A stretch of 64,000 nucleotides of DNA from contig OZ287708.1 of NCBI GenBank assembly GCA_965649825.1, positions 89,101 through 153,100 of the forward strand, read 5' to 3'. Numbering within the stretch: the first letter of the stretch is position 1; the number at the start of each line of letters is the position of its first letter. The stretch is from Penicillus capitatus. Its lineage: Eukaryota > Plantae > Chlorophyta. Under the pieces are notes generated by a model. That model had not been told where the DNA came from and searched no databases. It saw only the letters and a program-made list of their open reading frames with translations. Shown here piece after piece: positions 1 to 64,000 of this stretch. Position numbers and translations under genes: made by a program.

Positions 1-65
1 CGCACGTACAAACATCATGTTGCTACATCAAACACAACGATCCCACCGTTCTCCAAGGCAACTTT

Positions 66-2054
66 ATGCAGCGCGTATCGGAAGAGATTGAATTCGACTC
101 TGTTTCGGACGTCTACTATGTCCAACGGCAAAGCTGGGCAGTATGTCACGTTCTTTTCCGTTGCTCACTCTCATATCTCCTCAACAGGTTGCCCAGCACT
201 ACACTCTTCACAGAGTCATCGGCAGCGGCAGTTTTTCCTGTGTCTGTCTTGCGACCTCCAAGATTACGAATGAGAAGGTTTGGCTGCAGAGTAATGTCAG
301 GAAGGTGGCTGTCTTGAGAGAGCGTGCATGCAGGTCGCGTTAAAACGCATTCCAGATGTGCTTCAGAGTACCGAGAATGCCAAAAAGGTTCTCAGAGAGC
401 TGTGCATTCTTCGTCGACTCTCGCATCCCTACTGCATTTCTGTCAAGCATGCCTTTGTCATGCCTTCTGACACAGGTCACTGCATTGCCTTGTTTAACGA
501 GGGTGTGTGCTGGATGCGTGGGGTGCAGGAGCTTGGAAATTGCGAGGGGGTGAGCTGGTTCCTTGCTCGATCGATTTGTACTTAGCTATGGAATACGCTG
601 GAGGAGGTGATTTACATAAACTGAGAGGCCAGCTCTCGGAGCACGATGTCCGACGCTTGATGTGGCAGATTTTGACAGCCGTGGAGTATCTGCATTCCCA
701 GAATGTCTGGCATCGAGATCTGAAGTCTGCTAACGTGTTGCTGACAGTGGAGAATGGACAGCGAGTCTGTAAGATCGCAGATTTTGGATCAGCACGATCT
801 GCTGTTTCGCATCCTTTGTTGAGAGAGTCTGGTCTGTCAAAAAGACAGAGCTCATGCAGTATTACCAATATGGATGAGGCCATTGCACGTTCATTGAAGA
901 CAGTGGACCAGTCCTTGACACGTGCTGTGTGCACCCCCTGTTATCGTGCTCCTGAAGTGGTCATGTCTCGTGGGGGATACACCAGTGCTTTGGACATGTG
1001 GTCTGTTGGCTGTATCTTCGCCGAGCTTCTTCAGCGGATCTCTTACGTGGGATCTGCTTCCACTCCGCAACTGAAGGTGTCTCCTGTCTTTTGCGTGACA
1101 GGATTTCCAAAGACACCGTTGAGTGGAGAACACTACGAAGCTGGACCTGGAAACCCTACCACACGTTCTGAACTCGAGGCGCTGTTTCAAGTCATCGGCA
1201 CGCCTGCCTGGGCCTGCATTGAGGCAGTGGATTCGACGGCATGGAAGAGATACCTGCGAAATCTGCCTCTGAAAGCGGGCACACTCCATCGACGGTTTGG
1301 CTACGCCGGTGAAGTGGCAGTGGACCTCTTGACTCGATTGCTGACCTTTGATCCAAGTCGAAGGTGTTCGGCACGAGAAGCCATGCTGCATGAATACTTA
1401 AAAGAATTTTGGTGCCCCTCGAAGGATGCAGTGTCTCTGTCAGAGGATGGAGAATTCACATCGACCTCTTCCCTTTTTGAGCCAGTGGATGATATGGAAG
1501 ACGATCTGCCAGCAAACAACATCATTACCTCGCATTACCACGAACTCGAGAACCCTTCAAAGGCATTGAAGGCGTTGGAAGAAGAGATGGTACAGATCTG
1601 CAGTGATAAGAAAGGATGCGATCAGCTTCAGTCTCTTCTCGAGAAGGAATGCGAACTCTTGGCAGAATCTCAATCCCGAAAACTGGGAGCCGCGATATCT
1701 GGAAAGTACGGCGATGTCACAGAAGCTCTTGCCAGAAAATGTATGAGAGAAGGACCGTCTGAATTTGCAAAGCTCTTGGAGGAAGGCCTGGTCGCGGATC
1801 CAAACTGTGACAAATCCATGACGCCAGAGAGTTTTGGCCCGGGTCGTTTGCCTCACGTGGCAGATTTTTCAAAGGCGCATCTCGACGTGGAAAAACATTT
1901 AGCAGTAGGACGGCAGCAGGAATGGACAGTGACATCTGGATGTGGACCGATTACCGTGAACTATTGGGGAGTGAGTCTCGTTCCGCCTGGATCCGATGAA
2001 GCAACGATGGATCCAGAGATGAAGAAGATCATCCGCAGCCAGCAGTTGAGATAG
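66..2054 (+). CDS. Atypical MAPK-like (CMGC) Ser/Thr kinase, 4 exons
   Basis: GT-AG introns 141-187, 278-333 and 476-528 join the frames into one kinase: IGSGSFS Gly loop, VALKRI, HRDLKSAN, KIADFG, YRAPE, DMWSVGCIFAELL, DLLTRLLTFDPSRR. The activation segment reads LTRAVCTPCYRAPE with no TxY. Confidence 0.9.
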
Positions 2055-2887
2055 AGCCACGCTTTTGAACACACCGTCCACAGATCCGTGGGACACTGGA
2101 GGAAAAGACCACACGATTCTTTCAACGGCAATTTTACATGTCTATACACAAGCACAAGCTTTAGCAGGGGGATGATGACCTGCTACGAACCCTACTGCAA
2201 AGGCGACGAACAGCGTCGTTGTACAACTATCTTGTATGGTGAAACTAGAGTGACTTCGTGCCCTGTTTGTTAATCTGGATGCTGTTTTGGATTTCTTTGA
2301 CCCTACCGAATTCTGTGGTCTGACCGGACATTGTACTTCATTGCGTCTATGTCGCGGAGTTTCCTAGTCTGTACAACAAACAACATAGCTGTTGATAATA
2401 CATCTCAAGACTCAGTCTGTAAGAGTTTAGTGAAAGAGCGAGCATGAATCTCAACTTCTCAGACATGCATAGATTTTGAAAAACTGTTCGAAAAGAGATG
2501 ATGATTTCAGTGGGTGAAAGGTCCAGTTATTGACAGCTGCTCATTTGGTGTTTTAGTGCATAGCCCCATGCGGGATAGGCAGGAATACTGTCTTCAGATT
2601 TTGAATCCGATCTCGTGGTCTCTAACTCTTTCTTGACAGAGAACGGCAATGCTGAAGTTTGTGGCCGAAAAGTGCACTGCATTAATTCGGACGCCTGTAT
2701 ACAACACTTAAACGAAAATCGCGTGCGTCACGCACTTACCTCTCGCTCTTCCATTGCCTTGCGTTCCTTTCGTCGTTTTTCTTCCTGTTTGACGCGAATC
2801 GATTCCATATACGCTTTTGGATCTCGCAGATTGAGCCTCGATCGAACCTGAGTCGACAACCTGAGCAGTTGTTGTTAAGGTATGCCT

Positions 2888-5800
2888 TCAACCTGATCGT
2901 TCTTGTTCAGTTTGGGCTTGAAGGTGAGATGCATTTGGAGCTTCATTTCGTTCTCTAGCCTCTGACTTTCCTAAGGCGGAAGAATCTGCAGCGCGATGTG
3001 ACCCTTCACACTCGAAACGGACTTTCAGCATCTCCGTCTTTTCGGATCTCTTGACTAGATCCTCCAACGTCCGTCGCCGCATTCGTTGTGCTCGACGGGT
3101 GATGCGCGGACGGAAACTGTCGCCTTTATCGCTATTCTGACTGGACACACTCTGCAACCTGTCACATCATTGATTCGTTGAACGGTGGCACAAGGACCAT
3201 ACCTGTGATATTTAAAGGAAGAGGAGCGCTTCTCCGCCGACGCTGGGCAATCCGACGAGGCAGAACAGAAAGAAAACAGCGATCCAGTATCGCACTTGGC
3301 AGCCCTGAACTGATCCTTCTTGTCCTTAAGGATCTTCTTCGTTCCCGGAGAAAGCTAAGAGACAATTCTCAGTCGCTGTCCAATTCATGGTCGACGGTTA
3401 AGTTTTCTCTACCCGAAAGGGCTGTCCTTTCTTCTCTCTGAGCGCATTAATTTTCTGTTCTTTTACGCGGATATGGTCCTCCTGTCTAGAAGCCAGAATC
3501 CGATGGATTGCTGGGCTAGGGTCGGCGATCGAAAGGTGTTTACCTCTTTAGGAATTCCGAGAAGTTGACGGTGCTCATTAAACGAACGGAACCTGCGTAC
3601 TGTGTCAGCTGATAGTGCTCTGTATCTGTCGTTGTGCGTTTTCTCCCCGTCTCTGCGCCGTTCTCTGAATCGCTGGCAACATCGCCGCGGGCTTTGTCGA
3701 ATCGGCGTTCCTCTAACGGGGACGGACCGCCGCCTTCCTGCAGCGATAGTCGTTGGAAGAGAGTGCTGAACAATTCTTCGTTCGTCGTCTGAGCGCGATT
3801 ATGATCCAATTCCCCATTCTCCCCATTCCCCACAATCTCTCCACTCTCAGCAACTACAAAGACAGCAAACACGTTAGCGCTTCCGACGGTGTCATAAGCA
3901 AAAAGAAGAAGAATGAACAACGCACCAGTCTTTGCTGCGACACTGCTGTCGGTAGGATCGTGCACGTCCATCTCTTTCGACATCTCCGCTTTCTTTGCAG
4001 TCGCATCGTCTGTCTCATGCACGTCTTCTTCGGCGAATCTCAATACGCTGAATGGGCAGTCTCTGGAATGGCACGACTGAGATTCTATGCTCGACGCACC
4101 TGCTGTCAGTCAGATTCCAGAAAGAACCGTGTCGCGTTCTGCTTGGCGCAGTCCAGGTGCGACGGACATTCGTCTTTGGATGAAATGTACACTCCTCGAC
4201 GCCTGAATGCCGCAACGGCAACGATGCCTGAAAAGCACCTGACGCGAATTTACCGGTTGGCAGCGGCCGCATCTTTGAGGAGGCGTTCCGACGATGGGCA
4301 TTCGTCGCCTGAAGAGTATTACCGTAGACCTTGGCCGGCAGAGGTCGTGGTCGCGGCGATGACTCGCGCATCGCCCGTTGTTCTTCAGAAATGCACTGCT
4401 CAGCTCTTTGATGCTTCTTTGTGTGAATCTCCTGCGCTTTTTTGTATAACCGTAGACAAGCCTTGTCGACTGTAGACAGCGGAACGCATTCATCTCCATC
4501 CACCTCGTCTTCTTCGCTCCTCTCCTGCAAAGATAGGTCACCACTGCCGAGGAACGCAGTATCAAGCTTTGTTTACTTTCGTTTTCGACAGCGACATGTC
4601 TGGCCGAAAACTGCATTCCTTCAGATGGTCCATGTCTCTCGTTTTCTGGGCCTCTTCGATTTTGAAATCACTTTCTCTGCGCCAGGCGCAGTTCCGATCG
4701 TAGACGGCCGTCAAATCCGCCGGATTGAGATGCCGAATCGCTGCGAACCGTCGCGAAACCCTGGCCTGGAGTTTTGTCAAATCTGGATTCTCCTGCACTT
4801 CGAAAGCCGAACATCGACTCGGTGCCTGCGTAGGATGAAGAGATGTCCAATACATCGACTCTAGGGCGTTGTCATCTCCTGCAAGCCGTGCGAGGCATCG
4901 ATGCGGCGTCGACCCAATGCAAAAAACCTGATACGGCTGTGCCGCTGAGATCAAAATGATCATCCGTCGGAAGAAACGGACACTGAAAGGTATCCCGATT
5001 CGACGAGACATTCGCGGCGTCGCTGCTCGCAATAGTCTCCGCCGCAGTGATCGCTTTTGCTCGCTTGTACAGTCTCTCGTCGACGTCCTTCGGAATCTTC
5101 TCCCCGAGTTCTTTGTCCAATCCGAGCAGCTCCTCTTCCAGTGCCTGTCCTTTTAGCCTCGCAACAAGAGCGCAAAGGGCATTATGCCTCTTGCCTTTTC
5201 TGTCTGCATAATGTTCCGCAGATCTTGCTCGCTCATCACCGGCGGCGGCGAGGCGTAGCGATCGAAGGCTCTTTCAGCACGAGCGACGACGAAATCATCA
5301 GCCATGTCTGAATCGGACAGCATGTCGATAAGCTCTTGCGATGCTTGTTTCGCCGAAGAACAACTGTCCGCAGTGTCCGCATACGGAAGAGCGCTTTCCG
5401 CTGTTATTTCTTCAAAGGTCTCCTTCGCAGAGGTCATCCTCGAACGTGCGAAATCTGGATCCTCCTTCTGCAACAGACACGAGACAGCAATCGCCAACGC
5501 CACAAGTGCGAGACACGAGGTGCTAAAGGTGAGCGGGCGGGTGTACTCACAGAGAAGCTCTGCGTGCTCAACGATTTCACGAGTTGTTGGACTTGATCTG
5601 GTGGAAGCTCCTCGGTCGTGTCCCTCGGAAAAGACACAGATCCACTTGTCATGTTCACCGACTGCTTTCTTGGCGTCATCTCAGACAGCGTCGACGCAAG
5701 GTGCTCTTCCTTCGTTGCGCTTTCGTCTGCCGCCTCCTCGCTTTCGCTAACAACGACGGTTGTCGATATCTCTCCCGTCGGCGTCCGATCCGCAATTCTC

Positions 5801-6111
5801 TCCGGCGAATCCAACGTCTCTCGCAGTTCGTATTTTGGCGAAGAATCGCTCAGAAAAGGGACGAATTCCAGGAAATTCTCGTCGGACTGCAGCAACGCAT
5901 CTGTGACGCGCCGATTCGTCGATGGTGACAAGTTGACCTCGTTGTCGTCCGCGTTGCAAAGAGTGGTGGTCTCCTCCTGCTTCGACATCGGCTCTGTTCC
6001 TGCGCAGCTCGGCGTCTGGTGTATTTCACGTTCGAATTCCGAATCGCATCGCGCCGAAATGGCTGCGGCAACTTTGCGTTCGTCATCGTCGTGTTGAGGA
6101 TGACTTGACAT
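2888..6111 (-). CDS. Hypothetical multi-exon, low-complexity charged protein with repeated RLYKxA and ECxFxP motifs
   Basis: A chain of minus-strand ORFs (5434-6339, 5153-5503, 4872-5120, 4562-5032, 4015-4530, 3540-4043, 2888-3157) overlaps in register. Motifs include ERLYKRAK, RLYKKAQ, ECSFRPDM and ECTFHPKTN. Start and exon boundaries are approximate. Confidence 0.55.
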
Positions 6112-6591
6112 TTCTGGCTTTGACTGCGTTTCGGTGGATTCAGTAATCTTCTGCCGCTTGCCAAATCTCCTAAAGGAATGCTGCAGACCAGCGAATGTTC
6201 CTCGGCGGCGCGTCACTTTTTCTCCACAACCATCTATCTCACAAGCACATAACAGTCGCCACAAAACAATCATTAGCAGAAAAGCAAGAAACAGCAAAGA
6301 ACAATAAAAACAGGCACGGCGCGATAGGAGCCGGGTCAAGCACAGTGTCTGTGCGTTCGTTGCACTGGCTCACCGATCGAGGTCGACAGAAAGAGATCGC
6401 TTTACTTACCCTGTCGCAGGCACCTCATAGACAGCAAGCGGCACGGTACGCCGTTCCGAGGGCGACCCTTCTGCCTTTATTGGAAAAAACGAACGACGTG
6501 GCCGACTCTACAATCGAGGCGAACGACAACGACGACATCTTCGTTACACAGATGGGCAAACGATGCGACACGTCTGTCATATCGACCGATC

Positions 6592-7501
6592 TCAGATAAT
6601 GCCAATCTTGTTCGCAACATCCAAGGCATCGGCTTCGCTCGATAACCTGCAGTCCATGGTGGGTGGGTCTTCCACCAGAGAGAGGAGGCAAGGAGTGCGT
6701 GATAGATACCTGACATATGCTTTCTTCTTTCCGTCTGGTCGAATGAGCGTGTTCACTTTCTGCACCTTGATGTCATACATCTTGTCCACGGCGCGCTTGA
6801 TTTGGGGTTTCTTCGCTCGGACATCGACAATAAACGCCTAACAGCAGGAGGAATATGATTCGATCAAGTATGGCCATCGGGATGCTGGATGCGGTCAGCG
6901 AACAGAACATCATCACAGAATTCAGATTCTGCCTTATCAACGAATGAACATAGATCATCTTTCCGCAGCTGTCCGTTGCAGCACTGTGGCACTCAGAATC
7001 GTGTAGGCATCATCGGTTATCAGATTTGCTCGATTGGCCATCAGTGTGCTACTCGTGAAGAGGACAGACGGCGAATCGCGGATACTCTGTCAGCAGGGGG
7101 CGCATACCAGTGTATTGTGATCTTCAATCTTCTTCATGGCAGATTCGGTGGTGAGTGGATACTTCAGAATGGCAAAGTGATCCAAAGCCGTCGATCGGCC
7201 AAAACTGAACCGGGCAACTGGTGTTTCGTTTGTAGGATGCAGTCATCAGGAGCACCTCTTCTTGGCGTATTTTGGATTTTTCTTCATTTGAAGTGGCTTT
7301 TTGCGTGTGAATCGAAGAGAGAAGTATTTCTTTTTCTTCTTAACGTGCGTTCCGTGCTTCGCTGCATCTGCCGCCACGCGTGCCTTTTCCCTCTGACCCG
7401 ATTTCTTCACTCCTGGTCGCACCGTAACAGATCTCGATGCCGACACGACCGAATAACAGGCAGAAAGTGTGACCAAATGTGTTACCTTTTTTAGGAGCCA
7501 T
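6592..7501 (-). CDS. RPL23A: 60S ribosomal protein L23a (uL23), 5 exons
   Basis: Spliced product: MAPKK-GVKKSG...[44 protein letters not shown]...[33 protein letters not shown]. Introns are 73, 51, 270 (6838-7107) and 63 (6647-6709) nt. Confidence 0.97.
6891..6966 (-). ncRNA. Box C/D snoRNA (intronic, 3' member of pair); probable 18S rRNA 2'-O-methylation guide
   Basis: Minus strand: GCGG stem, AAA bulge, GAUGA (box C) ... CUGA (D') ... GUGAUGA (perfect C') ... CUGA (D), CCGC stem. The D' guide (plus 6927-6941, TTCTGCCTTATCAAC) matches the conserved 18S segment UUCUGCCCUAUCAAC at 14/15. Confidence 0.82.
6989..7049 (-). ncRNA. Box C/D snoRNA (intronic, 5' member of pair); target not identified
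   Basis: Minus strand: GCAC stem, ACU bulge, GAUGG (C-like) ... CUGA (D') ... AUGAUGC (C'-like) ... CUGA (D), GUGC stem. K-turn geometry is the same as the neighbouring snoRNA. Confidence 0.65.
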
Positions 7502-7986
7502 TGTGATCCGCGACTCTCTCGATGGATCGAACAAACGACTCGATTTTCGCCGCCAAACGAACTGGTAATAATGTTCTCATTAGAAGTCCATTTCATCTGT
7601 CCCATCGGCATCTCGATTGCCTGCATCAGCAATGCTGTTGCTACCGTGCCTCCTCTTTCTAAGATGGGGATCTAAAGTGGCATGATCATATTTTGTGAAA
7701 TCGATTGCTTTGCAAGATGCGATGACAAAACCGTGAGCTGCTTGAAGCACGTCTCAGCGCAATGACGCTCGATGATGTGTTGGCATGTGCCTCCTGCAAG
7801 AATGCTGCTGTCTCTAGAGTCAAGATGCATTCCGGTCTATTCTACAGGGTGTCTTGAGCATATGATCCATCCGTGCAGGACTCTACATTCGACAAGACAA
7901 CAGTACAAACGTCACATCATCATTTACCGCAAAGCCATTTGACGTGTCATTGGTTGCCGTTTACACCCAGCGAACTCCGTGCAAAC

Positions 7987-9082
7987 ATGTTTGGCTTCGA
8001 CCGATTCAGAGGAAGCAACTTTGAAGCGCGTTACCGAGCTTTTCCCGTTGCCTTTTTGGACAAAACCTCGGCAGAGGAAGGCGACAAAGTCATCCTGCCA
8101 CCCTCAGCGCTGGACCGACTCATCTCGTTACACATCGACTATCCTATGCTTTTCAAAGTGGAAAATCAAGCGAGTGAACGCACGACGCATTGTGGCGTCT
8201 TGGAGTTCACTGCCGACGAGGGACGCGTCTATTTGCCCTTCTGGATGATGGAAAACCTCCTTCTGAGGGAGGGAGACATTGTCGAGTTCAAGAATGCCTC
8301 ACTGCCAAAGGGCACCTATGTGAAACTTCAACCTGTCACATCCGACTTCTTGAATATTACGAACCCGAAAGCCGTTCTGGAGAAAACGCTCAGAAGCTAC
8401 TCCTGTCTGACAACGGGTGCGATGATGACAGTTATTTGATGGACTGAGATTTGTGAATGCATGTATAGGCGATGTTATTGTACTGAACTACAACAATCGT
8501 CGGTATGAGATCGAGATACGGGAGACGAAGCCGGGTGATGCCATCTCCGTGATCGAGACCGACTGCAATGTGGATTTTGAGGCGCCCAAAGACTATGTGC
8601 CACCTGTTCCTCAGGCTGCGCCGTCTCTTCCTAAACGGGAGGAGAAGACGGAAGAGGAGGCAACTGAGCCAGAAGCCGACCCCGATTCATTCCTGGCGTT
8701 TTCAGGAGCTGCTCAGAGACTGGACGGAAAATCAGTGTCCGCCGGCGGAGATCCTGTAAGAGTGCCACTCTACACTGGATTGACAAGATATCCGCCGCCG
8801 GATGAAAAGAAACCTGTTAAGAAGGAGAGCAACGGTAAGAATGGCAAGAATGGGAAATTCGTTTTGGGAAGCGGCAATCGACTGTTGGACAAACTGCAGA
8901 AGGATGGGAAGTTGCCAGGATCGCAGCCAGACACAAATCCATCCGCCTCTGCATCGTCGTCCGCAACATCATCTGCCAAACCGGATACCGATCCGTCAAA
9001 GAAGGAGGGCGATGACGAAGATTCCAAGAAAGATCAATCTGCATTCAAGGCATTCAGTGGAAAAGGTTTCTCGTTGAAATGA
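7987..9082 (+). CDS. UFD1: Ubiquitin fusion degradation protein 1 (p97/CDC48 cofactor), 2 exons
   Basis: GDKVILPPSALDRL, YPMLF, THCGVLEFTADEG, KGTYVKLQP, NPKAVLE; intron 8417-8468; C-terminal SHP-box-like FxAFSG motifs. Confidence 0.95.
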
Positions 9083-9289
9083 CCCACGAATCTCGTTGGT
9101 CTGTATTTGTGAGTGGCGGTTGTGGCGGTTGTGCTTTGAACGGCATATGACGACGACCCTCTGTGAAAATTCTTAGTAGATTTTTAGCACATAAAACGGA
9201 ATCTCACAAATCGCGGCAGCAAAGAATCGAATGGTTAAAATACGCAGACGGACTCGCATTGTCTGGTGATGATTCAGCAAATGGTGCAT

Positions 9290-10257
9290 CTAGGATGTCA
9301 GACGTGGTGTGGTTAGACTGGCCGCCATTGCCCATTCCTGTTGACCATTTTCCACAGCTTCTTCCGTGACTGTCTGATTCTCCAGCCACTGCTGTCTGCG
9401 CTTCTCGGCCTTAGCTCCGATCGCTTGTCCTCCAATGGCAGCAGCAATGGTGAAGGCAATGGCGTAAGGTGGCATGACAATTGCCTTGCGAAGCATCGCG
9501 ATGAATGGAATGGTGGCATGGACGACCAGAAACCACTGAGGTGAAAACTTTCGGGTGTGTTCACGCAACATGCCAAAAGGAATATTTAAGAGCGTCGATG
9601 CCATAGCCACAGCCATGAGCTTGATTTCGATCGATTCGGGACGTAGGGCACGGACCATAGAATTCTTAGCCAGAGCGGCCCGTATCATGACGATCGGTTT
9701 TGGGCAGTGATAGCGTTGACTCATGACAGCTGTTGCCAATGGACCTAGAATGCGTCGCATGGGACACTGTCCACTTGTGCTCCCACCAACGGTCGATCCA
9801 TGGCTCTGTGCATGAGAGAGATCTTTGCGAGATGATGGTTTCTGCGGCTTCTTCTTTTCGCCTCCGAATCTGAAAGGGTTAAAATCGCTCTACAGCACAG
9901 CCACGTCTATATATGGGTTTAAAGGGTAGACGGTACCCAGAAAGCAGAAAGACTGATGCTTGCGACAGGTAGAGTTTTGGCAACATGGATGCGCGGCGCG
10001 GCTTTGCATGTAGAGACCTGACGCGGTACGCGATTCTTTAGAGGCAGAATCCCGTCCTCTCCGTGGAACAGCGAGAAATTGGTGGCGACGTTTTGGAGTT
10101 TTTGGAGCGGCATCGAGTCGCCGGTCGCGGTATTCTCTGTCTTGGAGAAGTTTTCGGCGACGTTACGAGCGAAGCTCTCGCCTTCGGTCATAGCCAAGGC
10201 TTGCAGAAAAGGACATTTCTTGATACTGTCGCCCACGGGATCGAACATGGGAAACAT
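9290..10257 (-). CDS. Conserved green-lineage protein similar to Arabidopsis NHR2A/NHR2B
   Basis: N-terminal KCPFL. C-terminal LNIPFGMLREHTRKFSPQWFLVVHATIPFIAMLRKAIVMP...GQAIGAKAE matches the family signature REHTxKFSxxWFxxVHAxxPFIAMLRK as recalled. One intron near 9888-9936. Confidence 0.75.
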
Positions 10258-11108
10258 GACGAAGTGTTAAGGACAAAAAGCGGATCGCGTGTTGAATAAG
10301 AACTCAGAATGGATTCGCAGTAGGAATCGCGTCATGCAACTTCTTGTCATTGTTGACGATGCCATCACATGCTAAGAATGACGCGGATGGGACACCTGCT
10401 CCAGAATAACGCGTTTGGACAAGACAGCTTCTGCCACGAACGAACTAAGACGAAAACGTCGTTCTTGAGAATGTGTCGCTGGGGGTGTATCTGCAAAGCG
10501 CCTTTCCTTTGAGCTTTTGCTTTTCATCATCTTGTTACTAAATCTAGGTATGTAGTGGGATAAGAGGAAGGGTCCATCTGTGACAATGATGTCACAGCCT
10601 TGCTATTCTTGGGAGTGAAGAGGGAGGGAATGTGATTGGTGGCAGCAGTCGCCGTCCACTCATCTGTTCGCTTTCTTGATACGACGTCGACGTCTATGAC
10701 AAGATGGATGGTGTTGCCAGCTGTGTCCCCACAACTCGCTTTTACATCTTTAAGAAAATTTCGACCCGCGTAATCACTTTACACACTAAAGGGAGCCTCT
10801 CTCCATCGTCGTCTTCTCCGTCAGCGGGCGGTATGTCGATGGCAGGCTTTTCAGAACAGTTTCGAGAAGGGTTGGCAGCAATGGACTAGAAAACAGAAGT
10901 TCGTTTCGATGTTCTATTTACTCATCAAGTTTCGTTAGTCGGGTCAACGAGGCTATCTTGACATTCTTTTCTCTGCTATCGCTCTTTTGAAACGTCGCCT
11001 TTTGAAACCAAACCAATACAATGGCAAAAGTGCTCTGTCACTCCAGTAGTCTATGCGTTCTGATGATCCTTGTTCAACTTGAAGGTTCGTCAGCGCGAGA
11101 CGCGCAAA

Positions 11109-14100
11109 ATGAGCTCCTCTTCTTCTGCACGATCTGTTCGAACAAACTCTGCCCATAAGCCAAAGAAGAAAAACGTCACGCGCCGAGCGCCTCTGAAAAA
11201 AACAGCAATAGAAGAAACGCCGAAGACCAACCAGGAGATCTCGATTGAAGACTTTCGCATTTTAGAACAGATAATAGAAAGGGCAGAAGAGAGTACAAGA
11301 GCGAAAGCATCAATGAACCGACAGCGTAGGTCTCGTTGAGGCAAAGCAGGTCGTTCAGGGACAATGCTATTACAGGACCCGTGGATCTCAGTTCAATTCT
11401 GCGTAGCTACGATATCGTCCTGAGACAAAACGGGCAATCCCCTGAAGAAGACACACAGTTCTACTGCATGCTTCTCAAAATGAGTCTGGATCCGGAGACG
11501 GATTGGAAAACGAAACTCGCAAAAGAACGATGCCAGTTATGCAGGTATCTTCTTTCTTTGCCGTTATCGATCGGCATCTCTGGTCGCACAGTTCTCATCT
11601 AAAGCAGTCATCTGAAACGTCATCTGCTTCCTTGAGCTCTCTACAGGAGACGGACTGTTCTATCCGGACGTCGTCAACGTCCAAGAGCGAGATTTCGTCG
11701 TTCGGTTTAACGATCTCGACCGTTTCGCAACGAGAGACGGAGGAATCGTTGGATGCAACGGATGTGACGCATGACACATCATTTCGCGCTCTGGCGTATA
11801 GATTTCGCCGATGGAGAGCACAGACATGCGATTTCGGACACGATCGGTTCGAACACCGTTGTGCGGAGTGCTGCTTTGACGTGTGGATGGCAGACGGGTC
11901 AAAGAAGAGGCAGACGCCAACCAAATCTTGGCTGAGTCGTTCTGGGAATACCATGCAAGTGCAAGAACGTTTCATCTCTGGTGGATGAGAGAAGCGAAAC
12001 TCCTGGCCGATGCACTGCAGTACTGGAACGCACGTCGGATGTCGAGTTGCGCCGCCAGATGGAAAGAGCATGCGGCATACAAACAGTTGACAAAACGGAC
12101 GGCCGTGATCTACAAGACCGAGCTGTATTTGAGGAAGGGATATGAAGCGTGGGTTGTAGAGGTGCGACACAGGAACACACTTAAGCCCCTTGCCATTGAG
12201 CAACACGTCTTTAATGTCAAGTAATGATACACAACCTCTGGCTGTCCGATGCACTTCTCTGTAGGAAAAGGACATTGTTACATTGGAGAGGGCACGCGAG
12301 GAAAGAGATTCGACTTGGGCAACAATTTCTTCTGGTGCAAGAGACGGTCGATCGGCATGACGTGGCATTCTTGTGGGAGGCGTGGAGGCGAAAGTGATGC
12401 TAAAAATTCAGCCGGATTGTGTGAGGGCTGTATCTTGAATGCAGGTACCTGTTGCAGCTGCGTCATGCTGACCTTCTGGGACAGGCTTTGTTGAGAATCG
12501 GCCAATGGAGAGCTTCTTGGGTACTGTCTGCATGGAAATGCTGTGTGGAAGAGAGAAAGCGTCGAGCCAGTCAGGTCTTGCATCCTCTTGACGATGCAAA
12601 GGGCAAAACGAATGATCCTTGCAGATCTTCCAAGCTGTGACATTGTGGAAGAGGTCGATAACGACTCGGGCATTCGGGCAGTGGAGAGGCTATACAGATG
12701 AGAAACAGTTGGTAACAACCAAAAATCGATTGTGACGGTTCCATCATGGAGAGCTACAGGAACGGAGCAAATGTATGGCCTATCTCGTGCGAATTCATCG
12801 CCGAGAGATATCCGCTGGGTTTGTTGCGTGGACATGCTATGTTGCCAAGAAGAAGAATGTTAAGCTACGAGTCCAGAAGGCTGCTGCATTCCTACTAGCA
12901 AATTCACAGGTAACACGTTCAATGCCTTGCTAAAATACATCGCACTGGACGGGTTGCTATACAGTCGAAGGCTTGGAATTCGTGGATTGCTTACCACAGA
13001 AGGAAGCGTCGAGAACGGAATCTACAGATCAGGTGTTTTCAGTTATTTGAGAGGAGGTAATTTCGCCCCTTACCCGTACGGTACATTCAAGTCATCCGCT
13101 GCTGCAGATCACTTATTATCTGTTTGGCCGATTGGAGAGCGTCTACTCAGGAGAGCTTAAATGTCAAAGAGGCATGCCAATGCCTTTTGCAGAAGACGAG
13201 GGATCGTTTTTTGAGTCTCGCGCTGCAAGAATGGCACAAATACATTCAACGGAAAACTTGGAATCGCTGTGTGGTCGAGACACGTGTTGCAAAAATGAAA
13301 ACAAAACTGATCTGCGCGGCTTTTCATGGATGGAGAGACAAGGCATCGCACTCTGGTAAACTGAAAGCAGATCTGTCTCGCTTTGCAGCAAAAACGCAAA
13401 ACACTTGTTTGGAAAAAGCATTCGAATTCTGGAGATGGTACACCCTCGAGAAGAAACGTTGCAAGTAATCTCCCTTGACAAAAGGAACTCACTGAATTCA
13501 CGAAGCACGTGTAGGGAGCTCCTATGTGGATGCCTGGAGAAGCTTAACAAGCGATCTCTTTCTGTCATGTTTGTCAATTGGAGATGCGCATCCATTGAAG
13601 CCATGCGACTCGCATGTGCAAACGATCACCTTTCAAAGTGCTGATGTGGTGTGGGTCACTCGACAAGAGATGTTTTACAGGTGTTACGAAGAAGAGCTCA
13701 TCGTCAGCGCTGTGCAACGATGGAAGGAGATGCATTTCAAGGAACAACGTTTCAGACAGGCTGCGGAATTCTTCGCTCATTCATCACTTATCGGCATCTT
13801 TCTAAACTGGAAGGTATATCTTTCGGTGATTACGGGACGCGTCATATCTATACCATGGGTTCGGATGTAGTCCGTTGTTGTTTATCAGAAGGAAAAGCGC
13901 TTTTGTCTAATGGCTATGAAAAGCAGAAAACTCGTTGCCTCCTTTCATTCGTGGAGAGACTGGGTGCGGTACAGAAGCGATGTGCATGTCAGACTGAACC
14001 AATGGTCGTTGCATTAACATGGATCAGTTAAATTTAACGTTTCAAGTGCTTTTAGCGTGCAGCGCCTGAAGCAACGGACAGTGTGCTTTACATTCTCAAG

Positions 14101-17100
14101 TTGGCAATCATGGGTCATCGCGCAGAAATTCAAACAGGCCTCTCTGCATAAGGCCATGACAATGCGACACCACCACACAGAGAAGAAGGCATGGGTCAGT
14201 TGGCGAGAGTGTATTTCAGAGAGACAGCAAAAGGGAGAGAAACTCTTTCGTGCAATTGTGCAGTGGGAAAATGCGACACTGCATAAAACCATACAGACCT
14301 GGAGAGAAGACGTCTGGGAGACGAACAAAGTTCTCAGCCACAAGTTAACATCGTTGCTGAAGAGATGGACAGCCCAGATTCTCTGGAGAACGTTAAATCA
14401 ATGGACACTCTATGCAGAGTACGAACAGACGAAGAGAGCTCAATGGGATTTGGCCGAGTCCTATGCGAAACGTCGCGTCTCTGCAACGGTTATCAGAGGA
14501 TGGATACAGATACTGGACGAGGAACAAACACTGCAGTCCGTTGCGCTGGAGTTTTTCGAGGGTCTGCTGCTTAGAACGAGGAGGAACTGTTTGAAGCAAT
14601 GGTACGATTACCGACAGAACAAGGAACAAGAGAGAAGAATGCTTGGCTATGCTATGGCGCGTTTTGTGTGCAAACGACAGTCGATGTGTTTTCATGCTTG
14701 GCGAGAGGCAATTCCGCTGCTACAGACACAGAAACAAAAATGGTTCCTAGCACTGTCGCACAGTGTTGGATGGCAACAACGGGCGATATTCACTGCATGG
14801 AAACAGTTTGTGTCGTATCAGGGGCAGTTAAGATCTCAGATAACGATCTACGTCAAGAGATGGCAGCAGTGCAAACTCCGAACAAGCCTTTTCTGTTTCA
14901 GGTCTATTGTCATTTAGTCGAGTCCAGAGTCATGATCTTGGAATTAGGTGTCATGTTGAATGGCGGAAGGTGAAAAGACGTGTCGTCGATGTGTGGATGC
15001 ACACCACTGAGATACGTGTGTTTCATGGCTGGAAAACATATCACTTGAACATGCGCACTCTACAATGCTGCTTGATAACGGCGGCGGAAAAATGGCAATG
15101 GAAATCCGCCCAGACTGTCATTCAGGAATGGAAGTCCTATGCCGTTTGCCAACAGAACAAGCGCCATAATCTGGACAGGTAATAAAGAGCCTGTTGCGGA
15201 TAGCCTCATCATCTTTTTCCACTTAGGGCCATGATTAAATGGACAGCGAGTTATCAGTCCAGAGCATTTAATGCTTGGAGGGAATATCACGTGTCTCGGA
15301 AGAACAAAGCGCATCTCTGCCTTGTTGCCTGTTGGCATGCCTCTCGAGAACTTGAGCGTCGTTGGCTCAGAAGCTGGCGACATTACAGCTCGCGGTCACG
15401 GCAAATGCAGCACGCGATGTTCAATGTCTCTTACATGTGGCGGTGTTGTCAGCTACGGTTGGCTCTCCGATATTGGAAGTGAGGAGAGATTGATCCATCT
15501 GTCTACTCTACAAACGGCGGTTCTGCAACAGAGAACGAGGGAATGACTGCCGAAACTCCCAGATTGGAGAAGAGTTCTGCCGAGGCCGTCGTCTCGCCTT
15601 TGCATTCCACTACTGGATCGAGTTAACGCTGTACAAACAGTACATCCGAGTGACACTGCAAGAAAGGCAGTCCGTCCGAGAGCACAGGATTCAACACATG
15701 ACCCTTTCCACTTGGAGGCATCTGACCCAGGACACTGCAAAACAACGATCCCTTCGTCAGGAAGCACTAGCGGGCGTGCGGCAATTGCATGCAGCTGCTG
15801 TGATTTCAGTCTGGATGGAGAAAAGCTGCTACTACAAGACACGGCAACAAACAATCAACAGTTTTACCTTCCGAATTGCACAGTGTGTCAAGGGACACGT
15901 GGTTGTTGCATGGAAGGAGTACACTACTTATCGGCAAAGTTGCCAAGCGAAGATGCATCAACTGCAGGACCGGATGTCCTTGCACCTTCTCTCGTCGGTT
16001 TTTGTGGGATGGAGGGAAACGGTAGGTATCCGGAAAGAACGCCAGAGAAAACTGGGCATAGCATTGAAGAGAACGCAACACGCGTCGCTGTCTCATGCGT
16101 TTGTTTCGTGGCGATCTTGGGCAGAAGAAGCTTCTCGGTTGACCACATTCTTCGCCCGGAGGCACCAGAATCTAATGAAAGAGATGCTTCTGCATTGGCG
16201 CAGTTGGTCGCATTATGACCGCGATCTGAAAAACAGATGCACATGGTTTCTCCGTCAGACTCAGCTCCGTGATCTCTCAAGCGTTCTCTCGAGCTGGTAC
16301 TTCTATGTCTTATATCGCCAAAACCTGCAGTCTGTGCTGAGCGACGCCTATTCAAAGCGCGAGCACTGTATGATGGAAACAACGTTTTGGGCATGGCAGC
16401 GTCACACAGAGGAGGCGAGAGCACGTGCACAGAAAGTTGAACAATGTCTGACGGCGAGGGGGCATCATCAGCTAGCGTCTTCCCTTCATTTCTGGATCCT
16501 TTTTGCTGGATACAGGCAAGAACTCAGATCCAAGGAGCTATCTATCCTGGAAGGGTCGCAAAGAAGAAGGCAGTCGGCGTTCTTCGTATCTTGGAGAGAG
16601 TACACTGAGTATGTGCGATGGATTCGGCCACGATTGTCGTCTTTCTCTATGATTCTCCAACGGAAATACATCCACCGAGTGTTTGCAAGCTGGCAGAGTT
16701 TTGTCATATGCCAAAGTGGAGCTCGTTGTATTTTGTTCCACATCAGAAGTCGCACAGTGATGGATAGCTTCCGCTCGTGGTTAGAGATAACGCAATGGAA
16801 TCGAGATCTTCGAGCTAAACTCAGCATCTGTATGGAGAATCTTCGAAAGAGAACGTTGTGCGTGGACTTTGGACATTGGAAGGCGTATGCATCGCAGAGA
16901 ATCGTACAGAACTGTAGGAAGAGAAGTGCAGACGAGCACTACGTCCAGACCAGTGTACATAAGGCATTGAGAGAGTGGTTGACAAGGTGCCGAACAGAGA
17001 AACGGGTTCTGGCATTTTGGCCCAGGCGAACGACTGCTAAGGTCCTGTCCATCAGTTACCGTGCAGACATACCCACTCATCTGTCTTTGCTGTTCAGGTC

Positions 17101-20100
17101 TTCTCAAACTGGAAACTGTACTGCGTATATCGCCAGAGATGTCGATTCCTAATGGATGTGATCGGCCGAAATCGGGCATCGAGACTCACGCAATCCGTTT
17201 TCTATTCGTGGAGTTATCACAGTAACCTGATGAAGACATCTCGAGAGGTAGGCTACGTATTCTGTCCAATGCCCATAGATCTCTGATGCGCATTTAGGTG
17301 TTCACTCATGTACAACACAGAGTTCTGTACAGATGCATTTGTGACTGGAAGACGCGATTCGAAGAGCTAAAGGAGAAGGGAGCCTTGACAGAGAAAGCCA
17401 CGTCCTATTGCTTAAACACGACTCTCGGAAAAACATTCCATCATTGGCACGAATGCACTCAGTATGCCATACACAAGCAACGCGTTGAGACAAACGCCAT
17501 TCGATTTCGCCTTCATCGCACACTCGAGTGCGCTTTTCGTGGATGGGGAATGTTTTATGTGTCCGCTGTCGAAAAGCAAGACCATATTGCAAAGGCAGTT
17601 CAACATTGGCGAATTTGGACACTTTTCTCCTCCTTTACTGAGTGGAAGGAGTACAAAGACGCATCCTCAGACAAACGGCGATGCACAGAAATGGCCATCC
17701 GTTGGTGGCACTGTGTGTCAACAGCATCGTGTTTCCGAACGTGGTATACATGTTTGGAGATCCACCGAACAGAGATGGACCGACGTGAAAGAGCCATCTC
17801 GCTGTGGATCCGAAATCTCGAACGAAGAGTTTTCTGCTATTGGGCCATGTTCCTTCAGAATCGACGCTACAAACAGTATATCACACTCGAGGCTCGACAG
17901 TTCCGGAAGAATCGGCAGATGACTTTGGCCTTTCATTCGTGGCAACTCGTCTGGCAAAATGCTCAGAAGAAGGTGATCGCGATTGGCCAAGCAATGCACT
18001 TCTGGCAAATGCATGCCCTTCAAAAAGGCATGTGGGGATGGCAAATGGGTGCGGTGAATTCTCAAATAAAACGCATGACGATCACAAGGGCGTTTTCTCT
18101 TTGGAGGAGTACCTATCTATCCAAGACGTTCTCGCATTGGAAAGGCTACACATCTTACAACTGTTTACTCAGGAGCCGCCTAACATCGAGTCTGCAGTTC
18201 ATGGAAATGCACGTGGCACAAACAACAATCGAAATGTGGAAAATATTCACCGTCCATTCGCTAATGAAGAAAGAAAGAATAACGTTGGCACTGCAGATGA
18301 TCAGGAAGCATCTTCAGTTAAAGGCTTTGAATGCCTGGATGGAATACGTCGATGATCGCCAAGTGAAAAGGCAGAACCTCGAAGCTGCCACACATCTGTG
18401 GCGCAATGCTATTGGACAGAAGGCGTGTCGAACGTGGAAGAGTCTAACAGCAGAACATGTGCAACTGAAAGAACTCCGACAGATGCTTCTACAGACATGG
18501 CAGCACAAGAAGCTGATGGAATCGTTTAGCGAATGGAAGGTGCCCAGCTAAGAAGCTCCTGGATTGGTGTGCTGAACTTTTTTGATCATAAGGTGTACAC
18601 GAATGGAAGACAAGAAACGAAAAACCGGCTCGAGGGATTCATCGCAAAGTTGACAACGGAGCGAATGTGGAATGCATTTGAAGTTCTGAGACAGTACCGT
18701 GAACAAAGAGTGCATAAGCGAATGGCTCTTCGACACTGGGAAGATACGATCCTGAGAAGGTAACCGTCAACACACTCTTCCGAAGCATCATGAGAGAAAT
18801 CCAGGTCCCTGGAGATCTGGCAAAGATATTCGGACGAACGCCGAGACAAGAAGACAAAATGCGAGATGGCGGCGCACTTCCTGTGGCATTACACCATGGC
18901 TTCTGCTTTTTGCGCATGGAGAGAGTATCGTTTTGACAGTGTTCACGGCAGAAAAGCACTGTTGTGGTGGCAACACTCCTCTCTTAAAGGTATGAGTAAT
19001 TCTGGATGCAGACATACGTCGAGAGACGGCTGCACAGGTGCATTTACGAAATGGGTGGAATACACGACGGAAAGGCAGAACGAAGCTGATCAAACAGCGA
19101 ATTCCCTTGCTCACTGGATGAACCAGTCAATGTCCCGAGCCTTTGAAAAGTGGATGGTGTACGTCGGCCAGAGACAGCGTCGCATGATTCTTATCCAAAA
19201 TGCGATCGCACATTGGGAACAGAACACCTTTGCCAAAGTGATGCTTAACAGAGCGAACACGATGTGCCACAGGGTTGGCTTTTCAGGTCCTTCTGACGTG
19301 GATCGAGTATGCCACTGCTGTACAAGAGAAGAGAGAGATGGTATGGCGTTGCGTACAGCGAATGTCCAGTCGCAAAATGACAATGGCTTTTACCTATTGG
19401 AAGGCGGTTGTGGAGAACAAGACATCCCTGAGACAGATTCAATGGGAATGCTCCATGCGGTTCAGCAGTAAGATGCTCGCCACGTCCTTTGCCGCCTGGC
19501 GAGAGACCACTGACTGGAAGATCTACAAGAGACATGTGTGATGAGGTCCATACAACACGGATCCCCATGACGGTGACATGGATAGGTCATATGGCAGAGT
19601 CTCTGCCGACTGAGGCGAAGACAGTTGTCGGAGGGTTGGAATCAATGGCGATCGTTTGTCGCGTGGAGAGAAAAGAAAAGATATGCCCAATGGCTCTCTG
19701 AAAACAAGAGGCGGCAATGTGCCTTTATCTCTATGCAGTACTACACACACCTGAAAAACGCGGAACACGATCTCCAAGCAAAGAGAAATGCAAGGTCGCT
19801 CAGAAAAGTGCTCACGTGGTATTGGAACGCTTTCTGAATTAGGTTGAAGTGCAAGGCATGGGAGGAATGGATGCGTTCTGTTGAGGATTGGCGCCTGCAA
19901 TGCATCCTTGCAGAGAATTGGCGGCTGGAGAAAGCCCACGAAAAAATGATGGACCCCAAAGGGGTCGTCTTGTATCACTGGACTGTTCATTTATCGTTGG
20001 CCAAATCCGTAGCTGCATTACGCGGCAGAGTCTGCACCAGCAGTCTTCGAGCGAGGTTCTTTGTATGGAGATACCATACTGAGCTCTTGCCAAGACTCAG

Positions 20101-22929
20101 AGAAATCTCCAATCGAGTTTGTCAGCAATGGCTGCATTCGACTCTACATGCTTGGAGGTCAGTCAGCCTCATGTCGCTCGCCTCTAAGGATATGCCATCT
20201 GTTTTGAAGGGAGAGGACAGAGAAGACAAGACAACAAGAAGAGGCCGTGACTGCGTTTCGACGATCGTTGTTGACGGACGATTCTGGCAGAATGGAAGTC
20301 GTCTCATCAGCCATTCGAAGATGGCAACGTCTCCCAGTCTCCAGAGCCTTCCATCATTGGCTTGAATTGTCAAGATCTAAGGTGTGGTGTGCATGGAATG
20401 ATCATTTAGTATGTGAAGGACTTCTGCTCTCTAGATTTTTCTTCGTGCATCCACTGAGATGGCCTTGAAGCATCTCTATCGCAGTCTGGCCTCGCGCGCT
20501 TTGATGGCTCTTCGGAAGCATGTCGATAAGAAATGGAAAAAGAGACATGCCGTTTCCTTTCGTCAGCATCAGTTACTTTCCTCATCTCTTCAGAAATGGA
20601 GGCTAAAGAGAGAGGTGAAAAACTCGTTGGCATGTTGTACTGCCTCCAAGTTCAATTCTTTCTCCAGATGGCTCACGCCAAGAGAAAGAGATCGGACCTC
20701 GCTGTGATGGCTTACGCACGCGTTCTTCTGTTAAAATCATGGACGGAGTGGAATGCATTCAGCAAAGGGAGGAAGCAAGAGAAGGCATTCCTGGCCAGAG
20801 CACAAGAGCAGCTGAGAACACATCGGATCACGGACCTCTTTCGACGATGGAAGAGATGGGTCGTCGAGCTGAAGCACCGAAGAGATGAAGCATGTCGCCT
20901 TGGACAAAGAGTTCACGATCTGCTTCTGCGACATCTGCTCATGGGTCAGTGTCTGGCATAGACGCATCTTTCCTTCTTCAAGCATCTCTTCCGCGAGTGG
21001 AGGCATCTGACAATCAGAAACACGATTCTTCTAGAGGGATTTCAAGTGAGGATGCCTGGACCAATTCCTGCAGCCATCGTTTTTTCTGCAGATCGTACAC
21101 CATCTCAATATCCAGAGAGTGTTGCACCGAACCTTCTCAGGATGGTTGTCGGAGGCAATGGCTTCCAAAACACGAAGGGTGCGACATTGTCTGAAGAGAT
21201 CGAGTTGAAAGACCTTTCTTAATGATGCAGATCGCATTGCACGATCATTTGATGAAATGGATGCCACGAAGACAACGACCATTGTTCGAAACTTGGTTCC
21301 AGATGGCGAGAGATGCAAGGACAGAAAGAGAGATCGAAGCTTTCTGCGATCGCCGACGGCAAACAACGACCTTCACTGGATGGAATACAGTGCTCCGGGA
21401 GATTAAGGAGAGCAGAGCAGATTTTTTGTATGCTGCCACACTTCTGAAAAGGTCCCGCACGTGTTTCACTCTGCCTTCTCTAAAGCATTTCATCCCAGGG
21501 CCGTTCTTGGTTGGATCTACTATTTAAGAGATCGTCAAACTGGACGTACCTTCAGGACACGTGCACAAAGCCATCGAAATCATCATCTCTCGTGCATTTC
21601 CTTCAGCGAGTGGCAGTACTCCGCCCTGCGACGAAAAGAGCTTCGACGGGTGGAGTCTGTTGTCTCTCTCCGATGGAATCTCGCCCAAATGAGACGTGTC
21701 TTTGCTGTGTGGAGACTGGATTGTCAGTCACTAAAACTCGACAGAACGAAACGTATCGTACGTGCACTGGATAGCTGGGAACAGTACGTGGACGCTCGAA
21801 GATTCAAACGCATCCAGAACAACAGCGCTTCGCAAAAAGCATTGGTTTCTCTCATGAAGCGATGGTTTGGCAAATGGAGATCCGAAACTCAGGACAGAGT
21901 TCTGAAACAGACAATCTTCGTTCAGAAACAGGAGGCCATTCGCACTGCCATCGAATGGGGAGATCGACATCTGCGACAGCAACAGCGACAAACGACGATG
22001 CAAATCTTCGTCGCGTGGAGAGCATTTGTCAATCGGAGAGCGCAAAAGGCTGCAGCACTGGATAGAGCCTGGCAACACTACGCCTGTTCGATTACACAAT
22101 CGACCTTCGATCAATGGCAAACACTAAAGCGAGATACGGCGATGTGGAGACATGAGCAAGAACGAGCAGCCGAGCAGCATTTTCGTCACCGTCTCGCAAT
22201 CTCGAGTCTCTGCGCGTGGGCTGACTACACTCGAACCCAATTCAGAAAGAGAATCGCGCTTGAAAACGTTCTCGAAAAGACGTGGCACAGAAAGGCAACG
22301 AATTCAAAGAGAGAGATGGTTGCTGCTTGGAAGCTGAGGACCCGACTGTCGAGAAATAGGCGCATCCAGGCAGACCTCATGTTTCGCACGCATACCAATG
22401 CCATTCTCCAAGTGCATTCTTCCCTCCCTCCCTCCCTCTACACTTCCCAGTGATAATCTTGTGACAGGACATCCTTTGGACGTGGGCGAGCTATACAAGA
22501 GCTATGCAGAATGATGTGACGTCCACAACTTTGGACAGCATTGGGCGTATCCCAGCGAAGAGAATGTCGTCGCTCTCGGCGTTGCTTCATTGGACACATA
22601 CAGAGGATGCCTCCACATCTAGACGCCTTGACAGCAAAGCGGCAGCGACGGCACCGAGTGGAGATCTTTCTGCGAACGACGATTCGAGAGGGCAACGCGA
22701 TTTCGATTCCGTTGAGACCGCGACATCTGACTCCAGTCGATGGCGGTCAGTCGAGACGATACCTCGCTTCTCGACATCGATCGTTGGTTTTAGGATCTTC
22801 CGCAGACGAAGCTCGACGGCAACAGAGGAGGACAGCGATCGGCTTCCTTCTCGAAGAAGATCTTCGACTGGAGAGTTGTTCTCAAGAATCATGACCGATC
22901 TGCGACGCCTTCGCAAAAGAATACATTGA
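11109..22929 (+). CDS. SFI1: Giant Sfi1-repeat (centrin-binding) protein with many short introns
   Basis: Consecutive exons carry tandem Trp-anchored helical repeats (F..W, H.....L...F..W). N-terminal ILRSYDIVL...EDTQFYCMLLKMSL resembles the Sfi1-family N-terminal motif. Short introns restore frame where checked (e.g. 12221-12263). The full exon map was not traced. Confidence 0.85.
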
Positions 22930-23113
22930 CTGACACTTCTCCTGTCTCCATCGTCAGCCGAAGGCCCGTTCGACACATTTTTTCAATTTTCTTTCTCAGC
23001 ACACTTTTGTGTTTTTCACAACAACGTTCATAAAAAACTGCAGAACTTGCAGAATACTGTATGTAGATTTACAGGATCTGAATTCTTTGCATCGTACATT
23101 GCCTCGGATCTGT

Positions 23114-25669
23114 TCAGTAGTTGCTGCCATTCTTTCGATGGTGCACTGCTGAGACGTCGCCTTTGTTTAGCACCTCCCCGCCTTCGACCGTTGCGTAGAC
23201 GATCCAATGATCTCCAGCTTCCATGCGTTCCTTTACTGTACATTCCACATAGGATACGGCATTGTGAATGACCACACAGCCTGTCTCTTCGCACACCTGT
23301 CACATCAATCATTCAACACACGACTCTCACGATCCGTCAGGAGGCGACACCTCAGTGACGAGGCCATCAAATCGATTCTGACCAGGATTGAAGGGCTTGA
23401 GCATATGTTTCATGATATCCAGTTCTTTTCCTTCTGCAAGGATATTCACATTGAAACGATTGCCCTCGAGTAAGACGTTCTCGACGGCACGATCGCGTTT
23501 GACAGCGATGGTGAGTCCAGGTGGATTGAAACTTGCTTGCGATACCCAGCTGGCCAACATGCCACTCTCTGCATCGCCGTCTTTGCCACTGATGACACAC
23601 AGAGATCCAACGATGCGACCAACGGCTTGAGAAGCGTCTGAGGCGGTTCGAGAACGCGACACGCCGATGGATTGCTTTTCACGTTTCTTTAGATTCTTCT
23701 CGACTTCTTGAGCCAAATCTGTGCCGCTCTCTTCGCATACTTGGAGATCCTGTAGATATATAGAAAGGGTATATGTGGAGTGTATGGATGGATGTACTTT
23801 GGCGGTCGGCTTCATTTTGACACGGATGGCATCGAAAGCAAATTTGAATCCGGCATCTCTCAGACGTTGCTCCATCTCGTCCACAGCCTCACCACTCCAC
23901 CCAAAGCTTCCAAATACACCACAAGGCAACTGTCTCGCCTGTGTATTACCGACGATTAACCCCAGGACTGTCTGAACCTGCGTCGGCAGGTGACCCCCAA
24001 GTGTCGGGCTCCCTTCACAAAGAGCCGTGTCAACCACGAGGGTGTTAGTGTAAAAAGCATACCGATGATGAATCCATCAATTTCGCCGAGCGCCTTTTCG
24101 ACGTCCGACAGTTCGGATGTCTCCAAATTGAATGTTTGGACTCCTAGTCCACTCTTCTGCATACCGTGGCTGATGGCCTACATCTCTGTATGTTGACGGT
24201 CCATGCTTCTGAACTCTGTCTCACCTGAGCAAGAGCAGCAGTGTTGCCATAGGCACTTGCATAGAACACAGCAATGGTGCCTTTTGTACTGCTCTGCTTC
24301 TTGATCCACTCGGCATAGTTCTCAACGAGTTCGTGTAGTGAATTTCGCACAACGGGGCCGTGCATTGGACAGATACCCGCTATTTCCCGTATCGCTTCTT
24401 CTTTCTCTTCCGTCTCCGATGCAGCAGGGGTCACCCACGACACCAGTCGACCAAACCAGTCCTGGATCGCTGGCAGCATTGAAGCAGATGCCGTTGAGAA
24501 GTTCAGTTGTTCCAGAGCTTTGGCGACCTGTAGAGCTGATGGCGCCAGCATGGTTTCAAAGAAATACTGCCAATCTGTCCCATACGTCTGCCATCCTCCG
24601 ACATCGAAAGCTGTATCCTGAACACATTGCCCCAGATCAAACCTCGTAAAACTCCGAAAGTGACGAAACAGATACCTTCACTTCTGTCAGTTCAGATGCC
24701 ACATGAGCAGAGAAGAGTTCAGACGAGAACAGAATCTTGCGTTGGGGAATGTAGATGGCAAGCATGTCTGGCCATCGAGGTGTGGCAGTCCGAATAAACT
24801 CAAAGTCCATATTCTCAGCAATCTTGATGGAACCACCAATTGGCGCCGCCATCAGTGTGCACTTGTTATAGATATCCGATTCTGTTCCCTCGTTATCTAA
24901 TAGCCAAAACAGAAGACAGTTGTGGGCGTGTGCCGTTCCAGTCATGCAAAAGGAGTTTGTTACCAAATGCGTTGCGCAAGAAACGGATTGCAGCAGCACT
25001 GGCAATGATATCAACTGGATTTGATCCATCTGCGTCGATCAAATGGATCAAAGATCTCAAAACGGGCAATGCATCGGGTTGAAGATGCGTAAGAACGATT
25101 TTGCCAATCCTCTTCGCCGCAATCGTTTTCTGCAGCGTCAAAACTTCACACATGAAGAAAGCACTCAGAAATGAACGCCGTTGTGATATCAGATGTACGA
25201 AAAGGAGATGAAAATGGCTCCGATGGTACATCGATGAGGACAGTCGCCTCTCGAGTGGCTCCCTTCACGAGATAAGCATTCTCAGTCGTGCCGCGTTTTC
25301 TCCCATACTCCACTTCGAATTTGAGACGCTCGAGACAGCTGCTGCGAATCGCCACCAGCTCAGAAGACACTTCGAATACTGATGCATTCCCCATCTGCTG
25401 TACCGCTCCTTTCTCCTGCACCACCCGAGTGCCCTCATGACTCGCCGGCAGTGCCGACGGCGGCTCACTTGTGTCGTTATCGACGACGTAGCTTCGCAGA
25501 CAGGATGGGACAAAATCGATCGCACACGCGAAAACTGTGGCTGAAAAGGAAGGGCGGCACCGTGCCGTGCAGGTGGCGTGTTTCGCGTTCCCGTGCGTTC
25601 GAACATTCCCGTCTTCGCCGTTCTCATTCGTTCTGCCGAAATCTGAGGTGTGATCGACGTTGTCGTCAT
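23114..25669 (-). CDS. FLVA: Chloroplast flavodiiron protein, FlvA/Flv1-type (beta-lactamase-like + flavodoxin + flavin reductase domains)
   Basis: RLKFEVEYGRKRGTTENAYLVKG, YASAYGNT, GVFGSFGWSGEAVD, SWVSQASFNPPG, GDHWIVYA. The diiron motif is non-canonical (THLQPDA for HxExDH; FSSELFSAH). An S/T/R-rich transit-peptide-like exon starts at 25669. Confidence 0.9.
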
Positions 25670-25904
25670 CGTCTTGGACCAAACCGGAACGGTACGGCAG
25701 ATACACGTCTGCCTTCGCTGTCGCCTCATCGGAAACAGCAGTGCAGAAATGTTTTAACCAGTCGATGCGGAATTCGGGGGTCTTTTGGGATAGGGTCAGT
25801 TTCTGTCAGGGTCTTTCGCCATCGCCATCATCCAAACGTCTCTTCCTCAAACTCTGTTCCCGGCGGAGACGCTTTGGAAACGTGTTCTCTGTTCGAGACA
25901 TGAT
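25670..25904. promoter_or_regulatory. Short divergent intergenic region; putative bidirectional promoter for FLVA and the CBM20 gene
   Basis: 235 nt between head-to-head start codons. No specific motif identified. Confidence 0.4.
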
Positions 25905-26880
25905 ATGGCGCGTGCTCCTATGCCACCGTCTCGTGCAGAAGGGAGCGCCAGAGGGCAACGGGCAGTGCACCACAAACAACAACGCATCAAGAGACAACTT
26001 GATCGCGCTCTCTATCGCGTCCCCCTCTCCTTCAAACGCCGGCACGTTTTTGAGTCTCTCTTCGTGAGAAGCGTCAGTGGCGATGCGGAGAGTCCATTGG
26101 AAGACTGGACGAGCGAGAGACCACGACTCGATCCCTTTGTCAACAACCCGACGTCAAAGAATGAAAAGCCGATGCTCAGAGTGTGTTTTGCCGTGTCTTT
26201 TCGCTGTCACAGTCGACAGCTGCTCTGCATGGGAGGCAGTCAGTTTCCTTTTGGATGGTCCTTTGTCTCCATCGCTAAGCTCCCGATGACATGGAATCCC
26301 AAAGACAGATGGACTGCAGAGGTGGACCCCTCACCGCATACACCTCCATTGCATCACGCCCGTCTGTTTTCAGGTTTATCTGCCGCTGGGAATGCGACTG
26401 GAGTACAAATATGTCATACTCGAGGAACAGGTGTGCTGACTGCTTGATGTGGGTACCACGGTCGATGGAGTGTAGGTGTGGACCAATCAGCAAAACGAAG
26501 ACTCAGAAGGCGTGGTCGAAGTGACCTACCGTTCAGGAAAGTCTCCTGGACAACCCCCCGACGTACACAAGATCCGAAAACAGATGGCGATTGTCGATTG
26601 GCAGCCTGGGCCAAATCGAGTGATCCAGATTCCGGATCAGGATGAAATTGATCGCTTGGTTCCGGACAAAGTCCTCCAGCGGACACCTGCACGGCCTCGA
26701 TCGTATTTCTCCTTTCGCAAACTGGACAGCTATCGGAAAAAGGCTTCTGTGGATGGAACGCGAGAAGAGCTCTCGTTAGATGCCAAGGGCGAACCCGTTT
26801 TGCACCGTTATGACATTTGGCCGAATCGAGGGACATCCTTGAGCTTTGAAGATGCTCGGCGATTCTTCTTGGGGGAATAA
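25905..26880 (+). CDS. CBM20 starch-binding-domain protein, probably plastid-targeted, 3 exons
   Basis: VCFAVSFRCHSRQLLCMGGS..FGWS....PMTWNPKDRWTAE-VYLPLGMRLEYKYVI...WQPGPNRVI follows the CBM20 pattern. R/S-rich N-terminus. Confidence 0.75.
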
Positions 26881-27239
26881 AATCTCAAACGGTTAAGCAA
26901 AGAACCGTGTGTCCACTTCTTTGTTTTCACATGTTGACCTTGAAGTTGTGCCTCAGGACGAAATGTGTCGTTGTTGTTGTCGTCGTTGTTTTATCGAACA
27001 GGATAACGAACTTCTGGCAACGCACATGAATCTCCTTGACGCTGTTCTATTCTGATGATGTATTTGAGTACCGAGTGCCTTTGACGCTATCCATGCCGAT
27101 GAAACACCTTCTGTGACGCATAGCAAATGAACTTGGTGCCGACAATGAAATCGACGTCGCCTCGTGTGCGCGCTAGCTACGTCAATGCCCATCAAGGAGT
27201 TCATCAAACGCATGATTGTCATTGCGGCCGCCTCTGCCC

Positions 27240-29260
27240 ATGGCGACGACACTGGATGCCAATGCAGGTGTGTTCTGTCACCGCGTTCGAGGTACATTCA
27301 CCTGAGGCGACGTTTCTGGACAGACAGCGGAGTCTCTCTTCTGCTGAGAAAACGCCTGCGTGATGGGGTCGTCTCTTCAGACGAAGAGCTGGAAGAGATC
27401 GAAAGCGAAGGGATGGATTCGGAATCGAATCCCATCTCCGACAGCATCATGACATCGACAGCATTCTCGAGTCTGGGTCTATCGGACGTGTTGACAGCGG
27501 TATGGATCGTTCTGCATCTCTGCTTCTGTCTGACGCCGTGAGCAGGCCATCGAGGAGATGGGACTGCAGTACATGACAAAGATCCAAGCACAGAGCATAC
27601 CGGAGGCGCTGAAGGGACAGGATGTACTCGGAGCAGCGAGAACAGGTGACCATTGCGTGGCGTTGTCGTCGGATGTGATGAGAGATGGATTGGCTGTTGA
27701 GGTTCTGGCAAGACATTGGCCTTCTTGATTCCGGCAGTGGAGGCGCTCTATCAGACAAAGTTCTCAAGTCTCAACGGCACGGGCGTCACAGTCATCTCTC
27801 CCACAAGAGAACTGGCTGTTCAGATCCATACCGTCGCTCAGGAACTCATGAAAGATCTTTCGCAAACCAGCGGTAACAAACGCCCCTGTAAGAATTGAGG
27901 GAACAGAATCCATATCGTTGGATGAAGGGCTGGTGATGGGTGGCTCCAATCGAAGGAACGAAGTGATGAAGTTGAGCAAAGGTGTCAATCTACTGGTGGC
28001 GACGCCCGGAAGACTACTGGATCATCTGCAGCACACCAAAGTGATCGACCTTTTCGAAATGAACGACAGATGTCACATCAGCGTCAGGAATTTCTGTGGA
28101 GGAATCTGTTCTGTTTGGTGATCGATGAGGCCGATCGGATTCTGGACGTGGGTTTCGAGGAAGAACTCAAGAGCATTGTCAAGATTCTGCCCAAAACACG
28201 ACAGACCATGCTCTTCTCGGCCACTCAGACGACAACAGTCACTACTCTCTCCTCCACTCCATCTTCCGACAAGCACAGCCCTTCAGGTTCGCGATTTGGC
28301 CAAGGTCTGTTTCCAGAAGGCGCCCATCTATGTGGGTGTCGATGACGAACGTCATGTCTCGACGCGTGAGACCCTCGAACAGGCGTACTGTATGGTGCCG
28401 CCTGAACTGCGACTCCGTCTGCTCATCACCTTCCTGAAGAAAAACAAATCGAAGAAAGTCTGTGCATTGTACGAAGGGCAAATCGTGAGTGCGTCGATCG
28501 ATGTGTCCTCGTAGATCATTGTGTTCTTTTCTTCGTGCAAATCCACACAGTTCCACAGCGATCTGTTCAATTTCATCGACTTGCCAGTGCTGTGTTTGCA
28601 CGGCAAGATGAAACAGAGTGCCCGTTCCAAGACATTTACAGAATTCTCCAAGGCCTCCAAGGGGACACTGTTCAGTACAGATGTCGCTGCCAGAGGACTG
28701 GACATTCCATCGGTCGACTGGATCGTGCAGTACGATCCGCCACTCGATCCCAAAGAGTATATTCATCGCGTGGGTCGCACAGCACGTGGTGTGGCGATGC
28801 GTGGCAAGGCATTGCTTTTCCTGATGCCACAGGAACGTCCCTTCCTAAATTACTTAAGGGAGGCACGTGTGCCTATACACGAATATGTGTTTCCTCAAAA
28901 CAAACTTGCCAATGTTCAATCGCAGTTGGAGAATCTCATCGAAAGCAACTACTATCTGCATACATCTGCGAGAGACGCTTATAAAGGATACGTTCTGGCA
29001 TACAACGCCCATATACTCAAAGATGCGTTCAATGCCCACACGCTCGATCTGATGAAGGTTTGTTCAGCGTCAGAATGATCGATAGATAGATAGTACATTG
29101 TCGTGATGTGATGTGACAGGTGTGTCAGTCATTCGGATTTACTGCTCCGCCCAAAGTGGACTTGAGATTGGAGAGCAAAGCAGCTCGAGTGCGCAAAGCT
29201 AAAGAAGAGGGAAAGCAGATAAAATTCAAACGCATCAAAGCGCAACAGGGTTCTGGCTAG
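27240..29260 (+). CDS. HAS1: DEAD-box RNA helicase HAS1/DDX18, multi-exon
   Basis: Q motif ([10 protein letters not shown]), [67 protein letters not shown]-terminal [14 protein letters not shown] at 27240 fits the phase of intron 1. Confidence 0.93.
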
Positions 29261-29289
29261 ATGGATTTCGGAAGAGCGTTCGCGTCATG

Positions 29290-31800
29290 TCACTGCAAGG
29301 AACTTGTCACATCCGTCGCTTCCGTTTCTGATGTAAACCCATCGTTGATGGCAACGAACCCGTCCGTTAGCTCCTCACCCATGAACAAAATTTCGAACAC
29401 TTGATTGACAAATTCTGCATTTGAACGGGACGGAATTTCGAGATCTGGAGCAAAGGTCACTCCAGCAAGCTGCGGTTGAAAACAGACACCCTGCTGGACA
29501 GAAGGCAGATGAAAATCTAGACGATAGATGGCACGACTCCTCTGCGATGCACCGATCTGCACGAGCAGTCAAAGAGGACAGTAGGTCGGTGGGCATACAG
29601 TGAGTGCGTGTGTCCAACCTGTCTCTGGATCGATACGATCAGCTCGCGTATGATGAACGAGATGCTTTCCAGCAGGTCTTCCCACTCGATGTCTTTGGAA
29701 GCGAGGACTTTGACCAACTCCGAGTGCGAGAGTACCTTCACGGACACACTGTCCGATGGGTCGTCGTTCGGAATGGCGTTACTGTCTGCGTCGGATCTTC
29801 GAACGGCAGTTGGACGTTTTCATCTGCCAGGAATGCGGCATCCAATGAGAAAGGCGAGGAGGCAACGGTGGCGTAAGCTTCTCTGTAGAGATAGGCATCC
29901 ATGGGATCAAATGCATAGACGAGTAGAAACATGCTCATCATGACTTTGCATCCCTCGTATAGGAACGGACTGGGGTTCAGTTTCTGAACCACCCAGTTGC
30001 CGTCGTTTGCCTCCAAGTACTTAACAATTGTCTTGATTTTGCTAGTCACACACCAATCCAGCGTTCCAGCATCGCCGCCCACCAACATCCACCATGGATC
30101 CACCGTCTGCTCATATACATCCAAAAAGAGCTTGATCTCCGTCTTGAGGTCAAAAGAGTGGGGCAACCAATCCGGTAAGAGTTCTGTGGGATTGGTGATG
30201 GAGTCGAGAATGACGGAAGCAGAGGAGTAATCATCCGGAACGTGATGTCCACTACGGACCACATGTAACAGTCTCCTGGGACTGATGAGGGCGATTTCGT
30301 GAGGAAACTGATTGACAAGGCGCCGTCCGAGGTTGTTGAAACTGGCAACCGGACAGGCAGCGAACAGTATGTCACTGGATTCGAACTCCTGAACGAGTTG
30401 AAAGCCGGAATGGGTCAAATGCTTGCACACAGAGTGATGGTCCGAAAAGACCTGAGTTCACAGAGACCATGGAAGAGGAGCGCGGGCAAAGGGACTGCTG
30501 TGCTTTTTGACAGGTCGGAGTGAATTCTGTCATGGCGGCCAGGGGACGAGCATCCGCTCTTTCGGTGATCGGCTTGGCCACTTCGTACTTCCCAGCCGAA
30601 GTCGGCGAAGAGCATTCGTTCACCTGCTGCAGACCAGATAGCTCTCCTGAATGGGCCCATCTAAAGCGACATCTCGAAATGCTGTACACAGGTGAATGGA
30701 GAGACCTTCCTGGCATATCACCGATCAAAGCCAGAAGCCGCGCTACGCGACTTCTGCTGCGTTTCTTCGGCAGAAGATCGCGTTTGAGCATCTGATCTGG
30801 TTCAAGTGGCGATATGAGGCAGACAATGGACGCTCCATGTTTGAAGACATCGTGGTTTAGAGTCTCATAGATCACAGGTGGCAATGCCCTGACTACAGAA
30901 CATGTATCGCCATCCCGTTTACGGGGTGCTTGTGGAGTGACCTATGACATTTGGCGAATCTGCATGAGGGATCATTAGGATCTCAGACGATTCAACATGC
31001 CATTCGATCTCCATCGGCTGCGCACATCCATCATCGATTCCCACTGTGCACGAAAGACACCAATGCCAGTAGGACTCAAACAGCTCTCCCATGCCTAAAT
31101 CGAACAGCAGATCGATCCTGTTCCCAGGCAACGGGGTGTCAGTCGACTTGTCTCTGCAGGAAGGCGAAAAGCTCGTAGAAGACAATCTCGCAGTTCTGTG
31201 TTTGCATGAATCTCATTGTAGAGTGCTGAGCGAGTGGAGAGATGCGCGTGTGGCAGGACCCAAATGTCATCAAATGCAGAAAGCTGACGAGAGCTCACAA
31301 GTCGTGGATACCCTCTTTCATCGTCCGCTATCTATGGACCATATCGACACTGAGTATGTCGTTCTAACGCAATATGACTGCACTTTGAACGCTCCTTCAC
31401 AGCCGACCTCTCCCTTCGTGAGTTTCTGCGTCAAAGTCGTCGAGAGAATGGCTGGGATACGGAGGAGGTCCAGGAATTCTTTACAGCGATAGCCAAGCAT
31501 GTTAGACAGAGAGATGACGCGAAATGATGAGGAGCATTGACGGAAACATTATCGTTAACGTGTGGCGAGTGGATCTGTGTGGCACGGATCGAGGCCTTAA
31601 GAGCATGGAGGCTACGAAACGACCGTCGACGATTCCGAAGGCCGTGCGACGCAGTCGAGTGCCCGAGACTGACGAACATGCGCCGTCCAACGACGAGAGG
31701 CACGAGAGAAGACCAACAGCAATCGTTGTTCTTTGAATCCCCACATGACATCCGTTGTAGGCGGAGTCCGTCGACATCTGCCGACGAAGACGACGGCGTC
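29290..31800 (-). CDS. TTLL12: TTLL12-like protein (SET-like + TTL-like domains), highly degenerate
   Basis: Collinear resemblance to TTLL12: IPHADSPNV (SET-like), WLPHSFDLKTEIKLF, WVVQK, IVDFHL...FQPQLAGVTFAPD...FVNQVFEILF. Start approximate. Confidence 0.7.
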
Positions 31801-32052
31801 ATCGAATTTCGAAACACGAGGAGAGAAGGTAAGGGATGTCACGTGGCGTCTGCCTCTCTTGCCGATGCCATTCTCGACGAGGTGTCATCAATCCTGATTC
31901 CTCTATGGATACTCGGACGCCGCTCGAGGCAGAAGCCAGAGAGAAACAGCGCGCCCTGCAGGAGAGCAACAAGACGGTATAGACTCTAAACGTCACACAA
32001 ATGGCGGATCTCACTCTTTGGCGAACGCACGCGTCAGGTTACGTTCGGTCCG

Positions 32053-34368
32053 ATGCCCGGCGACAATCTCCAACCGAACGGCGAGGGTTCTCGAGATTCG
32101 AACGATCTCCTCGTGCCGAATATCTTCACAAAGTAGCTTTCCTTTTTCGGCTGGAACTTCTCTAACGGCAGCATCTCGACGCGAGTCTGCCTGAGGCATC
32201 TTCGTCTTCGGCACCCGAGACCGTCGTCGTCAAAACGATTCGTCTGATTGTGCGCCGAGCTTACCGAAACAGAGCATCTGGACAGTTGTATGCCTATGCC
32301 GAAGGACGACGCCTCATTGTCATCCGCAACGACATTCCATTGCCAGTGCTCAAGTACATGGCCTGAATGCCGAAACTGTCTCATATCGCGTCGTTTTACA
32401 GAGAGGAGTGTTCCAAAGCGCTGAAACTGAATGAAGTCCAGGAATTACTTATGAGTGAGAATGGCTTCATGACTGGCGTGATGCACGCACGGAACCTCTG
32501 TAACTTGGACGAGATCATTGCTGTCACAGATCCACCACAACAACCGTCGTCCTCTGCTGATCTGCTGAGTGTGACGGTGGATGTGCAGACGCAATTGGCT
32601 CTGCTGTACGGATTTTATACATGCCTTGAATCTGGGCTACCCAGATCACAAGCCTTTGATGGAGAATCCAGCCGATCCCGAGAATTTCCACGTGACAAAT
32701 CGATCCTACTCACGCATTGCGATCATCGTCCAGAAACTGAATACGACACAAGTGGTGGTGGAGAAAGGCTCTCAGGTAACAACAGCTTCCCACAAGCGAA
32801 ACCTCTTTCCAAGTCATGGCTCGCGTTTTGGCAGTAGGAGGTCCGTAAAATGAGTCAAGGTTGGGCGCGAGTGGCGGGTCAGCTTCTCAACAGCTCCCGT
32901 CCCTTCTATGTCTACTCATGGAAGCAAGCTCTGATGGTGGATCTCAAAATCGCACTCAGAATGATCGGCATTCCACTGTCCATCGGGGTGATCTTGGCCT
33001 GTCTTCCCTTCAACACAGATGTCGAGACGAAGGACCATCCACTCTATGCCTTCGTCGGCATCGGAATTCTCGGATTCCAGACAGGTGCATGTATTTTCTG
33101 GCCTCTCGCCTCAAGCTGCGTTTCTAGGCCTCTTTGTGAATGCTTGGATTGGATATTATTTCTACATCCATATGAGCATCATGAGCTACCTCTTCAGTGC
33201 AATCGTTGCCCCTTTCATCAGCATTGCCCTCTATTTCGCCCTGTCGGCCATCGTCTTTCCATTCTACAACACCCCTGTCTGCATCATGCTTATCCTCACA
33301 ACCTTCGTCCAACCATTCCTGCACGCGTGCTCGATCATGAAGCGCATGTCTGCATAGGTTTACTTGATGTCCTATCCACATATGCCTGCACGTCTGAAAC
33401 AGAAGTCCGAGGTCAAGAAGGATGTCGGGAACTCGCTGATCATCCTCGAGTTCTTTATGCTGGTCTTTGTGGTCAATCGATTGCTGGTGCTGAATTTTGG
33501 ACAGAGGGACACGACATCGCTCATTGTTCTGAGTGTGATCTATCCGCTGCTCGTGAGCAGAAGCAAAACAGACTGCGCCAGAATGGCAGAAGCATTCAAC
33601 CGCAAATCTGTTGCCGTCGTGGAAGCCTTCTTCACATTCGTGTCCTCCGTTTTCCAGGTCTGACTCGGCAGCAAAGACCTTATTGGCATGCCCCTTCTCT
33701 GCAGATGATCGTATTTCTCTCCATCAACTCAAAAGCTAACCCCCTCTACATCTTCTTCCTCATCAACTTCACCGATTTTATCTGTCTCATCGTGGGAGGC
33801 CCCGTTTCTGCCTTCTTCGAGAAAAACAATGCTCAAATTCTGAAAGAGCATCGGGAGAAAGTTGACACAGATCCCTTTAACGAAGCGCTAGGTGTCTTTG
33901 CGAAGTGGGTTAAGGTAGGACCACCCCATCATCCCTCTCTGCCAAGCAGTTGGTCATCTCGGTGCTCGATGCTCAGGACCCATTTCATCTGAAGCCACTG
34001 CTTATCAAGTGTTACTGTGAAGCATCAGCCAAATCCACGTTCATTGTCTTGGCATTGCTCATCCGCTGGGGTCCGTCTGGAAAAGCCTATCCCTTCATTC
34101 ACGACGTGGACGACAAGGGCTTCTACGAAGCCATCTATTTCACCGTGGTGGAGTTTGCCATGTGGCTCTCGATGCAGTATCTTGTGGAGATATACCTCAG
34201 ACGGCAGAGATGCCAATACATGCTGCAGTAAATTGCCATCTTCTTTTTCTGGACCACACTCACTGCGTCCCCAGGAAAGAGAAGAAGAACATGCTGTGCA
34301 TTGCAAACATCTTGGGCCTCATCAACTCCTTTGTCACAGTGAATTGCGCCCGTAGACATGGTAGATGA
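32053..34368 (+). CDS. Unknown polytopic membrane protein with a soluble N-terminus, multi-exon
   Basis: Successive exons encode roughly 8-10 hydrophobic helices (e.g. IGIPLSIGVILACLPF, LFSAIVAPFISIALYFAL, SLIILEFFMLVFVV, AIYFTVVEFAMWL), joined by ~50-nt GT-AG introns. No family recognised; ends approximate. Confidence 0.65.
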
Positions 34369-34537
34369 TTTGACAAGGGTGCCTTCTAGGCGCTGCTATT
34401 GCTTCAGCAGACACCTGTATCAGGCGCATGATCCAATGAACGTGGAATCTGAGAAGAGATCGATTCTCTTCGTCATAAACGACTCACAAATCGTTCAAAA
34501 CGGATCAATAAGTAAGGAGTGTTCAAAACGACGCATA

Positions 34538-36271
34538 TTAAAATGCAGCAAGTTTTCTTTCGAGAACCGTCAGTTCTTGGCGACATTCCCTGCGAAATTC
34601 ATGCAGAAGTTAATGAATTGTCGCAGCGTATGGGTTGGCACTTGATTTCTTGTGCGTATCGCTTCTCCTCGGCTGTCATGTTGGATGCCTCCTCTGCCAA
34701 TCTGGCAATTTCATTGTCCATGGATTCCATGGCCTGCTTGAAAGCCACCACCCCTTTCAGCACGTCGCTATTCTCACGCTCAAATGCTCTGTGCCATCCA
34801 CGATCTCATGTCGATAGAGAGATTCGGTAGTGGACATGGACCTCAGATCAGCAAGTGCTTCTTTTTTGCTTTCTTGAGCCTCTTTCAGTCGCTGATTGAA
34901 TCTTTCTATCGACGACTTGATCTCTGCCTTCAATGCCAATGCAGCATTTTTCTCACCCAATGCCTTCTCTCTGCGTATCATCTTGCTGTTTCCAAGATCA
35001 CTTGATAGAGCTTATCGTACTTCTGCTGACGCAGTGCCTCCTCTCGTGCCTCCCTCTTAGGCGTAGCTGTACGAGAAGGGGCGCCCTTTGACGCTGGGGC
35101 TGATTTGCTTTGATAAGAACGTTCTGCCTGAGTCGCTGGACCTTCTTTGCGTTTCAGACCTGGCAGACCACCCACACTGATACTGGATCGCACGCTTTGA
35201 TCTTCATCCTCTATCTGAATCGTCACGGATTAAGACACAGACAACCTAAAAATGAGAACGCACCGGTTCCTCCTCTCCTTCCGAAAGAAGGCGTTCGTAG
35301 ATTTGCGTTATCGGTTCTTTTGTCGATTCTGCAGAGACTGGCGTACGACGAAGAATGAGCAGTCGCTCGTCAAGATAGAGAATCTGATCACGAATTTCAA
35401 AGTCATCATCTTCCGTTTTCGTTCCGAAAGGGCCTTCGCGTTTTCTCTTGGTTAGGTTTATCTCGATCACCACGACTGTTTATTGACGATGCCTTGTTCA
35501 ATTTTCACTTACCACCGTTCTGTCGGACGACAGAATCTTGGCAGCACCGATACGAGACCGAGATGCAGGAAACACTCCAAACTCCTTCATCTCGAATCTC
35601 TCGACAACATCAAGGGAATCGTAGATGGTAAAAGTCGGTTTCGTGGCAAACGGTGGAAACCCCGCCTGTCCGAGATAACGAACCTCAAACATGATTATGG
35701 GTCAGTGAACGACATTCACAGCCAAGCCTTACGGCGTAGTTTCCTGGCAGCAATGGACTTCTGGCAGGATTCCGAGGAATTTTGAATTGAGCCAGTTCCT
35801 CAACCTTGGAGAAAACGTGAGGTGAGTGAAATCGGCGAACAGGAGTATGGCAGCGTACAATGGATTGTACACGTTCGTTTACTCCGACCATCGCTTTGTC
35901 ATCTCGCCGTTTTATCAGCTCCATTACTTCAGACAACAGTTCCTCCACTCTATTCGACTTCGCCTGCGAATCTCCTCCTGTTTACGGTCATCTCGCTGCG
36001 CAGAGAAATCCATCCATGGTATGACCTCCAAAGAAAAGCGATTGCAGGAAGCTGGCGTGGGGGATCGTGGCTTCTCTTCCCCTTGCCATCGGTCGGCCAT
36101 CCCAGAGAGGCGTCGGCGAATAGAGGTGCTGTCTGTGGGCGACGCTGGACGTCGAAGGGCCGCCTTTCTTCGAGAAAGAAGCCACCGATGACGATCGGGG
36201 CACTGGTGTCGATCTCGTCGCTGTCGTCGTCCACATCTCGAAAATCGTTTGCGATCTGTGATGGGCGACAT
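34538..36271 (-). CDS. Hypothetical protein with C-terminal coiled coil, multi-exon
   Basis: EEALRQQKYDKLYQVILETARMIRREKALGEKNAALALKAEIKSSIERFNQRLKEAQE...ECRQELTVLERKLAAF*. Start uncertain. Confidence 0.55.
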
Positions 36272-37992
36272 CTATTCTTCGCGTAATGCTCCAAAATGAC
36301 TGACGAAAAGAAGCAATGTCGGAGACGAACTTCCGTTGAAAACGCGGCAGTGAAATGACACATAGAGAGGGTTCTCATATGACGGTTGCGGTGAAAGATA
36401 GGAGCGGAGCGGTCGAAGACAGGAGGACCGAGCAAAAGACTGAGAGTACTGCTCTTCAAGATTTCCCCTCGGCCGTCTGAAGATGAAAAAGACGAGACGG
36501 CGTCGCTGAGTGCTTTCTCGACGGATAGCGCCTCGATCGACGACGACGACGACACTCAGGAATCGACACAGGTTACACGATGACCCATTTCACATTTCAC
36601 TAAAATGTCGTGGCATTGATGATGGGTATGGCAGGGAGAAGAGGTTCATGGCGAGGTCGACATCTATGGTCAGTTTGTGCCTTATGTTTCATGCGAGATG
36701 CTAGATTGCGTTGAGTGTCACAGACCCATTATGGCCTCCAGGTAAGGAACCAAGATGTGTGTTGATTGTGGGGTAAGACGGGATGTGGTGATCTCCGGTA
36801 TGTTGCGATACGGAAGGTATGCAGCACATTTGTCGAGATGTATGGGATATGGTCGTTCAGCTTCAAGTCGAAGCGCCTGAGATGAAACGAAAACACTGAG
36901 CGGGGCGTTATTTGTAATCGATAGTTTCACGTATGCCGTTTGTCAGAAATATACATTCCAACAAAAGTGATCCCATGCATCGAGCTATGCCATACGAGAG
37001 TACAGCAGGAAAGAGGGGGGGTTATCGGGGATGGTCGGGTCGATCTTGTTTTCATTAAAGTAGGTCGTGAGCATGGGATGTCGTTGTTGGGGATCTTGGT
37101 CTTTTGGGCAGTGGGTGCGTCTACAAGTCATCATCGGACAGGGAGGGATCGGTGTCATGAAATTACTTATTTAAGGTGTTAGACATCCATTCAGCTAGGT
37201 TTGGATGCGTTTCAAACTAACACAAAAACACAAGCATTTACGACTTTTGGATAAACATAATGAGCCATTGTGAAACCCGTTACTTTGCATTGCAACATTC
37301 ATCACCAGCCATAGGATTCATGTCTCACTCGTGTATAAAAACCACGATTTGGTATGTCTAAGAATGTCGAACTGCGCATCTCCCGGCCATAGGAAGAGGC
37401 AGATCAAATTGAAAAGGTCCCACATACGCACGCACATAAGCAGAAGGTTGGTAAAGGAAATAGATGACTAAAACTTCCGAATTCTCTCAATCAAATCACA
37501 ATTACTGGTTATCGACTGAAGCTGTTGGATGTGTGTTTCCAGTCTCCAGTCGCGAAGAATGTGCACAGACAGACATGCAGGTTGCGAGCAAACAGACTAA
37601 GAGAATTGTGTCGCGATCATAAGGTATCCGAAAAGAATCAGGCCATGAGCAGTCATGGTGTCATGTCTCATTGTTTCTGAAAACGATTGTGATGTTGAAT
37701 GCATACACGACCCAACAAAAATCCTGTCGTTTTGATCCAGTCCATACTACTGTTACAGAGACGTCTCAATAAAACACTCGTATGCCTGCATCGCAAGGCT
37801 TGGAAAACAATAATGCCCTGCATATAACATTTCCAAGGTCAGCAGGATCAAAGCAGCAAAAACGAAGTCTTTCCATGTGAACCGGCTATAACCATCTGAA
37901 AACCATTTTATCCAATCCGTGTCATTATTGTCGTTGCGAACCAGGAATGGATAGGATGGCCACAGACAGGAAGAACACTGATTGTGTGTGTC

Positions 37993-38991
37993 CTATTTTC
38001 CAGAGTAGGACTTGTGGCTCTTGTACTTGACGGTCTCCGACATGAAGCTGGACAGGATGAGACAGAAAACCAGCGTCAGGGCTGTTCTGGATGACAAGAC
38101 ACCTTGTGCGGGACATGTCGCTGTCAGTGCATTGTTTCCTTCTTCGTCGTGATGATGAGAATGATGCTCAGATGGCAGATACCCATCCAACAGGACTAGA
38201 CTAAGTGAAATTGATTGCGAGAGAAAACGGAAAAGATACTTCTCTGTATAACTCGTCAGCATAATACCAAGTGCCGCCGTGTGTGTCAGGAGAGAACTCG
38301 ATAAGGTAAAGGATGACGGGGCAAGAATTCCAGAGGTCATAAGCAGACACACATGCAGCACGGCATTTACAGAGGAGAGGACGATCGAGGAAGGCAGGGT
38401 TCTCTTCACGGCACATCGGTTAGCACACACAGCCAGAAGTAAACCAAGAAACGTCCAGAACTCGATGCCAGATGGAATCTCGGGTATCCAGTTAAAAACT
38501 ACACGGGAGACAGCTGCCAATAGAAAAGAGACATAGGTTATGTTTGGCGAATCGAAGAGCGCCTTCTCCAAACGATGCAGCCACCGGGACAGCATGTTTC
38601 TGGTATTGGAATGCGCGGGTGCAGCATTATCTGCTCTTGAACGTTCTTGTTGTTCTTCGATAAGCGTCGTCACTGGTGCAGGACGACTCGTTCCCCCTAA
38701 CGGTGTTCGGAATTCAACGTTTGAGTGAACCTCGTGGTCCGCGCCGGTTCCAGCGAAGAGTTGGTCGTTACACAATATACTGCGCGCTGCTTCGGGAGGC
38801 CCCAGCAACCCGTTCTTTAGCGCGCCCACCAGAGCCGACACGCCAACAGCTTCGCACACCTCGTCGGGGAATAGAAGAGTAGAGACATCAGCCAGACGCG
38901 CTTCAAGTAATTGCGTGTCTTGTACTGTTGTTTCACCTCCGAGAGGATTTTCCAGCCAGCTTGGTAAATCGGCCAACGCAGAGGCGGCCAT
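37993..38991 (-). CDS. Unknown intronless membrane protein (332 aa) with ~5-6 C-terminal TM helices and a His-rich loop
   Basis: Uninterrupted ORF; hydrophobic segments after about residue 150; EHHSHHHDEE loop before the last helix. Confidence 0.65.
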   Translation of the reverse strand: MAASALADLPSWLENPLGGETTVQDTQLLEARLADVSTLLFPDEVCEAVGVSALVGALKNGLLGPPEAARSILCNDQLFAGTGADHEVHSNVEFRTPLGGTSRPAPVTTLIEEQQERSRADNAAPAHSNTRNMLSRWLHRLEKALFDSPNITYVSFLLAAVSRVVFNWIPEIPSGIEFWTFLGLLLAVCANRCAVKRTLPSSIVLSSVNAVLHVCLLMTSGILAPSSFTLSSSLLTHTAALGIMLTSYTEKYLFRFLSQSISLSLVLLDGYLPSEHHSHHHDEEGNNALTATCPAQGVLSSRTALTLVFCLILSSFMSETVKYKSHKSYSGK

Positions 38992-39121
38992 GACAACGTC
39001 GTATATGTTGTTGTGTCACAAACTTCGACGCGGACTCGGACATGTCTGCATCAAATCGATTGAAATCCATACGACGTGATGCGACGTTTGAAGAGACAAC
39101 GACGACCACGAGTTATACGCA
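38992..39121. promoter_or_regulatory. 130-nt divergent intergenic region; putative shared promoter for the membrane protein and the NLR-like gene
   Basis: Head-to-head ATGs at 38991 (-) and 39122 (+). Confidence 0.45.
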
Positions 39122-42100
39122 ATGGGATGCCTCGAATCAAAAATCCAGGCTGTACAGGCGGGAGAAAACTATGAGGAGTCCGTACAACGACCATTAATAC
39201 AATGGACGGGTGCCGAGGTCGAAACCCTATTGCGACAACATCCCGTGCTGGAATCGTACGCGTCGACGGTTCTCAAAGTAATTTTGAACACTGTGAAATA
39301 TGCTTGCATCACTCCGAATCGTCTTCCAGGGAACAGTGGGCGCCGTGTTTGCTCAGATCACAGACGACGTGCTGAAACAAGCAGGTCGAAGGGTTCTTGT
39401 CGGGCTCTCTGATAAAGAAGGCGTCCCTGTGTCGGTGTAGGCGTTGACAATGGGCTGCATCGAATGCAGATTCTGCATCTGCGAGATGAACAGCTGCAAA
39501 TGGAAAGCCCATCGACATCTCCTCTGTCACCTCCTCCTCTTCAGCATTCCTTGTTTCTCGATTGCGAGGAGGGGAGATGGATTTGATCATCCGTTATGTG
39601 TAGGACGGACCGTGAACTGAGCCTGTCTCCGATCCGGACTCAGAACTCCTCGAACAGTCATTCGACGCAGTTGAAAGACAGAGGCTTCGAATCCGGTTCC
39701 CTGTCTGGCAAGAAGAAAGCAGATGTGGCAGATGTCGAAGGAGGGAAGTACATGGCCATGATGAAAATCCTGCCCAGTGGCAATCTCATTCGGTGAAGCT
39801 TCTCTCTCCGACGTCCCCTCTCGCACACATCATCTTATCTCCTCATCTGCAGCGTGGTGGGAGAAACGTTGCCTCTCGAGGCCAATGGGATCGCCAGTCG
39901 CGTCGTACAGCTCCATGAACTCCACAGCAAGGCGCTGTACAACACGGATAACTGTCGTCGATTTGTCAAGCGCTGTTGCCAGATGCAGAACCTCTTCGCG
40001 ACGAAGAAGCTGCAGCAGACTGTTCATAATGATGCTGTCATCCGCCTGATCGAAGAGATTCTAGATGACGCTCTCGAATTTTTCTCCCTTTTCTCGCAAC
40101 GGTGCTCAATCGTGGACGGAAAGCAGGAATCCTGAGTGTCTGTTTCGGCAGGGGATGGCTTGAACGGGTCCTCCACAGGCCCCGTGATAAGCAGGAGTTT
40201 CAAGAACTCGATCGGCGATTGATCGCTGCGTGTCTGAACGACAAGCACCTCACGATCTCCGATGTTTCGGCAACTAACCTGCAGCAGACTCCGGTACGCG
40301 GCTGCCGTCTGCGGTACATATTAAGCAGCGTATCACGATCAGATGTACACCAACGATACGAGGCGGCTGAGAAACGCCTTGTTCGACGTGGGCGGCATTG
40401 AAGCCTTGAGACAAGGCCGCGCTGCCGTCGAAGAATTGTCGGAGTACTTTCCGGAGGCGAAGCGATCTCAGCTGGACGACAGTATGCAAGGCGAAGTGGA
40501 GCACTACGCTATGCTCATCGACACGTGCAGTGCACACACTGTCATTCGGCACCCGGAATTGCAGGTACAACCGCCAAGACGCGCGTCGCTGACGTCTTAT
40601 ACAAAGGCATTCTGGAAACGACACTTTTCTCACAAGGATAGAATCACATGGGACGAATTTTGGCAGTGCTTTCCGCAGATTCTTAAAAAGTAGGCGTCTT
40701 TTTTGACGATCCCTTCCGATCTGATCTATTTGATCCAGTGAAGAGTGTCCCGTGCTTTGTGAACACATGAAGCGTTCACAGAATCGCGAGATCATACAGA
40801 TGTACATGACGAGGGCATTGCCTCAATTGCTATCCGCGACGGAGGTCGATTTCCTCTTTGAACCGCATCTGACGGTCGAGCAGACACTCCAGAAGCTCCT
40901 GTCCGTTTCATCTCAGCTCCGCGAACTGCCTTCAGCATCTGGAGATTTGAGCATCTCCTTAGGCGAAGGACCCATCAAGGACGGCATCGCTTGGAACTTT
41001 CCTCCGCCGGTATTGCAGAGGAAAACATGAGCACTGTTAGATATTCCCTCAAAGGTTGCGAATGCCATGGTGAGAGAAGAGCTGCTTGTCCAAGTGCTGT
41101 TCGGGGCACAAGATCAAGGCACAAAGATCATGCAGTTAACAGGCACCGCTGGATGCGGCAAATGCGTCTTCGCCAATCAGCTTGCGAGGTGTCTGCTTTC
41201 GTTCGGTCAATGGACAGAAGCTTATTGGATCGATCTCACCGGCATCTGTTCTCACACAGCAGCAGGTTTGGGCACATTGGCAATCACGTGATTCAGGAAA
41301 CGGGTGGTCAGGTTATCATATCATGAGTGAAATGGGCGTCGTGTACGAGGCGGCAGATCTAAAATTTGTTCAAGGCTTCCTGCAACGTCGACAGGGATCA
41401 CTCGGCATCGTCGTCACCGGAATCGATGCCCTTGTGTGCAGCCGCGATGACGAATCTCGACTATTAGATTCATTGGAAAACCTGACCAATGCTGGTGAAC
41501 ACGTGCAGATCGTTATGCTATCACATACGAAGTTAAGGGAAACGCGGGCGTGCATGGTTCATTATGAATTGCCCCCTTTTTCATTGGCTCTGTGCAGCAA
41601 TTGGATGCAGACGCAACTCGGCAGGGCTGCTCCAGAGAAAGAGGAGATAGAACAGTTGATCATCGAGATATCGCACCCTCTGTGCCTCGGAATGATTTCT
41701 AGTCTGGTCCGTATGGGAGCCATCAGTTTGAAAGAGATTTCTGAAGCCATTGAGAACAAGGCACTATCGCACTTAGCAGATAAAGTCACGTCAGACACGT
41801 TTTCGGCTCTGAAAGCAAAGGAACGCAGGTTCTGAGAATCGGCTATCAGTTTTTCGAGATCCAGATCCTGCAGGTGTTTGCTTGCATGTGTTCTTGCTCT
41901 CGAAGAGGAGTTGCTGCAACTGGCTTGCATGCTTTCGCTTTTCCAAGGGCCATTCAGAACAGAATTTGCCGTGGCTCTTGTTCAGAATACCGACATCGGC
42001 GCTGCGGCAGTTCAGGGCAAGCTGAGAGAACTGCGGAATCGAGGAATTCTCGCTCACAACGAGAATTCAGCAGTTCACAAATTTCATCCGCTCATCCGAA

Positions 42101-44442
42101 CCACTTGTCAGTGTCTGTCGACACATCTAGGTGACTGCTCTCACGATCAAATTGCACAAGAAGAGCTGTTGTCGAAGGTATGAGTCTTGATCAGTCGACC
42201 AAGAGTTTTTTCGACGCCGTTTACAATAAATGCGTCTGGAAAGCAGAACAGATGATAGCGCATGCAACATTTGTCACAGCTGCTTTGCATACTTTGCACC
42301 GAGATCAAGTCCATGTCTACCGATTCATGCAGATGGCGAGTTCAGAGGGTGCAGAAGAATCTCTCGGGACTGTTGAGAAATTTCTGTGGGAAGCCCTTCC
42401 TTCATTGTCCTTCCGACTCAATGCTTCGGCACTCGAAAGTGTGTCTGTCGATCGATTGGTGATATGACCAGACTCTGTCCTGCTTCCAGAATTCTATGAA
42501 GCCTGTCTAAGCATTGCCGAAAAGCTCGGCAATTCGCGATTCAAGATCCGGTGCTTGATTCAAACAGGAGAGATGTTGCGGAATGTGGAACGACTGCAAG
42601 AATCCGAAAATGCGCTTCGAGATGCCTTAGCTCTTTGCTTCTCGCATCTCGAAGATCAGTCGCTGGAAGCAGCGAGATGCTACGAAGGCAAGAGGGCAGA
42701 TCATAAACAACAACACTCATGTCCAGTTGGCTGAAGGTATTGGACTGAGCTGTCTTAAGTTGAAGAAGGTCACGGACTCGATCGATTGCTACGAAAAGGC
42801 AGTTGAGCTATACAAAAGCGTGAAGGGGCAGAGATCTGTGGAGACGGCACAATGCAGTCTGGCACTGGGAAAAGCTCTTGGCATGGGCAAACGTCATGCT
42901 GATGCCTACGAGCACTGTATTGCGGCGTTTGGCATACTTAAAGACACCTACGGCCCAGAACATGTGCTCGTTGCACGGGCGTATGCAGACAGCGGCGCTC
43001 AGCTGAAGCATATGAAGAGGGAACGAGATGCCGAGGCTGCATACAGGCATGCCCGTTTCGACGTGGGAACATTCTTGTATGTTCGGCCTAGGAACGCAAT
43101 GGAGGTGCTGGAGAAGATTTTGGGGCCGTCACATCCAGAGGTCGCTAGTGTGATCGTCGAATTTTCGACAGTGCTACGGGCGATGAAGAAACTGAATACA
43201 GCAGAGTCTTTGCTGCTCACCGCTTTACAAATCAGGGAATCGAATTTTGGCCCCTTTCATCCAGAAACAGCGTCGTGCGTCCAGCTTTTGTCTGCACTCT
43301 ACAAAGTACATGCTTTCGGCCGTTCTGATCTTGTCGACCGCTGTGCTTCGTGACAGGCAATGCTTCGATTTGATGAGGCTGCCAATTTTGCTTCCCGTGA
43401 TGTTGAGTTGCGTAAGCGCATGTTTGGTCCAGCCGACGGCGAGATCACGGCGGCATTGATGTCGCTGGTCCTCATTCTGATCGAGAAAGGAGAGTAAGCA
43501 GTGACACTTTTTCGTGCGGGATGACAATGTACAGCTCAGTTACTCAGGCGCCTACAGTCATTGCAAACGAGCATTGAGTATACGAGAGAAGCAGTTCGGC
43601 AGCTGCGATATAAGAGTCGCCCAAACATGTAACATCATGGGAATCATACAGAGACAGCTGGGACGATATGAAGAGGCAAAAGCGATGGTCGAGCGTAGCT
43701 TGAGCATTAAAGAATCCAAGTTTGGCGACCGCCCGCATCCCGAGATCGCGGGTTCTTTAAATGGTCTAGCCGAAATCGAGAAAGAGCTCGAACAGTAAAC
43801 GCAATGGCGGATACTGAGCAACAGCCTGCTTTGGCCCTGCAGGTTGGCTTCGGCCGAGAAGAACAGCAGAAAGAGTGTCGAGATTCGAAAAAAAGCACTT
43901 GGCGAAAATCACCTCTCGACAAGCCTCTCCTTGCAGACCCTGGCGTCCATACTAATGGAAACAGAGAGCTACGAAGAAGCTGAAGACTACATTCGCCAAA
44001 GCATTCGTATTAGGTATGTCCTCTTACATCCTAATTTCATATCGCTTCTCTTTTCCTGCGACAGAGAAAAGCATTTCGGAGAAGACAGCTTTCAGTGCAT
44101 GCAAGCATATGATATCCTGGCGGGCATCTTGTGTAAGAAAGGGCGTTTGGATGAGGCAGAGGAGAAAGCCCACACGTCCATCGACACAAAGATCAAGATC
44201 TTGGGACACAACCATCCAGAAGTTGGGCGTTCACTCGTTGGTATGTCTTTACAAGATTTGTCTGCGACAAAACGTCGAGGGCTTTGCTTTTAGTCCTTGG
44301 TGGCATTCTCATGGCTCGTTCAAACATTGCAGCTGCAAGACAAAAGATTCAACGAGCTTTGAGCATTTTTACATGTTCGTTTGGGGAGGATCATCCAAGT
44401 ATCAAGAAAACTGAACAGATTCTCGAAGGAAAGAACTTGTGA
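39122..44442 (+). CDS. NLR-like STAND protein: N-acylation motif - SAM - MLKL-like 4-helix bundle - EF-hand-like - NB-ARC - winged helix - TPR array
   Basis: MGCLESK start. SAM: WTGAEVETLL...ITDDVLKQAGVDNGLHRMQIL. 4HB: LHELHSKALYNTDNCRRFVKR...LDDALEFFSLFSQRGWLERVLHRPRDKQEFQELDRRL. EF-like: AFWKRHFSHKDRITWDEF. NB-ARC: WNFPPPVANAMVREELL, P-loop GTAGCGKC (41142-41165), SHPL, FHPLIR. TPRs of the LGPSHPEVA type. Introns checked through about 43350 and in the last exon restore frame. Confidence 0.88.
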
Positions 44443-46574
44443 GTCAGTGTCATTATCGCTTTTCTAAAAGAGATAGTATGGGAAAACAGAACTGCAACTG
44501 TACGATCATCAAACGACATTTGATATCAAGCCTTCTTCGCTAAAGAATACAGAAAACGAAACGACGACGCGATCCAGGTAGAAACGCGTTAGCGGTACAA
44601 ACACTGTTGTCTGCTTTGCTTTTAGATCCATTAGAGGCCGAAAGACGCAAGAAAACGCGACCGTGCCCCCGCGAAACTGCGATACCGGAGAGTTGATTTT
44701 TCTGTTTACATTTTTCACACACGGTGGCTTCTGTCTTCCAAACCAGACTGTTTTGCTCCTTGTTTAACGAAAAAGTGTCCTGCAATGCTGTCCGGCTTCC
44801 GAAGTGTTCCGCTAAATCCGCAGATTGTATTCAAATAAAAAGCATCGCTATAGATCGTTGTGCCGAGTGGCATGGAAAGGAGAACGTCGAAAGTGAACGA
44901 CGATCTTGAAGCCCCAATCACCGCTCACATTGACGCTCAGCGATACTCTAAATGCGAAAGACGACCGTTCGCGGGTTCTCGTTCGTGACCAGCAAGCCGC
45001 ATTTATCGTCTGCGAATGTAGAATGCATGCGACCTTCTCGATCCCCTTCCCATAGCAAAACCGAAAGAGATCTAAGGATGAAGAAGATTGCGAAGATATT
45101 AATGTTCTTCGATTGGGGCCTAACTCGTCACAATTAAATCCACTAGACACAACTAAGCAAGATGAAGAAAACATTCAGGTGACAAATAGTAGCTCAATTC
45201 CAAAACCCATTGGATGTGCCGCGGGAGTGGTGATGAAGAAACATTGGCTTTCGATCCTTAAGGGCAGTATGACATTTGAGAATAGAATTCCAACGTCTTG
45301 ATTTTCTGGATGATTTACCGCTAGGAGGGAAAACGAGTTGTGATAGCTAACTGATTTCTAAAAGGTTCCTCCGAAGCATTGACTGAACTTGTTTTCACTG
45401 AATCGAACTTTAGTACTCGGCGATTAAAGTCCATTGGCTCTGAGTCGAAGAAAGTAAGCGGGTGATTTTGCCAGAAAACGTAGAAACAAGTACCACACAG
45501 AAGCTATGCACCATTTCAGAGGATTCGGACGCTTGGTGATTGGTACCTAATGGCACTCTGTATGATTCTTATGCTCAACGAGTAAAGCACATTGGCATTT
45601 GTTTAGCGAAATTCACTAAAAGGGTGTATGTTTACCTCTTTGAGGGGTTTTGGGGATGGACGAATATGTTTCGAGTTATAAGCTTGTTTGCATGCCAGTA
45701 AGGCGTCATGTAGCTATCTAGGTATCTAAACAGACCTGAATTTTTTACGCCTGCAATTGTAAGTATTAACGTTGCAAACGAACGTCATTCGTACCCATGT
45801 AACAATGGTTCTTGCCTTCCTTTGCTGCACACAATCTGAAGGAAATTGACAGCGAGCATCTAAAGTAATTTGCTTCATAAACTCTGTCTCCAGATGTGTA
45901 CGATTATACTCGATCGCGACTTTCTCGCTAGAAGTTTGTTCTCGTGATTTCAGGATTACCAACCTTGAATCCTGCGTCTTCTTCTCAACGCTATTCTGCC
46001 TCGTTCCGTGTAGTGGATGGAGGACCCAAAAAAGAAGATGGTCTTTCTGAATGCTTGAATTCACCGACGGAATGCAGATTTCGAGATCGCTGTTCTGCTT
46101 TCAATTCCACAGGACGCAGAACATATTCGACAGAATCCGTTGTCCAACGTATACACAGGTTCCACTTGACCGTATACAACCTGATAAACCGTATAGCGTG
46201 TCGAACGTTGCCTGTTTCGCTTTTCCAAAGACTGAAGCTCAAATACCGCAACTTCAAATTTTCCTGCTGGTAAATCTTCAGACCGTTATCGGCCCGTACA
46301 CTCAAAACACGCTTCGTCGTATTCGTGTTATCGCCCTGTTCAATACGCGAATGTGTCGAGAGACTTGATGCACGACAATTTTAACGTAGATCTGATGTTG
46401 GTGACGCGCTTGCTCCGTACTGTTTCCGCACCAGACGCATTCTTTGTTCCATTTCGAATGCGTGTCATTTCTTTCGCTTTCGTTTAAGGTTCTCGGGTAT
46501 TCGTTATTCGTGTACGTGGCAAGACGCACTGTTCCCGACAACCATCGCTTTCGGTCAAGTCAAATTTGTTCTGT

Positions 46575-49500
46575 ATGAAGTGGACATTGTTGATTATATT
46601 GCTGTCCGCTGGTTCGTCCTGCCAAACAGTGGACACAACCAAGTTCTTTGGAAAATGGAACGATAAACTGCGCGATATCGCGGATGAAATCACGGCGCGT
46701 TTATCTGCAACCGAAAGCAGAAATTGCGAGTGCAGTTACTACGCTTGTGGAGAAAGGCCAGATAAAAACATAACGGAATGTCTCAAATCAGACCACAAAG
46801 AAAAACTGGTCTGCGGCGTCGATCCCTGTGGACATATGAATGTCTGCTATTCTTCAATGTGTGGGCGAATGCCAACTGTTTGCTTTGTAGCTCAGCATAA
46901 ATCGAACATTCGTTCGCATACCACCTTCTGCGACACCGGGCAGTTACGGCAACGCAATCAAGAGAGACATCTGCTTAACTCAGGTGCCTACATGCAGCGC
47001 TTTCACTTTGCACGACCTTTTTCAGGGTTTGGAAGACGCATTCAAAAATGCCAGAGATTACACGAGTGGGTTTGTTCCGTGGACTTACTTTGGGGCAGCA
47101 GAGGCAGGAATATTCGTGTACTGTGCATTTTGATGCAAATATGACATCAGAAAGTAGGACTGGTTTTAGGGGCTGGCCAGGAAAGCCGCGAGAGCAGGTG
47201 AAACTTGGAATATGTCGAGACTACGATCCAGTAACAATGATTTCTAGTGTTCACATCTCTCTAGACGAGTCTGTGTCTAGAGAGTTCGCCCTTGGTGGAG
47301 GCGAGCAGCCTGGCATCCGAGGAATATTGTGATTCTCGTCGATCTCACGACATCCATGAAGGACAAGATCCGAGGAACCGAGAAGTGGAACATGACTCTA
47401 AACATCGTTACACGCTTCTTGGAGACTCTGTCGGAGGACGACGCAGTTCAGATTGTGGGTCTGAAGAGTGAACCCAAAGTGCTGATGGGTCCGGACAGGA
47501 CGATGCCCGCCACGGAGCAGACTGTCGAGAGGTTGACAAACCGGTTGAGAAGGTGGGAACCCGATGAAGGCGACTCTGTTGTGGATATCGGCAAAGCGAT
47601 CGATCGAGCCATGGATCTGCTGCATGCCAACAAGGACCGAGGAATCACAAAATGCGAGAACGTATCCCACTGCCTTCTCTCTTTCTCGAGATGACTGTTG
47701 CTGTCTAGCACATTCTGCTGTTTTCACACAGAAGGGACTGCAGCCATTCCATCAAACGAGACTGCGCGTCCAAGATGTTTGTGAACGAGGATGGAGAATC
47801 CGTCTCTCGACCGGTCGAATCGACAATCGGCGTCGTGGAAGATATCATAGACAGGCAGAACAAGGATTCGCTCAGAAAGAAGCCAATACTCTTCTCCTAT
47901 ACCCTGTCCCCAAAGGCAAACGGCATGCTGAGCCAGTTAGCTTGCCGGCTGGATGGAATCCACGTCGATCTAGAGCGTGAGCTCGAAAAAGGTGGCATCC
48001 GGATTCACGTCAGAATACTCTTGCCATGAGTTGTATCTTCAGGTATCCTGGACCCTCTCCATCTGATGCGTGGGTACTTTCGAAGAGCAGCGTTGACGGT
48101 GGCCAATGCCACTGGAGGAAAGATTTCCGTAAGTAACATGTACAACGATGACTCTGGGTTAGGAAGAATGAACACGCTCACGATGCCGGTCTTCTATAAG
48201 TCGCATTTTGACTGCCCGCCAATTCATTATGGGGTCATCGGAGCCGACATGCGACAATCCGACTATCGAGCCAACGGAATTGTAGCAGATTCACTTAACT
48301 TCGAGAATGATGTATCTAACTGGAATGAACATGTCACAGAGTGCAAATCCATACGAGTCACTCGTTGTCATATGCAAGTCCTGAGGGAGAAGGAAGGGCA
48401 ATGCGTCTATCCTCTGGAAAAATCAGGAGACGAAAAATGCTTCGAGTTTAAGAAGCACATCTACTACGTCGAAGAAAAAAGAGCGATGAAGTTGGAAGAA
48501 GCCAAAGAGTACTGCCTGAGTCTAAGTGGGCAGATGATCGCACCGCGGGATGTTGAGGAGAGGCGTTTTCTGGCTACCTTGATGCCGCCGGACGGCGCGT
48601 GGATCAACATCACTCACGATGACGAGATCGACTGGAAGTGGCCAGACGGCGAACGACTTGATCCAGAAGAGAGGAAGAGCATCGAGCGCTCCTGCGATTA
48701 TCCCCTCCCTCCCGGATTCTACATGGACCCTCGAGACTACGATAACAACTTTCAGTGTGTACAACAGCTTGAACGAAAGACAGTCGTCTGTCAGTTCGAC
48801 GCAGGACAGATCCCGAAAGTTTGCCGATCCAACGTCGTGCTCTGCATTCTGGTATTTCGATGACGGTTTGTTTTGCTCCAGATTGTGGTGTCTGTCACAG
48901 AAGATGACTTCGTGGACACGATACGTACCTGTGATGCGGAGGACTGTCTTCTGACGAACATACCGTCTGATGGCTACACGTCGCTGCAAGAAACTGACAT
49001 ATTCTGCAACTGGAATATGTTAGTAGATAACGATTTCTCCAAAATTGGCTGTTGTTCGCCGGAAGACCTGATCAGGGAGTGTGACGCGGTGGTAACACGC
49101 ATCATTGTTGTAGTCTTTCGCAGTTGATGTGAGTGGTTGTAGGAAGTGAACGACATGGGATTCAACGTAACAAATGAGATCAAAAATGATTCCAGCAGTG
49201 GGAATACCACGGTTGTAGTTGCAGTAATTATTGTGGCCATCGTGGTGGTGATCTTAGCCACACTGTGCTTCTGCTGCGCCCGTCGACAAAGGTCCTCTTT
49301 TGACAAGCCGAGTCATAAGCCAATCCGTTTAGCCTCTGCGGATTACTTAAATCGCCGCCTTGATGTAATGATCGGAAATCGTTCCGGAAGACCTGGGTCT
49401 ATTCAAAGTACATGCAACATTTGCTTGCAACAGAATCTCAGTTTATGTGCAGGTCCATTTGCGGTTGCCTCGCCGAAAGCTGCTGGATCAATCGGAAAGA

Positions 49501-50517
49501 GACCGGAATTGGTGGTCAACATCGAGGTCAATATTCTCGACAATGGATGGGAGAAGATCGGAGGCTACGGCCGCGTCCGACAAGGGGAGTATACGGACAC
49601 CACAGGGAATGTGCACAAGGTGGCCGTCAAGTTCGTGGACGCATTGGCACCTAACGCCGCGTGGGAGGCCCTCAAGAACGAGTTTGACATCCTGGCTTCC
49701 ATTCCTCTCCATCCGAACATCGTCAAGCCCATCGGCGCCCACTGGGGGGACCGCACGCAGAACTCCCAGCGCTACATCGTCGAAGAGCTGATGCACACCA
49801 ATCTTGGAGATCTGATGATCGACACGAGTACTCCGTCTTATCCCGGCAAGACCATGGTGTACAAGGACTGGATCAATATCTTCGTCGGCATCGCTCGTGG
49901 TCTGGAGCATCTCCACCAGCATAAGATCATCCACTTCGACTTGAAACCTAGAAACGTCCTCCTAGACGAGGACATGAACGCCAAGATTGCAGACTTCGGT
50001 TGCTCCAAGTCGAAGTTTGATACCTACATCGAACTCAGCAAGATGGGCGGAACTCCTCCGTACCTGGCACCGGAGTGCTGGATGCTCTACTACGCGCAGA
50101 ATGTCAGAACGGAGGTGGCGAGAGTCAAGATCGACGTCTACAGCTTTGGCGTGATCATGTGGGAGTGTTTAAACGGAGGGAACAGTTTGGCGACTGCGTT
50201 GTACAAACGCAAAAGCACGGCATCTCCTCAGGCCTCTGCCAATCCGGACAACATCGAAATTGTCCGCGAGAGCCGTTCGTCTGGTAAGCAGCCAAGTGAT
50301 AGACCTACCAGTGTTCTTCATCTTCTCTTCTGATGTAGAAGGAAACCAGCAGTGGGAGATCCAGTACTATCTCAGCGAAGAGATCCCTGAAGGCTTGAGG
50401 AACTTGGTCACACAGTGTGTCCGTGTCGATTTTGATTTCCGACCGACATGCGGGCAGATTCTGGACACCCTGGTGCCTATGCTTGACGAAGAGTGGGCAA
50501 ATCATCCAGTTCCTTAG
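46575..50517 (+). CDS. Receptor-like kinase: signal peptide - alpha2delta-like dCache/vWA - C-type lectin domain - TM - non-RD TKL kinase
   Basis: Signal [19 protein letters not shown]|RVRPWW...[12 protein letters not shown]...[32 protein letters not shown]...GVIGADM. CTLD: [12 protein letters not shown]...[14 protein letters not shown]...[29 protein letters not shown]. Kinase: [35 protein letters not shown]. Confidence 0.9.
47275..49010 (+). repeat. Left arm of a ~1.7-kb inverted duplication (partner 54884-56626)
   Basis: Long runs identical to the reverse complement of 54884-56626, including introns. By eye about 90% identity or higher. Confidence 0.95.
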
Positions 50518-53500
50518 AATCTTCTTGATTTGGTTATCTTCGTGCATTGAGATCGCTGCTTTATTTCTTAGACAGGTTGCCTTCTCCTCTTGTACAGAAT
50601 GCACTGAAGTGTGGAAAGTGGTTTCTTGCAGACGAAGCGGTAGATATGTTATGCTCGAAAATAAACACGACAAAGCCCATTTGCGTCTTCTTTAGAGAGT
50701 TGTTTGTTTTCAAGATCCATTGAGTTTTTTTACATCATGTCTCGCTTATTGTACTGCAGGATATACCCAGAAGTGAAACACCTTTCGCCCGATTTAAGGC
50801 ATTAGCATTTTCAATCTTCTCTCCATTATGTGCAGAGAAGAGTAGTCAATGTAACCATTCCATTCAGTCCCCTCTGTATCGATGACCTTTCCGGGATTGC
50901 ATGAACTGTCGACTGTACAGACTAGCACAATCATTTATTTGAACGTTGAAAGTATCACTGATAATGAAACTCAGTGAAAGGATTTCAATCGATTAGACAA
51001 ATAAACGATTTTTGTGCTAATCATTATGATTCCTGTTTGCGCAATGAACGAGAACAGTTTGTGTCAGATCACTGGAAAATGCGCCAAATTGCAGATCGCT
51101 ACATTGTTAGGCTATTTGTGTTAAACGCTTATCAGTAGCACCATTGTATACTCGGTTGAGACGCTTCTTTTTTGCGCGCTGGGCGTGAGAGATGTAAAGA
51201 AAAATAAGTGAAGGACGTAAATGACGCAAAAGATGGGTTCAGATCCGAATGGACGGCGTTGTTGTTCAGGATTTTTTTGGTTTGGACTCACGTCTCCTGT
51301 CTGGGAACGACGCCCGTGGCAATGACGAGAAACATGCCAGCTGTTTTGCTCAGAAGTGGATCTCAGATTTTACACATGCTGTTTTGTGCGATTTAAATGC
51401 ACTCCACGCGTTCACGAAGCGTCGAGTTCCGCTGCGGCCTGAGTGAGCATTTTGGTAATCGGGTTAGGTAAGGCACCAACACAACTCAGCGTCGAAGGCG
51501 ACGCGATCAATAGCAGAAGAACATCTTCAACTCGGATGCAACTCAAAGACACGAGATAGTTACAAGAAGAATACCGTCCTTCAATATTCAGAATGGTTCA
51601 GGAATCGTGACTTTAAACACTTAGAGTCAAGAAACTTCACGAATTCATACGCGACTGCCCAATAGTTATAAGGGACTTGGGAGAAAGCTATCCATCAGCC
51701 GCTTTCAATGGTTTAGAGGAGCCTTAACTGTTAAAAATCCGTAACAATCGCTATATTTCGCAGTTGCGTCAGGTATACTAACCTCCTACAACACCTATCT
51801 GCCAGTTTTGATGGTTCACTTCATGTCTCGCAGAGGTAGACTTCGAAGAAGTAGAAATGCATTATCTGGTCTGCGAACTGGATGACGAATCAGACTGATA
51901 TGGTTGTCACTAGGACGTTCTAAAACATTCAGACGGAGGAGATCTAGCAAGTTTGATGGTACATAACCGTATTGCTATATGAACATTCGCTGTTTCGTTT
52001 CTTGTTGTTTCCGAGAAGCATGATAATAATAATAATAAAGTTGGTGCTTCTTACATCCCCTTTTCAAGTTAAACATCAGAGGAGCGAGAAGCATGATGAT
52101 TGAATCACAATCTGAGGGTCACGTAGCCGCGTGGTAGACGACAATGGACACATTTAGTTCTTAAAATCCTTTCTCTAAGCGGTCTGTAATGTGTCACGCG
52201 TTGTCTTCTAACTTCGATTTAGCAAGGGTAGTTTTTCCTATACAAGCGTTTTAAAGCGAGAAGAAACTGGATTTTAACAAAAGGAACAGAAAAACGTTAA
52301 AAAGGACGGGAAAAGACTCACTCTTGGTACCTTAAGAGTAGGGCTTTTTGCGAAGCTAGAACCATGGACGAAATGCAGCAGAAAATGTGGGTCACAATTC
52401 GTAAATCGGTTTCCATTACGCGCTCTCACCATTAAGGTCGATGGTTCTTTTCGCTTGTATCAGGAAGAATACAACAGAATCAATTGTAAAGCAATACAAA
52501 TTGCATTCATCTGTTTTGTGTCACCCATTTTTATGTGTAACGGCACAGAAAAGATAAGAGGTGTGTCGGACTAGAAAGGCGGTTGGTTATAAAGCTGCCA
52601 AAGCAGAGGACGATGAAAAAGCTGACGAAGTTTAGAATCGGGCGTGTTGTACGACGTGGATGAGCAATGATCTCTTAATCACCGAATATAATTTATGCCG
52701 ACGTGTGCGTCTCGGAGAGGGCTGGCACGGATCTATGCTTTGCCTTTCACGTGTCTCGAAAGCGAGCTATATGTTGGCTTTTATTACGGGTTCTAATTTT
52801 GATGTTTGATATGACTACTGCAGCAAAAAGAACGGACAACATAGAGACAGGAAACGTAAAGTTTAGAGCATGTTTTCGATTTTAGGAGGCGTCCTGGTTG
52901 CACGCTATGGTCATCGATCTCCGTCACCGAACTTTGTCGACGACTACCCGTGTAACTCTAGAGCGTTTTTAACGACCTCGACCTTTAATTCAAATTGTCA
53001 AGTCCTACTCGATCGGCTAACGTCGCACCCAAGAAGAATTCATTGAGCCTGAAAGCTTCATTGTTCGCGAACAAGCGTTTCTTTAACGCAGATTGTAAGA
53101 AAGAAATCGCATCGGAGAAGCACCGTTATTTGGCCTTGACATCCGTTGGCGAAATTCTCCGTTGCATACAATTAAGAGACCGCACTGCACTGTGTGTTTG
53201 TGACGAATCGTTTTAACGTTTTCGTTGTTACACCGTTTCGTAGCGTAGACTCGTTATCGACCACTTCATGAGTTCATCGTTTATTTTCAACTAAGCGTTG
53301 AATTTAGTAAGAGGTGAAGGCAAGATGTGTTTTCCAAAGTGTAAAGGTGTGGTCACCTATGGTCATTTAGATTTGATTCTATTACTTTTCACAATTCGAC
53401 GATGGTGTAGAGATGTATTGATATTTGATGACTGATTGCTAACTAGGTATCGAGGTTTCCGGCGAACTTACAACAATTGCTATTTCTCGATTAAGAAAGT

Positions 53501-54790
53501 ACTGTGCAGTACTTGAGAATGAAGATTCGAAAAAACTCGGCTACTTCAACGCGTTGCAAACGCCTCAGTTAAACGCGACGTTAAAACAGCGACAATAGGA
53601 ACAGGCAAGAAATAGTGTGATTGATATTGTGTTACCATACAAAAACGTAAACCGCGAGTCAAAAAGGGAGTACCTCTGTCCAAAGCGGTAAAGACGAATC
53701 TCGATTCATATGATTGACATCTGCAATTAACATCTGCCTGCGTTCATAGCTCAATTCAGAACTTAGTGTACACACAAACCTATCCTCAAAACGTTTATCC
53801 GAGTCGCAAAAAAACAATCTGCCGTTCACTCGAGGACCCATCTTCGAAAGTAGTTTGAATAGCTACAGCCAACTGCATTACTCATTGGGGAACCAGTTTC
53901 TAAAACGCTAGCGTGAAACCCTAGCCATTGATGAAAGGTAAGCCCATCACTAAGCGCCAAGACGCTTGTCATGTTTATCTTCCGAAGATTCTCGTCAAGA
54001 CTCTCGATCTTTGGCGTTCTCTACTCTTTTGCAAACCAAAACGTTAAGAAGAACTTAAAAGCTTCGGGGATGATCATAGAGCATATCAAACCGCGACTCT
54101 ATGTAAATCATCATGGTGGGGTGCAGAATAAGAACGGCCGTGAGACAAAGCATTAGATAATTCGACCGAAGAAATCGGGTCGGGATCAAAGTAGCCGGAT
54201 GCAGTGAGGCGCCATTGTTGACGGACAAAGGAAGTAAAGCGAACGGCGTCAGGTAAAACAGGAGGCAGAGGTGGGAAACGATAAGGTGCGACGGAGGTGA
54301 AGACGATGGCGAGTTCGGTCGGCAATGGATTCAGATGCATCGGATGAATGGCCCGACGTTCGAGGAGAATTGAGCATCGATTGCCCAGCCAGTCGCATAA
54401 CCGTGGACTACGTCCAGAAAAAAACACTTCAAGAGGCAACCAAAGCATCCCGGAGCATGTTTTCGACCATGAAAACCAATTCGACAGTCACATCATTTTT
54501 GTGTAGAAGAATGTCCGCTGTGGCATCTTTTCTATACTGTAACTCTTGTTGATTGTTTTAAGCGTCGACGATAGCGCCGAGGTGATTAAAACCAGCTCTC
54601 ATTAAACACCATGTTTAGCGTTTATCGTTGGTTCTTTTCGCGATAGAGTGAGAACGGGTGATCTTTTCGTCGGTCAAATCACTTGCACTGGCAAAACATG
54701 GCATACGTGCATTGTTCACACATTTACGTCAGTATGATTCGTGAGGTGAAACGAAGGTTCAAAACACAGTTTGTATCGCACGGTGTTGAT

Positions 54791-57312
54791 TCACTTTTCA
54801 CTTGCTTGCACAGAACACTCGCTGAGTGGTATTTTGGAGCAACAGGCGAGTTCATTATAGTCATAGTCGAAAATGTGTCTCTTGTTGCAGAATATCTTAG
54901 TTTCTGGCAGCGACGTGAAGCCATCAGACGGTATGTTCGTCAGAAGACAGTCCTCCGCATCACAGGTACGTATCGTGTCCACGAAGTCATCTTCTGTAAC
55001 GGACACCACTCTCTGGAGCAAAACAAACCGTCATCGCCATACCAACCAGAGTGCAGAGCACGACGTTGGATCGGCAAACTTTTGGCCTCTGTCCTGCGTC
55101 GAACCGACAGACAACTGCCTTTCTTTGAAGCTGTTGTACACACTGAAAGTTGTTATCGTAGTCTCGAGGGTCCATGTAGAATCCGGGAGGGAGGGGATAA
55201 TCGCAGGAGCGCTCGATGCTCCTCCTCTCTTCTGGATCAAGTCGTTCGCCGTCTGGCCACTTCCAGTCGATCTCGCCATCGTGAGTGATGTTGATCCACG
55301 CGCCGTCCGGCGGCATCAAGGTAGCCAGAAAACGCCTCTCCTCAACATCCCGCGGTGCGATCATCTGCCCACTTAGACTTAGGCAGTACTCTTCGGCTTC
55401 TTCCAACTTCATCGCTCTTTTATCTTCGACGTAGTAGATGTGCTTCTTAAACTCGAAGCATTTTTCGTTTCCTGATTTTTCCAGAGGATAGACGCATTGC
55501 CCTTCCTTCTCCCTCAGGACTTGCATATGACAACGAGTGACTCGTATGGATTTGCACTCTGTGACATGTTCATTCCAGTTAGATACATCATTCTCGAAGT
55601 TAAGTGAATCTGCTACAATTCCGTTGGCTCGATAGTCGGATTGTCGCATATCGGCTCCGATGACCCCATAATGAATTGGCGGGCAGTCAAAATGCGACTT
55701 ATAGAAGACTGGCATCGTGAGCGTGTTCATTTCACTCAATCCGGAGTCGTCGTCATACATGTCACTTACAGAAATCTTTCCTCCCCCAGTTGCCTCGGCA
55801 ACCGCCAACGCTGCTCTTCGAAAGTACCCACGCATCAGATGGAGAGGGTCCAGGATACCTGAAGATACAACTCATGGCAAGAGTATTCTGACGTGAGTCT
55901 GGATGCCACCTTTTCCGAGCTCACGCTCCAGATCGACGTGGATTCCATCCAGCCGGCAAGCTAACTGGCTCAGCATGCCGTTTGCCTTTGGGGACAGGGT
56001 ATAGGAGAAGAGTATTGGCTTCTTTCTGAGCGAATCCTTGTTCCGCCTCTTTATGATATCTTCCACGACGCCGATTGTCGCTTCGACCGGTCGAGAGACA
56101 GATTCTCCATCCTCGTTCACAAACATCTTGGACGCGCAGTCTCGTTTGATGGAATGGCTGCAGTCCCTTCTGTGTGAAAACAGCAGAATGTGCTAGACAG
56201 CAACAGTCATCTCGAGAAAGAGAGAAGGCAGTGGGATACGTTCTCGCATTTTGTGTTTCGCGGGTCCTTGTTGGCATGCAGCAGATCCATGGCTCGATCG
56301 ATCGCTTTGCCGATATCCACAACAGAGTCTTCCTCATCGGGTTCCCACCTGCTCAACCGGTTTGTCAACCACTTGACTGTCCGCTCCGTGGCGGGCATTG
56401 TCTGGTTCTGACGCATCAGCACTTCGGGTTCACTCTTTAAACCCACAATCTGAACTGCGTCGTCCTTCGACAGTGTCTGTAAGAAGCGCGTAACGATGTT
56501 CAGAGTCATGTTCCACTTCTCAGTTCCTCGGATCTTGTCCTTCATGGATGTCGTGAGATCGACGAGAATCACAATATTCCTCGGATGCCAGGCTGCTCGT
56601 CTCCACCAAGGGCGAACTCTCTAGACGTGTATCTCTTTGACAGTGAATTTTGGACAGCGTAAATACCGGATCATATTCGCGACACTCTCCTGGTCTTTGT
56701 TGCTCTCGAGGCTTTCCTGGCCACATTCTGCAAGCACGTGTTTGTGTTTTAGTACACATGATGCATATTACATTAAGACTCCAGTCTCGGATGCACCGAA
56801 ATAGGTCCAAGGAACAAATCCACTTGTGTAATTCCGTGCTTCCATAAATGATTCTTCCAGTCCCTGTGAAACGATCTAGTAAACGAAGACCCTGATCAAA
56901 CAAACCTGTGTCAGACAAACGTCTCTCTTGATCTCGTCGACATAGCTCCCTGCTGCAGTAAAGGGCGGAGTGAGGACATATGCACGTTGCGTGCTGAGCT
57001 GCTCATCGTTTCTTCATTAATTTACGAATGAAAGCAATCGATACAGACTTGCATGTGACCGCAGTGCGGAACGCCACAGTCGAGTTTTCCGACGTGGCCT
57101 GACTTGAGGCATTCCGTTAGAGAATTCGGCGGTCGCTCTCCGCAAGCATGGTAGCTGCATTCACAAGTTCTCTTCTGGGTCGTATTGAGTCGCGACGTAA
57201 GTTCGTTCGCCAAGCTCTTCATCCGGTTACTCCAGTCTTCAAAAAACTCTTCCGTATCTGTTCTTGCGCGACACGCGCTGAAAAGAACCAGTAGAAAGAA
57301 AAAAAATCGCAT
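54791..57312 (-). CDS. Kinase-less, TM-less paralog of the receptor ectodomain (signal peptide - dCache/vWA - CTLD); secreted protein or truncated copy
   Basis: Signal MRFFFFLLVLFSACRA. Same exon structure and motifs (YDP|RVRPWW, DLTTSM, MYDDDSG, GADM, CTLD). The frame ends ...CCSKIPLSECSVQASEK* and no TM or kinase sequence is visible downstream. Confidence 0.8.
54884..56626 (-). repeat. Right arm of the ~1.7-kb inverted duplication (partner 47275-49010)
   Basis: Reverse complement matches 47275-49010 from GTCTAG|AGAGTTCGCC to ATTCTGCAAC. Confidence 0.95.
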
Positions 57313-57585
57313 CGCTGGAGACGCTGCGATTCTATGATCGTTGTTCGGCGATGCGTTGCTTAGTGTCAAGTACGCGAGATGAGGTGAATTTTAGACGTTT
57401 GCACAAAGAGAAAGGCAACTTGTGCGCGAGTTCGAAATGAAGGACGTGTGGTCAACAAACCCTTATGTCACCCAGCCGTTTCGTCCTCGGTTCCCAAAGC
57501 CTATCGCCCAGTCACTGTACATGCGACTACTAGCTTACTCAACATGACTCGGCAGGGTTATCGGACGCAGGCGAGCAGAGCGTCT

Positions 57586-59570
57586 TTACGCGTTTTCAGC
57601 GGACCAGTACTTAATGAGATGATCCGACCCCGACGTCAAAATTGCCGTGTTATCGGCTTTGCAGAGAATCGAAAGGGCACCGCCATTGTGCGCGACGAAT
57701 TCATGGAACATGTTGCCTGATAGAGGATCGCAACAGCGGACAAATCCGTCATCGTACGCCACTGAGAGCACCTAGATTCGGCGTCCAGTAAAAAATCCTG
57801 CATGTGTATTCGTTACCTTACCTTGTCGCTTTTGTCAAAGATGCATTGATTTGCAGGGCATCGGGAGAGCGTCATGGTTATGATCTCACGCATCGTCCGC
57901 ACATCCCAAACTCTGATATCTCCGTCCGTATCACACGATGCAATGAGGTGACCATCGTTTGCAAAGCAGCAGTGGTTGCAGGAGTTCGTATGTCCACAGA
58001 ACGTCGCAAGGCTTCTTCCCAAGCGAGCGTCCCATAGAGCCACTGTGCGATCGGAAGAGGCTGTGCAAAGCACGGAACACTTTGGCTTCCACGCCACTTG
58101 ATTCACAGAATCCAAGTGTCCCCTGCGTCGTGCCGATATACAAGGCCGAGACAATCCTTACGAACCTGAGGACAGATGTGCATTTCTCCGAGGGGAGATC
58201 CCAAAGACGTGTGATGTGATCAAGCGACGCCGTTGCCATCATTTGCCCAGTCTCGTGAAATTTAACTGCCCAAATAGCGTGATTTTCGATGAACGTTTTG
58301 ACGCATTTCTTCTCTTCGAAGTCCCACAGTTTCACGGTGCCGTCTCCAGATCCCGTGGCAAGGCCATTTCCTGAGACGAACGGTTATCCTTTGCTGCTTT
58401 AACATCGGCGAGACCTCGTGGATGAAAATCGATGCCAGAAATCCAGTCGGTGTGGCCTTCTCCAGTCATTATCAATTCGCCGTCGACGAACTGCCATAGC
58501 TTCCACGTTCGATCGTCGCTCGCCGAGGCCACAAGTGGTTTTGTTGGATGCAATGCAAGATTGCTCACAGAAAGCGTGTGTCCCTGCATTTCACAGCGGC
58601 CCCTCTACATCTCGAGAGAGAAAAACAGCAAACACACTTTGAGAATCGTGCTTGTGGTAAAATCTTGTACTTGGATTCTTTTCCACTGCACAGCGTCACT
58701 TTCTCGTGCCCGAGGTCGCCCCACCGTCGACTCTGTTTGTCGTTTTTCCCCTCGAGAAATGACGACCGTGTCATCCTTTTGCGAATCCTTTTCTGCCACA
58801 AGCGTCTCAACAGCTTCCAACTGAAAACGCAGTGAGCACAGTTATCAGCAGTGGTCCCCGCCAAACAAACCTTCTGTTGAATTTTCTCTTTCTCCAAACA
58901 AATAATGGCCCTTTCCTTCAGTTGCTGTTCGCACTTTCTCTGCAGATCACGTATTCGCGGTTCGTAAGCGTTGCATTGTTTCTTCAGTCGCTTGATCTCC
59001 TCAGTCAGAGTGTGCTTTTCCTGTGCGACGCGCTTGTAGTGCAGCCGGTGCGCATCGCGTTCTTTCTGAAGTCTGAGAGCGTTGCTCTTTGCAGAATCGG
59101 CACGCAGATTCGCTGCGCGCAATTCCTCCTGCAGACGATCGATCTCCTCCTCTAAAGACTACACTCGCGTCATGGTGTTGTGACTTCCTAGACCTCGTCG
59201 AACGAGATTCAGCCGGTATTGGTCGGGAACGTTCCGGCGTTCCTCCGGCAGGCCGTTTCTATCGCTGAGATCCATCCACTCTGCCTCAAACGCATTGAGT
59301 GTCGCGAACATTCCATGTCGAACGCAGAAGTTTCGGATGAAGTCGTCCACGAGCTCGATGCCCCGACCGACATCTTCGACCTCCATGTTTGCGTTTTCTA
59401 CTGCCTCCAAGGAGACGTCGAGATTCTGGTCTCTATCGACGCGATCGAATCGATGGCGACGATGAGCGAAAGTCTTACTGCGATGTCGCTTCGCTGCTCT
59501 CAGGATCTGTGCGATCATCAGCATCCAACATCGCCGCCTCGTCCAGACAGACGGCATCCGTCTGGTCCAT
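57586..59570 (-). CDS. PF20: Flagellar central-pair WD40 protein PF20/SPAG16, multi-exon
   Basis: VDDFIRNFCVRHGMFATLNAFEAEW...NVPDQY, coiled coil LQKERDAHRLHYKRVAQEK, then WD40 repeats (GHTLSVS...WKLW, GHTDWIS, GHLDSVN, GHTNSCN). Confidence 0.93.
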
Positions 59571-59720
59571 ACCCTGCGCTGGCGTCTCGTTTGACGCTAA
59601 CGAAGGCGCATCTATCAAATCGTCTCATTACCATGTCCTGTCGTCTGCGTATGTGGAGCGACCACAGAGCACTCCCACAAATACACCACCAACTCAGAAA
59701 GAAATAGAATCTGTCTCCAG

Positions 59721-60558
59721 TCATCGTGCATGCATCTCGTTGATGAGGGTCTGCAACACGTCTTCGATGCGCTCTCTATGCAGGGACGGATCAAGAAGCC
59801 ATGCACGCAACAAGACCTAGTGCCATCCATGAGATCCATTCCGTTATGGTAACCACACTTCGAGAGTATCGCTTTGTTGAGAAATTTCCGTTTTCGCGGG
59901 TTCCCTTATCTGTTCCAACAGTGCATTGTGAATCTTCATTTTCGTCTCTGTCTCTTTCTTGTACATCTCGCACACCTCCTTGATCCAGTCATCTGCGAAA
60001 AAACATCGTAGAACTGGGACATTCAACAACGGTGATAAAACGTATGAGTTTAAGATCAAGCTTCTCGAAGACAACATGATGCCAATAGTTATCCGTTGTA
60101 TTTTCCGAACCTGCCTGCAAAACACGCAACGCGGTCCTGCATCGAAAACCATATTGGCAGCCTGATGATGCATTTTATGGATCTCACTGGATCATCTCTG
60201 CTGCACGTTGCAGTTTCTCAATCTCAACGTCCAAATCTCGCAAATTGTATCGAATCGTCTCTCTATATTTCTTTTGACAAGCCGCTGGCAGATCTGGAAT
60301 CGTTGCAAGAATACCGAGATCGAGATCGGGAAACATTCTGCCATTCAGTCGATTTCAGAATGCCATAGATAACTGCCATGCTGCAAGAAAGCTCACAAAG
60401 ACGACAAATATGTATTTGTGGCATCACTGGCGCAATCAAACCATGCAGCATGTGCTTCCTACAATCATTGCGTCATGGACTGTCCAACGCCGAAGGAGCA
60501 GGACAACCTCCCATTTCAGTTTCCCTTCTCTGAAGGCATTAATCGCTTCGCGTACCAT
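59721..60558 (-). CDS. Small helical protein resembling the C1orf109/CINP (AFG2/SPATA5 cofactor) families
   Basis: Spliced segments MVREAINAFREGKLKWE-EAHAAWFDC, LGILATIPDLPAACQKKY, WIKEVCEMYKKETETKMKI, LLRAWLLDPSLHRERIEDVL. The resemblance is judged from memory only. Confidence 0.4.
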
Positions 60559-60762
60559 TCTCTACATCGATCCTTTCTCTAGTGGCTCGCATCTCCTCTG
60601 TATACAGGGATGACCTGTGTCTTTCTCTGCCACTGTCTGAACTCCGTTACCGACATGTGGACGAATGGGATATCATGGACCAAATGAGATTATGTGAGTC
60701 GTGCTGTTCTTTGATGTCGTATAGATTCTTCCATTTGTACTTTGTCTTCTCGTGTCGATATC

Positions 60763-62425
60763 ATGAACGAGGAAGTGGCCGATCTGTGCATGGCGGACAC
60801 CGATTCGTCATCGAATAGTCCGTGCACTCCGCCAGCGGACGATGTCGACAGTCCGTTTATGCAACATCACGAGAGCAAGTACTTCAACGACCCGGTCCAC
60901 GGAGGGTTTCACCTTGGAGCTGCCGCTTGTGCTTTTGTGGATACCAAGCCATTCCAGAGATTGCGTCATTTGAAGCAACTCGGCTTTTCTTACTATGTCT
61001 ACCCCGGTGCCTCACATAATCGATTTGAGCACTGCTTGGGTGTTGGACATCTTGCTGGAAAATGGGCCAGATCACTCATGCAGTGTCATCGATTACCTCA
61101 CGAGGAAATGGATCGCTGTGCCACTCTTGTAGAAATTGCCGGTCTGTGTCACGATCTGGGACATGGACCTTTCTCGCATGCTTGGGAACAGTCCATTCTC
61201 CCGAGCCTTGGCGTTCGCAACTGGTCTGCATTCGTTTTTCCTTATGATTTGTCCACCGGATGATTGTCAGGTGCCACGAGAAAATGAGTTCGACGCTGGT
61301 GGAGTACATCTTTGACCGACACGACATTGAAGATCGTTTCGATCTGAATCGCCACGATATGGACACGATACAGAATCTCATCGCTGGAGAGAAGCCCACA
61401 CATGCGGAATACTACAGCGGACTGCCCGTTTATCTGTTTGATATTGTGAATAACCGTTGCAGTGGCATCGATGTGGATAAGATGGACTACCTGCAAAGGG
61501 ATGCGCTTCACAGCCACGTCACCGTTTCTGCACCCTACGGCCGATTCCTCGACTTTGCAAAGGTAGCTGCCTGACAGGCCCTTCATCAGGGACCGATGCA
61601 GCCGTGGTCCGATCGTAGACGGATGATCGAAGTATCCTCTTCCGGATGCGTGAGCTCGGCAATTTTGTTGAGATGTTCAAAGATCGAATGAAAATGCATC
61701 GCGTCGTTTACAAGCACAAGTCCGATCTTTTGTGGCGATGGTGTAGTCTATGACATTGCTTTTAGGATAACTGTTGCCATTGGATTGATGGTGGCCGATG
61801 CTTTGCATCACGTGGGACATGAACTGCAGCTGCCGGCTCGAAGTCACAATCCCGATGCGTTCCTCAAACTCAAAGATTCGTTGCTGGAATACGTCTACGA
61901 ACACTATCAGTCGAACTCGCCCGGAGCTCAAAGAGCAAAGGAGCTATGCAGAAGGATTGAGTCGAGACAACTGTACACACTCTGTGGAGAAATGGCCATT
62001 CCCGAGAACCACATTCCTTGGTTCCTGACAAACAAAGTGACTGCCAGTGATATCACCACTCGACAGAAAACCGATGGCCAGGTGAGACCCTGATAGACGA
62101 CAGAGATGTCTGCCATGCCTAACAGGTCGATCTGAGGCCAGAAGACATTCACATATCCTACAACTATGCAGACTGTGGAATGAAGGACAAGAATCCGATT
62201 CGCAGAGTCAAGTGCTATCAAGAGCGTTTCGAGGAGATCGGCATCATGGCAGAAGAAATCGAACCCATTCAACGACTATCCATCCGAGTCTACTGCAAGA
62301 ACAGGGAACATGAGGGCGCTGTGAGAGCTGCTTTCGGGTCATTCAAGAAATCATTTGCGCCCGAGCTGTCCACTCCTGACCGCAATGAGAGGAGGTCCTT
62401 GGACGCGCAGTACTTGTCTGAATGA
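60763..62425 (+). CDS. HD-domain dNTP triphosphohydrolase, SAMHD1/VENOSA4-like, multi-exon
   Basis: FNDPVHG, FQRLRHLKQLG, YPGASHNRFEHCLGV, HDLGHGPFSH, IDVDKMDYLQRD, RRIESRQLY. No SAM domain. Confidence 0.92.
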
Positions 62426-64000
62426 AATTGGCGGCGCTTCGCTGACGTGCATGCAAGTAGACGTCGTGACAGTCATGACCAATTTCGTTTTCCATTCGTT
62501 TTCCTTTCTGCTGCTTGCCGTCCGCGACCGGCAGCGTGCATTGATTCTTGACTCTTGTGATGGAGGGCTGGGTCAAAAACATATCATTGGACCTATTATG
62601 AAGTGGGGATGTGTCGAGGGAAAATGATATAGTGTTCCACGAAATCAAGCCAGGTGGACGCATATGTTCTCTGAACCCCTTGACGGACTGCAGCGTTAAA
62701 TATGCGTTCATCTTTCGCTTCTCTTTCACAAGTGTTCGTGTCGGGTCTCGATTTCATTTCATAGAGTCCACAAGATCTCGGGAATTTGCATATTCTTCGA
62801 TCCTTGGCTGATGCAGTTAGGCACTCCTTCGCTGAATGGGATACTGGTTGAGGATTCGGGACCTTTTGGCTTTGGGATTCGCGAATTGTAAAAGCGAATG
62901 CCTAAGAAATGTGGATCTCTCCAGTCGGAAGCGCGCCAAAACCCACACCGTCCAGAGCTATGTTCTCTGTCCTACCGACCGCTGAGCTATCTCAATGCCG
63001 TCAGCAGTGACGACAACAAACACGACATCGATCCATTGACATTTCAATCTCGAAGCAAAGCATACGGGATGCACGATCTTGCAAAAAGAGACAGGCGCGA
63101 TCCGACTGAGGAAAACCGTTCCCCGTTATCTATTGTGCCTACTGCTCTCGGATCGTTCAAGGTGGAAAGCTGCATACATCTTGTGTCGTGAAGAGGGATC
63201 ATTGGAAAGGGCAATCGCGTCTGTCGTTTGTTTTGCCGTCAGAGATATCCTTGAAAGAGCCTTTTCGTTGTACGTGTCGACATTTTTAAACAAATGACGG
63301 CGAGAAATTGAGCGGATCATTCGCCACGATGCATAACGATCTGTGATGCTCACCGCACTGAGTCATCATGCCATCTATCCCCTCTGACTCCATAGCTGAG
63401 ATGTGTGCCGGTTTCGCTTACCAGTTTTCATCTTGCTTCTCCATGCAGCAGCCATTACTGCTCCCTTGATATGCTTTGTGCTGTCTGTCAGATCGCCGAG
63501 AGTTGCTGACGCCGAGATTCGTATCTAGACTGAAATTGAAAACTGCATTCGGTTGTCGCGTGCATCGAGTTCCTATGCATCGATGTCTGGATGTGCGAGC
63601 GATCCTTCAGTTGGCACAGTCTATGACAGCCAGCTCCTGCATGCTCTAAGACTGCGAAGTTGTTCTTGATGTTGTGTATTGTGAAGTACAATTGACATAC
63701 CGTGTGCATTCTGACGCTGTGTTCCTGATTGTTTGTATAGAATCCGACACGCACATATTGAACGTTGACGTCACACATAATTATACCATACACACTTTGT
63801 AAACGTCGACAACACTTTAATCAGAACTGAACTCGATCACAGTGGTGGTGTGACGCTCTCTCACTCGCGAGCACACGTCGTCATCTCTGTACGGCAAGAT
63901 AGGTTGGCGGCGCCGCCATGCTGCATTCTATTCTGCGCAGGCAATCTCCATCTGAGATAAACGCGCTGACAGCTGAAGTTCCTGAAAAATCGTCCAGTGC

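Follow-up and report, generated by a model that had tools for sequence, protein, structure and literature searches.

The locus at positions 39122-44442 of the window, the 64,000-nucleotide stretch of DNA analysed here, is one intact gene under selective maintenance, as its frame, its splice sites and the stronger conservation of its exons than of its introns indicate. The predicted 1458-residue product is an NLR in the broad sense, with an effector, a NOD and repeats in one polypeptide (Table 1). The more complete reading is that this intact chlorophyte gene encodes an NLR-like STAND receptor, in the order acylation motif, SAM domain, MLKL_N-like bundle, spacer of ~200 residues, NB-ARC and TPR, which acts on membranes by the mechanism proposed below; it is given about an even chance of being correct.

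The preliminary description had placed a helical bundle, a STAND NTPase and a TPR sensor in one green-algal gene, and this architecture stands on the spliced frame and the domain matches. The host assignment is supported by UFD1, which is closest to chlorophytes (75% identity to Scenedesmaceae, the closest, and 71% to Sanguina, with 63-67% to land plants). The analysis gave no support to a siphonous, giant-celled host.

Table 1. Features of the gene, in window coordinates
Feature	Position	Strand	Basis
Exons 1-5	39122-39277, 39330-39384, 39441-39552, 39604-39792, 39853-40101	+	
Exons 6-10	40152-40293, 40343-40689, 40739-41009, 41055-41265, 41312-41828	+	
Exons 11-15	41874-42130, 42178-42438, 42490-42687, 42737-43046, 43092-43305	+	
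Exons 16-20	43357-43493, 43540-43794, 43843-44013, 44065-44240, 44294-44442	+	
MGCLESK, candidate N-myristoylation (Gly2) and palmitoylation (Cys3) signal	39122..39142	+	read from sequence
SAM-like domain, aa 29-83, two introns inside	39206..39478	+	Pfam SAM_1 and PDB phmmer
Ser/Pro/Lys-rich linker, aa 84-155	39479..39745	+	
Conserved pre-bundle segment KYMAMMKILPSGNLIR, aa 156-171, final codon split by intron 4	39746..39853	+	
MLKL_N-like bundle of helices, aa 172-301 (helices 1-3 in exon 5, helix 4 in exon 6)	39854..40293	+	
Basic patch CRRFVKRCC in the bundle	39953-39979	+	
Stretch without family assignment, about 206 aa (aa 302-507)	40343..41009	+	
'EF-like' stretch of the preliminary description, AFWKRHFSHKDRITWDEFWQCF	40607-40681	+	
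Divergent NB-ARC-type STAND NTPase, aa 508-836	41055..42179	+	
Walker A, GTAGCGKC	41142-41165	+	
Walker-B-like, LGIVVTGID	41401-41427	+	
GxP-like, SHPLCLG	41671-41691	+	
MHD-like, KFHPLIR	42079-42099	+	
TPR array, aa 949-1458 (about 510 aa), about 12 TPR_12/TPR_10-type repeats	42567..44439	+	

The TPR array and the NTPase

The long TPR array was recovered by Pfam above the thresholds, as TPR_12 (187 bits, E 5e-56) and TPR_10 (180 bits, E 2e-54). It also matched TPR_NPHP3 with 163 bits, over the cut-off of 100, and the NCBIfam family FxSxx_TPR (E 8e-44), the latter confined to the TPR part. Every non-TPR domain call (MLKL_N, SAM_1 and NB-ARC) fell under its Pfam curated cut-off.

The best Pfam match of the P-loop was NB-ARC (14.8 bits, E 0.017; cut-off 23.5), over profile positions 10-68 only, and NPHP3_N followed with 12.4 bits (E 0.18; cut-off 24.8). 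When the region was aligned by hhalign to the ARC1-WHD of APAF-1 (1Z6T, residues 311-431), the score was 31.7 (P 9e-4), and shuffled alignments gave 14.6 +/- 2.6 with a maximum of 25.7. Support for the NB-ARC module proposed earlier is weak, and comes from motifs visible in the sequence, the APAF-1 alignment and a Pfam match limited to the P-loop part; the predicted similarity to NB-ARC and APAF-1 is sub-threshold and statistically supported. Measured against GxxxxGK[ST], the Walker A of the window has Cys for Ser/Thr, whereas an allele of the gene from a public metagenome (L004) reads GTAGCGKS, with the canonical GKS at aa 544. The APAF-1 counterpart is GMAGCGKS. PADLOC gave no match at all, NCBIfam none to the NTPase, and a PDB phmmer search with the NTPase region nothing relevant. 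A word-index homology search with a 430-aa NTPase region found no relative among the candidates listed, a result that argues only weakly for their absence. For exon 10, AF2 gave a model of low confidence (pLDDT 49.7), and the Foldseek result obtained with it is therefore meaningless.

It was also considered that the protein may be a STAND scaffold or a signalling ATPase with no lytic action, engaged in nephrocystin-3-like or other NB-TPR signalling without permeabilisation, with the bundle as an adaptor or regulatory module. The TPR_NPHP3 score, a P-loop match to NPHP3_N that almost equals that to NB-ARC, and an MG- start like that of myristoylated NPHP3 all agree with such a role. The SAM domain and lipid anchor would likewise suit a scaffold resident at the membrane, the bundle lies inside the chain and not at its N-terminus, and many non-immune roles are found among NB-TPR proteins (PMC7145615). 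However, any TPR_12-type array matches TPR_NPHP3, the ARC1-WHD region aligns to APAF-1, and MLKL_N is the sole family matched by the bundle, the basic helix-2 face of which is its most conserved part. A scaffold of this kind is regarded as a serious but unlikely explanation.

The helical bundle

With the 130-aa domain isolated, the top Pfam match was MLKL_N (PF22215) at 24.1 bits and E 2.7e-5, under the cut-off of 27, aligning query aa 19-109 with profile positions 10-104 of 142. This was the only domain-length Pfam match of the bundle, and RPW8 and Rx_N were not matched. The score fell to 20.5 bits inside a longer query; human MLKL, the positive control for the profile, scored 204.6 bits. Single exon-5 fragments of this gene and of its homologues did not match MLKL_N, so the Pfam signal needs helix 4 in addition to helices 1-3. 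LRR_Zer-1 also matched helices 1-2 (E 6e-4); this match is regarded as spurious, since it covers 31 residues and LRR periodicity is lacking.

Four divergent relatives of the bundle, at 44-70% identity, were found in other metagenomes. The resulting family of five sequences covers helices 1-3 alone. Neither protein nor family-alignment queries found related loci in prokaryotic genomes, viral contigs or JGI metagenomes, and a word-index homology search with the N-terminal 507 aa found no relative among the candidates listed, again weak evidence of absence. Alignment of the family by hhalign with human and mouse MLKL gave a score of 27.2 (P 7.6e-4, probability 25%) and was collinear over 103 columns and four helices, with query 21-124 against MLKL 15-130. 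The highest score of 300 column shuffles was 20.5 (z about 6.6), and other 130-aa windows of the same helical protein reached at most 19.4. The reversed control, in which helical periodicity is preserved, scored 17.5, and the score of the true alignment rose from 21.5 to 27.2 once the four homologues were added.

Both MLKL motifs that had been aligned by eye were recovered in this alignment. Invariant Y29, R35, R40, A73 and the FS pair at the end of helix 3 fall opposite MLKL Y23, R29, R34, A72 and F79-S80; human and mouse MLKL share each of these residues apart from R29. More generally, the positions kept among the relatives are largely those kept between human and mouse MLKL. AF2 predicted three helices for exon 5 alone (pLDDT 75.8), and under the hhalign alignment these match MLKL helices 1-3. 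In Foldseek, this three-helix fragment placed human MLKL (6D74) at rank 6 of 350,542 chains, with TM 0.66 and a non-significant E of 2.6. Pairwise BLASTP to human MLKL aligned the helix-4 motif alone (E 0.032), and PDB searches gave nothing relevant with the bundle only (phmmer) and no match with a helices 1-3 profile.

Alternatively, the likeness may not reflect homology. The domain would then be a lineage-specific helical bundle, or a coiled coil of the plant-CC type, and what it has in common with MLKL would be amphipathic periodicity and a few basic residues. All scores are sub-threshold, the hhalign probability is low, the PDB profile search was empty, the spurious-looking LRR_Zer-1 match has similar strength on the same helices, and the family is small and confined to three helices. 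Collinearity over all four helices, a score that grows with added homologues, the gap between true and reversed alignments and the coincidence of conserved positions across both families argue against chance resemblance, which is judged improbable. The MLKL-type bundle survives as the top Pfam family and as an hhalign score above all shuffles, but not above the Pfam cut-off, and its predicted similarity to MLKL_N is considered real but sub-threshold, with statistical support. A stronger proposal, that chlorophytes hold a hitherto unseen family of NLR-like receptors, lipid-anchored and with a SAM domain, whose effector is truly homologous to the animal MLKL executioner domain, is made tentatively and at somewhat less than an even chance.

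The N-terminal region and the spacer

The bundle is preceded by about 170 residues that carry the acylation motif and the SAM domain. MGCLESK agrees with G-{EDRKHPFYW}-x(2)-[STAGCN]-{P}, a rule of the PROSITE type, as well as with the MGC..S pattern known from G-alpha-i and Src-family proteins. The claim of a SAM domain has two independent weak matches in its favor but does not reach the Pfam cut-off. These are SAM_1 (18.2 bits, E 0.0034; cut-off 23) and, by PDB phmmer, SAM1 of liprin-alpha-2 and -3 as the best matches (E 0.004-0.05; liprin-alpha-2 SAM1, E 0.004), with the SARM1 SAM at E 0.3. A SAM fold is likely because the liprin-alpha match is independent of Pfam. The linker had no family match in Pfam. 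In the following segment, KYMAMMKILPSGNLIR, 15 of 16 residues are the same in one bundle relative (P0123), though its bundle is just 70% identical, and the counterparts of exons 4 and 5 adjoin there.

Between the bundle and the NTPase, Pfam returned Cbl_N2 (E 0.07) and DUF4388 (E 0.08) alone. The EF-like segment once placed here is not upheld: positions 1, 5 and 6 of the loop HFSHKDRITWDE are H, K and D, where a canonical EF-hand has D, D/N/S and G, and there is no second, partner EF-hand.

Gene structure and integrity

The gene was modelled by hand and by dynamic-programming (DP) splicing, followed by curation of each junction, with splice sites inferred from the DNA. The joining of all domains in one spliced frame, as first described, holds at exactly 39122-44442 (+), from the first ATG downstream of an in-frame stop and through 1458 codons to the stop. 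Between the 20 exons lie 19 introns with a mean length of 49.7 nt (range 45-60 nt; 17 GT-AG and 2 GC-AG), and retention would disrupt the frame for 16 of them. Because all of the introns are this short, no space is left for a promoter or terminator between the domains. The least certain junction is intron 3 (39553-39603). At the exon 11/12 junction an alternative intron, 42178-42251, is possible in place of 42131-42177, and a further 42-nt in-frame intron at 40565-40606 is optional. The window holds no paralogue of the gene elsewhere. A divergent gene on the minus strand ends at 38991.

The allele L004 is 99.09% identical in DNA, with no exon indels, no frameshift or stop, and all 19 splice-site pairs kept. 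It differs from the window at 16 of 4377 exon and 13 of 944 intron nucleotides, the exons being 3.8x better conserved, and its coding changes are 10 synonymous and 6 non-synonymous. A fusion of at least two genes (e.g. SAM/bundle and NTPase-TPR) or a decaying pseudogene, which could be argued from the GKC of Walker A and from splice choices made on DNA alone (intron 3, exon 11/12 and the two introns of GC-AG type), is very improbable in view of this allele, of one frame across 20 exons with a largest internal non-coding gap of 60 nt, and of the adjacent exons 4 and 5 in P0123.

Proposed mechanism and significance

If the protein is a membrane-acting receptor, lipidation of Gly2 and Cys3 would hold it at the membrane, and the TPR array would keep the NTPase off. 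Ligand binding by the TPRs would then lead to nucleotide-dependent oligomerisation, possibly assisted by the SAM domain. Oligomerisation would cluster the bundles, the conserved basic face CRRFVKRCC may engage acidic lipids, and the clustered bundles would disturb the membrane or the ion balance, with cell death or defence as the outcome. That the protein is lipidated, oligomerises, acts on membranes and serves in immunity is inferred by analogy, and it may be the one-component, pore-making sensor and executor that the preliminary description had in mind.

If the MLKL-like bundle is genuine, the design of a bundle effector on a STAND switch reaches a third eukaryotic lineage. True homology would mean that MLKL-type bundle-STAND fusions are ancient in eukaryotes or that, after fungi and plants, a third independent assembly took place. 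The presence of anchor, SAM domain, bundle and switch in one chain also makes the protein a compact test case for how bundles are unleashed. Should the bundle be a mere look-alike, the gene would be an ordinary orphan NB-TPR protein. No description of this domain combination in chlorophytes was found in the literature searched, in keeping with the preliminary description, which knew of none. Chlorophytes are said to possess few intracellular immune receptors (PMC13315243), and published algal surveys relied on Pfam-based screens, for example at E 1e-5 (PMC13315243). Published algal surveys would miss such receptors because their NB-ARC is too divergent for Pfam thresholds, and if the present reading is true, threshold-based surveys under-count algal NLRs.

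Comparison with known systems

NPHP3 is an N-myristoylated protein with a coiled coil, a P-loop and TPRs. Its Gly2 lipidation signal, P-loop NTPase and TPR_NPHP3-type array also appear in the predicted algal protein. However, the algal match to NPHP3_N is under its cut-off, the ARC1-WHD region aligns to APAF-1, and NPHP3 has no MLKL-like bundle.

Vertebrate MLKL consists of an N-terminal four-helix bundle, a brace and a pseudokinase that is activated by RIPK3. MLKL (2MSV, 6D74, 4BTF) is the best family match of the algal bundle, which is collinear with MLKL residues 15-130 and has equivalents of Y23, R29/R30, R34, A72, F79-S80 and D94-K95. This likeness is one of sequence and is sub-threshold. 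The predicted algal regulator differs, being a STAND NTPase with TPRs in place of a RIPK3-activated pseudokinase. Moreover, the algal bundle is internal, whereas in MLKL and the plant CC executors the bundle lies at a free N-terminus.

How the four-helix-bundle executors of plant NLRs arose is a matter of debate. In the green lineage, a bundle effector or TPRs on NB-ARC and a resistosome-type working model are shared with plant CC and CC-RPW8 NLRs, with streptophyte-algal 4HB NLR-like proteins, which carry alternative repeats (PMC10952240), and with plant TIR-NB-ARC-TPR (TNP) proteins, in which a TPR sensor sits on NB-ARC (PMC10952240, PMC11218826). Unlike CC and CC-RPW8 NLRs, the algal gene has no Pfam RPW8 or Rx_N match, and TPRs replace the LRR; compared with TNPs, a bundle takes the place of the TIR.

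The layout itself is nearest to a fungal one. The preliminary description gave effector-NB-ARC-TPR as an established layout of fungal and bacterial NLRs, and it is indeed common in fungi, including with MLKL-like N-termini (PMC9815663). In fungal NLRs, an N-terminus that is MLKL_NTD-like, HeLo-like or of the Goodbye type is combined with NB-ARC or NACHT and with TPR, ANK or WD40 repeats (Dyrka 2014, PMC4986451; Wojciechowski 2022, PMC9815663), and about 600 basidiomycete 'BaMLKL' N-termini have been described (PMC4986451; PMC9815663). The two are likened by layout, an MLKL-related bundle effector with a STAND NTPase and TPR_10/TPR_12 repeats, and since MLKL-like effector-NB-ARC-TPR proteins are established in fungi the algal protein appears to be a variant on a known design. 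It differs in its chlorophyte host, in the acylation motif, SAM domain and linker before the bundle, and in the about 200 unassigned residues between bundle and NTPase.

Gene structure and an independent allele

The G+C content of the window is approximately 50% and its open frames are broken every 150-500 nt; the DNA is eukaryotic. When the splice junctions of the NLR-like gene were curated individually, the single spliced frame proposed in the preliminary description was recovered with exactly the same coordinates. Intron length ranges from 45 to 60 nt (mean 49.7 for the 19 introns), and retention of 16 of them would disrupt the frame. Seventeen are GT-AG and two were called as GC-AG because no other junctions restore the TPR register. 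The longest non-coding gap within the model is 60 nt and a minus-strand ORF lies close upstream of the start codon, therefore there is no space for separate transcription units. The gene and this ORF may share a bidirectional promoter. The ORF product, which has hydrophobic stretches, gave no Pfam match; an identical product has been called in a public collection.

Coordinates of the NLR-like gene and of other features in the window
Feature	Position	Strand	Remarks
NLR-like gene	39122-44442	+	ATG at 39122, stop ends at 44442; single frame, 1458 codons, 20 exons
GC-AG introns of the NLR-like gene	42688-42736 and 43047-43091	+	best explanation of these junctions
Divergent ORF	37993-38991	-	intron-less, 332 aa; only 130 nt upstream of the ATG of the NLR-like gene
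UFD1 exon	7858-8436		neighbour gene
Serial ORFs	~46500-50333	+	weak VWA_2, then Lectin_C (E 1e-8) and protein kinase (E 5e-34) domains; 2-6 kb downstream of the NLR-like gene
Inverted segmental duplication	47275-49010 and 54884-56626	+ and -	95% identical over 1744 bp
Other genes (exon-level Pfam)	507-2054, 7858-9079, ~27926-28342 and elsewhere		protein kinase, UFD1, DEAD-box helicase, WD40 propellers, tubulin-tyrosine-ligase family member, flavin reductase-like protein

An exact look-up with one TPR exon identified ENA metagenome assembly ERZ25074695, in which contig ctg340397 (572 kb) carries a 99.09% identical copy of the locus, distinct from the window itself. Projection of this allele onto the gene model revealed no exon indels and no stop other than the terminal one, and all 19 splice-site pairs were kept, both GC donors included. 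The two copies differ at 16 of 4377 exon positions and 13 of 944 intron positions. Ten of the codon changes are synonymous; the six non-synonymous ones all fall within aa 544-893, so that the SAM region, the bundle and the TPRs are without amino-acid differences. One affects the Walker A motif at aa 544 (41163-41165), where the window has Cys (GKC) and the allele the canonical Ser (GKS). The intact frame, the conserved splice sites and the lower divergence of exons than of introns are what a genuine gene evolving under purifying selection would show, and they validate the exon/intron assignment.

Host and neighbouring genes

The closest named proteins to the UFD1 exon are from Scenedesmaceae (Hariotina, Scenedesmus and Tetradesmus, 75%), followed by Sanguina (71%), Nephroselmis (66%) and land plants (63-67%), while cryptophyte, fungal and haptophyte proteins are 49-56% identical. 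Because the identities peak in chlorophytes, the sequence comparison indicates that the host of the gene is a chlorophyte green alga. The green-algal origin suggested previously was thus borne out, but there was no indication of a siphonous ulvophyte. Across the UFD1 region, two contigs of ERZ26696514 are 87.6% identical to the window. Since the public metagenome matches are approximate, at 99.1% (ERZ25074695 ctg340397) and 87.6% (ERZ26696514, UFD1 region), the alga must have been sampled as at least three related haplotypes or genomes.

The VWA_2, Lectin_C and kinase ORFs may constitute one receptor-kinase-like gene adjoining the NLR-like gene. The exons for VWA_2 and the C-type lectin in this downstream gene lie within the inverted duplication. 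Searches for tRNAs, Rfam families and tandem repeats gave no match.

NTPase module and TPR array

The long TPR array of the preliminary description, aa 949-1458, matched TPR_12 (E 5e-56) and TPR_10 (E 2e-54) in Pfam and, on this sequence evidence, its identity is beyond doubt. For the NTPase, the top P-loop family in Pfam was NB-ARC, with 14.8 bits over the P-loop segment only, which is under the curated threshold. Residues 118-449 of APAF-1, checked against PDB 1Z6T, served as a reference. In hhalign, aa 184-309 of the NTPase region paired with the ARC1 and winged-helix part of APAF-1, from the GxP motif (ECKGSPLV in APAF-1, EISHPLCL here) to just short of the MHD-type histidine. The score was 31.7 (P 9e-4), as compared with 14.6 +/- 2.6 and a maximum of 25.7 for 100 shuffles. 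The Walker A motif is GTAGCGK[C/S] (window/allele) where APAF-1 has GMAGCGKS; a Walker-B-like IVVTGID is present, and FHPLIR occupies the MHD position. On the basis of this alignment and these motifs, the NTPase is judged to be an NB-ARC-type STAND module, as had been proposed, but a divergent one that falls short of formal family membership.

The MLKL-like bundle

The isolated 130-aa bundle domain (aa 172-301) gave MLKL_N as its top Pfam match (24.1 bits, E 2.7e-5), below the cut-off of 27. This was the only match spanning most of the domain (aa 19-109, aligned to positions 10-104 of the 142 in the profile). Pairwise BLASTP with human MLKL aligned the helix-4 motif only (FSQRGWLERVLHRPRDKQEFQELDRRL with a 27-residue MLKL stretch, 37% identity, E 0.032). 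An exhaustive HMMER search with exon 5 alone, which encodes helices 1-3, recovered four true relatives, which are 70, 49, 49 and 44% identical. Three of them come from Logan contigs of up to 10.9 kb and the fourth from a JGI contig of 9.9 kb; two further matches were repeat artefacts. The relatives stop at the identical exon boundary, ...FS(Q/E)R, and keep Y29, N33, R35, F37, R40, C41, C42, Q45, E67, E68 and A73 (domain numbering). The segment preceding the bundle, KYMAMMKILPSGNLIR, is strongly conserved too.

The bundle family was compared by hhalign with the human and mouse MLKL N-termini, checked against PDB 6D74 and 4BTF. One collinear alignment of 103 columns was obtained (21-124 against MLKL 15-130; score 27.2, P 7.6e-4, probability 25%). 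As controls, 300 column shuffles scored 11.9 +/- 2.3 (maximum 20.5), the reversed alignment 17.5, and all remaining 130-aa windows of this protein, which is itself largely helical, 8.5-19.4. The bundle as a lone sequence scored 21.5, so the MLKL signal is strengthened by the homologues. Invariant positions of the algal family coincide with MLKL Y23, R29, R34, A72 and F79-S80, all invariant between human and mouse except R29 (Gln in mouse).

AlphaFold predicted three helices for exon 5 alone (8-26, 32-49 and 60-79; pLDDT 75.8), corresponding to MLKL helices 1-3 under the hhalign register. The Foldseek comparison suggested earlier was run on this exon-5 model only, and the executioner domain of human MLKL ranked sixth among 350,542 chains (TM 0.66, rmsd 3.8 A); because the E value was 2.6, the match of the predicted structure is consistent rather than probative. 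On balance the bundle is probably a remote homologue of MLKL_N, but this is not established.

N-terminal region

The SAM region scored 18.2 bits with Pfam SAM_1 (E 0.0034), short of the cut-off of 23, and its best PDB sequence matches were liprin-alpha SAM1 domains (E 0.004), with the SARM1 SAM lower down. The two independent matches make the SAM fold likely, although below the curated threshold. The EF-like segment could not be upheld: its sole Pfam match was Cbl_N2 (E 0.07), positions 1, 5 and 6 of the loop HFSHKDRITWDE are non-canonical and a paired hand is absent. The N-terminal MGCLESK matches the Gly2-myristoyl plus Cys3-palmitoyl pattern, which by established knowledge fits a predicted dual acylation. 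No hydrophobic stretch long enough for a transmembrane helix was found in the protein.

Possible mode of action and comparison with known systems

Judged from its sequence, the protein most likely has the architecture of a STAND switch that combines a TPR sensor with an effector region at the N-terminal side. In the most parsimonious model, the receptor would be lipid-anchored and possibly pre-assembled through SAM; a ligand would trigger nucleotide-dependent oligomerisation, which would bring MLKL-like bundles together at the membrane. The obvious candidate for a lipid-binding surface is the basic face of helix 2 (CRRFVKRCC), which is conserved. However, the bundle is internal, being preceded by about 170 residues, which speaks against a simple parallel with MLKL or resistosomes; a non-lytic function as a scaffold, of the kind seen in NPHP3, is for this reason a serious rival. 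Of the features in the preliminary description, all but the EF segment hold, with the SAM domain, the bundle and the NTPase statistically supported although under the curated cut-offs. Its interpretation is partly supported.

No report of a chlorophyte STAND protein with an MLKL_N-like bundle or with an acyl-SAM prefix was found in the open-access literature. Recent Pfam screens at E 1e-5 revealed NLR-like combinations in Scenedesmaceae (PMC13315243); the present NTPase would escape such a screen. Klebsormidium has NB-TPR genes and Chromochloris NB-LRR genes (PMC7145615). In the green lineage TIR-NB-ARC-TPR proteins are widespread, and streptophyte algae possess NLR-like proteins that combine CC/RPW8-like bundles with alternative repeats (PMC10952240, PMC11218826). 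MLKL_NTD-like N-termini occur on approximately 600 basidiomycete NLRs (PMC9815663), and effector-NB-ARC-TPR is, as had been stated, the canonical layout of fungal and bacterial NLRs (PMC4986451).

Follow-up and report, generated by a model that had tools for sequence, protein, structure and literature searches.

Do three adjacent genes with receptor-type architectures, found in a 64,000-nucleotide stretch of DNA (the window), form one surveillance module, or are they merely neighbours? A sequence-only reading had proposed a linked module composed of an NLR-like executor (gene A), a non-RD receptor kinase (gene B) and a secreted paralog of the kinase ectodomain (gene C).

Gene models, spacers and flanks

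Spliced models of A, B and C were curated by hand, using as guides one homolog per gene and the genome of a close relative (ENA ERZ26696514, a 959-kb contig; hereafter the relative). The models bore out three receptor-type genes lying side by side between the start codons of gene A (39122; MGCLESK...) and gene C (57312), with A and B on the plus and C on the minus strand (Table 1). All 36 introns of the three genes measure 42-60 nt (mean 49 nt). The first of two GC-AG introns in A has its GC donor kept in the relative, while the counterpart of the second is GT-AG and 46 nt long and therefore necessarily spliced there. Similarly, the 47-nt counterpart of the juxtamembrane intron of B in the relative would break the frame if retained, and the transcript of the B homolog P0001 lacks this intron.

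Table 1 Features of the A-B-C locus, in window coordinates
Feature	Position	Strand	Details
Gene A	39122..44442	+	20 exons, 1457 aa; colinear with Caulerpa homolog
A, SAM-like domain (aa ~26-88)	39197..39520	+	MGCLES (Gly2/Cys3/Ser6) N-terminal to it
A, MLKL_N-like four-helix bundle and brace (aa ~172-301)	39853..40293	+	NTDNCRRFVKRCC motif
A, helical linker and Cbl_N2-like EF-hand module (aa ~302-507)	40343..41009	+	IRHPEL...FWKRHF...ITWDEFWQCFP
A, STAND-type P-loop NTPase and winged-helix region (aa ~508-920)	41055..42438	+	
A, TPR_12/TPR_10 (NPHP3/KLC-type) repeats (aa ~921-1457)	42490..44442	+	TPR_12 E=2.4e-24
A, GC-AG intron	42688..42736	+	49 nt; required for frame and match to Caulerpa
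A, GC-AG intron	43047..43091	+	45 nt
Spacer 1	44443..46574		2.13 kb, GC 0.44, non-coding
Gene B	46575..50517	+	11 exons, 1150 aa; type I receptor kinase; guide: intronless homolog P0001
B, ectodomain	46575..49208	+	signal peptide, Cys-rich N-terminus, VWA_N/VWA, putative Cache-like stretch, C-type lectin-like domain, Cys-rich stalk
B, gene-conversion tract	47275..49010	+	from the end of intron 4 into the middle of exon 8
B, TM helix (aa ~749-772)	49209..49280	+	sole hydrophobic stretch, Kyte-Doolittle 3.49
B, juxtamembrane in-frame intron	49408..49452	+	45 nt
B, kinase domain	49453..50517	+	HFDLKPRN (non-RD), DFG, APE; Pkinase E=2e-32
Spacer 2	50518..54790		4.27 kb, GC 0.427; between convergent 3' ends of B and C
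Conserved non-coding block 3' of B stop	50519..51177	+	76% identity to relative
Gene C	57312..54791	-	8 exons, 729 aa; secreted, kinase-less paralog of B ectodomain
C, gene-conversion tract	54884..56626	-	counterpart of B tract

The AT-richer, non-coding spacers of 2-4 kb described before were likewise recovered, with a GC content of 43-44% compared to 0.50 in genes A, B and C and 0.498 in the remainder of the window. No Pfam domains were detected in ORFs of either spacer, no tRNA or Rfam matches within the whole window, and no kinase remnant downstream of C or in spacer 2. Only ~110 nt past the A stop and ~150 nt ahead of the B ATG were alignable to the relative in spacer 1, and the central part of spacer 2 was without alignment. 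The conserved block behind the B stop lacked 3-base periodicity and contained indels that were not multiples of three; it is probably a long 3'UTR of B. Spacing of other genes by a few hundred bases held at the two flanks measured, as the A ATG lies ~130 bp from the start of a divergent upstream ORF (37993-38991) and the C ATG ~270 bp from the stop of an upstream WD40 gene. A, B and C are separate transcription units with their own flanks and without a shared promoter, and the genes around them are housekeeping genes.

Domain architecture and conservation of gene A

Gene A is intact in the relative, with identical exon structure and an identical N-terminus, whose MGC motif suggests that the product is probably lipid-anchored. 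The closest named homolog comes from Caulerpa lentillifera, in line with the algal origin assumed earlier, and P0002 may be a paralog rather than an ortholog of A. The SAM-like domain remained under the Pfam threshold (SAM_1, E=0.0086) and matched the liprin-alpha SAM domain in the PDB over the same residues (E=0.019). For the four-helix bundle, A scored E=7.7e-4 and 19.4 bits against Pfam MLKL_N (cutoff 27), and structure comparison with MLKL was weak (TM 0.46, E 0.6). The profile of the A family's N-terminal module retrieved MLKL from the PDB (human and mouse, residues ~14-137) with E=5.2e-8, and MLKL_N was matched by 8 of 25 long relatives (best 2.9e-11). The EF-hand module resembled Cbl_N2 (Pfam, E=0.026) and the Cbl TKB (profile, E=0.009; Foldseek probability 0.97 and E=8e-3, yet a TM of merely 0.21-0.25). 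The NTPase region stayed under the NB-ARC threshold (E=0.034), with relatives of A matching NB-ARC, NACHT, AAA_16 and AAA_22, and motif alignment revealed a degenerate Walker A (GTAGCGKC) and a non-canonical Walker B without hhhhD[D/E]. Matches to TPR_12 and TPR_10 were strong. The MLKL-type N-terminus and the TPRs of the NLR-like architecture attributed to A were thereby upheld, and its NTPase motifs proved degenerate. A did not prove to be a fast-evolving NLR: against the relative, dN/dS was 0.09 for the whole gene and 0.05 for the TPRs, where A is most conserved, indicating strong purifying selection.

The receptor kinase B and its secreted paralog C

In the ectodomain of B, both VWA_2 and Lectin_C exceeded their Pfam cutoffs, confirming the C-type lectin-like domain. 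The VWA is alpha2delta-like (alpha2delta-1, E=2.7e-8 as a single sequence and 1.6e-15 as a profile), so that the VWA part of the proposed alpha2delta Cache/vWA unit stood; a Cache domain was not demonstrable. The MIDAS-like metal site (DLTTS) reads DxTxS, not DxSxS, and no EPN/QPD motif was seen by eye in the lectin-like domain. The kinase is non-RD as previously suggested, with HFD kept in three species (B, its intact ortholog B' in the relative, and P0001). SOBIR1, FERONIA and MET were its best PDB matches; as MET, RON and EGFR score nearly equally, these matches do not assign it to the RLK/Pelle clade. Its signal peptide, single TM helix, full catalytic motifs, conserved HFD and kinase dN/dS of 0.05 predict that B is an active receptor kinase. 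dN was about fivefold higher in the ectodomain (0.16-0.25) than in A (0.035).

Gene C has an intact ORF with splice sites as in B, and without TM helix or kinase. All 8 exons are intact in both species, the ortholog C' stops at the same position, and dN/dS is 0.27; on this basis C is predicted to be functional, and the secreted ectodomain paralog of the earlier reading is real.

B and C form an inverted repeat (46719-49010 vs 57171-54884) with 87% identity overall. In the core of the repeat (47275-49010) identity between the two copies rises to 94-96% and extends to introns 5-7 (93.8-100%). In contrast, exons 1-4 share just 58-70% identity, with barely alignable introns and saturated synonymous sites. 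In the relative, B' and C' are 87% identical in the same tract. FastTree trees of the B/C family, sampled from two genomes and one transcript, were rooted on P0001 and complemented by window-by-window identities. In the N-terminal part the orthologs grouped together, with a support of 0.99 for (C,C') and 0.76 for (B,B'), whereas in the core the paralogs clustered by genome (0.98-0.99). As read from these sequences, B and C are old paralogs, and gene conversion has homogenised their VWA-to-lectin core in each of the two species independently.

Competing readings and known systems

We assign a probability of roughly 0.55 to the reading that B and C are a receptor/soluble-decoy pair and A an unlinked neighbour, with the locus comprising three separate transcription units in a green alga of siphonous, Bryopsidales-like type. 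B would be a single-pass receptor, whose ectodomain binds an extracellular ligand and thereby activates the cytoplasmic non-RD kinase. C would provide the same ectodomain as a soluble secreted protein that acts on the ligand of B, most likely by competing for it or trapping it, by analogy to soluble receptor forms, and less likely as a ligand-presenting co-receptor. The two genes are inverted and 4-7 kb apart, and recurrent gene conversion copies a tract of ~1.74 kb comprising the VWA-to-lectin exons and their introns; because of this recurrence, the binding surface would drift fast between species yet remain alike in the receptor and its soluble counterpart. A would represent a separate, slow-evolving NLR-like switch (SAM, MLKL-type four-helix bundle, EF-hand, STAND and TPR) with relaxed NTPase motifs, a predicted lipid anchor and a putative executor domain of the membrane-damaging type. 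Any immune role of the three genes would likewise be a predicted one. That C is instead a decaying truncated duplicate, and its identity to B the result of one recent partial duplication without ongoing conversion, would account for the missing TM helix and kinase and for the abrupt end of similarity at 49010/54884. We regard this as highly improbable, since C has retained its open frame, every splice site and an identical stop position in both species under constraint, and its 5' exons are anciently diverged, with orthologs grouping there. Moreover, the core was homogenised separately in each genome, and a single duplication is therefore insufficient.

One surveillance module, in which B is the surface sensor, C a modulator and A the executor of an MLKL-like membrane attack, either as guard of the kinase or on a trigger from it, appears unlikely to us. 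All three architectures are real, the A-B-C order and both long spacers are kept in the relative at 13-20% nucleotide divergence, and the predicted lipid anchor would put A at the membrane, the site of the B kinase. However, collinearity extends over the entire 31-59 kb stretch, including the neighbouring genes, and the adjacency is uninformative because the whole stretch is equally kept; synteny does not exceed that of the surrounding housekeeping genes. The A-B adjacency is kept in the one relative compared; in Caulerpa, the model of the A homolog continues 3' into a DEAD-box helicase/rhodanese gene (a fused model), and word-indexed searches of one proteome retrieved no B homolog. The TPRs of A, which are under purifying selection, also differ from those of fungal NLRs, which are under positive selection (PMC4986451), and its degenerate Walker motifs and the lack of a shared promoter speak against a module as well. 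Based on the low dN/dS of A, the other 3' neighbour and the lack of a retrieved B homolog in Caulerpa, together with the housekeeping neighbours and the extent of collinearity, A is taken as unlinked, and its position next to B most likely reflects gene order and not a mechanistic link. B and C could also mediate non-immune recognition, a possibility that we take seriously but consider doubtful; examples would be the recognition of gametes or of self, the aggregation of protoplasts and sealing of wounds in a giant coenocyte, or perception of an abiotic or nutrient cue. Their lectin-like and VWA domains would then serve in adhesion, a classic role of VWA and C-type lectin-like modules, and a rapidly diverging ectodomain on a conserved kinase is a pattern that reproductive or self-recognition proteins would show as well. 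Cytoplasm aggregation in Bryopsis is indeed driven by lectins, but these are F-type and H-type, not C-type (10.1101/2023.11.22.568388). The sequence holds nothing that separates such functions from biotic sensing, and they would alter the ligand while leaving the receptor/soluble-form mechanism as it is.

Two systems are close to A: fungal NLRs with HeLo-like/MLKL-type N-termini, NACHT or NB-ARC, and TPR/ANK/WD repeats (Dyrka et al. 2014, PMC4986451), and streptophyte-algal NLR-like proteins with CC/RPW8-like bundles and alternative repeats (PMC10952240). Shared features are an N-terminal four-helix bundle of the executor type, a STAND NTPase in the centre and, at the C-terminus, TPRs of the 42-residue type instead of LRRs. 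Unlike these NLRs, A has in addition the MGC lipid-anchor motif, the SAM-like domain and, between bundle and NTPase, a Cbl-like EF-hand module, carries degenerate Walker motifs (GKC; no hhhhD[D/E]) and conserved instead of diversifying TPRs, and stems from a chlorophyte. MLKL, the animal necroptosis executor, and the plant MLKLs are a further counterpart: the four-helix bundle plus brace of A is homologous at profile level to that of human and mouse MLKL, whereas no pseudokinase follows it in A and activation would occur by a STAND/TPR switch, not RIPK3-type phosphorylation.

The best solved-structure relatives of B and C are alpha2delta proteins, with the VWA_N end and most of the VWA colinear (profile value above) and the motifs W..FG...YD.R.RPW...(K/R)(D/N)..IL.D and the LETLS.DD strand in common. 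Alpha2delta has been reported as metazoan-specific (PMC4202318). In contrast to it, B and C contain an inserted C-type lectin-like domain, a DxTxS MIDAS and no demonstrable Cache, and B is a TM receptor kinase and C secreted. With plant non-RD receptor kinases of the XA21, EFR and FLS2 type, B shares a signal peptide, an ectodomain and a single TM helix, followed by a TKL-type kinase without Arg ahead of the catalytic Asp, and its PDB matches include the RLKs SOBIR1 and FERONIA; its ectodomain, however, is VWA plus lectin-like, not LRR/LysM, and the residue is Phe (HFD). The kinase-less paralog adjoining B recalls plant kinase-less receptor-like proteins, although C is soluble and not membrane-anchored. 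As a secreted version of the ectodomain of B, C resembles soluble decoy receptors but is a separate old gene instead of a splice form or shed fragment. As in concerted inverted paralogs, conversion between inverted repeats holds B and C alike, while the converted tract is limited to the putative binding core.

Gene models, introns and spacers

The window is eukaryotic, has a GC content of 49% and contains no tRNA or Rfam match. Published genome GC contents are 45.9% for Bryopsis and 52.4% for Ostreobium (10.1101/2023.11.22.568388), and that of the window falls in between. Among named homologs of gene A, the closest is P0002, from Caulerpa lentillifera (EukProt). Together, these two observations identify the source as a siphonous, Bryopsidales-like green alga, and the sequence-only reading was right in calling the locus algal. 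Gene models were obtained by chaining exons with a script and were then curated by hand against P0002, an intronless metatranscriptome homolog of gene B (P0001, about 42-47% identical to B) and a 959-kb contig from the genome of a close relative (ENA ERZ26696514), whose B and C orthologs are referred to as B' and C'.

Genes and gene-like features of the window
Feature	Position	Strand	Description
Series of ORF pieces	~11400-22500	+	Very long series; AFxxW(K/R)xY-type motif recurs at intervals of ~30-35 residues, resembling centrin-binding repeats of the Sfi1 type
Flavodiiron-type gene	23330-25800	-	Flavodoxin and flavin reductase domains; upstream pieces metallo-beta-lactamase-like
DEAD-box helicase	27.9-29.1 kb
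Tubulin-tyrosine-ligase-like gene	29.7-30.5 kb
Gene A	39122-44442	+	20 exons, 1457 aa
Gene B	46575-50517	+	11 exons, 1150 aa
Gene C	57312-54791	-	8 exons, 729 aa
Coiled-coil WD40 gene	57.5-59.6 kb		Looks like flagellar PF20/SPAG16 type
HD-domain gene	60.7-62 kb

The curated models agree with the earlier description of three adjacent receptor-type genes separated by long, AT-richer spacers, and the two ends that it gave to the locus are exactly the ATG of A and that of C. The spacers measure 2.13 kb (GC 0.44) and 4.27 kb (GC 0.427), while the genes, like the remainder of the window, have a GC of 0.50. Tight packing outside the locus was likewise seen at both outer flanks, with ~130 bp between the start of A and that of a divergent upstream ORF, and ~270 bp between the ATG of C and the stop codon of the upstream WD40 gene.

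Open reading frames in the window are interrupted every 100-800 nt, in many cases by a single in-frame TGA. An alternative genetic code with TGA as a sense codon was considered and rejected because these stops sit inside 42-60 nt GT-AG introns, removal of which restores the frame and agrees with the intronless homologs. The 36 introns of genes A, B, and C are uniform in length (all 42-60 nt, mean 49.1), and several of them are in frame and carry no stop codon, or nearly none, so that they are easily taken for coding sequence or stop-codon read-through. Splice sites are GT-AG throughout the three genes except for two GC-AG introns in A. One of these (42688-42736) has a GC donor in the relative as well. 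The other (43047-43091) corresponds to a 46-nt GT-AG intron in the relative (L002 11725-11770) and therefore must be spliced, revealing a switch between GT and GC donors in two close species. An in-frame 45-nt intron of B (49408-49452) was found by comparison only; its counterpart in the relative measures 47 nt, and there the frame survives only if the intron is spliced.

ORFs in the spacers contained no Pfam domain, no notable tandem arrays were present, and no kinase relic was detected 3' of C. Only the UTR-proximal 110-660 nt of the spacers could be aligned with the relative. The 660-nt block that follows the stop codon of B (50519-51177) is 76% conserved, shows no codon periodicity, has indels that are not multiples of three and probably represents a long 3'UTR or a regulatory element. 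The B'-C' spacer of the relative contains a perfect 66-nt tandem repeat (L003 ~13230-13412) that has no counterpart in the window; the spacers turn over fast.

Architecture and concerted evolution of genes B and C

Gene B encodes, in this order, a signal peptide, a Cys-rich N-terminus, an alpha2delta-like VWA domain, a C-type lectin-like domain (CTLD), one transmembrane helix and a kinase. The alpha2delta-type VWA domain proposed from the sequence was borne out both by a phmmer comparison of B alone (aa 62-236) with alpha2delta-1 (E=2.7e-8) and by a five-sequence profile (E=1.6e-15, positions 88-308 versus 131-338 of alpha2delta-1). The homologous region extends from the last part of VWA_N through most of VWA, Pfam VWA_2 scores above its cutoff, and among the VWA proteins of the PDB none but alpha2delta-1 was returned below E=1. 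At the MIDAS-like site, B and C carry DLTTS, B' and C' DLTIS, and P0001 DMSRT, which correspond to a D-x-[ST]-x-[ST] variant of the perfect MIDAS motif DxSxS. A putative Cache region after the VWA consists of a colinear stretch only, which is below threshold (-2.3 bits) and lies where AF2 is unreliable (pLDDT below 50), and there was no Pfam Cache match. The AF2 model of the ectodomain is poor as a whole (pLDDT 54), and Foldseek with that model confirmed the VWA domain only.

The CTLD assignment also stands, with Lectin_C at 34-36 bits (cutoff 22.6) and PDB matches to Ly49A and CD23 at E values of 1e-4 to 1e-3. Lectin_C, located at 48400-48830 in B, exceeds the Pfam cutoff in two window genes and two other sources. 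Reading of the sequence revealed no EPN or QPD sugar-binding motif, and DNNFQC is found where WND-x-x-C would be expected; the domain is thus lectin-like and does not imply sugar binding. The kinase of B has complete catalytic motifs, including HFDLKPRN and APE, and HFD is retained in B' and P0001, which upholds its classification as a non-RD kinase. Non-RD status has been linked with innate immune signalling across kingdoms (PMC8463890), although this is a correlation and not a test. In the PDB, the kinase matches the plant receptor-like kinases SOBIR1 (4e-20) and FERONIA (2e-19) about as well as the animal receptor tyrosine kinases EGFR (9e-20) and RON (8e-18), and it appears to resemble both groups to a similar degree. 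Single-sequence, profile and metagenome searches for further B homologs returned P0001, a JGI transcript, only, and the family turned up in three sources in total among billions of proteins.

Gene C encodes the ectodomain of B, ends 30 residues past the last shared cysteine cluster and has neither transmembrane helix nor kinase, as expected for the secreted ectodomain paralog described earlier. It is intact in both species, ends at the same stop codon and has a dN/dS of 0.27, which marks it as a maintained gene rather than debris.

As an inverted repeat (46719-49010 versus 57171-54884), genes B and C show a sharp mosaic structure. Exons 1-4 are 58-70% identical between the two genes, with barely alignable introns and saturated synonymous sites. 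The core begins at 47275, six bases upstream of exon 5, and ends inside exon 8 at 49010; identity there is 92-100% in both exons and introns, and the same tract is 87% identical between B' and C'. Comparisons across species followed this boundary: in the 5' part, orthologs are 72-87% and paralogs 48-69% alike, while in the core B and C share 87-99%, B' and C' 69-97%, and orthologs 65-86%. Trees rooted with P0001 grouped the N-terminal part as (B,B')(C,C') and the core, with support of 0.98-0.99, as (B,C)(B',C'). Grouping by ortholog in the N-terminal part and by paralog in the core shows that the duplication is old and that gene conversion has since homogenised the binding core in each lineage separately. 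Between the species, the ectodomains evolve about five times faster than gene A (dN 0.16-0.25 versus 0.035), and the kinase of B is almost frozen (dN/dS 0.05).

Most likely, B acts as a ligand-activated receptor kinase. C would be its secreted counterpart, sharing a binding surface that co-evolves with that of B, and its simplest role would be to compete for the ligand or to trap it. The inverted arrangement of the two genes would promote conversion and, in turn, keep receptor and soluble form matched. If so, B and C offer a clean natural example of conversion preserving the match between two forms of one binding surface even as this surface diverges from species to species. The interest of the locus lies mainly in this receptor/soluble-twin pair in concerted evolution and in the make-up of both protein families.

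Domain composition and evolution of gene A

Gene A contains, in this order, an MLKL_N-like bundle, a P-loop region and TPR_12/TPR_10 repeats, a layout shared by its 25 long relatives. A search with the pre-TPR part of the Caulerpa ortholog against 1.8 billion representative proteins returned 93 relatives; among the 25 long ones, TPR_12 was found in 22, MLKL_N in eight (best 2.9e-11), NB-ARC in six (best 6e-13) and NACHT in four. On its own, A matches Pfam MLKL_N (residues 190-280) with E=7.7e-4 and 19.4 bits, below the cutoff of 27, and a PDB search with its N-terminus alone gave weak SAM matches only, whereas MLKL was reached with the family profile. This profile of the N-terminal module matched the executioner domains of human and mouse MLKL at E=5.2e-8 and, with E=0.009, the EF-hand region of Cbl. 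For the module of the Caulerpa ortholog, AF2 produced a confident helical model (pLDDT 84.9); Foldseek ranked the Cbl TKB first (probability 0.97, TM only 0.21-0.25) and aligned the MLKL executioner domain with TM 0.46-0.47 at a non-significant E of 0.6-1.1. Because of the profile match to MLKL and the MLKL_N matches of the relatives, the MLKL-type domain noted earlier in A is a correct call at the family level, and the module can be regarded, on profile evidence, as homologous to the MLKL 4HB plus brace. A Cbl_N2-like EF-hand module (consensus GPHxxIRHPxLRxFW...VPWxxFWxxFP) lies 3' of the bundle at 40343-41009 and is found family-wide. We know of no description of an MLKL bundle paired with a Cbl-like EF-hand module.

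The protein starts with MGCLES (Gly2, Cys3, Ser6), identical in the relative. Such a Gly/Cys/Ser start is the pattern of N-myristoylation plus palmitoylation, a dual lipid anchor, and by this pattern A is a candidate dual lipid-anchored protein. A SAM-like region (residues ~26-88) gave weak matches in two libraries that are independent of each other, Pfam (E=0.0086) and the PDB (liprin SAM, E=0.019). The SAM tail, HRMQILHLRDEQ, is encoded at 39447-39490, where the +1 frame gives MGCIECRFCICEMN. Peptides of both kinds occur in tandem in residues 9-40 of P0002 (GNCRYCLCETQ...HRMQLLHLRDE), which may be due to an exon modelled wrongly or to a small duplication.

The description of A as an NLR-like executor held only in part. 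The three-part layout and the TPR repeats, which had been named correctly, were confirmed; no NB-ARC or NACHT domain above cutoff, no canonical Walker motif and no leucine-rich repeats were found in A, the only repeats being TPR_12/TPR_10. Pfam NB-ARC reached E=0.034 and 13.9 bits (cutoff 23.5). At the Walker A position (~41135-41160, aa 537-544), A reads GTAGCGKC and thus departs from GxxxxGK[ST]; the relative has GKS at the end of the motif, Caulerpa has GKR, and P0004, a further relative, has GRT. In this subfamily, the P-loop seems to vary freely. The Walker B position reads GIVVTGIDAL (window), GIIVTGIEAL (relative) or GLVISGLESL (Caulerpa); the wider-family consensus is V.DN..D. The pattern hhhhD[D/E] is absent from A, and the aspartate is not conserved at its position. 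By these motifs, the NTPase of A is degenerate. TPR repeats of fungal NLRs are under positive selection (PMC4986451). A is 92.9% identical to the ortholog of the relative at the protein level with a dN/dS of 0.09, and its TPR region has the lowest value (0.05), contrary to the expectation of a fast-evolving sensor. A thus combines an NLR-like layout with slow evolution.

Linkage of the three genes and relation to known systems

The sequence-only reading had proposed that A, B, and C constitute a linked module for surface and intracellular surveillance. The relative indeed has A, B, and C in the same order and orientations, with a long spacer in both places, but it is collinear across the whole 31-59.5 kb, WD40 gene included. 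As all of this interval is likewise kept, the synteny of A, B, and C carries no special weight. In the P0002 model, the Caulerpa homolog of A is fused to a downstream DEAD-box/rhodanese gene. Synteny with the DEAD-box gene of the window itself was considered and rejected, since the rhodanese-tailed helicase is a different, fused neighbour. A Caulerpa homolog of B was not found by searches that readily returned P0001, in a database including at least one Caulerpa protein (P0002), and the window contains no further A-like or B-like genes. The domain assignments of the sequence-only reading were largely borne out. With adjacency not exceeding background synteny, a different neighbour in Caulerpa and no repeat copy in the window, the linked module was not supported, and neither was a functional link of A to B and C; judged by the refuting conditions that the sequence-only reading had set, linkage of the three genes looks lineage-restricted. 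It is improbable that B, tuned by a secreted twin (C) that gene conversion keeps matched to it, signals to the adjacent, membrane-anchored A, which would then permeabilise the membrane locally as part of an immune or wound circuit. If true, such a circuit would be a plant-style combination of surface receptor and intracellular executor, built from animal- and fungus-type parts in a giant coenocytic alga. A, B, and C are no more than candidates for an immune function in siphonous algae.

To our knowledge, no receptor kinase has been described whose ectodomain is most similar to the alpha2delta subunits of calcium channels and bears a C-type lectin-like domain, and B represents a new domain combination. 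Alpha2delta/CACHD1 accessory subunits lack a kinase and have a delta peptide or GPI anchor, in contrast to B, with its transmembrane helix and kinase, and to C, which ends soluble. Alpha2delta has been reported as metazoan-specific and absent outside animals (PMC4202318), and no C-type lectins were found in a survey of the Bryopsis genome (10.1101/2023.11.22.568388).

Gene A shares its layout with the fungal class of proteins combining an MLKL/HeLo bundle, STAND and TPR (PMC4986451), of which it appears, by domain composition, to be an additional member, and it is related to the NLR-like proteins with alternative repeats of streptophyte algae (PMC10952240). It thereby carries MLKL-type, TPR-bearing NLR-like proteins into the chlorophytes. 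Compared to these fungal and streptophyte proteins, A adds a lipid anchor motif, a SAM-like domain, an EF-hand module and a relaxed P-loop.

Follow-up and report, generated by a model that had tools for sequence, protein, structure and literature searches.

The locus at positions 46575-50517 of a Penicillus capitatus window (the whole stretch of 64,000 nucleotides that was analysed) raises the question of whether one protein, here called RK1, joins an extracellular pocket of the calcium-channel alpha2delta type to a protein kinase, and what such a protein would sense.

Gene model and selection

RK1 is an 11-exon gene on the + strand that runs from an ATG at 46575 to a stop codon at 50515-50517 and yields a type-I membrane protein of 1150 amino acids; all coordinates below are on this strand unless stated. 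Exons 1-6 lie at 46575-46841, 46891-46983, 47026-47117, 47170-47230, 47281-47661 and 47709-47991, exons 7-11 at 48043-48833, 48882-49091, 49143-49407, 49453-50283 and 50339-50517, and the ten introns, all GT-AG, measure 42-55 nt. The intron at 47231-47280 (50 nt, phase 0, GTAACA...GTCTAG) parts YDP from RVRPWW, and its excision creates YDPRVRPWW (residues 169-177), as the preliminary description of this DNA had claimed. The ortholog L003 reads CRDYDP, intron, RVRPWW at the equivalent site, with the intron position in common and 76% nucleotide identity there, and it keeps all ten RK1 introns. P0001, an uninterrupted ORF of 1105 amino acids on JGI contig L001, reads SPYDPRLRPWW and is colinear in one frame with the whole model (RK1 residues 18-1149, 52% identity). 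By these sequence comparisons every RK1 junction is backed by the P0001 ORF and an ortholog with the same introns, and the YDPRVRPWW junction is no chance product. The tenth intron, which the preliminary description did not mention, is at 46984-47025, and its 42 nt are in frame and free of stop codons; the residues that it would encode are absent from P0001, and the equivalent intron of the adjoining paralog contains a stop. A second in-frame intron, 49408-49452 (45 nt), is juxtamembrane, upstream of the kinase domain.

Because these two introns are in frame, it is from relatives alone that their removal is deduced, and this, together with the existence of kinase-less versions such as the adjoining paralog, could be taken to mean that two genes lie here, one for the ectodomain and one for the kinase, or that the locus is a pseudogene. 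We regard this as highly improbable. The single ORF of L001 covers ectodomain, transmembrane (TM) helix and kinase, annotated proteins of Bryopsis and Ostreobium have the same single-protein architecture, the frame of the L003 ortholog is open with all introns present, and the stalk, TM-juxtamembrane and kinase exons are parted merely by 49-55-nt introns. Relative to the L003 ortholog, dN/dS is 0.25 overall, 0.055 in the kinase (94% amino-acid identity) and 0.30 in the ectodomain, within which the two Cache halves have the lowest values (0.20-0.23). These ratios indicate purifying selection, and RK1 is a real, intact gene of a green alga. The similarity continues into a conserved 3' untranslated region at 50524-51177 (76% nucleotide identity to L003 and L004), where it is present in all reading frames and the sequence is thus non-coding.

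Domain layout

RK1 has the receptor-like kinase layout of a signal peptide, a single TM helix and a C-terminal kinase, and its full order is signal peptide, stalk helix, a single Cache module split by a VWA domain, a C-type-lectin-like domain (CTLD), a Cys-rich stalk, TM helix and Ser/Thr kinase. The signal peptide (residues 1-16; 46575-46622) is read from sequence as a hydrophobic N-terminus, and RK1-like N-termini are found in the paralog and in an in-frame extension upstream of the P0001 ORF. The stalk helix (residues 21-44) and a Cys-rich beta insert (45-109) occupy 46635-46950, across the intron 46842-46890; AlphaFold places a helix at mature residues 5-28 with short strands after it, and the pattern C..C.C....C of the insert is kept in the family consensus. 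The N-terminal half of the Cache module, PAS-like and distal (residues 110-183; 46951-47316), spans the introns 46984-47025, 47118-47169 and 47231-47280 and carries Y169 (47222-47224), R174 (47287-47289) and W176 (47293-47295). It is followed by the VWA insert (residues 184-392; 47317-47990; Pfam VWA_2 8.5e-9; pLDDT mostly >90) and by the C-terminal half (residues 393-470; 47991-48275), which has Y426 at 48141-48143, D461 at 48246-48248 and modelled strands at mature residues 405-411, 418-428 and 437-447. Where a proximal Cache module would be, there stands a Cys-rich linker (residues 471-523; 48276-48434) that is modelled as helices only and has the conserved pattern C......C.LQ.LR.....C.........C. 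The CTLD (residues 524-647; 48435-48806), recognised by Pfam Lectin_C and by Foldseek, leads into the membrane-proximal Cys-rich stalk (residues 648-745; 48807-49199, across the introns 48834-48881 and 49092-49142), which is modelled with lower confidence (pLDDT 64-84, <50 at the very end). The TM helix (residues 748-771; 49206-49277) is the top hydropathy window of RK1 (mean 3.4 over 21 residues), and the basic RRQR after it is consistent with type-I topology. The kinase domain (residues 829-1150; 49494-50514) spans the intron 50284-50338. Two claims of the preliminary description hold here: a receptor that crosses the membrane once and bears a complete Ser/Thr kinase, which agrees with the Pfam Pkinase match (1.4e-35) and with the motifs and TM helix as read, and a Cache module interrupted by VWA, whose Cache fold AlphaFold, Foldseek and the family profile all recover.

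The Cache module and its pocket motif

The VWA domain lies inside the distal module, between the two halves of the five-residue AA_motif, and such an insertion is the hallmark of all eukaryotic dCache_1AA members (PMC8915833). RK1 carries all five residues, Y169, R174, W176, Y426 and D461, and across more than 100 relatives these are the best-conserved positions of the ectodomain: Y or F stands at the Y169 position in 94 of 100, R174 is kept in 97 of 101, W176 in 99 of 101, Y426 in 99 of 108 and D461 in 98 of 105, or about 93-98% for all five. The spacing of Y426 and D461 (34 residues) falls inside the published eukaryotic Y-to-D range of 27-34 (PMC8915833). The motifs that the preliminary description had quoted, DLTTS (192-196), MYNDD (425-429), TLTMPVF (437-443) and GVIGADM (456-462), are all in the translation.

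A structure model, one of the checks proposed there, gave a confident alpha2delta-like fold around this conserved motif: from a 112-sequence alignment AlphaFold modelled the ectodomain with pLDDT 87.1 and pTM 0.90, a five-stranded PAS-like module flanks the VWA domain, and pLDDT is 89-96 in the blocks that bear the AA_motif residues. Foldseek placed alpha2delta-1 first (E 1e-21, 20% identity over about 470 columns, against some 950 alpha2delta residues) and CACHD1 second (E 1e-14). Alpha2delta-1 chains were also the best match when solved structures were searched with the ectodomain sequence (E 2.3e-6), in an alignment that pairs YDPRVRPWW with YDVRRRPWY and VDLTTS with VDVSGS; RK1 residues 110-183 align to alpha2delta-1 residues 160-231, and the C-terminal half aligns to WTNVYLD...GVMGVDV, although that half is not significant in a single-sequence search. 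A family profile of the Cache module with the VWA excised found both halves of alpha2delta-1 (7e-26) and CACHD1 (4e-23) as well as PctA (4.6e-11), PctC and PctB (about 1e-7), Mlp37 and Mlp24 (about 1e-6) and Tlp3 (2e-4). A Pfam check was also proposed, and it returned the VWA and Lectin_C domains, but the VWA_N and dCache_1 models did not match RK1 itself. The double-module organisation of dCache_1 is not seen, since there are only helices from the last Cache strand to the CTLD; in relatives, Pfam dCache_1 matches go no further than profile position 156 of 240, and those to MCP-like_PDC_1 stop where the first module does. The alpha2delta likeness thus extends to the stalk helix, the distal Cache and the VWA, and not to the proximal module and the second dCache_1, which RK1 lacks.

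Sequence register, fold match and pLDDT together suggest that the five residues form a putative pocket. In bacteria and archaea the AA_motif is reported to bind amino acids only, and the mutations R126A and D173A weaken or abolish this binding (PMC8915833). We infer that RK1 is an extracellular amino-acid sensor, with binding predicted from the motif. In RK1 the residue after W176 is Trp, where 99 of 101 relatives have Tyr or Phe; since other authors count this position (Y129 in PctA) among the binding determinants, specificity or affinity may differ in RK1. An intact AA_motif does not predict gabapentinoid binding, which alpha2delta-3 and -4 lack (PMC9901441).

The VWA and lectin-like domains

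At the five MIDAS positions RK1 has D192, T194, S196, V272 and H305, where the family consensus (DxSxS...T...D) has D, S, S, T and D. The second Ser is replaced by Thr, the Thr by Val and the Asp by His, and with three of five residues changed the 'near-MIDAS' of the preliminary description was an overstatement. The site is lost in all kinase-fused homologs, those of Bryopsis and Ostreobium, which keep the AA_motif, and we propose that in this clade the VWA, its metal site gone, probably acts as a scaffold or a protein-contact surface.

The CTLD scores 33.8 bits against Lectin_C (5.9e-8), above the curated cut-off of 22.6, is modelled with pLDDT >90 and shows the CTLD fold with conserved Cys and a WIGL-type core. 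Foldseek matches it to mincle, DC-SIGN, langerin and LOX-1 with TM-scores of 0.6-0.78 on the target, and its sequence matches to Ly49A, ASGPR and CD23 cover the first two thirds of the domain only. No EPN/QPD...WND triad is recognisable by eye in the CTLD, and alignments to solved CTLDs stop before the long-loop region. The lectin fold had been presented as an addition to the alpha2delta-like part; it is instead standard in a large family that consists mostly of kinase-less membrane proteins.

The kinase domain

The kinase has K874 (in VAVK), E891, H975-F976-D977, N982, DFG at 995-997 and APE at 1020-1022. The HRD motif reads HFD, which makes it a non-RD kinase, and the glycine loop is KIGGYGRV, with Lys for the first Gly. 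As read from these residues the kinase is catalytically complete and is predicted to be active. Its nearest named sequences are a Bryopsis protein and then PBS1, PBL23, PBL27 and CRK10 (31-39% identity), and among solved structures SOBIR1 (3.8e-20) and FERONIA (2.4e-19), with BRI1 and SYMRK also at the top. Scores outside RLK/Pelle are close (EGFR 8.6e-20, MST1R 7.6e-18, TNIK 1.9e-17), and RLK/Pelle-like is the closest assignment by pairwise scores with small margins over MET and TNIK. The protein had been called unlike land-plant RLKs; that is true of the ectodomain but not of the kinase, whose closest named relatives are plant RLK/Pelle kinases.

A kinase-less paralog

Within the window a convergent paralog of 8 exons and 729 amino acids lies at 54791-57312 on the - strand. 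It has a signal peptide, a Cache(VWA) and CTLD ectodomain and an intact AA_motif, but neither TM helix nor kinase, and no conserved coding sequence was found downstream of it; the product is predicted to be secreted. The tail-to-tail pair is also present in a related species (L004). Over a gene-conversion tract at 47274-48966, RK1 and the paralog share 80-100% nucleotide identity in 100-nt windows, introns included, as against about 60% for the rest of the gene. Gene conversion would hold the paralog near-identical over most of the ligand-binding region, and the paralog is probably a soluble partner or a decoy for the ligand of RK1.

Discussion

The best explanation for these data, and one that we hold to be somewhat better than an even bet on sequence and model, is that RK1 is a type-I receptor Ser/Thr kinase whose Cache pocket binds an amino acid. 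The ligand would be an alpha-amino acid in free form, or a close analogue of one, its carboxylate gripped by R174 and W176 with Y169 and its amino group by Y426 and D461, as in PctA and alpha2delta-1. With about 275 residues of linker, CTLD and stalk between the membrane and the Cache module, ligand-dependent association of ectodomains is the more likely mode; this would bring kinases together, as happens with receptor kinases of plants and animals, and a piston movement of the bacterial Cache style is less likely. The ligand in the alpha2delta-1 pocket affects trafficking and is not a switch, and occupancy of the pocket therefore need not gate the RK1 kinase.

Another possibility, which we rate as rather unlikely, is that RK1 senses a macromolecule, either an extracellular protein or a glycan of cell-wall or microbial origin, which the CTLD, the VWA or the Cys-rich regions would recognise, and that the conserved Cache pocket constitutively holds a small structural ligand or is empty and does not serve as a switch. 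Modules of the VWA and CTLD types are well known for binding proteins and glycans, both are confidently folded in RK1, and the CTLD is closer than the Cache module to the membrane. Non-RD kinases are reportedly typical of pattern-recognition receptors, evolution is much faster in the ectodomain than in the kinase, and CACHD1, the second-best structural match, is a protein-binding co-receptor for FZD5 and LRP6 (8s7c, 9eq6). However, the MIDAS is the usual ligand site of a VWA domain and is degenerate in every kinase-fused member, the CTLD has no recognisable sugar triad and its matches end short of the long loop, and it is the five pocket residues that are most conserved and the two Cache halves that have the lowest dN/dS of the ectodomain.

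It is also conceivable, although quite improbable, that RK1 is an alpha2delta-type partner of a voltage-gated calcium channel or another algal channel, which its kinase would modify or report on. Green algae have voltage-gated calcium channels, and alpha2delta-1 is the best match in both structure and sequence. Against this, alpha2delta-1 is reported to contact the channel through an intact MIDAS (PMC6231325), and three of those five residues are changed in RK1; one Cache module is present out of four, RK1 is a type-I kinase and not a cleaved, GPI-anchored alpha2/delta pair, and no channel gene adjoins it within the 64,000-nt window. The amino-acid-binding receptor kinase is the reading that we retain. 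A bolder and more doubtful extension of it, which we offer as possible on sequence grounds, is that free amino acids or GABA-like compounds outside the cell act on the ancient Cache pocket and switch RK1 directly, and that a secreted copy of the RK1 ligand-binding region, maintained by gene conversion, is its partner and buffers or shapes the signal. If that were true, a green alga that is siphonous or prone to wounding could use the pair to detect damage, as leaked cytoplasm, or dissolved organic nitrogen, and this would be the first functional role of the eukaryotic Cache(VWA) family beyond calcium channels and Wnt co-reception.

Comparison with known systems

By sequence the RK1 ectodomain is one of a large, uncharacterised eukaryotic family with a common layout of stalk helix, VWA-split single Cache (the distal dCache_1 module), Cys-rich linker, CTLD and Cys-rich stalk. 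The best sequence and structure match among known proteins is alpha2delta-1 (CACNA2D1; PDB 7mix; 8fd7 with gabapentin; 8if3 with mirogabalin), which shares with RK1 the N-terminal helix, the point at which a VWA breaks the distal Cache, and the AA_motif, with YDxRxRPW ahead of the VWA and Y...D behind it. The Cache modules of alpha2delta number four, in two nested dCache_1 domains, and that of RK1 is single; the alpha2delta MIDAS is intact and contacts the channel, whereas that of RK1 is degenerate; and alpha2delta is cleaved into alpha2 and delta and has a lipid anchor, whereas RK1 has a CTLD, a true TM helix and a kinase domain of 322 residues. CACHD1 (VWFA and cache domain-containing protein 1; PDB 8s7c, 9eq6) is a type-I protein of the same Cache+VWA superfamily and, like RK1, is comparable to receptors or co-receptors and not to subunits of enzymes, but it has two dCache_1 domains, with the AA_motif in the second (PMC8915833), and neither CTLD nor kinase. 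The bacterial dCache_1AA receptors (PctA/B/C, Mlp37, Tlp3) have the five-residue motif in common with RK1 and share its logic, in which one TM helix links an amino-acid pocket outside the cell to a kinase or another output in the cytoplasm; for the dCache_1AA Ser/Thr kinase of Enhygromyxa salina, amino-acid binding was demonstrated (Gumerov et al., 2022; PMC8915833). Their domains consist of two modules without a VWA insert and with the TM helix directly after, whereas RK1 is without the proximal module and interposes its linker, CTLD and stalk between pocket and membrane.

CTLD receptor kinases are known in plants, with C-Lec RLKs in the earliest streptophytes and Chlamydomonas (PMC10868138); they resemble RK1 in that one TM helix joins a membrane-adjacent CTLD to an RLK-type kinase, but they have no Cache or VWA part. 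A kinase joined through one TM helix to an ectodomain of the RK1 family is found in RK1 and a few ulvophyte homologs, and the closest named relatives of both halves of RK1 are from Ulvophyceae (Bryopsis, Ostreobium, Neomeris). Bryopsis sp. KO-2023 GMH45028.1 (BSKO_12985) has the same domain order, with likeness over ectodomain, TM helix and kinase, and Ostreobium quekettii CAD7697429.1 is colinear with RK1 residues 172-1058 (E 5e-70). Both resemble RK1 in a retained AA_motif, a lost MIDAS and a non-RD kinase, at an identity of just 24-30% and with an N-terminally truncated Ostreobium model. Both entries are unnamed or hypothetical, and neither was previously described. These sequences indicate that the Cache(VWA)-kinase fusion is real and old. 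The type has had one earlier mention, from the algal relatives of plants, and was never studied: a dCache_1AA(VWA)-Ser/Thr-kinase architecture was noted in some Streptophyta (Gumerov et al., 2022; PMC8915833). RK1 and its named homologs are chlorophyte (ulvophyte) and not streptophyte; compared by stated architecture alone, the streptophyte fusions and RK1 have the same combination within the Viridiplantae of an amino-acid Cache, a VWA insertion and a Pkinase domain.

Gene model and splicing

Three-frame translation of 46400-50700 on the plus strand gave a series of open stretches with very short GT-AG introns between them, and joining these stretches produced the open reading frame of the receptor kinase gene RK1, running from an ATG at 46575 to a TAG at 50515-50517. 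Comparison with a homologue and with a paralogue in the window added a further intron at 46984-47025, which is 42 nt long, in frame and free of stop codons; with it, RK1 comprises 11 exons and ten introns of 42-55 nt and encodes 1150 residues. The preliminary description had proposed that excision of 47231-47280 brings the sequence YDPRVRPWW together, and this splice was borne out: it is phase 0 and joins ...GICRDYDP to [11 protein letters not shown], and P0001, an uninterrupted homologous ORF, reads SPYDPRLRPWW across the junction. The other strings claimed for RK1 were all located (DLTTS at residues 192-196, MYNDD at 425-429, TLTMPVF at 437-443 and GVIGADM at 456-462).

Every junction of RK1 is supported because three independent comparisons agree. 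P0001 lies on a 3807-nt JGI contig (L001) and has the architecture of RK1; its called ORF is 1105 aa long and an in-frame upstream extension reaches a signal peptide. Aligned with the RK1 model, it runs through residues 18-1149 without a change of frame (52% identity), and it lacks the residues of both in-frame RK1 introns (46984-47025, 42 nt, and 49408-49452, 45 nt). The RK1 orthologue of a related species, at 4669-8611 of a contig from an ENA metagenome assembly (L003), has an intact ORF of 1151 aa and keeps 10 of 10 introns at the same positions with their GT/AG ends. The dN/dS ratio between RK1 and this orthologue is 0.25 overall, 0.055 for the kinase, 0.30 for the ectodomain, and 0.20 and 0.23 for the two Cache halves. 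The P0001 ORF, the conservation of introns and ORF in L003 and these ratios together show that RK1 is functional and under purifying selection.

Between the two species the RK1 introns, at 67-87% nucleotide identity, are nearly as conserved as the exons of the ectodomain, at 71-87%. The intron at 46984-47025 is stop-free in both RK1 and the orthologue, and was considered as possible coding sequence; however, it gives no sign of coding since its 81% nucleotide identity to L003 falls within the 67-87% of the other introns. If retained, it would add 14 residues directly before the Cache module. Alternative RK1 isoforms through intron retention are possible.

Ectodomain fold and family

Pfam matched VWA_2 at residues 187-304 of RK1 (E 8.5e-9), Lectin_C at residues 540-634 (E 5.9e-8) and Pkinase (E 1.4e-35), the last with a predicted transmembrane (TM) segment upstream, in agreement with the Ser/Thr kinase noted previously; residues 748-771 form a strongly hydrophobic helix followed by RRQR. 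Of the ectodomain profiles that had been expected, VWA and Lectin_C were recovered but VWA_N and dCache_1 were unmatched by Pfam in both the first and the corrected model, even at E<=5, and because Pfam was silent on these two the Cache assignment needed a family profile and a structure model. Among proteins of solved structure, the ectodomain sequence matched alpha2delta-1 chains best (E 2.3e-6), in which YDVRRRPWY lies opposite YDPRVRPWW and VDVSGS opposite VDLTTS.

Word-indexed homologue searches returned 2 and 6 matches, and an exhaustive profile search was required to recover the family. At E<=1e-3 it comprises 1140 representative clusters, and at the stricter E<=1e-10 it has 370. Within the best 150 of the 1140, the full-length entries are mostly type-I membrane proteins with the pocket motif intact, and most are 550-950 aa long with a signal peptide, a C-terminal TM helix and [YF]DPRxRPW[YF] near residue 170-230. 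Members run through Pfam gave a weak VWA_N, VWA, a weak MCP-like_PDC_1 or dCache_1, and Lectin_C, with the Cache matches confined to the last part of the first (distal) module. The lectin fold had been read as an addition to the receptor, a view that we abandon: since Lectin_C recurs across the members tested with Pfam, the C-type-lectin-like domain (CTLD) counts as a regular component of the family and is not specific to RK1. As far as we found, the Cache(VWA)+CTLD family is undescribed as a family.

An AlphaFold model built with nine sequences (pLDDT 43.6) was of use only in the VWA domain, and the 112-sequence family alignment gave a model of the RK1 ectodomain with a mean pLDDT of 87.1 and a pTM of 0.90. 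In this model, numbered for the mature protein (full-length number minus 16), a long N-terminal helix and a Cys-rich beta insert precede two strands (124-128 and 134-137) and the helix bearing YDPRVRPWW; the VWA domain follows (about 169-400), after which three further strands (405-411, 418-428 and 437-447) complete a PAS-like sheet. Only helices lie between this sheet and the CTLD (about 509-629), which leads into a Cys-rich stalk, and a second (membrane-proximal) Cache module is absent from the modelled ectodomain. Foldseek against the PDB returned alpha2delta-1 (E 1e-21, about 470 columns, 20% identity, rmsd 4.4-5.8 Å) and CACHD1 (E 1e-14), with generic VWA proteins weaker than CACHD1 and weaker matches also to the CTLDs of mincle, DC-SIGN, langerin and LOX-1 (TM-score on target 0.6-0.78). 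An independent test took 36 family members from which the VWA had been removed and searched their joined Cache halves against PDB sequences. The matches were alpha2delta-1 (7e-26, each half matched separately), CACHD1 (4e-23), PctA (4.6e-11), a diguanylate cyclase sensor domain (1e-9), PctC and PctB (about 1e-7), Mlp37 and Mlp24 (about 1e-6) and Tlp3 (2e-4); the bacterial matches are classic amino-acid-binding dCache_1 receptors. The modelled RK1 ectodomain has an alpha2delta-like Cache(VWA) fold.

Pocket motif and metal site

The amino-acid pocket motif of dCache_1AA comprises three residues that contact the carboxylate (Y121, R126 and W128) and two that contact the amino group (Y144 and D173); in all eukaryotic members it is split by the VWA insertion, with 27-34 residues between the last two positions (Gumerov et al., 2022; PMC8915833). 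The intact pocket proposed for RK1 is upheld at the level of sequence, as Y169, R174, W176, Y426 and D461 are all present, and 34 residues lie between Y426 and D461. In the 112-sequence alignment the position of Y169 is Tyr in 74/100 and Phe in 20/100, and identity is retained at R174 in 97/101, at W176 in 99/101, at Y426 in 99/108 and at D461 in 98/105. The 10-residue blocks containing these residues have a mean pLDDT of 89-96. A conspicuous departure concerns the position that follows W176, where RK1, its paralogue, P0001 and the orthologues carry Trp and 99/101 relatives carry Tyr or Phe. An intact motif is no predictor of gabapentinoid binding, since alpha2delta-3 and -4 bind neither gabapentinoids nor bulky amino acids (PMC9901441). 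The VWA domain had been described as having a near-MIDAS metal site; DLTTS is present, but the site is degenerate (D192, T194, S196, V272 and H305 against the family consensus DxSxS...T...D), and it is degenerate in every kinase-bearing homolog that was readable, namely P0001, L003 and the Ostreobium and Bryopsis proteins.

Kinase domain and kinase-bearing homologues

The RK1 kinase carries K874 in VAVK, E891, HFDLKPRN with D977 and N982, DFG at 995-997, APE at 1020-1022 and DVYSFG; it is non-RD (HFD), and the first glycine of its glycine loop is Lys. Judged by these motifs, the domain is catalytically complete. Its closest relatives are ORFs from metagenome and run assemblies (69-93% identity), the nearest named relative is a Bryopsis sp. 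KO-2023 protein (34% identity) and the next are the land-plant RLK/Pelle kinases PBS1, PBL23, PBL27 and CRK10 (31-39% identity). Among solved structures SOBIR1, FERONIA, BRI1, SYMRK and Pto come top; MET, EGFR and TNIK score only slightly lower, and the kinase is best called RLK/Pelle-like and no more.

The closest named relatives of the ectodomain all belong to the Ulvophyceae (Ostreobium quekettii, Bryopsis sp. KO-2023 and Neomeris dumetosa), and a kinase is present in only two among the best 150 of the 1140 family representatives. Bryopsis GMH45028.1 (1066 aa) has Lectin_C and Pkinase, and Ostreobium CAD7697429.1 (1077 aa, truncated at the N-terminus) has VWA_2 and Pkinase. As the Ostreobium protein is colinear with residues 172-1058 of RK1 in one alignment (E 5e-70), the fusion of ectodomain and kinase is homologous and predates these lineages. 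The Bryopsis genome preprint identified no C-type lectins; Pfam finds Lectin_C in the Bryopsis sp. KO-2023 proteins P0051 and P0073 (4.5e-12 and 1.1e-6).

A kinase-less paralogue and probable gene conversion

The paralogue, at 57312-54791 on the minus strand, is convergent to RK1 and lies 4.3 kb downstream of it, with 8 exons and a product of 729 aa. It has a signal peptide and an RK1-type Cache(VWA)+CTLD ectodomain with the motif intact, and ends after the Cys-rich stalk with neither TM helix nor kinase; its product is probably secreted. A hidden TM or kinase exon was sought and rejected: tblastn gave no match downstream, where there is one weakly hydrophobic ORF far from the gene and no convincing TM-like or kinase-like ORF. 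The spacer, compared with that of the related species, contains no conserved coding block and only two conserved stretches resembling 3'UTRs. These non-coding stretches, directly after the stop codons, show nucleotide identities of 76% (50524-51177) and 71.5% (54516-54774), with similarity extending over all frames, and probably represent 3'UTRs that carry regulatory content. The central part of the spacer is richer in A+T and unconserved. The kinase-less copy is maintained, since the same tail-to-tail pair is found in the related species (contig L004). Another contig, L002 (ENA ERZ25074695, ctg335211), is 97.7% identical to the window across spacer and paralogue and comes from the same species, as a further strain or haplotype.

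Nucleotide identity between RK1 and the paralogue is about 60% up to 47273 and then 80-100% from 47274 to about 48966, introns included. This tract (47274-48966 against 56627-54930 on the minus strand) is sharp-edged with flanks of about 60%, contains an identical intron 4, begins exactly at the exon that starts with RVRPWW, and spans four of the five pocket residues, the VWA and the CTLD. It looks like gene conversion between inverted copies, and in the related species too the two paralogues resemble each other more than orthologues do.

Other genes in the window

An ORF piece at 23330-24037 on the minus strand combines Flavodoxin_1 and Flavin_Reduct, the C-terminal arrangement of the flavodiiron (Flv) proteins of phototrophs. 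Such a protein fits a photosynthetic host, and together with the G+C content of the window (about 49%) it is consistent with a green alga. A protein kinase is encoded at 507-2051 (Pfam Pkinase; MAPK/CDK-like by eye), and further ORF pieces belong to UFD1 (8453-9079), a tubulin-tyrosine-ligase family protein (29741-30430), a TPR_12/NPHP3-like protein (42727-43350) that is also found upstream of the L003 orthologue, and a WD40 protein (57589-57771) that also adjoins the paralogue in L002 and L004. Long plus-strand ORFs of 286, 500, 417, 201 and 330 aa at about 14000-22500 abound in Trp, Arg and Gln, show W...W at recurring intervals and had no Pfam match; by eye they look like one very large, Sfi1-like repeat protein.

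Proposed working of RK1

We propose that a free amino acid or close analogue binds the predicted pocket of RK1, and that its occupancy would alter the association of ectodomains so that the kinases come together. With about 275 residues between the pocket and the TM helix, such association seems likelier than a piston movement across the membrane. In the main rival explanation the signal would be a macromolecule, recognised through the CTLD, VWA or stalk regions, and the pocket would hold a structural ligand. Inspection by eye revealed no canonical sugar-binding triad in the RK1 CTLD. The probably secreted paralogue would be a soluble partner or decoy.

Comparison with known systems

The likeness to alpha2delta suggested in the preliminary description holds for fold and motif (Foldseek E 1e-21), but it extends to one Cache module of four, and the MIDAS is lost. 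Because alpha2delta and CACHD1 have four Cache modules, and RK1 has one, no MIDAS site, and a TM helix with a kinase, RK1 is not an orthologue of either. RK1 agrees with dCache_1AA in fold and motif but has no proximal module. A motif split by the VWA in eukaryotes generally, and single-dCache_1 proteins in protists and invertebrates, have already been described, and one sentence reports a Ser/Thr-kinase fusion in some Streptophyta (PMC8915833); the general idea of the RK1 architecture is thus in the literature. What appears undescribed so far is a chlorophyte/ulvophyte clade of Cache(VWA) kinases, the constant CTLD and Cys-rich stalk of the family, the missing proximal module, the loss of the MIDAS in the kinase clade and the conserved, probably secreted paralogue. 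A 2026 survey of the RLKs of Chlorophyta, Ostreobium included, is silent in its main text on VWA, Cache and C-type lectin (PMC12757656).

Gumerov et al. (PMC8915833) regard the eukaryotic function of dCache_1 domains as unknown. Neither alpha2delta nor CACHD1, the two cases that have been studied, has an enzymatic output, so the consequence of pocket occupancy is hard to read. In a Cache protein wired to a kinase, autophosphorylation or dimerisation could serve as a direct readout when ligand is added or withheld, which makes it testable whether a pocket found from bacteria to humans still senses in eukaryotes, and which ligands. RK1 will not surprise domain specialists; it provides a tractable handle on what eukaryotic Cache pockets do, and adds a Cache(VWA)+CTLD ectodomain class to the receptor kinases of chlorophytes.

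Follow-up and report, generated by a model that had tools for sequence, protein, structure and literature searches.

The locus described here raises the question of what a kinase-less gene beside a receptor kinase gene encodes. To our knowledge, receptor kinases of green algae have barely been characterised. Within the window (the whole stretch of DNA that was analysed, 64,000 nucleotides), a plus-strand receptor kinase gene (gene A, 46575-50517) and a minus-strand gene (gene B, 57312-54791) form an inverted twin pair; the two are convergent and lie 4.27 kb apart. An earlier note had taken 54791-57312 for a kinase-less twin and suggested a secreted decoy or ligand-binding partner. In this study, both genes were modelled and compared with a strain contig (L003), with a second species (species 2, L004, carrying A' and B'), and with a related transcript that served as outgroup (P0001). 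L005, considered as a third species, was rejected (99% identical to L004). Full-length protein queries returned one homologue, whereas an exon-7 query returned close homologues that the full-length query had missed. Both metagenome scans returned the P0001 contig only.

The gene order of species 2 (TPR, A', inverted B', WD40) matched that of the window. The closest named relatives were ulvophycean green algae (Ostreobium, Bryopsis, and Neomeris), and the host of the A/B pair is a siphonous-type (ulvophycean) green alga. Its sequence has a G+C content of 49%; published values are 45.9% for Bryopsis and 52.4% for Ostreobium.

Gene B is an intact twin of gene A

As shown in Table 1, gene A comprises a full receptor kinase. 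The A introns were supported by the orthologue A' and by transcript P0001; a 45-nt in-frame stretch that the first model had counted as exon is now treated as intron, as indicated by species 2 and P0001. The kinase carries the APE motif, and its nearest solved structures are those of the plant RLKs SOBIR1 and FERONIA.

The limits 54791-57312 coincide exactly with the ends of the gene B reading frame, which opens with the ATG at 57312-57310 and closes with the TGA stop at 54793-54791. Every B intron was bounded by GT..AG and measured 42-52 nt, the reading frame was unbroken, and intron phases matched those of gene A, in agreement with the open frames and conserved splice sites noted earlier. 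The first models had contained an intron 7 of 30 or 34 nt; these were replaced by using the donor AAC/GTCGTG (the slash marks the exon end), which yields introns of 48 and 52 nt. The longer intron was adopted because the short donor is missing in species 2 and because P0001 lacks the residues in question; with the corrected donor, B is therefore 729 aa. The B model was intact in all three versions (window, L003, and L004). Pfam detected Pkinase in A but not in B, and VWA_2 and Lectin_C in both. The earlier description of an inverted kinase-less twin was thus confirmed, as an intact ORF of eight exons with Pkinase only in A.

Table 1. Features of the A/B locus, with positions counted along the window
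Feature	Position	Strand	Remarks
Gene A, full receptor kinase	46575..50517	+	11 exons, 1150 aa
A exons 1-4	46575-46841, 46891-46983, 47026-47117, 47170-47230	+	
A exons 5-8	47281-47661, 47709-47991, 48043-48833, 48882-49091	+	
A exons 9-11	49143-49407, 49453-50283, 50339-50517	+	
A transmembrane (TM) segment	49206-49277	+	residues 748-771
A kinase	about 49494-50514	+	Pfam Pkinase 1.4e-35
Gene-conversion tract, A side	47275..49010	+	from exon 5 through the first 129 nt of exon 8
Spacer between the convergent genes	51177..54516	.	low G+C, unconserved between species, without kinase or TM homology
Probable 3'UTR of B	54490..54790	-	patchy conservation with species 2, about 300 nt after the stop
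Gene B, kinase-less and TM-less twin	54791..57312	-	manual model, 8 exons, 729 aa
B exons 1-4	57312-57049, 56998-56906, 56863-56772, 56727-56667	-	manual model
B exons 5-8	56620-56240, 56192-55910, 55858-55065, 55012-54791	-	manual model
Signal-peptide-like N-terminus of B, MRFFFFLLVLFSACRA	57265..57312	-	read from sequence
dCache_1 motif of B, N-terminal half, YDPRVRPWW (Y168, R173, W175)	56603..56675	-	spans intron 4
VWA domain of B, within the dCache module	56160..56578	-	Pfam VWA_2 residues 186-303, 32.8 bits, cutoff 27
dCache_1 motif of B, C-terminal half, Y426 (SDMYDDD) and D461 (GVIGADM)	55647..55766	-	
C-type lectin-like domain (CTLD) of B	55098..55460	-	Pfam Lectin_C residues 540-637, 32.3 bits, cutoff 22.6
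Last exon of B, encoding the Cys-rich stalk, the B-specific tail ...FCNKRHIFDYDYNELACCSKIPLSECSVQASEK, and the TGA stop	54791..55012	-	alignment to A exon 8
Gene-conversion tract, B side	54884..56626	-	inverted repeat, identity steps, strain mosaic

The B protein ends before the position of the transmembrane segment

B could be aligned with A as far as A residue 726, where exons 8 and 9 of A meet. Its stop codon lies a few residues past the last stalk cysteine and about 20 residues short of the position of A's TM segment, just as the earlier note had placed it, and the donor GT of A exon 8 is missing at the aligned B position. The stalk cysteines (C...CC...C) were retained in B, and each ectodomain, A and B alike, contains 29 Cys; the C-terminal end is diverged with its CC pair kept, as had been reported, and its tail is copy-specific. 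This tail (...PLSECSVQASEK; ...NELACCSKIPLSECSVQASEK) is hydrophilic, with no hydrophobic C-terminus, and neither an RLP-type TM helix nor a GPI signal was found at the C-terminus of B. Both the tail and the position of the stop were conserved in L003 and in species 2, where B' ends in ...ELACCSNTALIKCSVQDK (...CSVQDK) followed by a stop codon. Downstream, the candidate 3'UTR contained indels with lengths not divisible by three, each of its frames was interrupted by stops, and its conservation faded near 54500.

At the other end, the B N-terminus has a single basic residue before a hydrophobic core of 11 residues, which small residues follow (judged by eye), and this signal-peptide-like stretch was kept in B' (MRVFFFLLVLARASRE). 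Mature B has an even number of cysteines and contains N-glycosylation sequons. Given the signal-peptide-like N-terminus and the lack of a hydrophobic C-terminus, B is best read as encoding an ectodomain-only, probably secreted product.

The ectodomains of A and B share an alpha2delta-like sensor architecture

The ectodomains of both A and B have the architecture of an alpha2delta-like sensor, in which a VWA domain is inserted into a single dCache_1 module that is followed by a CTLD and a Cys-rich stalk. We searched B for the dCache_1 amino-acid motif (AA_motif) as defined in PMC8915833, and its two halves were found to flank the VWA domain. The N-terminal half has its counterpart in A at Y169/R174/W176, and both copies align to YDVRRRPWY of alpha2delta-1; R173 and W175 were invariant in 17 of 17 family members, and in B' the first motif tyrosine is replaced by F. 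For the C-terminal half, the family profile aligned Y426 and D461 to NVYLDA and GVMGVDV of alpha2delta-1. In the 17-member family alignment D461 was invariant and Y426 was present in at least 90% of members. The family profile matched alpha2delta-1 over residues 85-499 with an E value of 1.8e-56.

The MIDAS of the B VWA domain, as read from the alignment, is degenerate (DLTTS, with FSHRRD where TDG would be expected). The CTLD of B was also matched by CTLDs in the PDB, and Lectin_C was detected in 16 of the 17 family members; the sugar-binding motifs EPN, QPD, and WND were absent from B residues 525-645 and from the same region of A. With both Pfam domains above their cutoffs and the motif residues present, the earlier statement that B retains signal peptide, pocket residues, vWA, and CTLD was borne out. 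An AlphaFold2 model of the A ectodomain, computed from a two-row alignment, reached a pLDDT of 33, too low for ligand docking.

Several differences between A and B cluster beside the pocket: A reads GLGR where B reads GLSE, and B and B' have G433S in common. B may therefore bind not exactly the ligand of A. An island of divergence maintained by selection at the pocket was also considered. It was set aside as no more than a weak lead, G433S being the one type-specific site in its support. Beside G433S, the B copy of the window has been converted to the A type, whereas that of L003 has not.

Gene conversion links exons 5-8 of the two genes

Similarity between A and B was distributed unevenly. 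The divergence is old in exons 1-4 and in the C-terminal tail (55% amino acid identity, dS saturated), and nucleotide identity was 64-70% in exons 1-4 compared with 92-97% in exons 5-8, introns included. Introns 5-7 alone were 93-100% identical, versus 56-68% for introns 1-4. The segments 47275-49010 and 56626-54884 constitute the arms of an inverted repeat, 94-96% complementary over 1.74 kb and far beyond chance, and at both ends identity jumped from 55-73% to 83-100%. Because exons 5-8 and their introns are 92-97% identical and the flanks are diverged, we consider the arms to be a 1.74-kb interlocus gene-conversion tract. Moreover, where the B copies of the window and L003 differ, one of them nearly always equals A, and the conversion mosaic differs between the two strains.

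Equivalent tract limits were found in species 2 (L004 9367-11106 and 19438-17700). When sites were classified across the two species, 27 sites outside the tract were type-specific (A=A', B=B', A≠B) and none was species-specific; inside the tract, 3 were type-specific and 77 species-specific. These patterns indicate that exons 5-8, where the VWA, the lectin domain, and most of the pocket are encoded, have been homogenised repeatedly by conversion across the inverted repeat, that the N-terminal 171 residues as well as the tail remain copy-specific, and that the A/B pair predates the split of the two species. That the similarity of the twins is upheld by ongoing gene conversion, in exons 5-8 only, had been missed by the earlier note.

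Gene B is under purifying selection

When B was compared with B', dN/dS was 0.27 outside the tract (exons 1-4; dS 0.43; p about 2e-6 against neutrality) and 0.28 inside it (p about 1e-18 against neutrality). These values are as low as those of the receptor, so that purifying selection acts on the two copies to a similar degree. In relative-rate counts with P0001 as outgroup, A had 9 changes of its own and B had 6 in exons 1-4, compared with 10 and 7, respectively, in the tract; B was not accelerated. Amino acid identity in the tail was 58% between B and B' compared with 44% between A and A'. The dN/dS analysis, with values far from neutral, bore out the earlier suggestion of selection rather than decay, and B displayed no frame disruption and no lost splice sites of the kind that mark a pseudogene. 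Intact, conserved, and selected, B has thus been maintained as a gene that encodes a soluble ectodomain.

What gene B encodes

We consider it an even chance that B is, all at once, a functional soluble ectodomain-only paralogue of A, secreted, directed at the same ligand class, and tuning A signalling. B would be secreted, as suggested by the signal peptide, the missing anchor, the even number of mature cysteines, and the N-glycosylation sequons; it may bind the class of small amino-acid-like ligand that A binds; and it might tune A's signalling from outside the cell, whether by ligand competition, by ligand presentation, or by kinase-free pairing with A's ectodomain.

The most serious competing explanation, somewhat less probable, is that B is a functional alpha2delta-like binding protein, secreted or matrix-bound, that acts independently of A, with linkage and conversion as by-products of an old inverted duplication. 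Linkage and conversion would follow mechanically from such a duplication and do not imply functional coupling to A. This explanation has to be taken seriously because kinase-less members make up the majority of the family and a soluble copy, paralogue D, exists. The kinase occurs in only 2 of 17 aligned members, the others having a TM or hydrophobic tail or being soluble. Relatives number more than 1000 in all. Anchor-less or kinase-less forms recur (P0020, P0013, and paralogue D), and many relatives have no kinase and, as a rule, no linked kinase gene either. Paralogue D, an unlinked copy from the same sample, ends right after the stalk. In addition, the region upstream of B is short (274 nt after the WD40 gene) and differs from that of A, and 27 B-specific residues have been kept across species within the N-terminal 171 aa. 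On the other hand, it is plausible to argue that conversion over the whole ligand-binding core, long tolerated in two species, is easier to understand if the binding needs of A and B match.

It is very unlikely that B is a full receptor whose transcript splices from exon 8 to unrecognised TM or kinase exons. A GT (GTGAAT) does overlap the B stop codon, and the sequence is conserved in species 2; there, however, the stop codon lies upstream of this GT, which therefore cannot lengthen the reading frame, and the tail is conserved up to the stop. With A as the query, tblastn returned nothing resembling a kinase or TM segment between 50518 and 54790, even at E values up to 10, and no block of 51177-54516 was conserved in species 2, where the genes and UTRs align at 77-80%. 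A scan for hydrophobic ORFs returned only chance-like stretches in the AT-rich DNA of the spacer. Homology, conservation, and the conserved position of the stop thus argue against a further TM or kinase exon. Spliced B transcripts were not found in metagenome and protein searches, and a search for them with the last 150 residues of B gave no match.

Least probable of all is that B, a partial duplicate, is dead and owes its intact look to continual repair by conversion from A: 72% of the B coding sequence does lie inside the tract, but frame and splice sites are kept outside it (in exons 1-4, with their 171 codons, and in the tail), the outside-tract dN/dS between species is low and B-specific residues are conserved there, B has evolved no faster than A, and three independent B sequences are intact.

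Comparison with known systems

In the S locus of Brassica, the receptor kinase SRK is accompanied by SLG, a linked secreted ectodomain paralogue whose similarity to SRK within a haplotype is upheld by gene conversion; SLG is dispensable for kinase chemistry yet retained. Like SLG, B has been retained as a linked ectodomain-only gene with a signal peptide and without TM or kinase, and its ectodomain evolves in concert with that of the receptor to which it is physically linked. Unlike SRK/SLG, the A/B pair belongs to an ulvophycean alga rather than a land plant, its dCache_1-VWA-CTLD ectodomain is unrelated to the S-domain/B-lectin type, the locus displays no sign of polymorphic recognition, and conversion is confined to exons 5-8, leaving the N-terminus copy-specific.

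Animal soluble decoy receptors, such as osteoprotegerin, DcR3, and sFlt-1, arise from separate genes or isoforms, and their ligands and effects have been demonstrated. Like these, the B product would consist of a receptor-family ectodomain alone, and it could titrate ligand or keep receptors from pairing; unlike them, it belongs to an unrelated family, and its function is predicted from sequence.

Most of what is known about amino-acid sensors of the dCache_1 type with an inserted VWA comes from animal alpha2delta/CACHD1 and from bacterial chemoreceptors. B shares with alpha2delta (PMC8915833) the YxxxxRxW before the VWA and the Y and D after it, and it is kinase-less and predicted to be extracellular; it differs in having no second dCache_1, no delta peptide, no GPI anchor, and an imperfect MIDAS (DxSxS...T...D in alpha2delta). 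B also has, unlike alpha2delta, a CTLD and Cys stalk after residue 499, and a link to calcium channels is not implied. Serine/threonine kinases with dCache_1AA and VWA occur in some Streptophyta (PMC8915833), and A similarly joins an amino-acid-type dCache_1 and a VWA to a TM Ser/Thr-type kinase. A differs from those kinases in its occurrence in Chlorophyta (Ulvophyceae), in the added CTLD and stalk, and in the conserved soluble twin beside it, a partner that PMC8915833 does not describe.

Taken together, A and B constitute a natural pair that has been conserved, in which one sensor is joined to a kinase and the other is probably secreted, with a shared converted core and private selected ends, and their tract is a bounded gene conversion of textbook quality, its limits equal in two species. 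A more tentative and rather doubtful idea is that of two-component extracellular sensing of amino acids, or of an amino-acid-like metabolite, by an alpha2delta-type receptor kinase that works with a secreted twin, in which conversion would keep the binding cores matched and B's own conserved N-terminus and tail would serve a distinct role (ligand buffering, delivery, or receptor capping). If true, a logic like that of SRK/SLG would have evolved independently on the alpha2delta sensor fold. The pair bears on the ligands of eukaryotic single-dCache_1 sensors and on the effects that ectodomain-only paralogues may have on receptors.

Gene models of A and B

The window is eukaryotic, with a G+C content of ~49% and short GT..AG introns. 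Gene B, which encodes an ectodomain without a kinase or transmembrane (TM) segment, extends from ATG to TGA over exactly the interval that the earlier note had assigned to an inverted kinase-less twin, and the open frame and splice sites described there were confirmed. Its neighbour, the receptor kinase gene A, is convergent with it, and the stop codons lie 4.27 kb apart. In both genes the intron 7 donor is AAC/GTCGTG (intron length 48 nt for A, 52 nt for B), giving a B protein of 729 aa; a shorter donor was rejected because it is absent in species 2 (contig L004) and its six residues are missing from the intronless outgroup receptor kinase P0001. An additional in-frame intron in A, backed by P0001 and by A' (the species 2 counterpart of A), sets A at 1150 aa; the frame is kept whether this intron is spliced or retained. 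Upstream of B, on the same strand, the stop of a WD40 gene is just 274 nt from the B ATG (279 nt in species 2, with spacing and sequence conserved), so that either the B promoter and 5'UTR must be very compact or transcription is shared with the WD40 gene.

Coordinates of the features in the window and in related contigs
Feature	Sequence	Coordinates	Properties
Gene A	window	46575-50517 (+)	11 exons; paralogous to B
Gene B	window	57312-54791 (-)	8 exons; introns 42-52 nt, all GT..AG; frame unbroken
Additional intron of A	window	49408-49452	45 nt
Conversion tract	window	A 47275-49010; B 56626-54884	limits from identity steps
Polymorphic conversion patch in B	window	55620-55720	
WD40 stop to B ATG	window	57313-57586	
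Blocks alignable across species	window	46421-51177; 54516-58148	
Spacer	window	51177-54516	G+C 42-45%
Flavodoxin + flavin-reductase ORF	window	23327-24037 (-)	
Run of long ORFs	window	14057-22453 (+)	
ORF within this run	window	15650-17149	
A'	L004	8669-12614	kinase present; 1152 aa
B'	L004	20145-17613	inverted; 731 aa; no TM or kinase
Conversion tract, species 2	L004	9367-11106; 19438-17700	
Paralogue D	L007 (ENA ERZ25074695 ctg313904)	2900-5480	no TM, no kinase
Paralogue C	L006; L008	7200-10250; 7200-10200	kinase present

B retains the sensor architecture of A

Pfam searches detected VWA_2 and Lectin_C in both A and B, in line with the claim that the kinase-less copy keeps its vWA and C-type lectin-like domains, and Pkinase (1.4e-35) in A only. 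A contains a TM helix (residues 748-771) and the kinase motifs, including APE; the solved structures nearest to its kinase are those of the plant RLKs SOBIR1 (3.8e-20) and FERONIA. Residues 88-303 of B directly matched alpha2delta-1 of voltage-gated calcium channels (8.7e-11), and a profile of 17 family members matched alpha2delta-1 residues 85-499 (E 1.8e-56), a stretch corresponding to the first dCache_1 module, into which the VWA domain is inserted. It carries the universal amino-acid-binding motif, for which Gumerov et al. (2022; PMC8915833) give Y-x4-R-x-W ahead of the VWA domain, then Y and D beyond it. In B these residues are Y168, R173, W175, Y426 and D461, which accounts for the "pocket residues" reported earlier as retained; R173, W175 and D461 are invariant in all 17 aligned members, and the first tyrosine is F in B' (the species 2 counterpart of B). 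The VWA MIDAS is degenerate in the A/B subfamily (DLTTS, and FSHRRD in place of TDG). The lectin-like domain that follows the sensor scores above the Pfam cutoff, and EPN/QPD and WND motifs were not found when its sequence was read. Next comes a Cys-rich stalk with a family-wide C...CC...C pattern. The A ectodomain and B have the same 29 cysteines, implying the same disulfide framework. Receptor A itself is unusual in that an alpha2delta-like dCache_1 with a VWA insert and a lectin-like domain is fused to a TM helix and an RLK-type kinase.

B ends ahead of the TM position

The A-B alignment extends to the exon 8/9 boundary of A. B stops 5-7 residues past the last conserved stalk cysteine and ~20 residues short of the A TM position, so the earlier description of a protein ending before the receptor TM with its stalk cysteines kept was accurate. 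The GT of the A exon 8 donor is missing in B, and the frame runs on to TGA. GTGAAT overlapping this stop was rejected as a donor because the species 2 stop lies upstream and the frame is not extendable there. With A as query, tblastn against the window gave no match between 50518 and 54790 at an E cutoff as loose as 10, and nothing aligned between the window and species 2 across the spacer. For ~300 nt past the B stop conservation is patchy, indels of 1 and 4 nt occur and every frame contains stops, and this segment looks like a 3'UTR. A word-indexed protein search with the last 150 residues of B gave no match, a negative of little weight from a search that, queried with a full-length protein, missed 94%-identical ORF fragments. 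We infer strongly, if short of proof, that a hidden TM or kinase exon is absent downstream of B. The spacer itself is low in G+C, and the flanking genes and UTRs are conserved while the spacer is not.

Gene conversion between A and B

A-B nucleotide identity along the genes is a step function. It is 64-70% in exons 1-4 and 56-68% (in essence unalignable) in introns 1-4, and 92-97.5% in exons 5-7 and 93-100% in introns 5-7; high identity runs from 6 nt ahead of exon 5 to 129 nt inside exon 8, then drops. Outside this tract synonymous sites are saturated (pS 0.75; pN 0.27), and inside it dS is 0.10. By its sequence, the A/B pair is an old duplication, and the interlocus gene-conversion tract within it is young and bounded.

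Contig L003 matches 52085-64000 of the window at 98% identity, and thus comes from the same or a sister strain; its B is intact (730 aa) with the same tail. At tract sites where the two B copies differ, one almost always equals A. In exon 5, L003 was A-like at 22 of 28 such sites. In the polymorphic patch the window B was A-like at 11 of 12 and reads as A, and L003 retains NTFTMPVFYQPYEKCP, near B'. Judged from these patterns, the patch is a recent A-to-B conversion, still polymorphic and just past the pocket loop, and conversion is ongoing.

In species 2, L004 is 75-88% identical to the window genes and has the same gene order (TPR gene, A', inverted B', WD40 gene). When A' and B' were modelled, all introns were GT..AG, with positions and phases matching the window. 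B' ends in ...ELACCSNTALIKCSVQDK, its stop at most 2 codons from that of B, and the tract limits are at equal gene positions. Exons 1-4 contained 27 type-specific sites (A=A', B=B', A≠B) and 0 species-specific sites (A=B, A'=B', A≠A'), and the tract 3 and 77, respectively; B and B' are thus orthologues, and within either species the cores of the two genes undergo concerted evolution. L005 belongs to the same assembly as L004 and, being 99% identical to it, added nothing independent.

B is under constraint

The two species were compared with our own Nei-Gojobori script. For B-B', dN/dS was 0.27 in exons 1-4 (dS 0.43, 170 codons) and 0.28 in the tract; for A-A' the values were 0.34 and 0.26. One-sided binomial tests of B-B' against neutrality gave 2e-6 (exons 1-4), 1e-18 (tract) and 1.5e-4 (26-codon tail). 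Amino acid identity across species was 58% for the B tail versus 44% for the A stalk end. Relative to P0001, unique changes in exons 1-4 numbered 9 for A and 6 for B, and those in the tract 10 and 7, respectively, with no excess in B. The earlier suggestion of selection rather than decay is upheld by these ratios, the conserved tail and the absence of a rate excess, and together they exclude a decaying copy rescued by conversion; the strongest evidence against it comes from the regions beyond the reach of conversion.

Relatives of A and B

An exhaustive profile search returned 1144 relatives at E <=0.001; those with names belong to Ulvophyceae (Ostreobium quekettii, Bryopsis sp. KO-2023, Neomeris dumetosa). 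The closest full-length relative, P0001, is a 3.8-kb contig from JGI sample 3300008031, probably a transcript since it is intronless, and encodes a complete receptor kinase. Among 17 aligned members, Lectin_C was found in 16, VWA_2 in 15 and a kinase in only 2; kinase-less members have a TM followed by a short tail, have a hydrophobic C-terminus, or end soon past the stalk (P0020, P0013). Paralogue D is unlinked and soluble and shares ~41-48% identity with A and B; its sequence ends in ...CCSTEELTSRCGGHKGEREL, and a convergent Pyr_redox_2 gene begins ~190 nt beyond its stop. Paralogue C, a third family member, has no inverted twin and is conserved in both species; on the species 2 contig, ~50 kb separate it from the A/B locus. 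Ser/Thr kinases with dCache_1AA-VWA have been noted in some Streptophyta (Gumerov et al., PMC8915833); no description of the ulvophycean form with a lectin-like domain, or of a soluble twin, was found in the literature. The Bryopsis genome preprint (10.1101/2023.11.22.568388) reports the absence of C-type lectins from Bryopsis; GMH32949.1 (P0009) from Bryopsis sp. KO-2023 scores 47 bits with Pfam Lectin_C (cutoff 22.6).

Elsewhere in the window, the flavodoxin and flavin-reductase ORF is of the flavodiiron type of phototrophs and fits a green-algal source. The run of long ORFs encodes a Trp/Arg-rich repeat protein with motifs like F..W....; the ORF listed within it had no Pfam match.

Possible function of B

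Taken together, the gene sequences show B to be an intact, conserved and constrained gene for an ectodomain-only protein whose predicted ligand-binding core is held nearly identical to that of A. B is probably secreted, given its signal-peptide-like N-terminus (conserved in B'), hydrophilic C-terminus, 29 cysteines and NxT/S sequons, and through the conserved motif it would bind an amino-acid-like ligand. The most likely reading, to which we give about an even chance, is that B acts extracellularly to modulate A: it might titrate a ligand common to both, present that ligand, or pair with the A ectodomain while bringing no kinase. An extracellular role independent of A is the main rival; it is possible, if somewhat doubtful, and is favoured by kinase-less members being the family norm, by soluble, unlinked D in the same sample, and by C, a second receptor kinase without a twin. 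Caution is advisable over B as a pure decoy, given the substitution of the first motif tyrosine in B', A/B differences beside the pocket (including G433S, common to B and B'), and a copy-specific, conserved N-terminal 171 residues.

B differs from alpha2delta proper in that it lacks a second dCache_1, a delta peptide and an anchor, and in that its MIDAS is degenerate; without an anchor, it is not an RLP. In SRK/SLG, a receptor kinase and a linked gene for a secreted ectodomain undergo concerted evolution. The A/B pair would follow the same logic, built here, in a chlorophyte, on an alpha2delta-type sensor fold.
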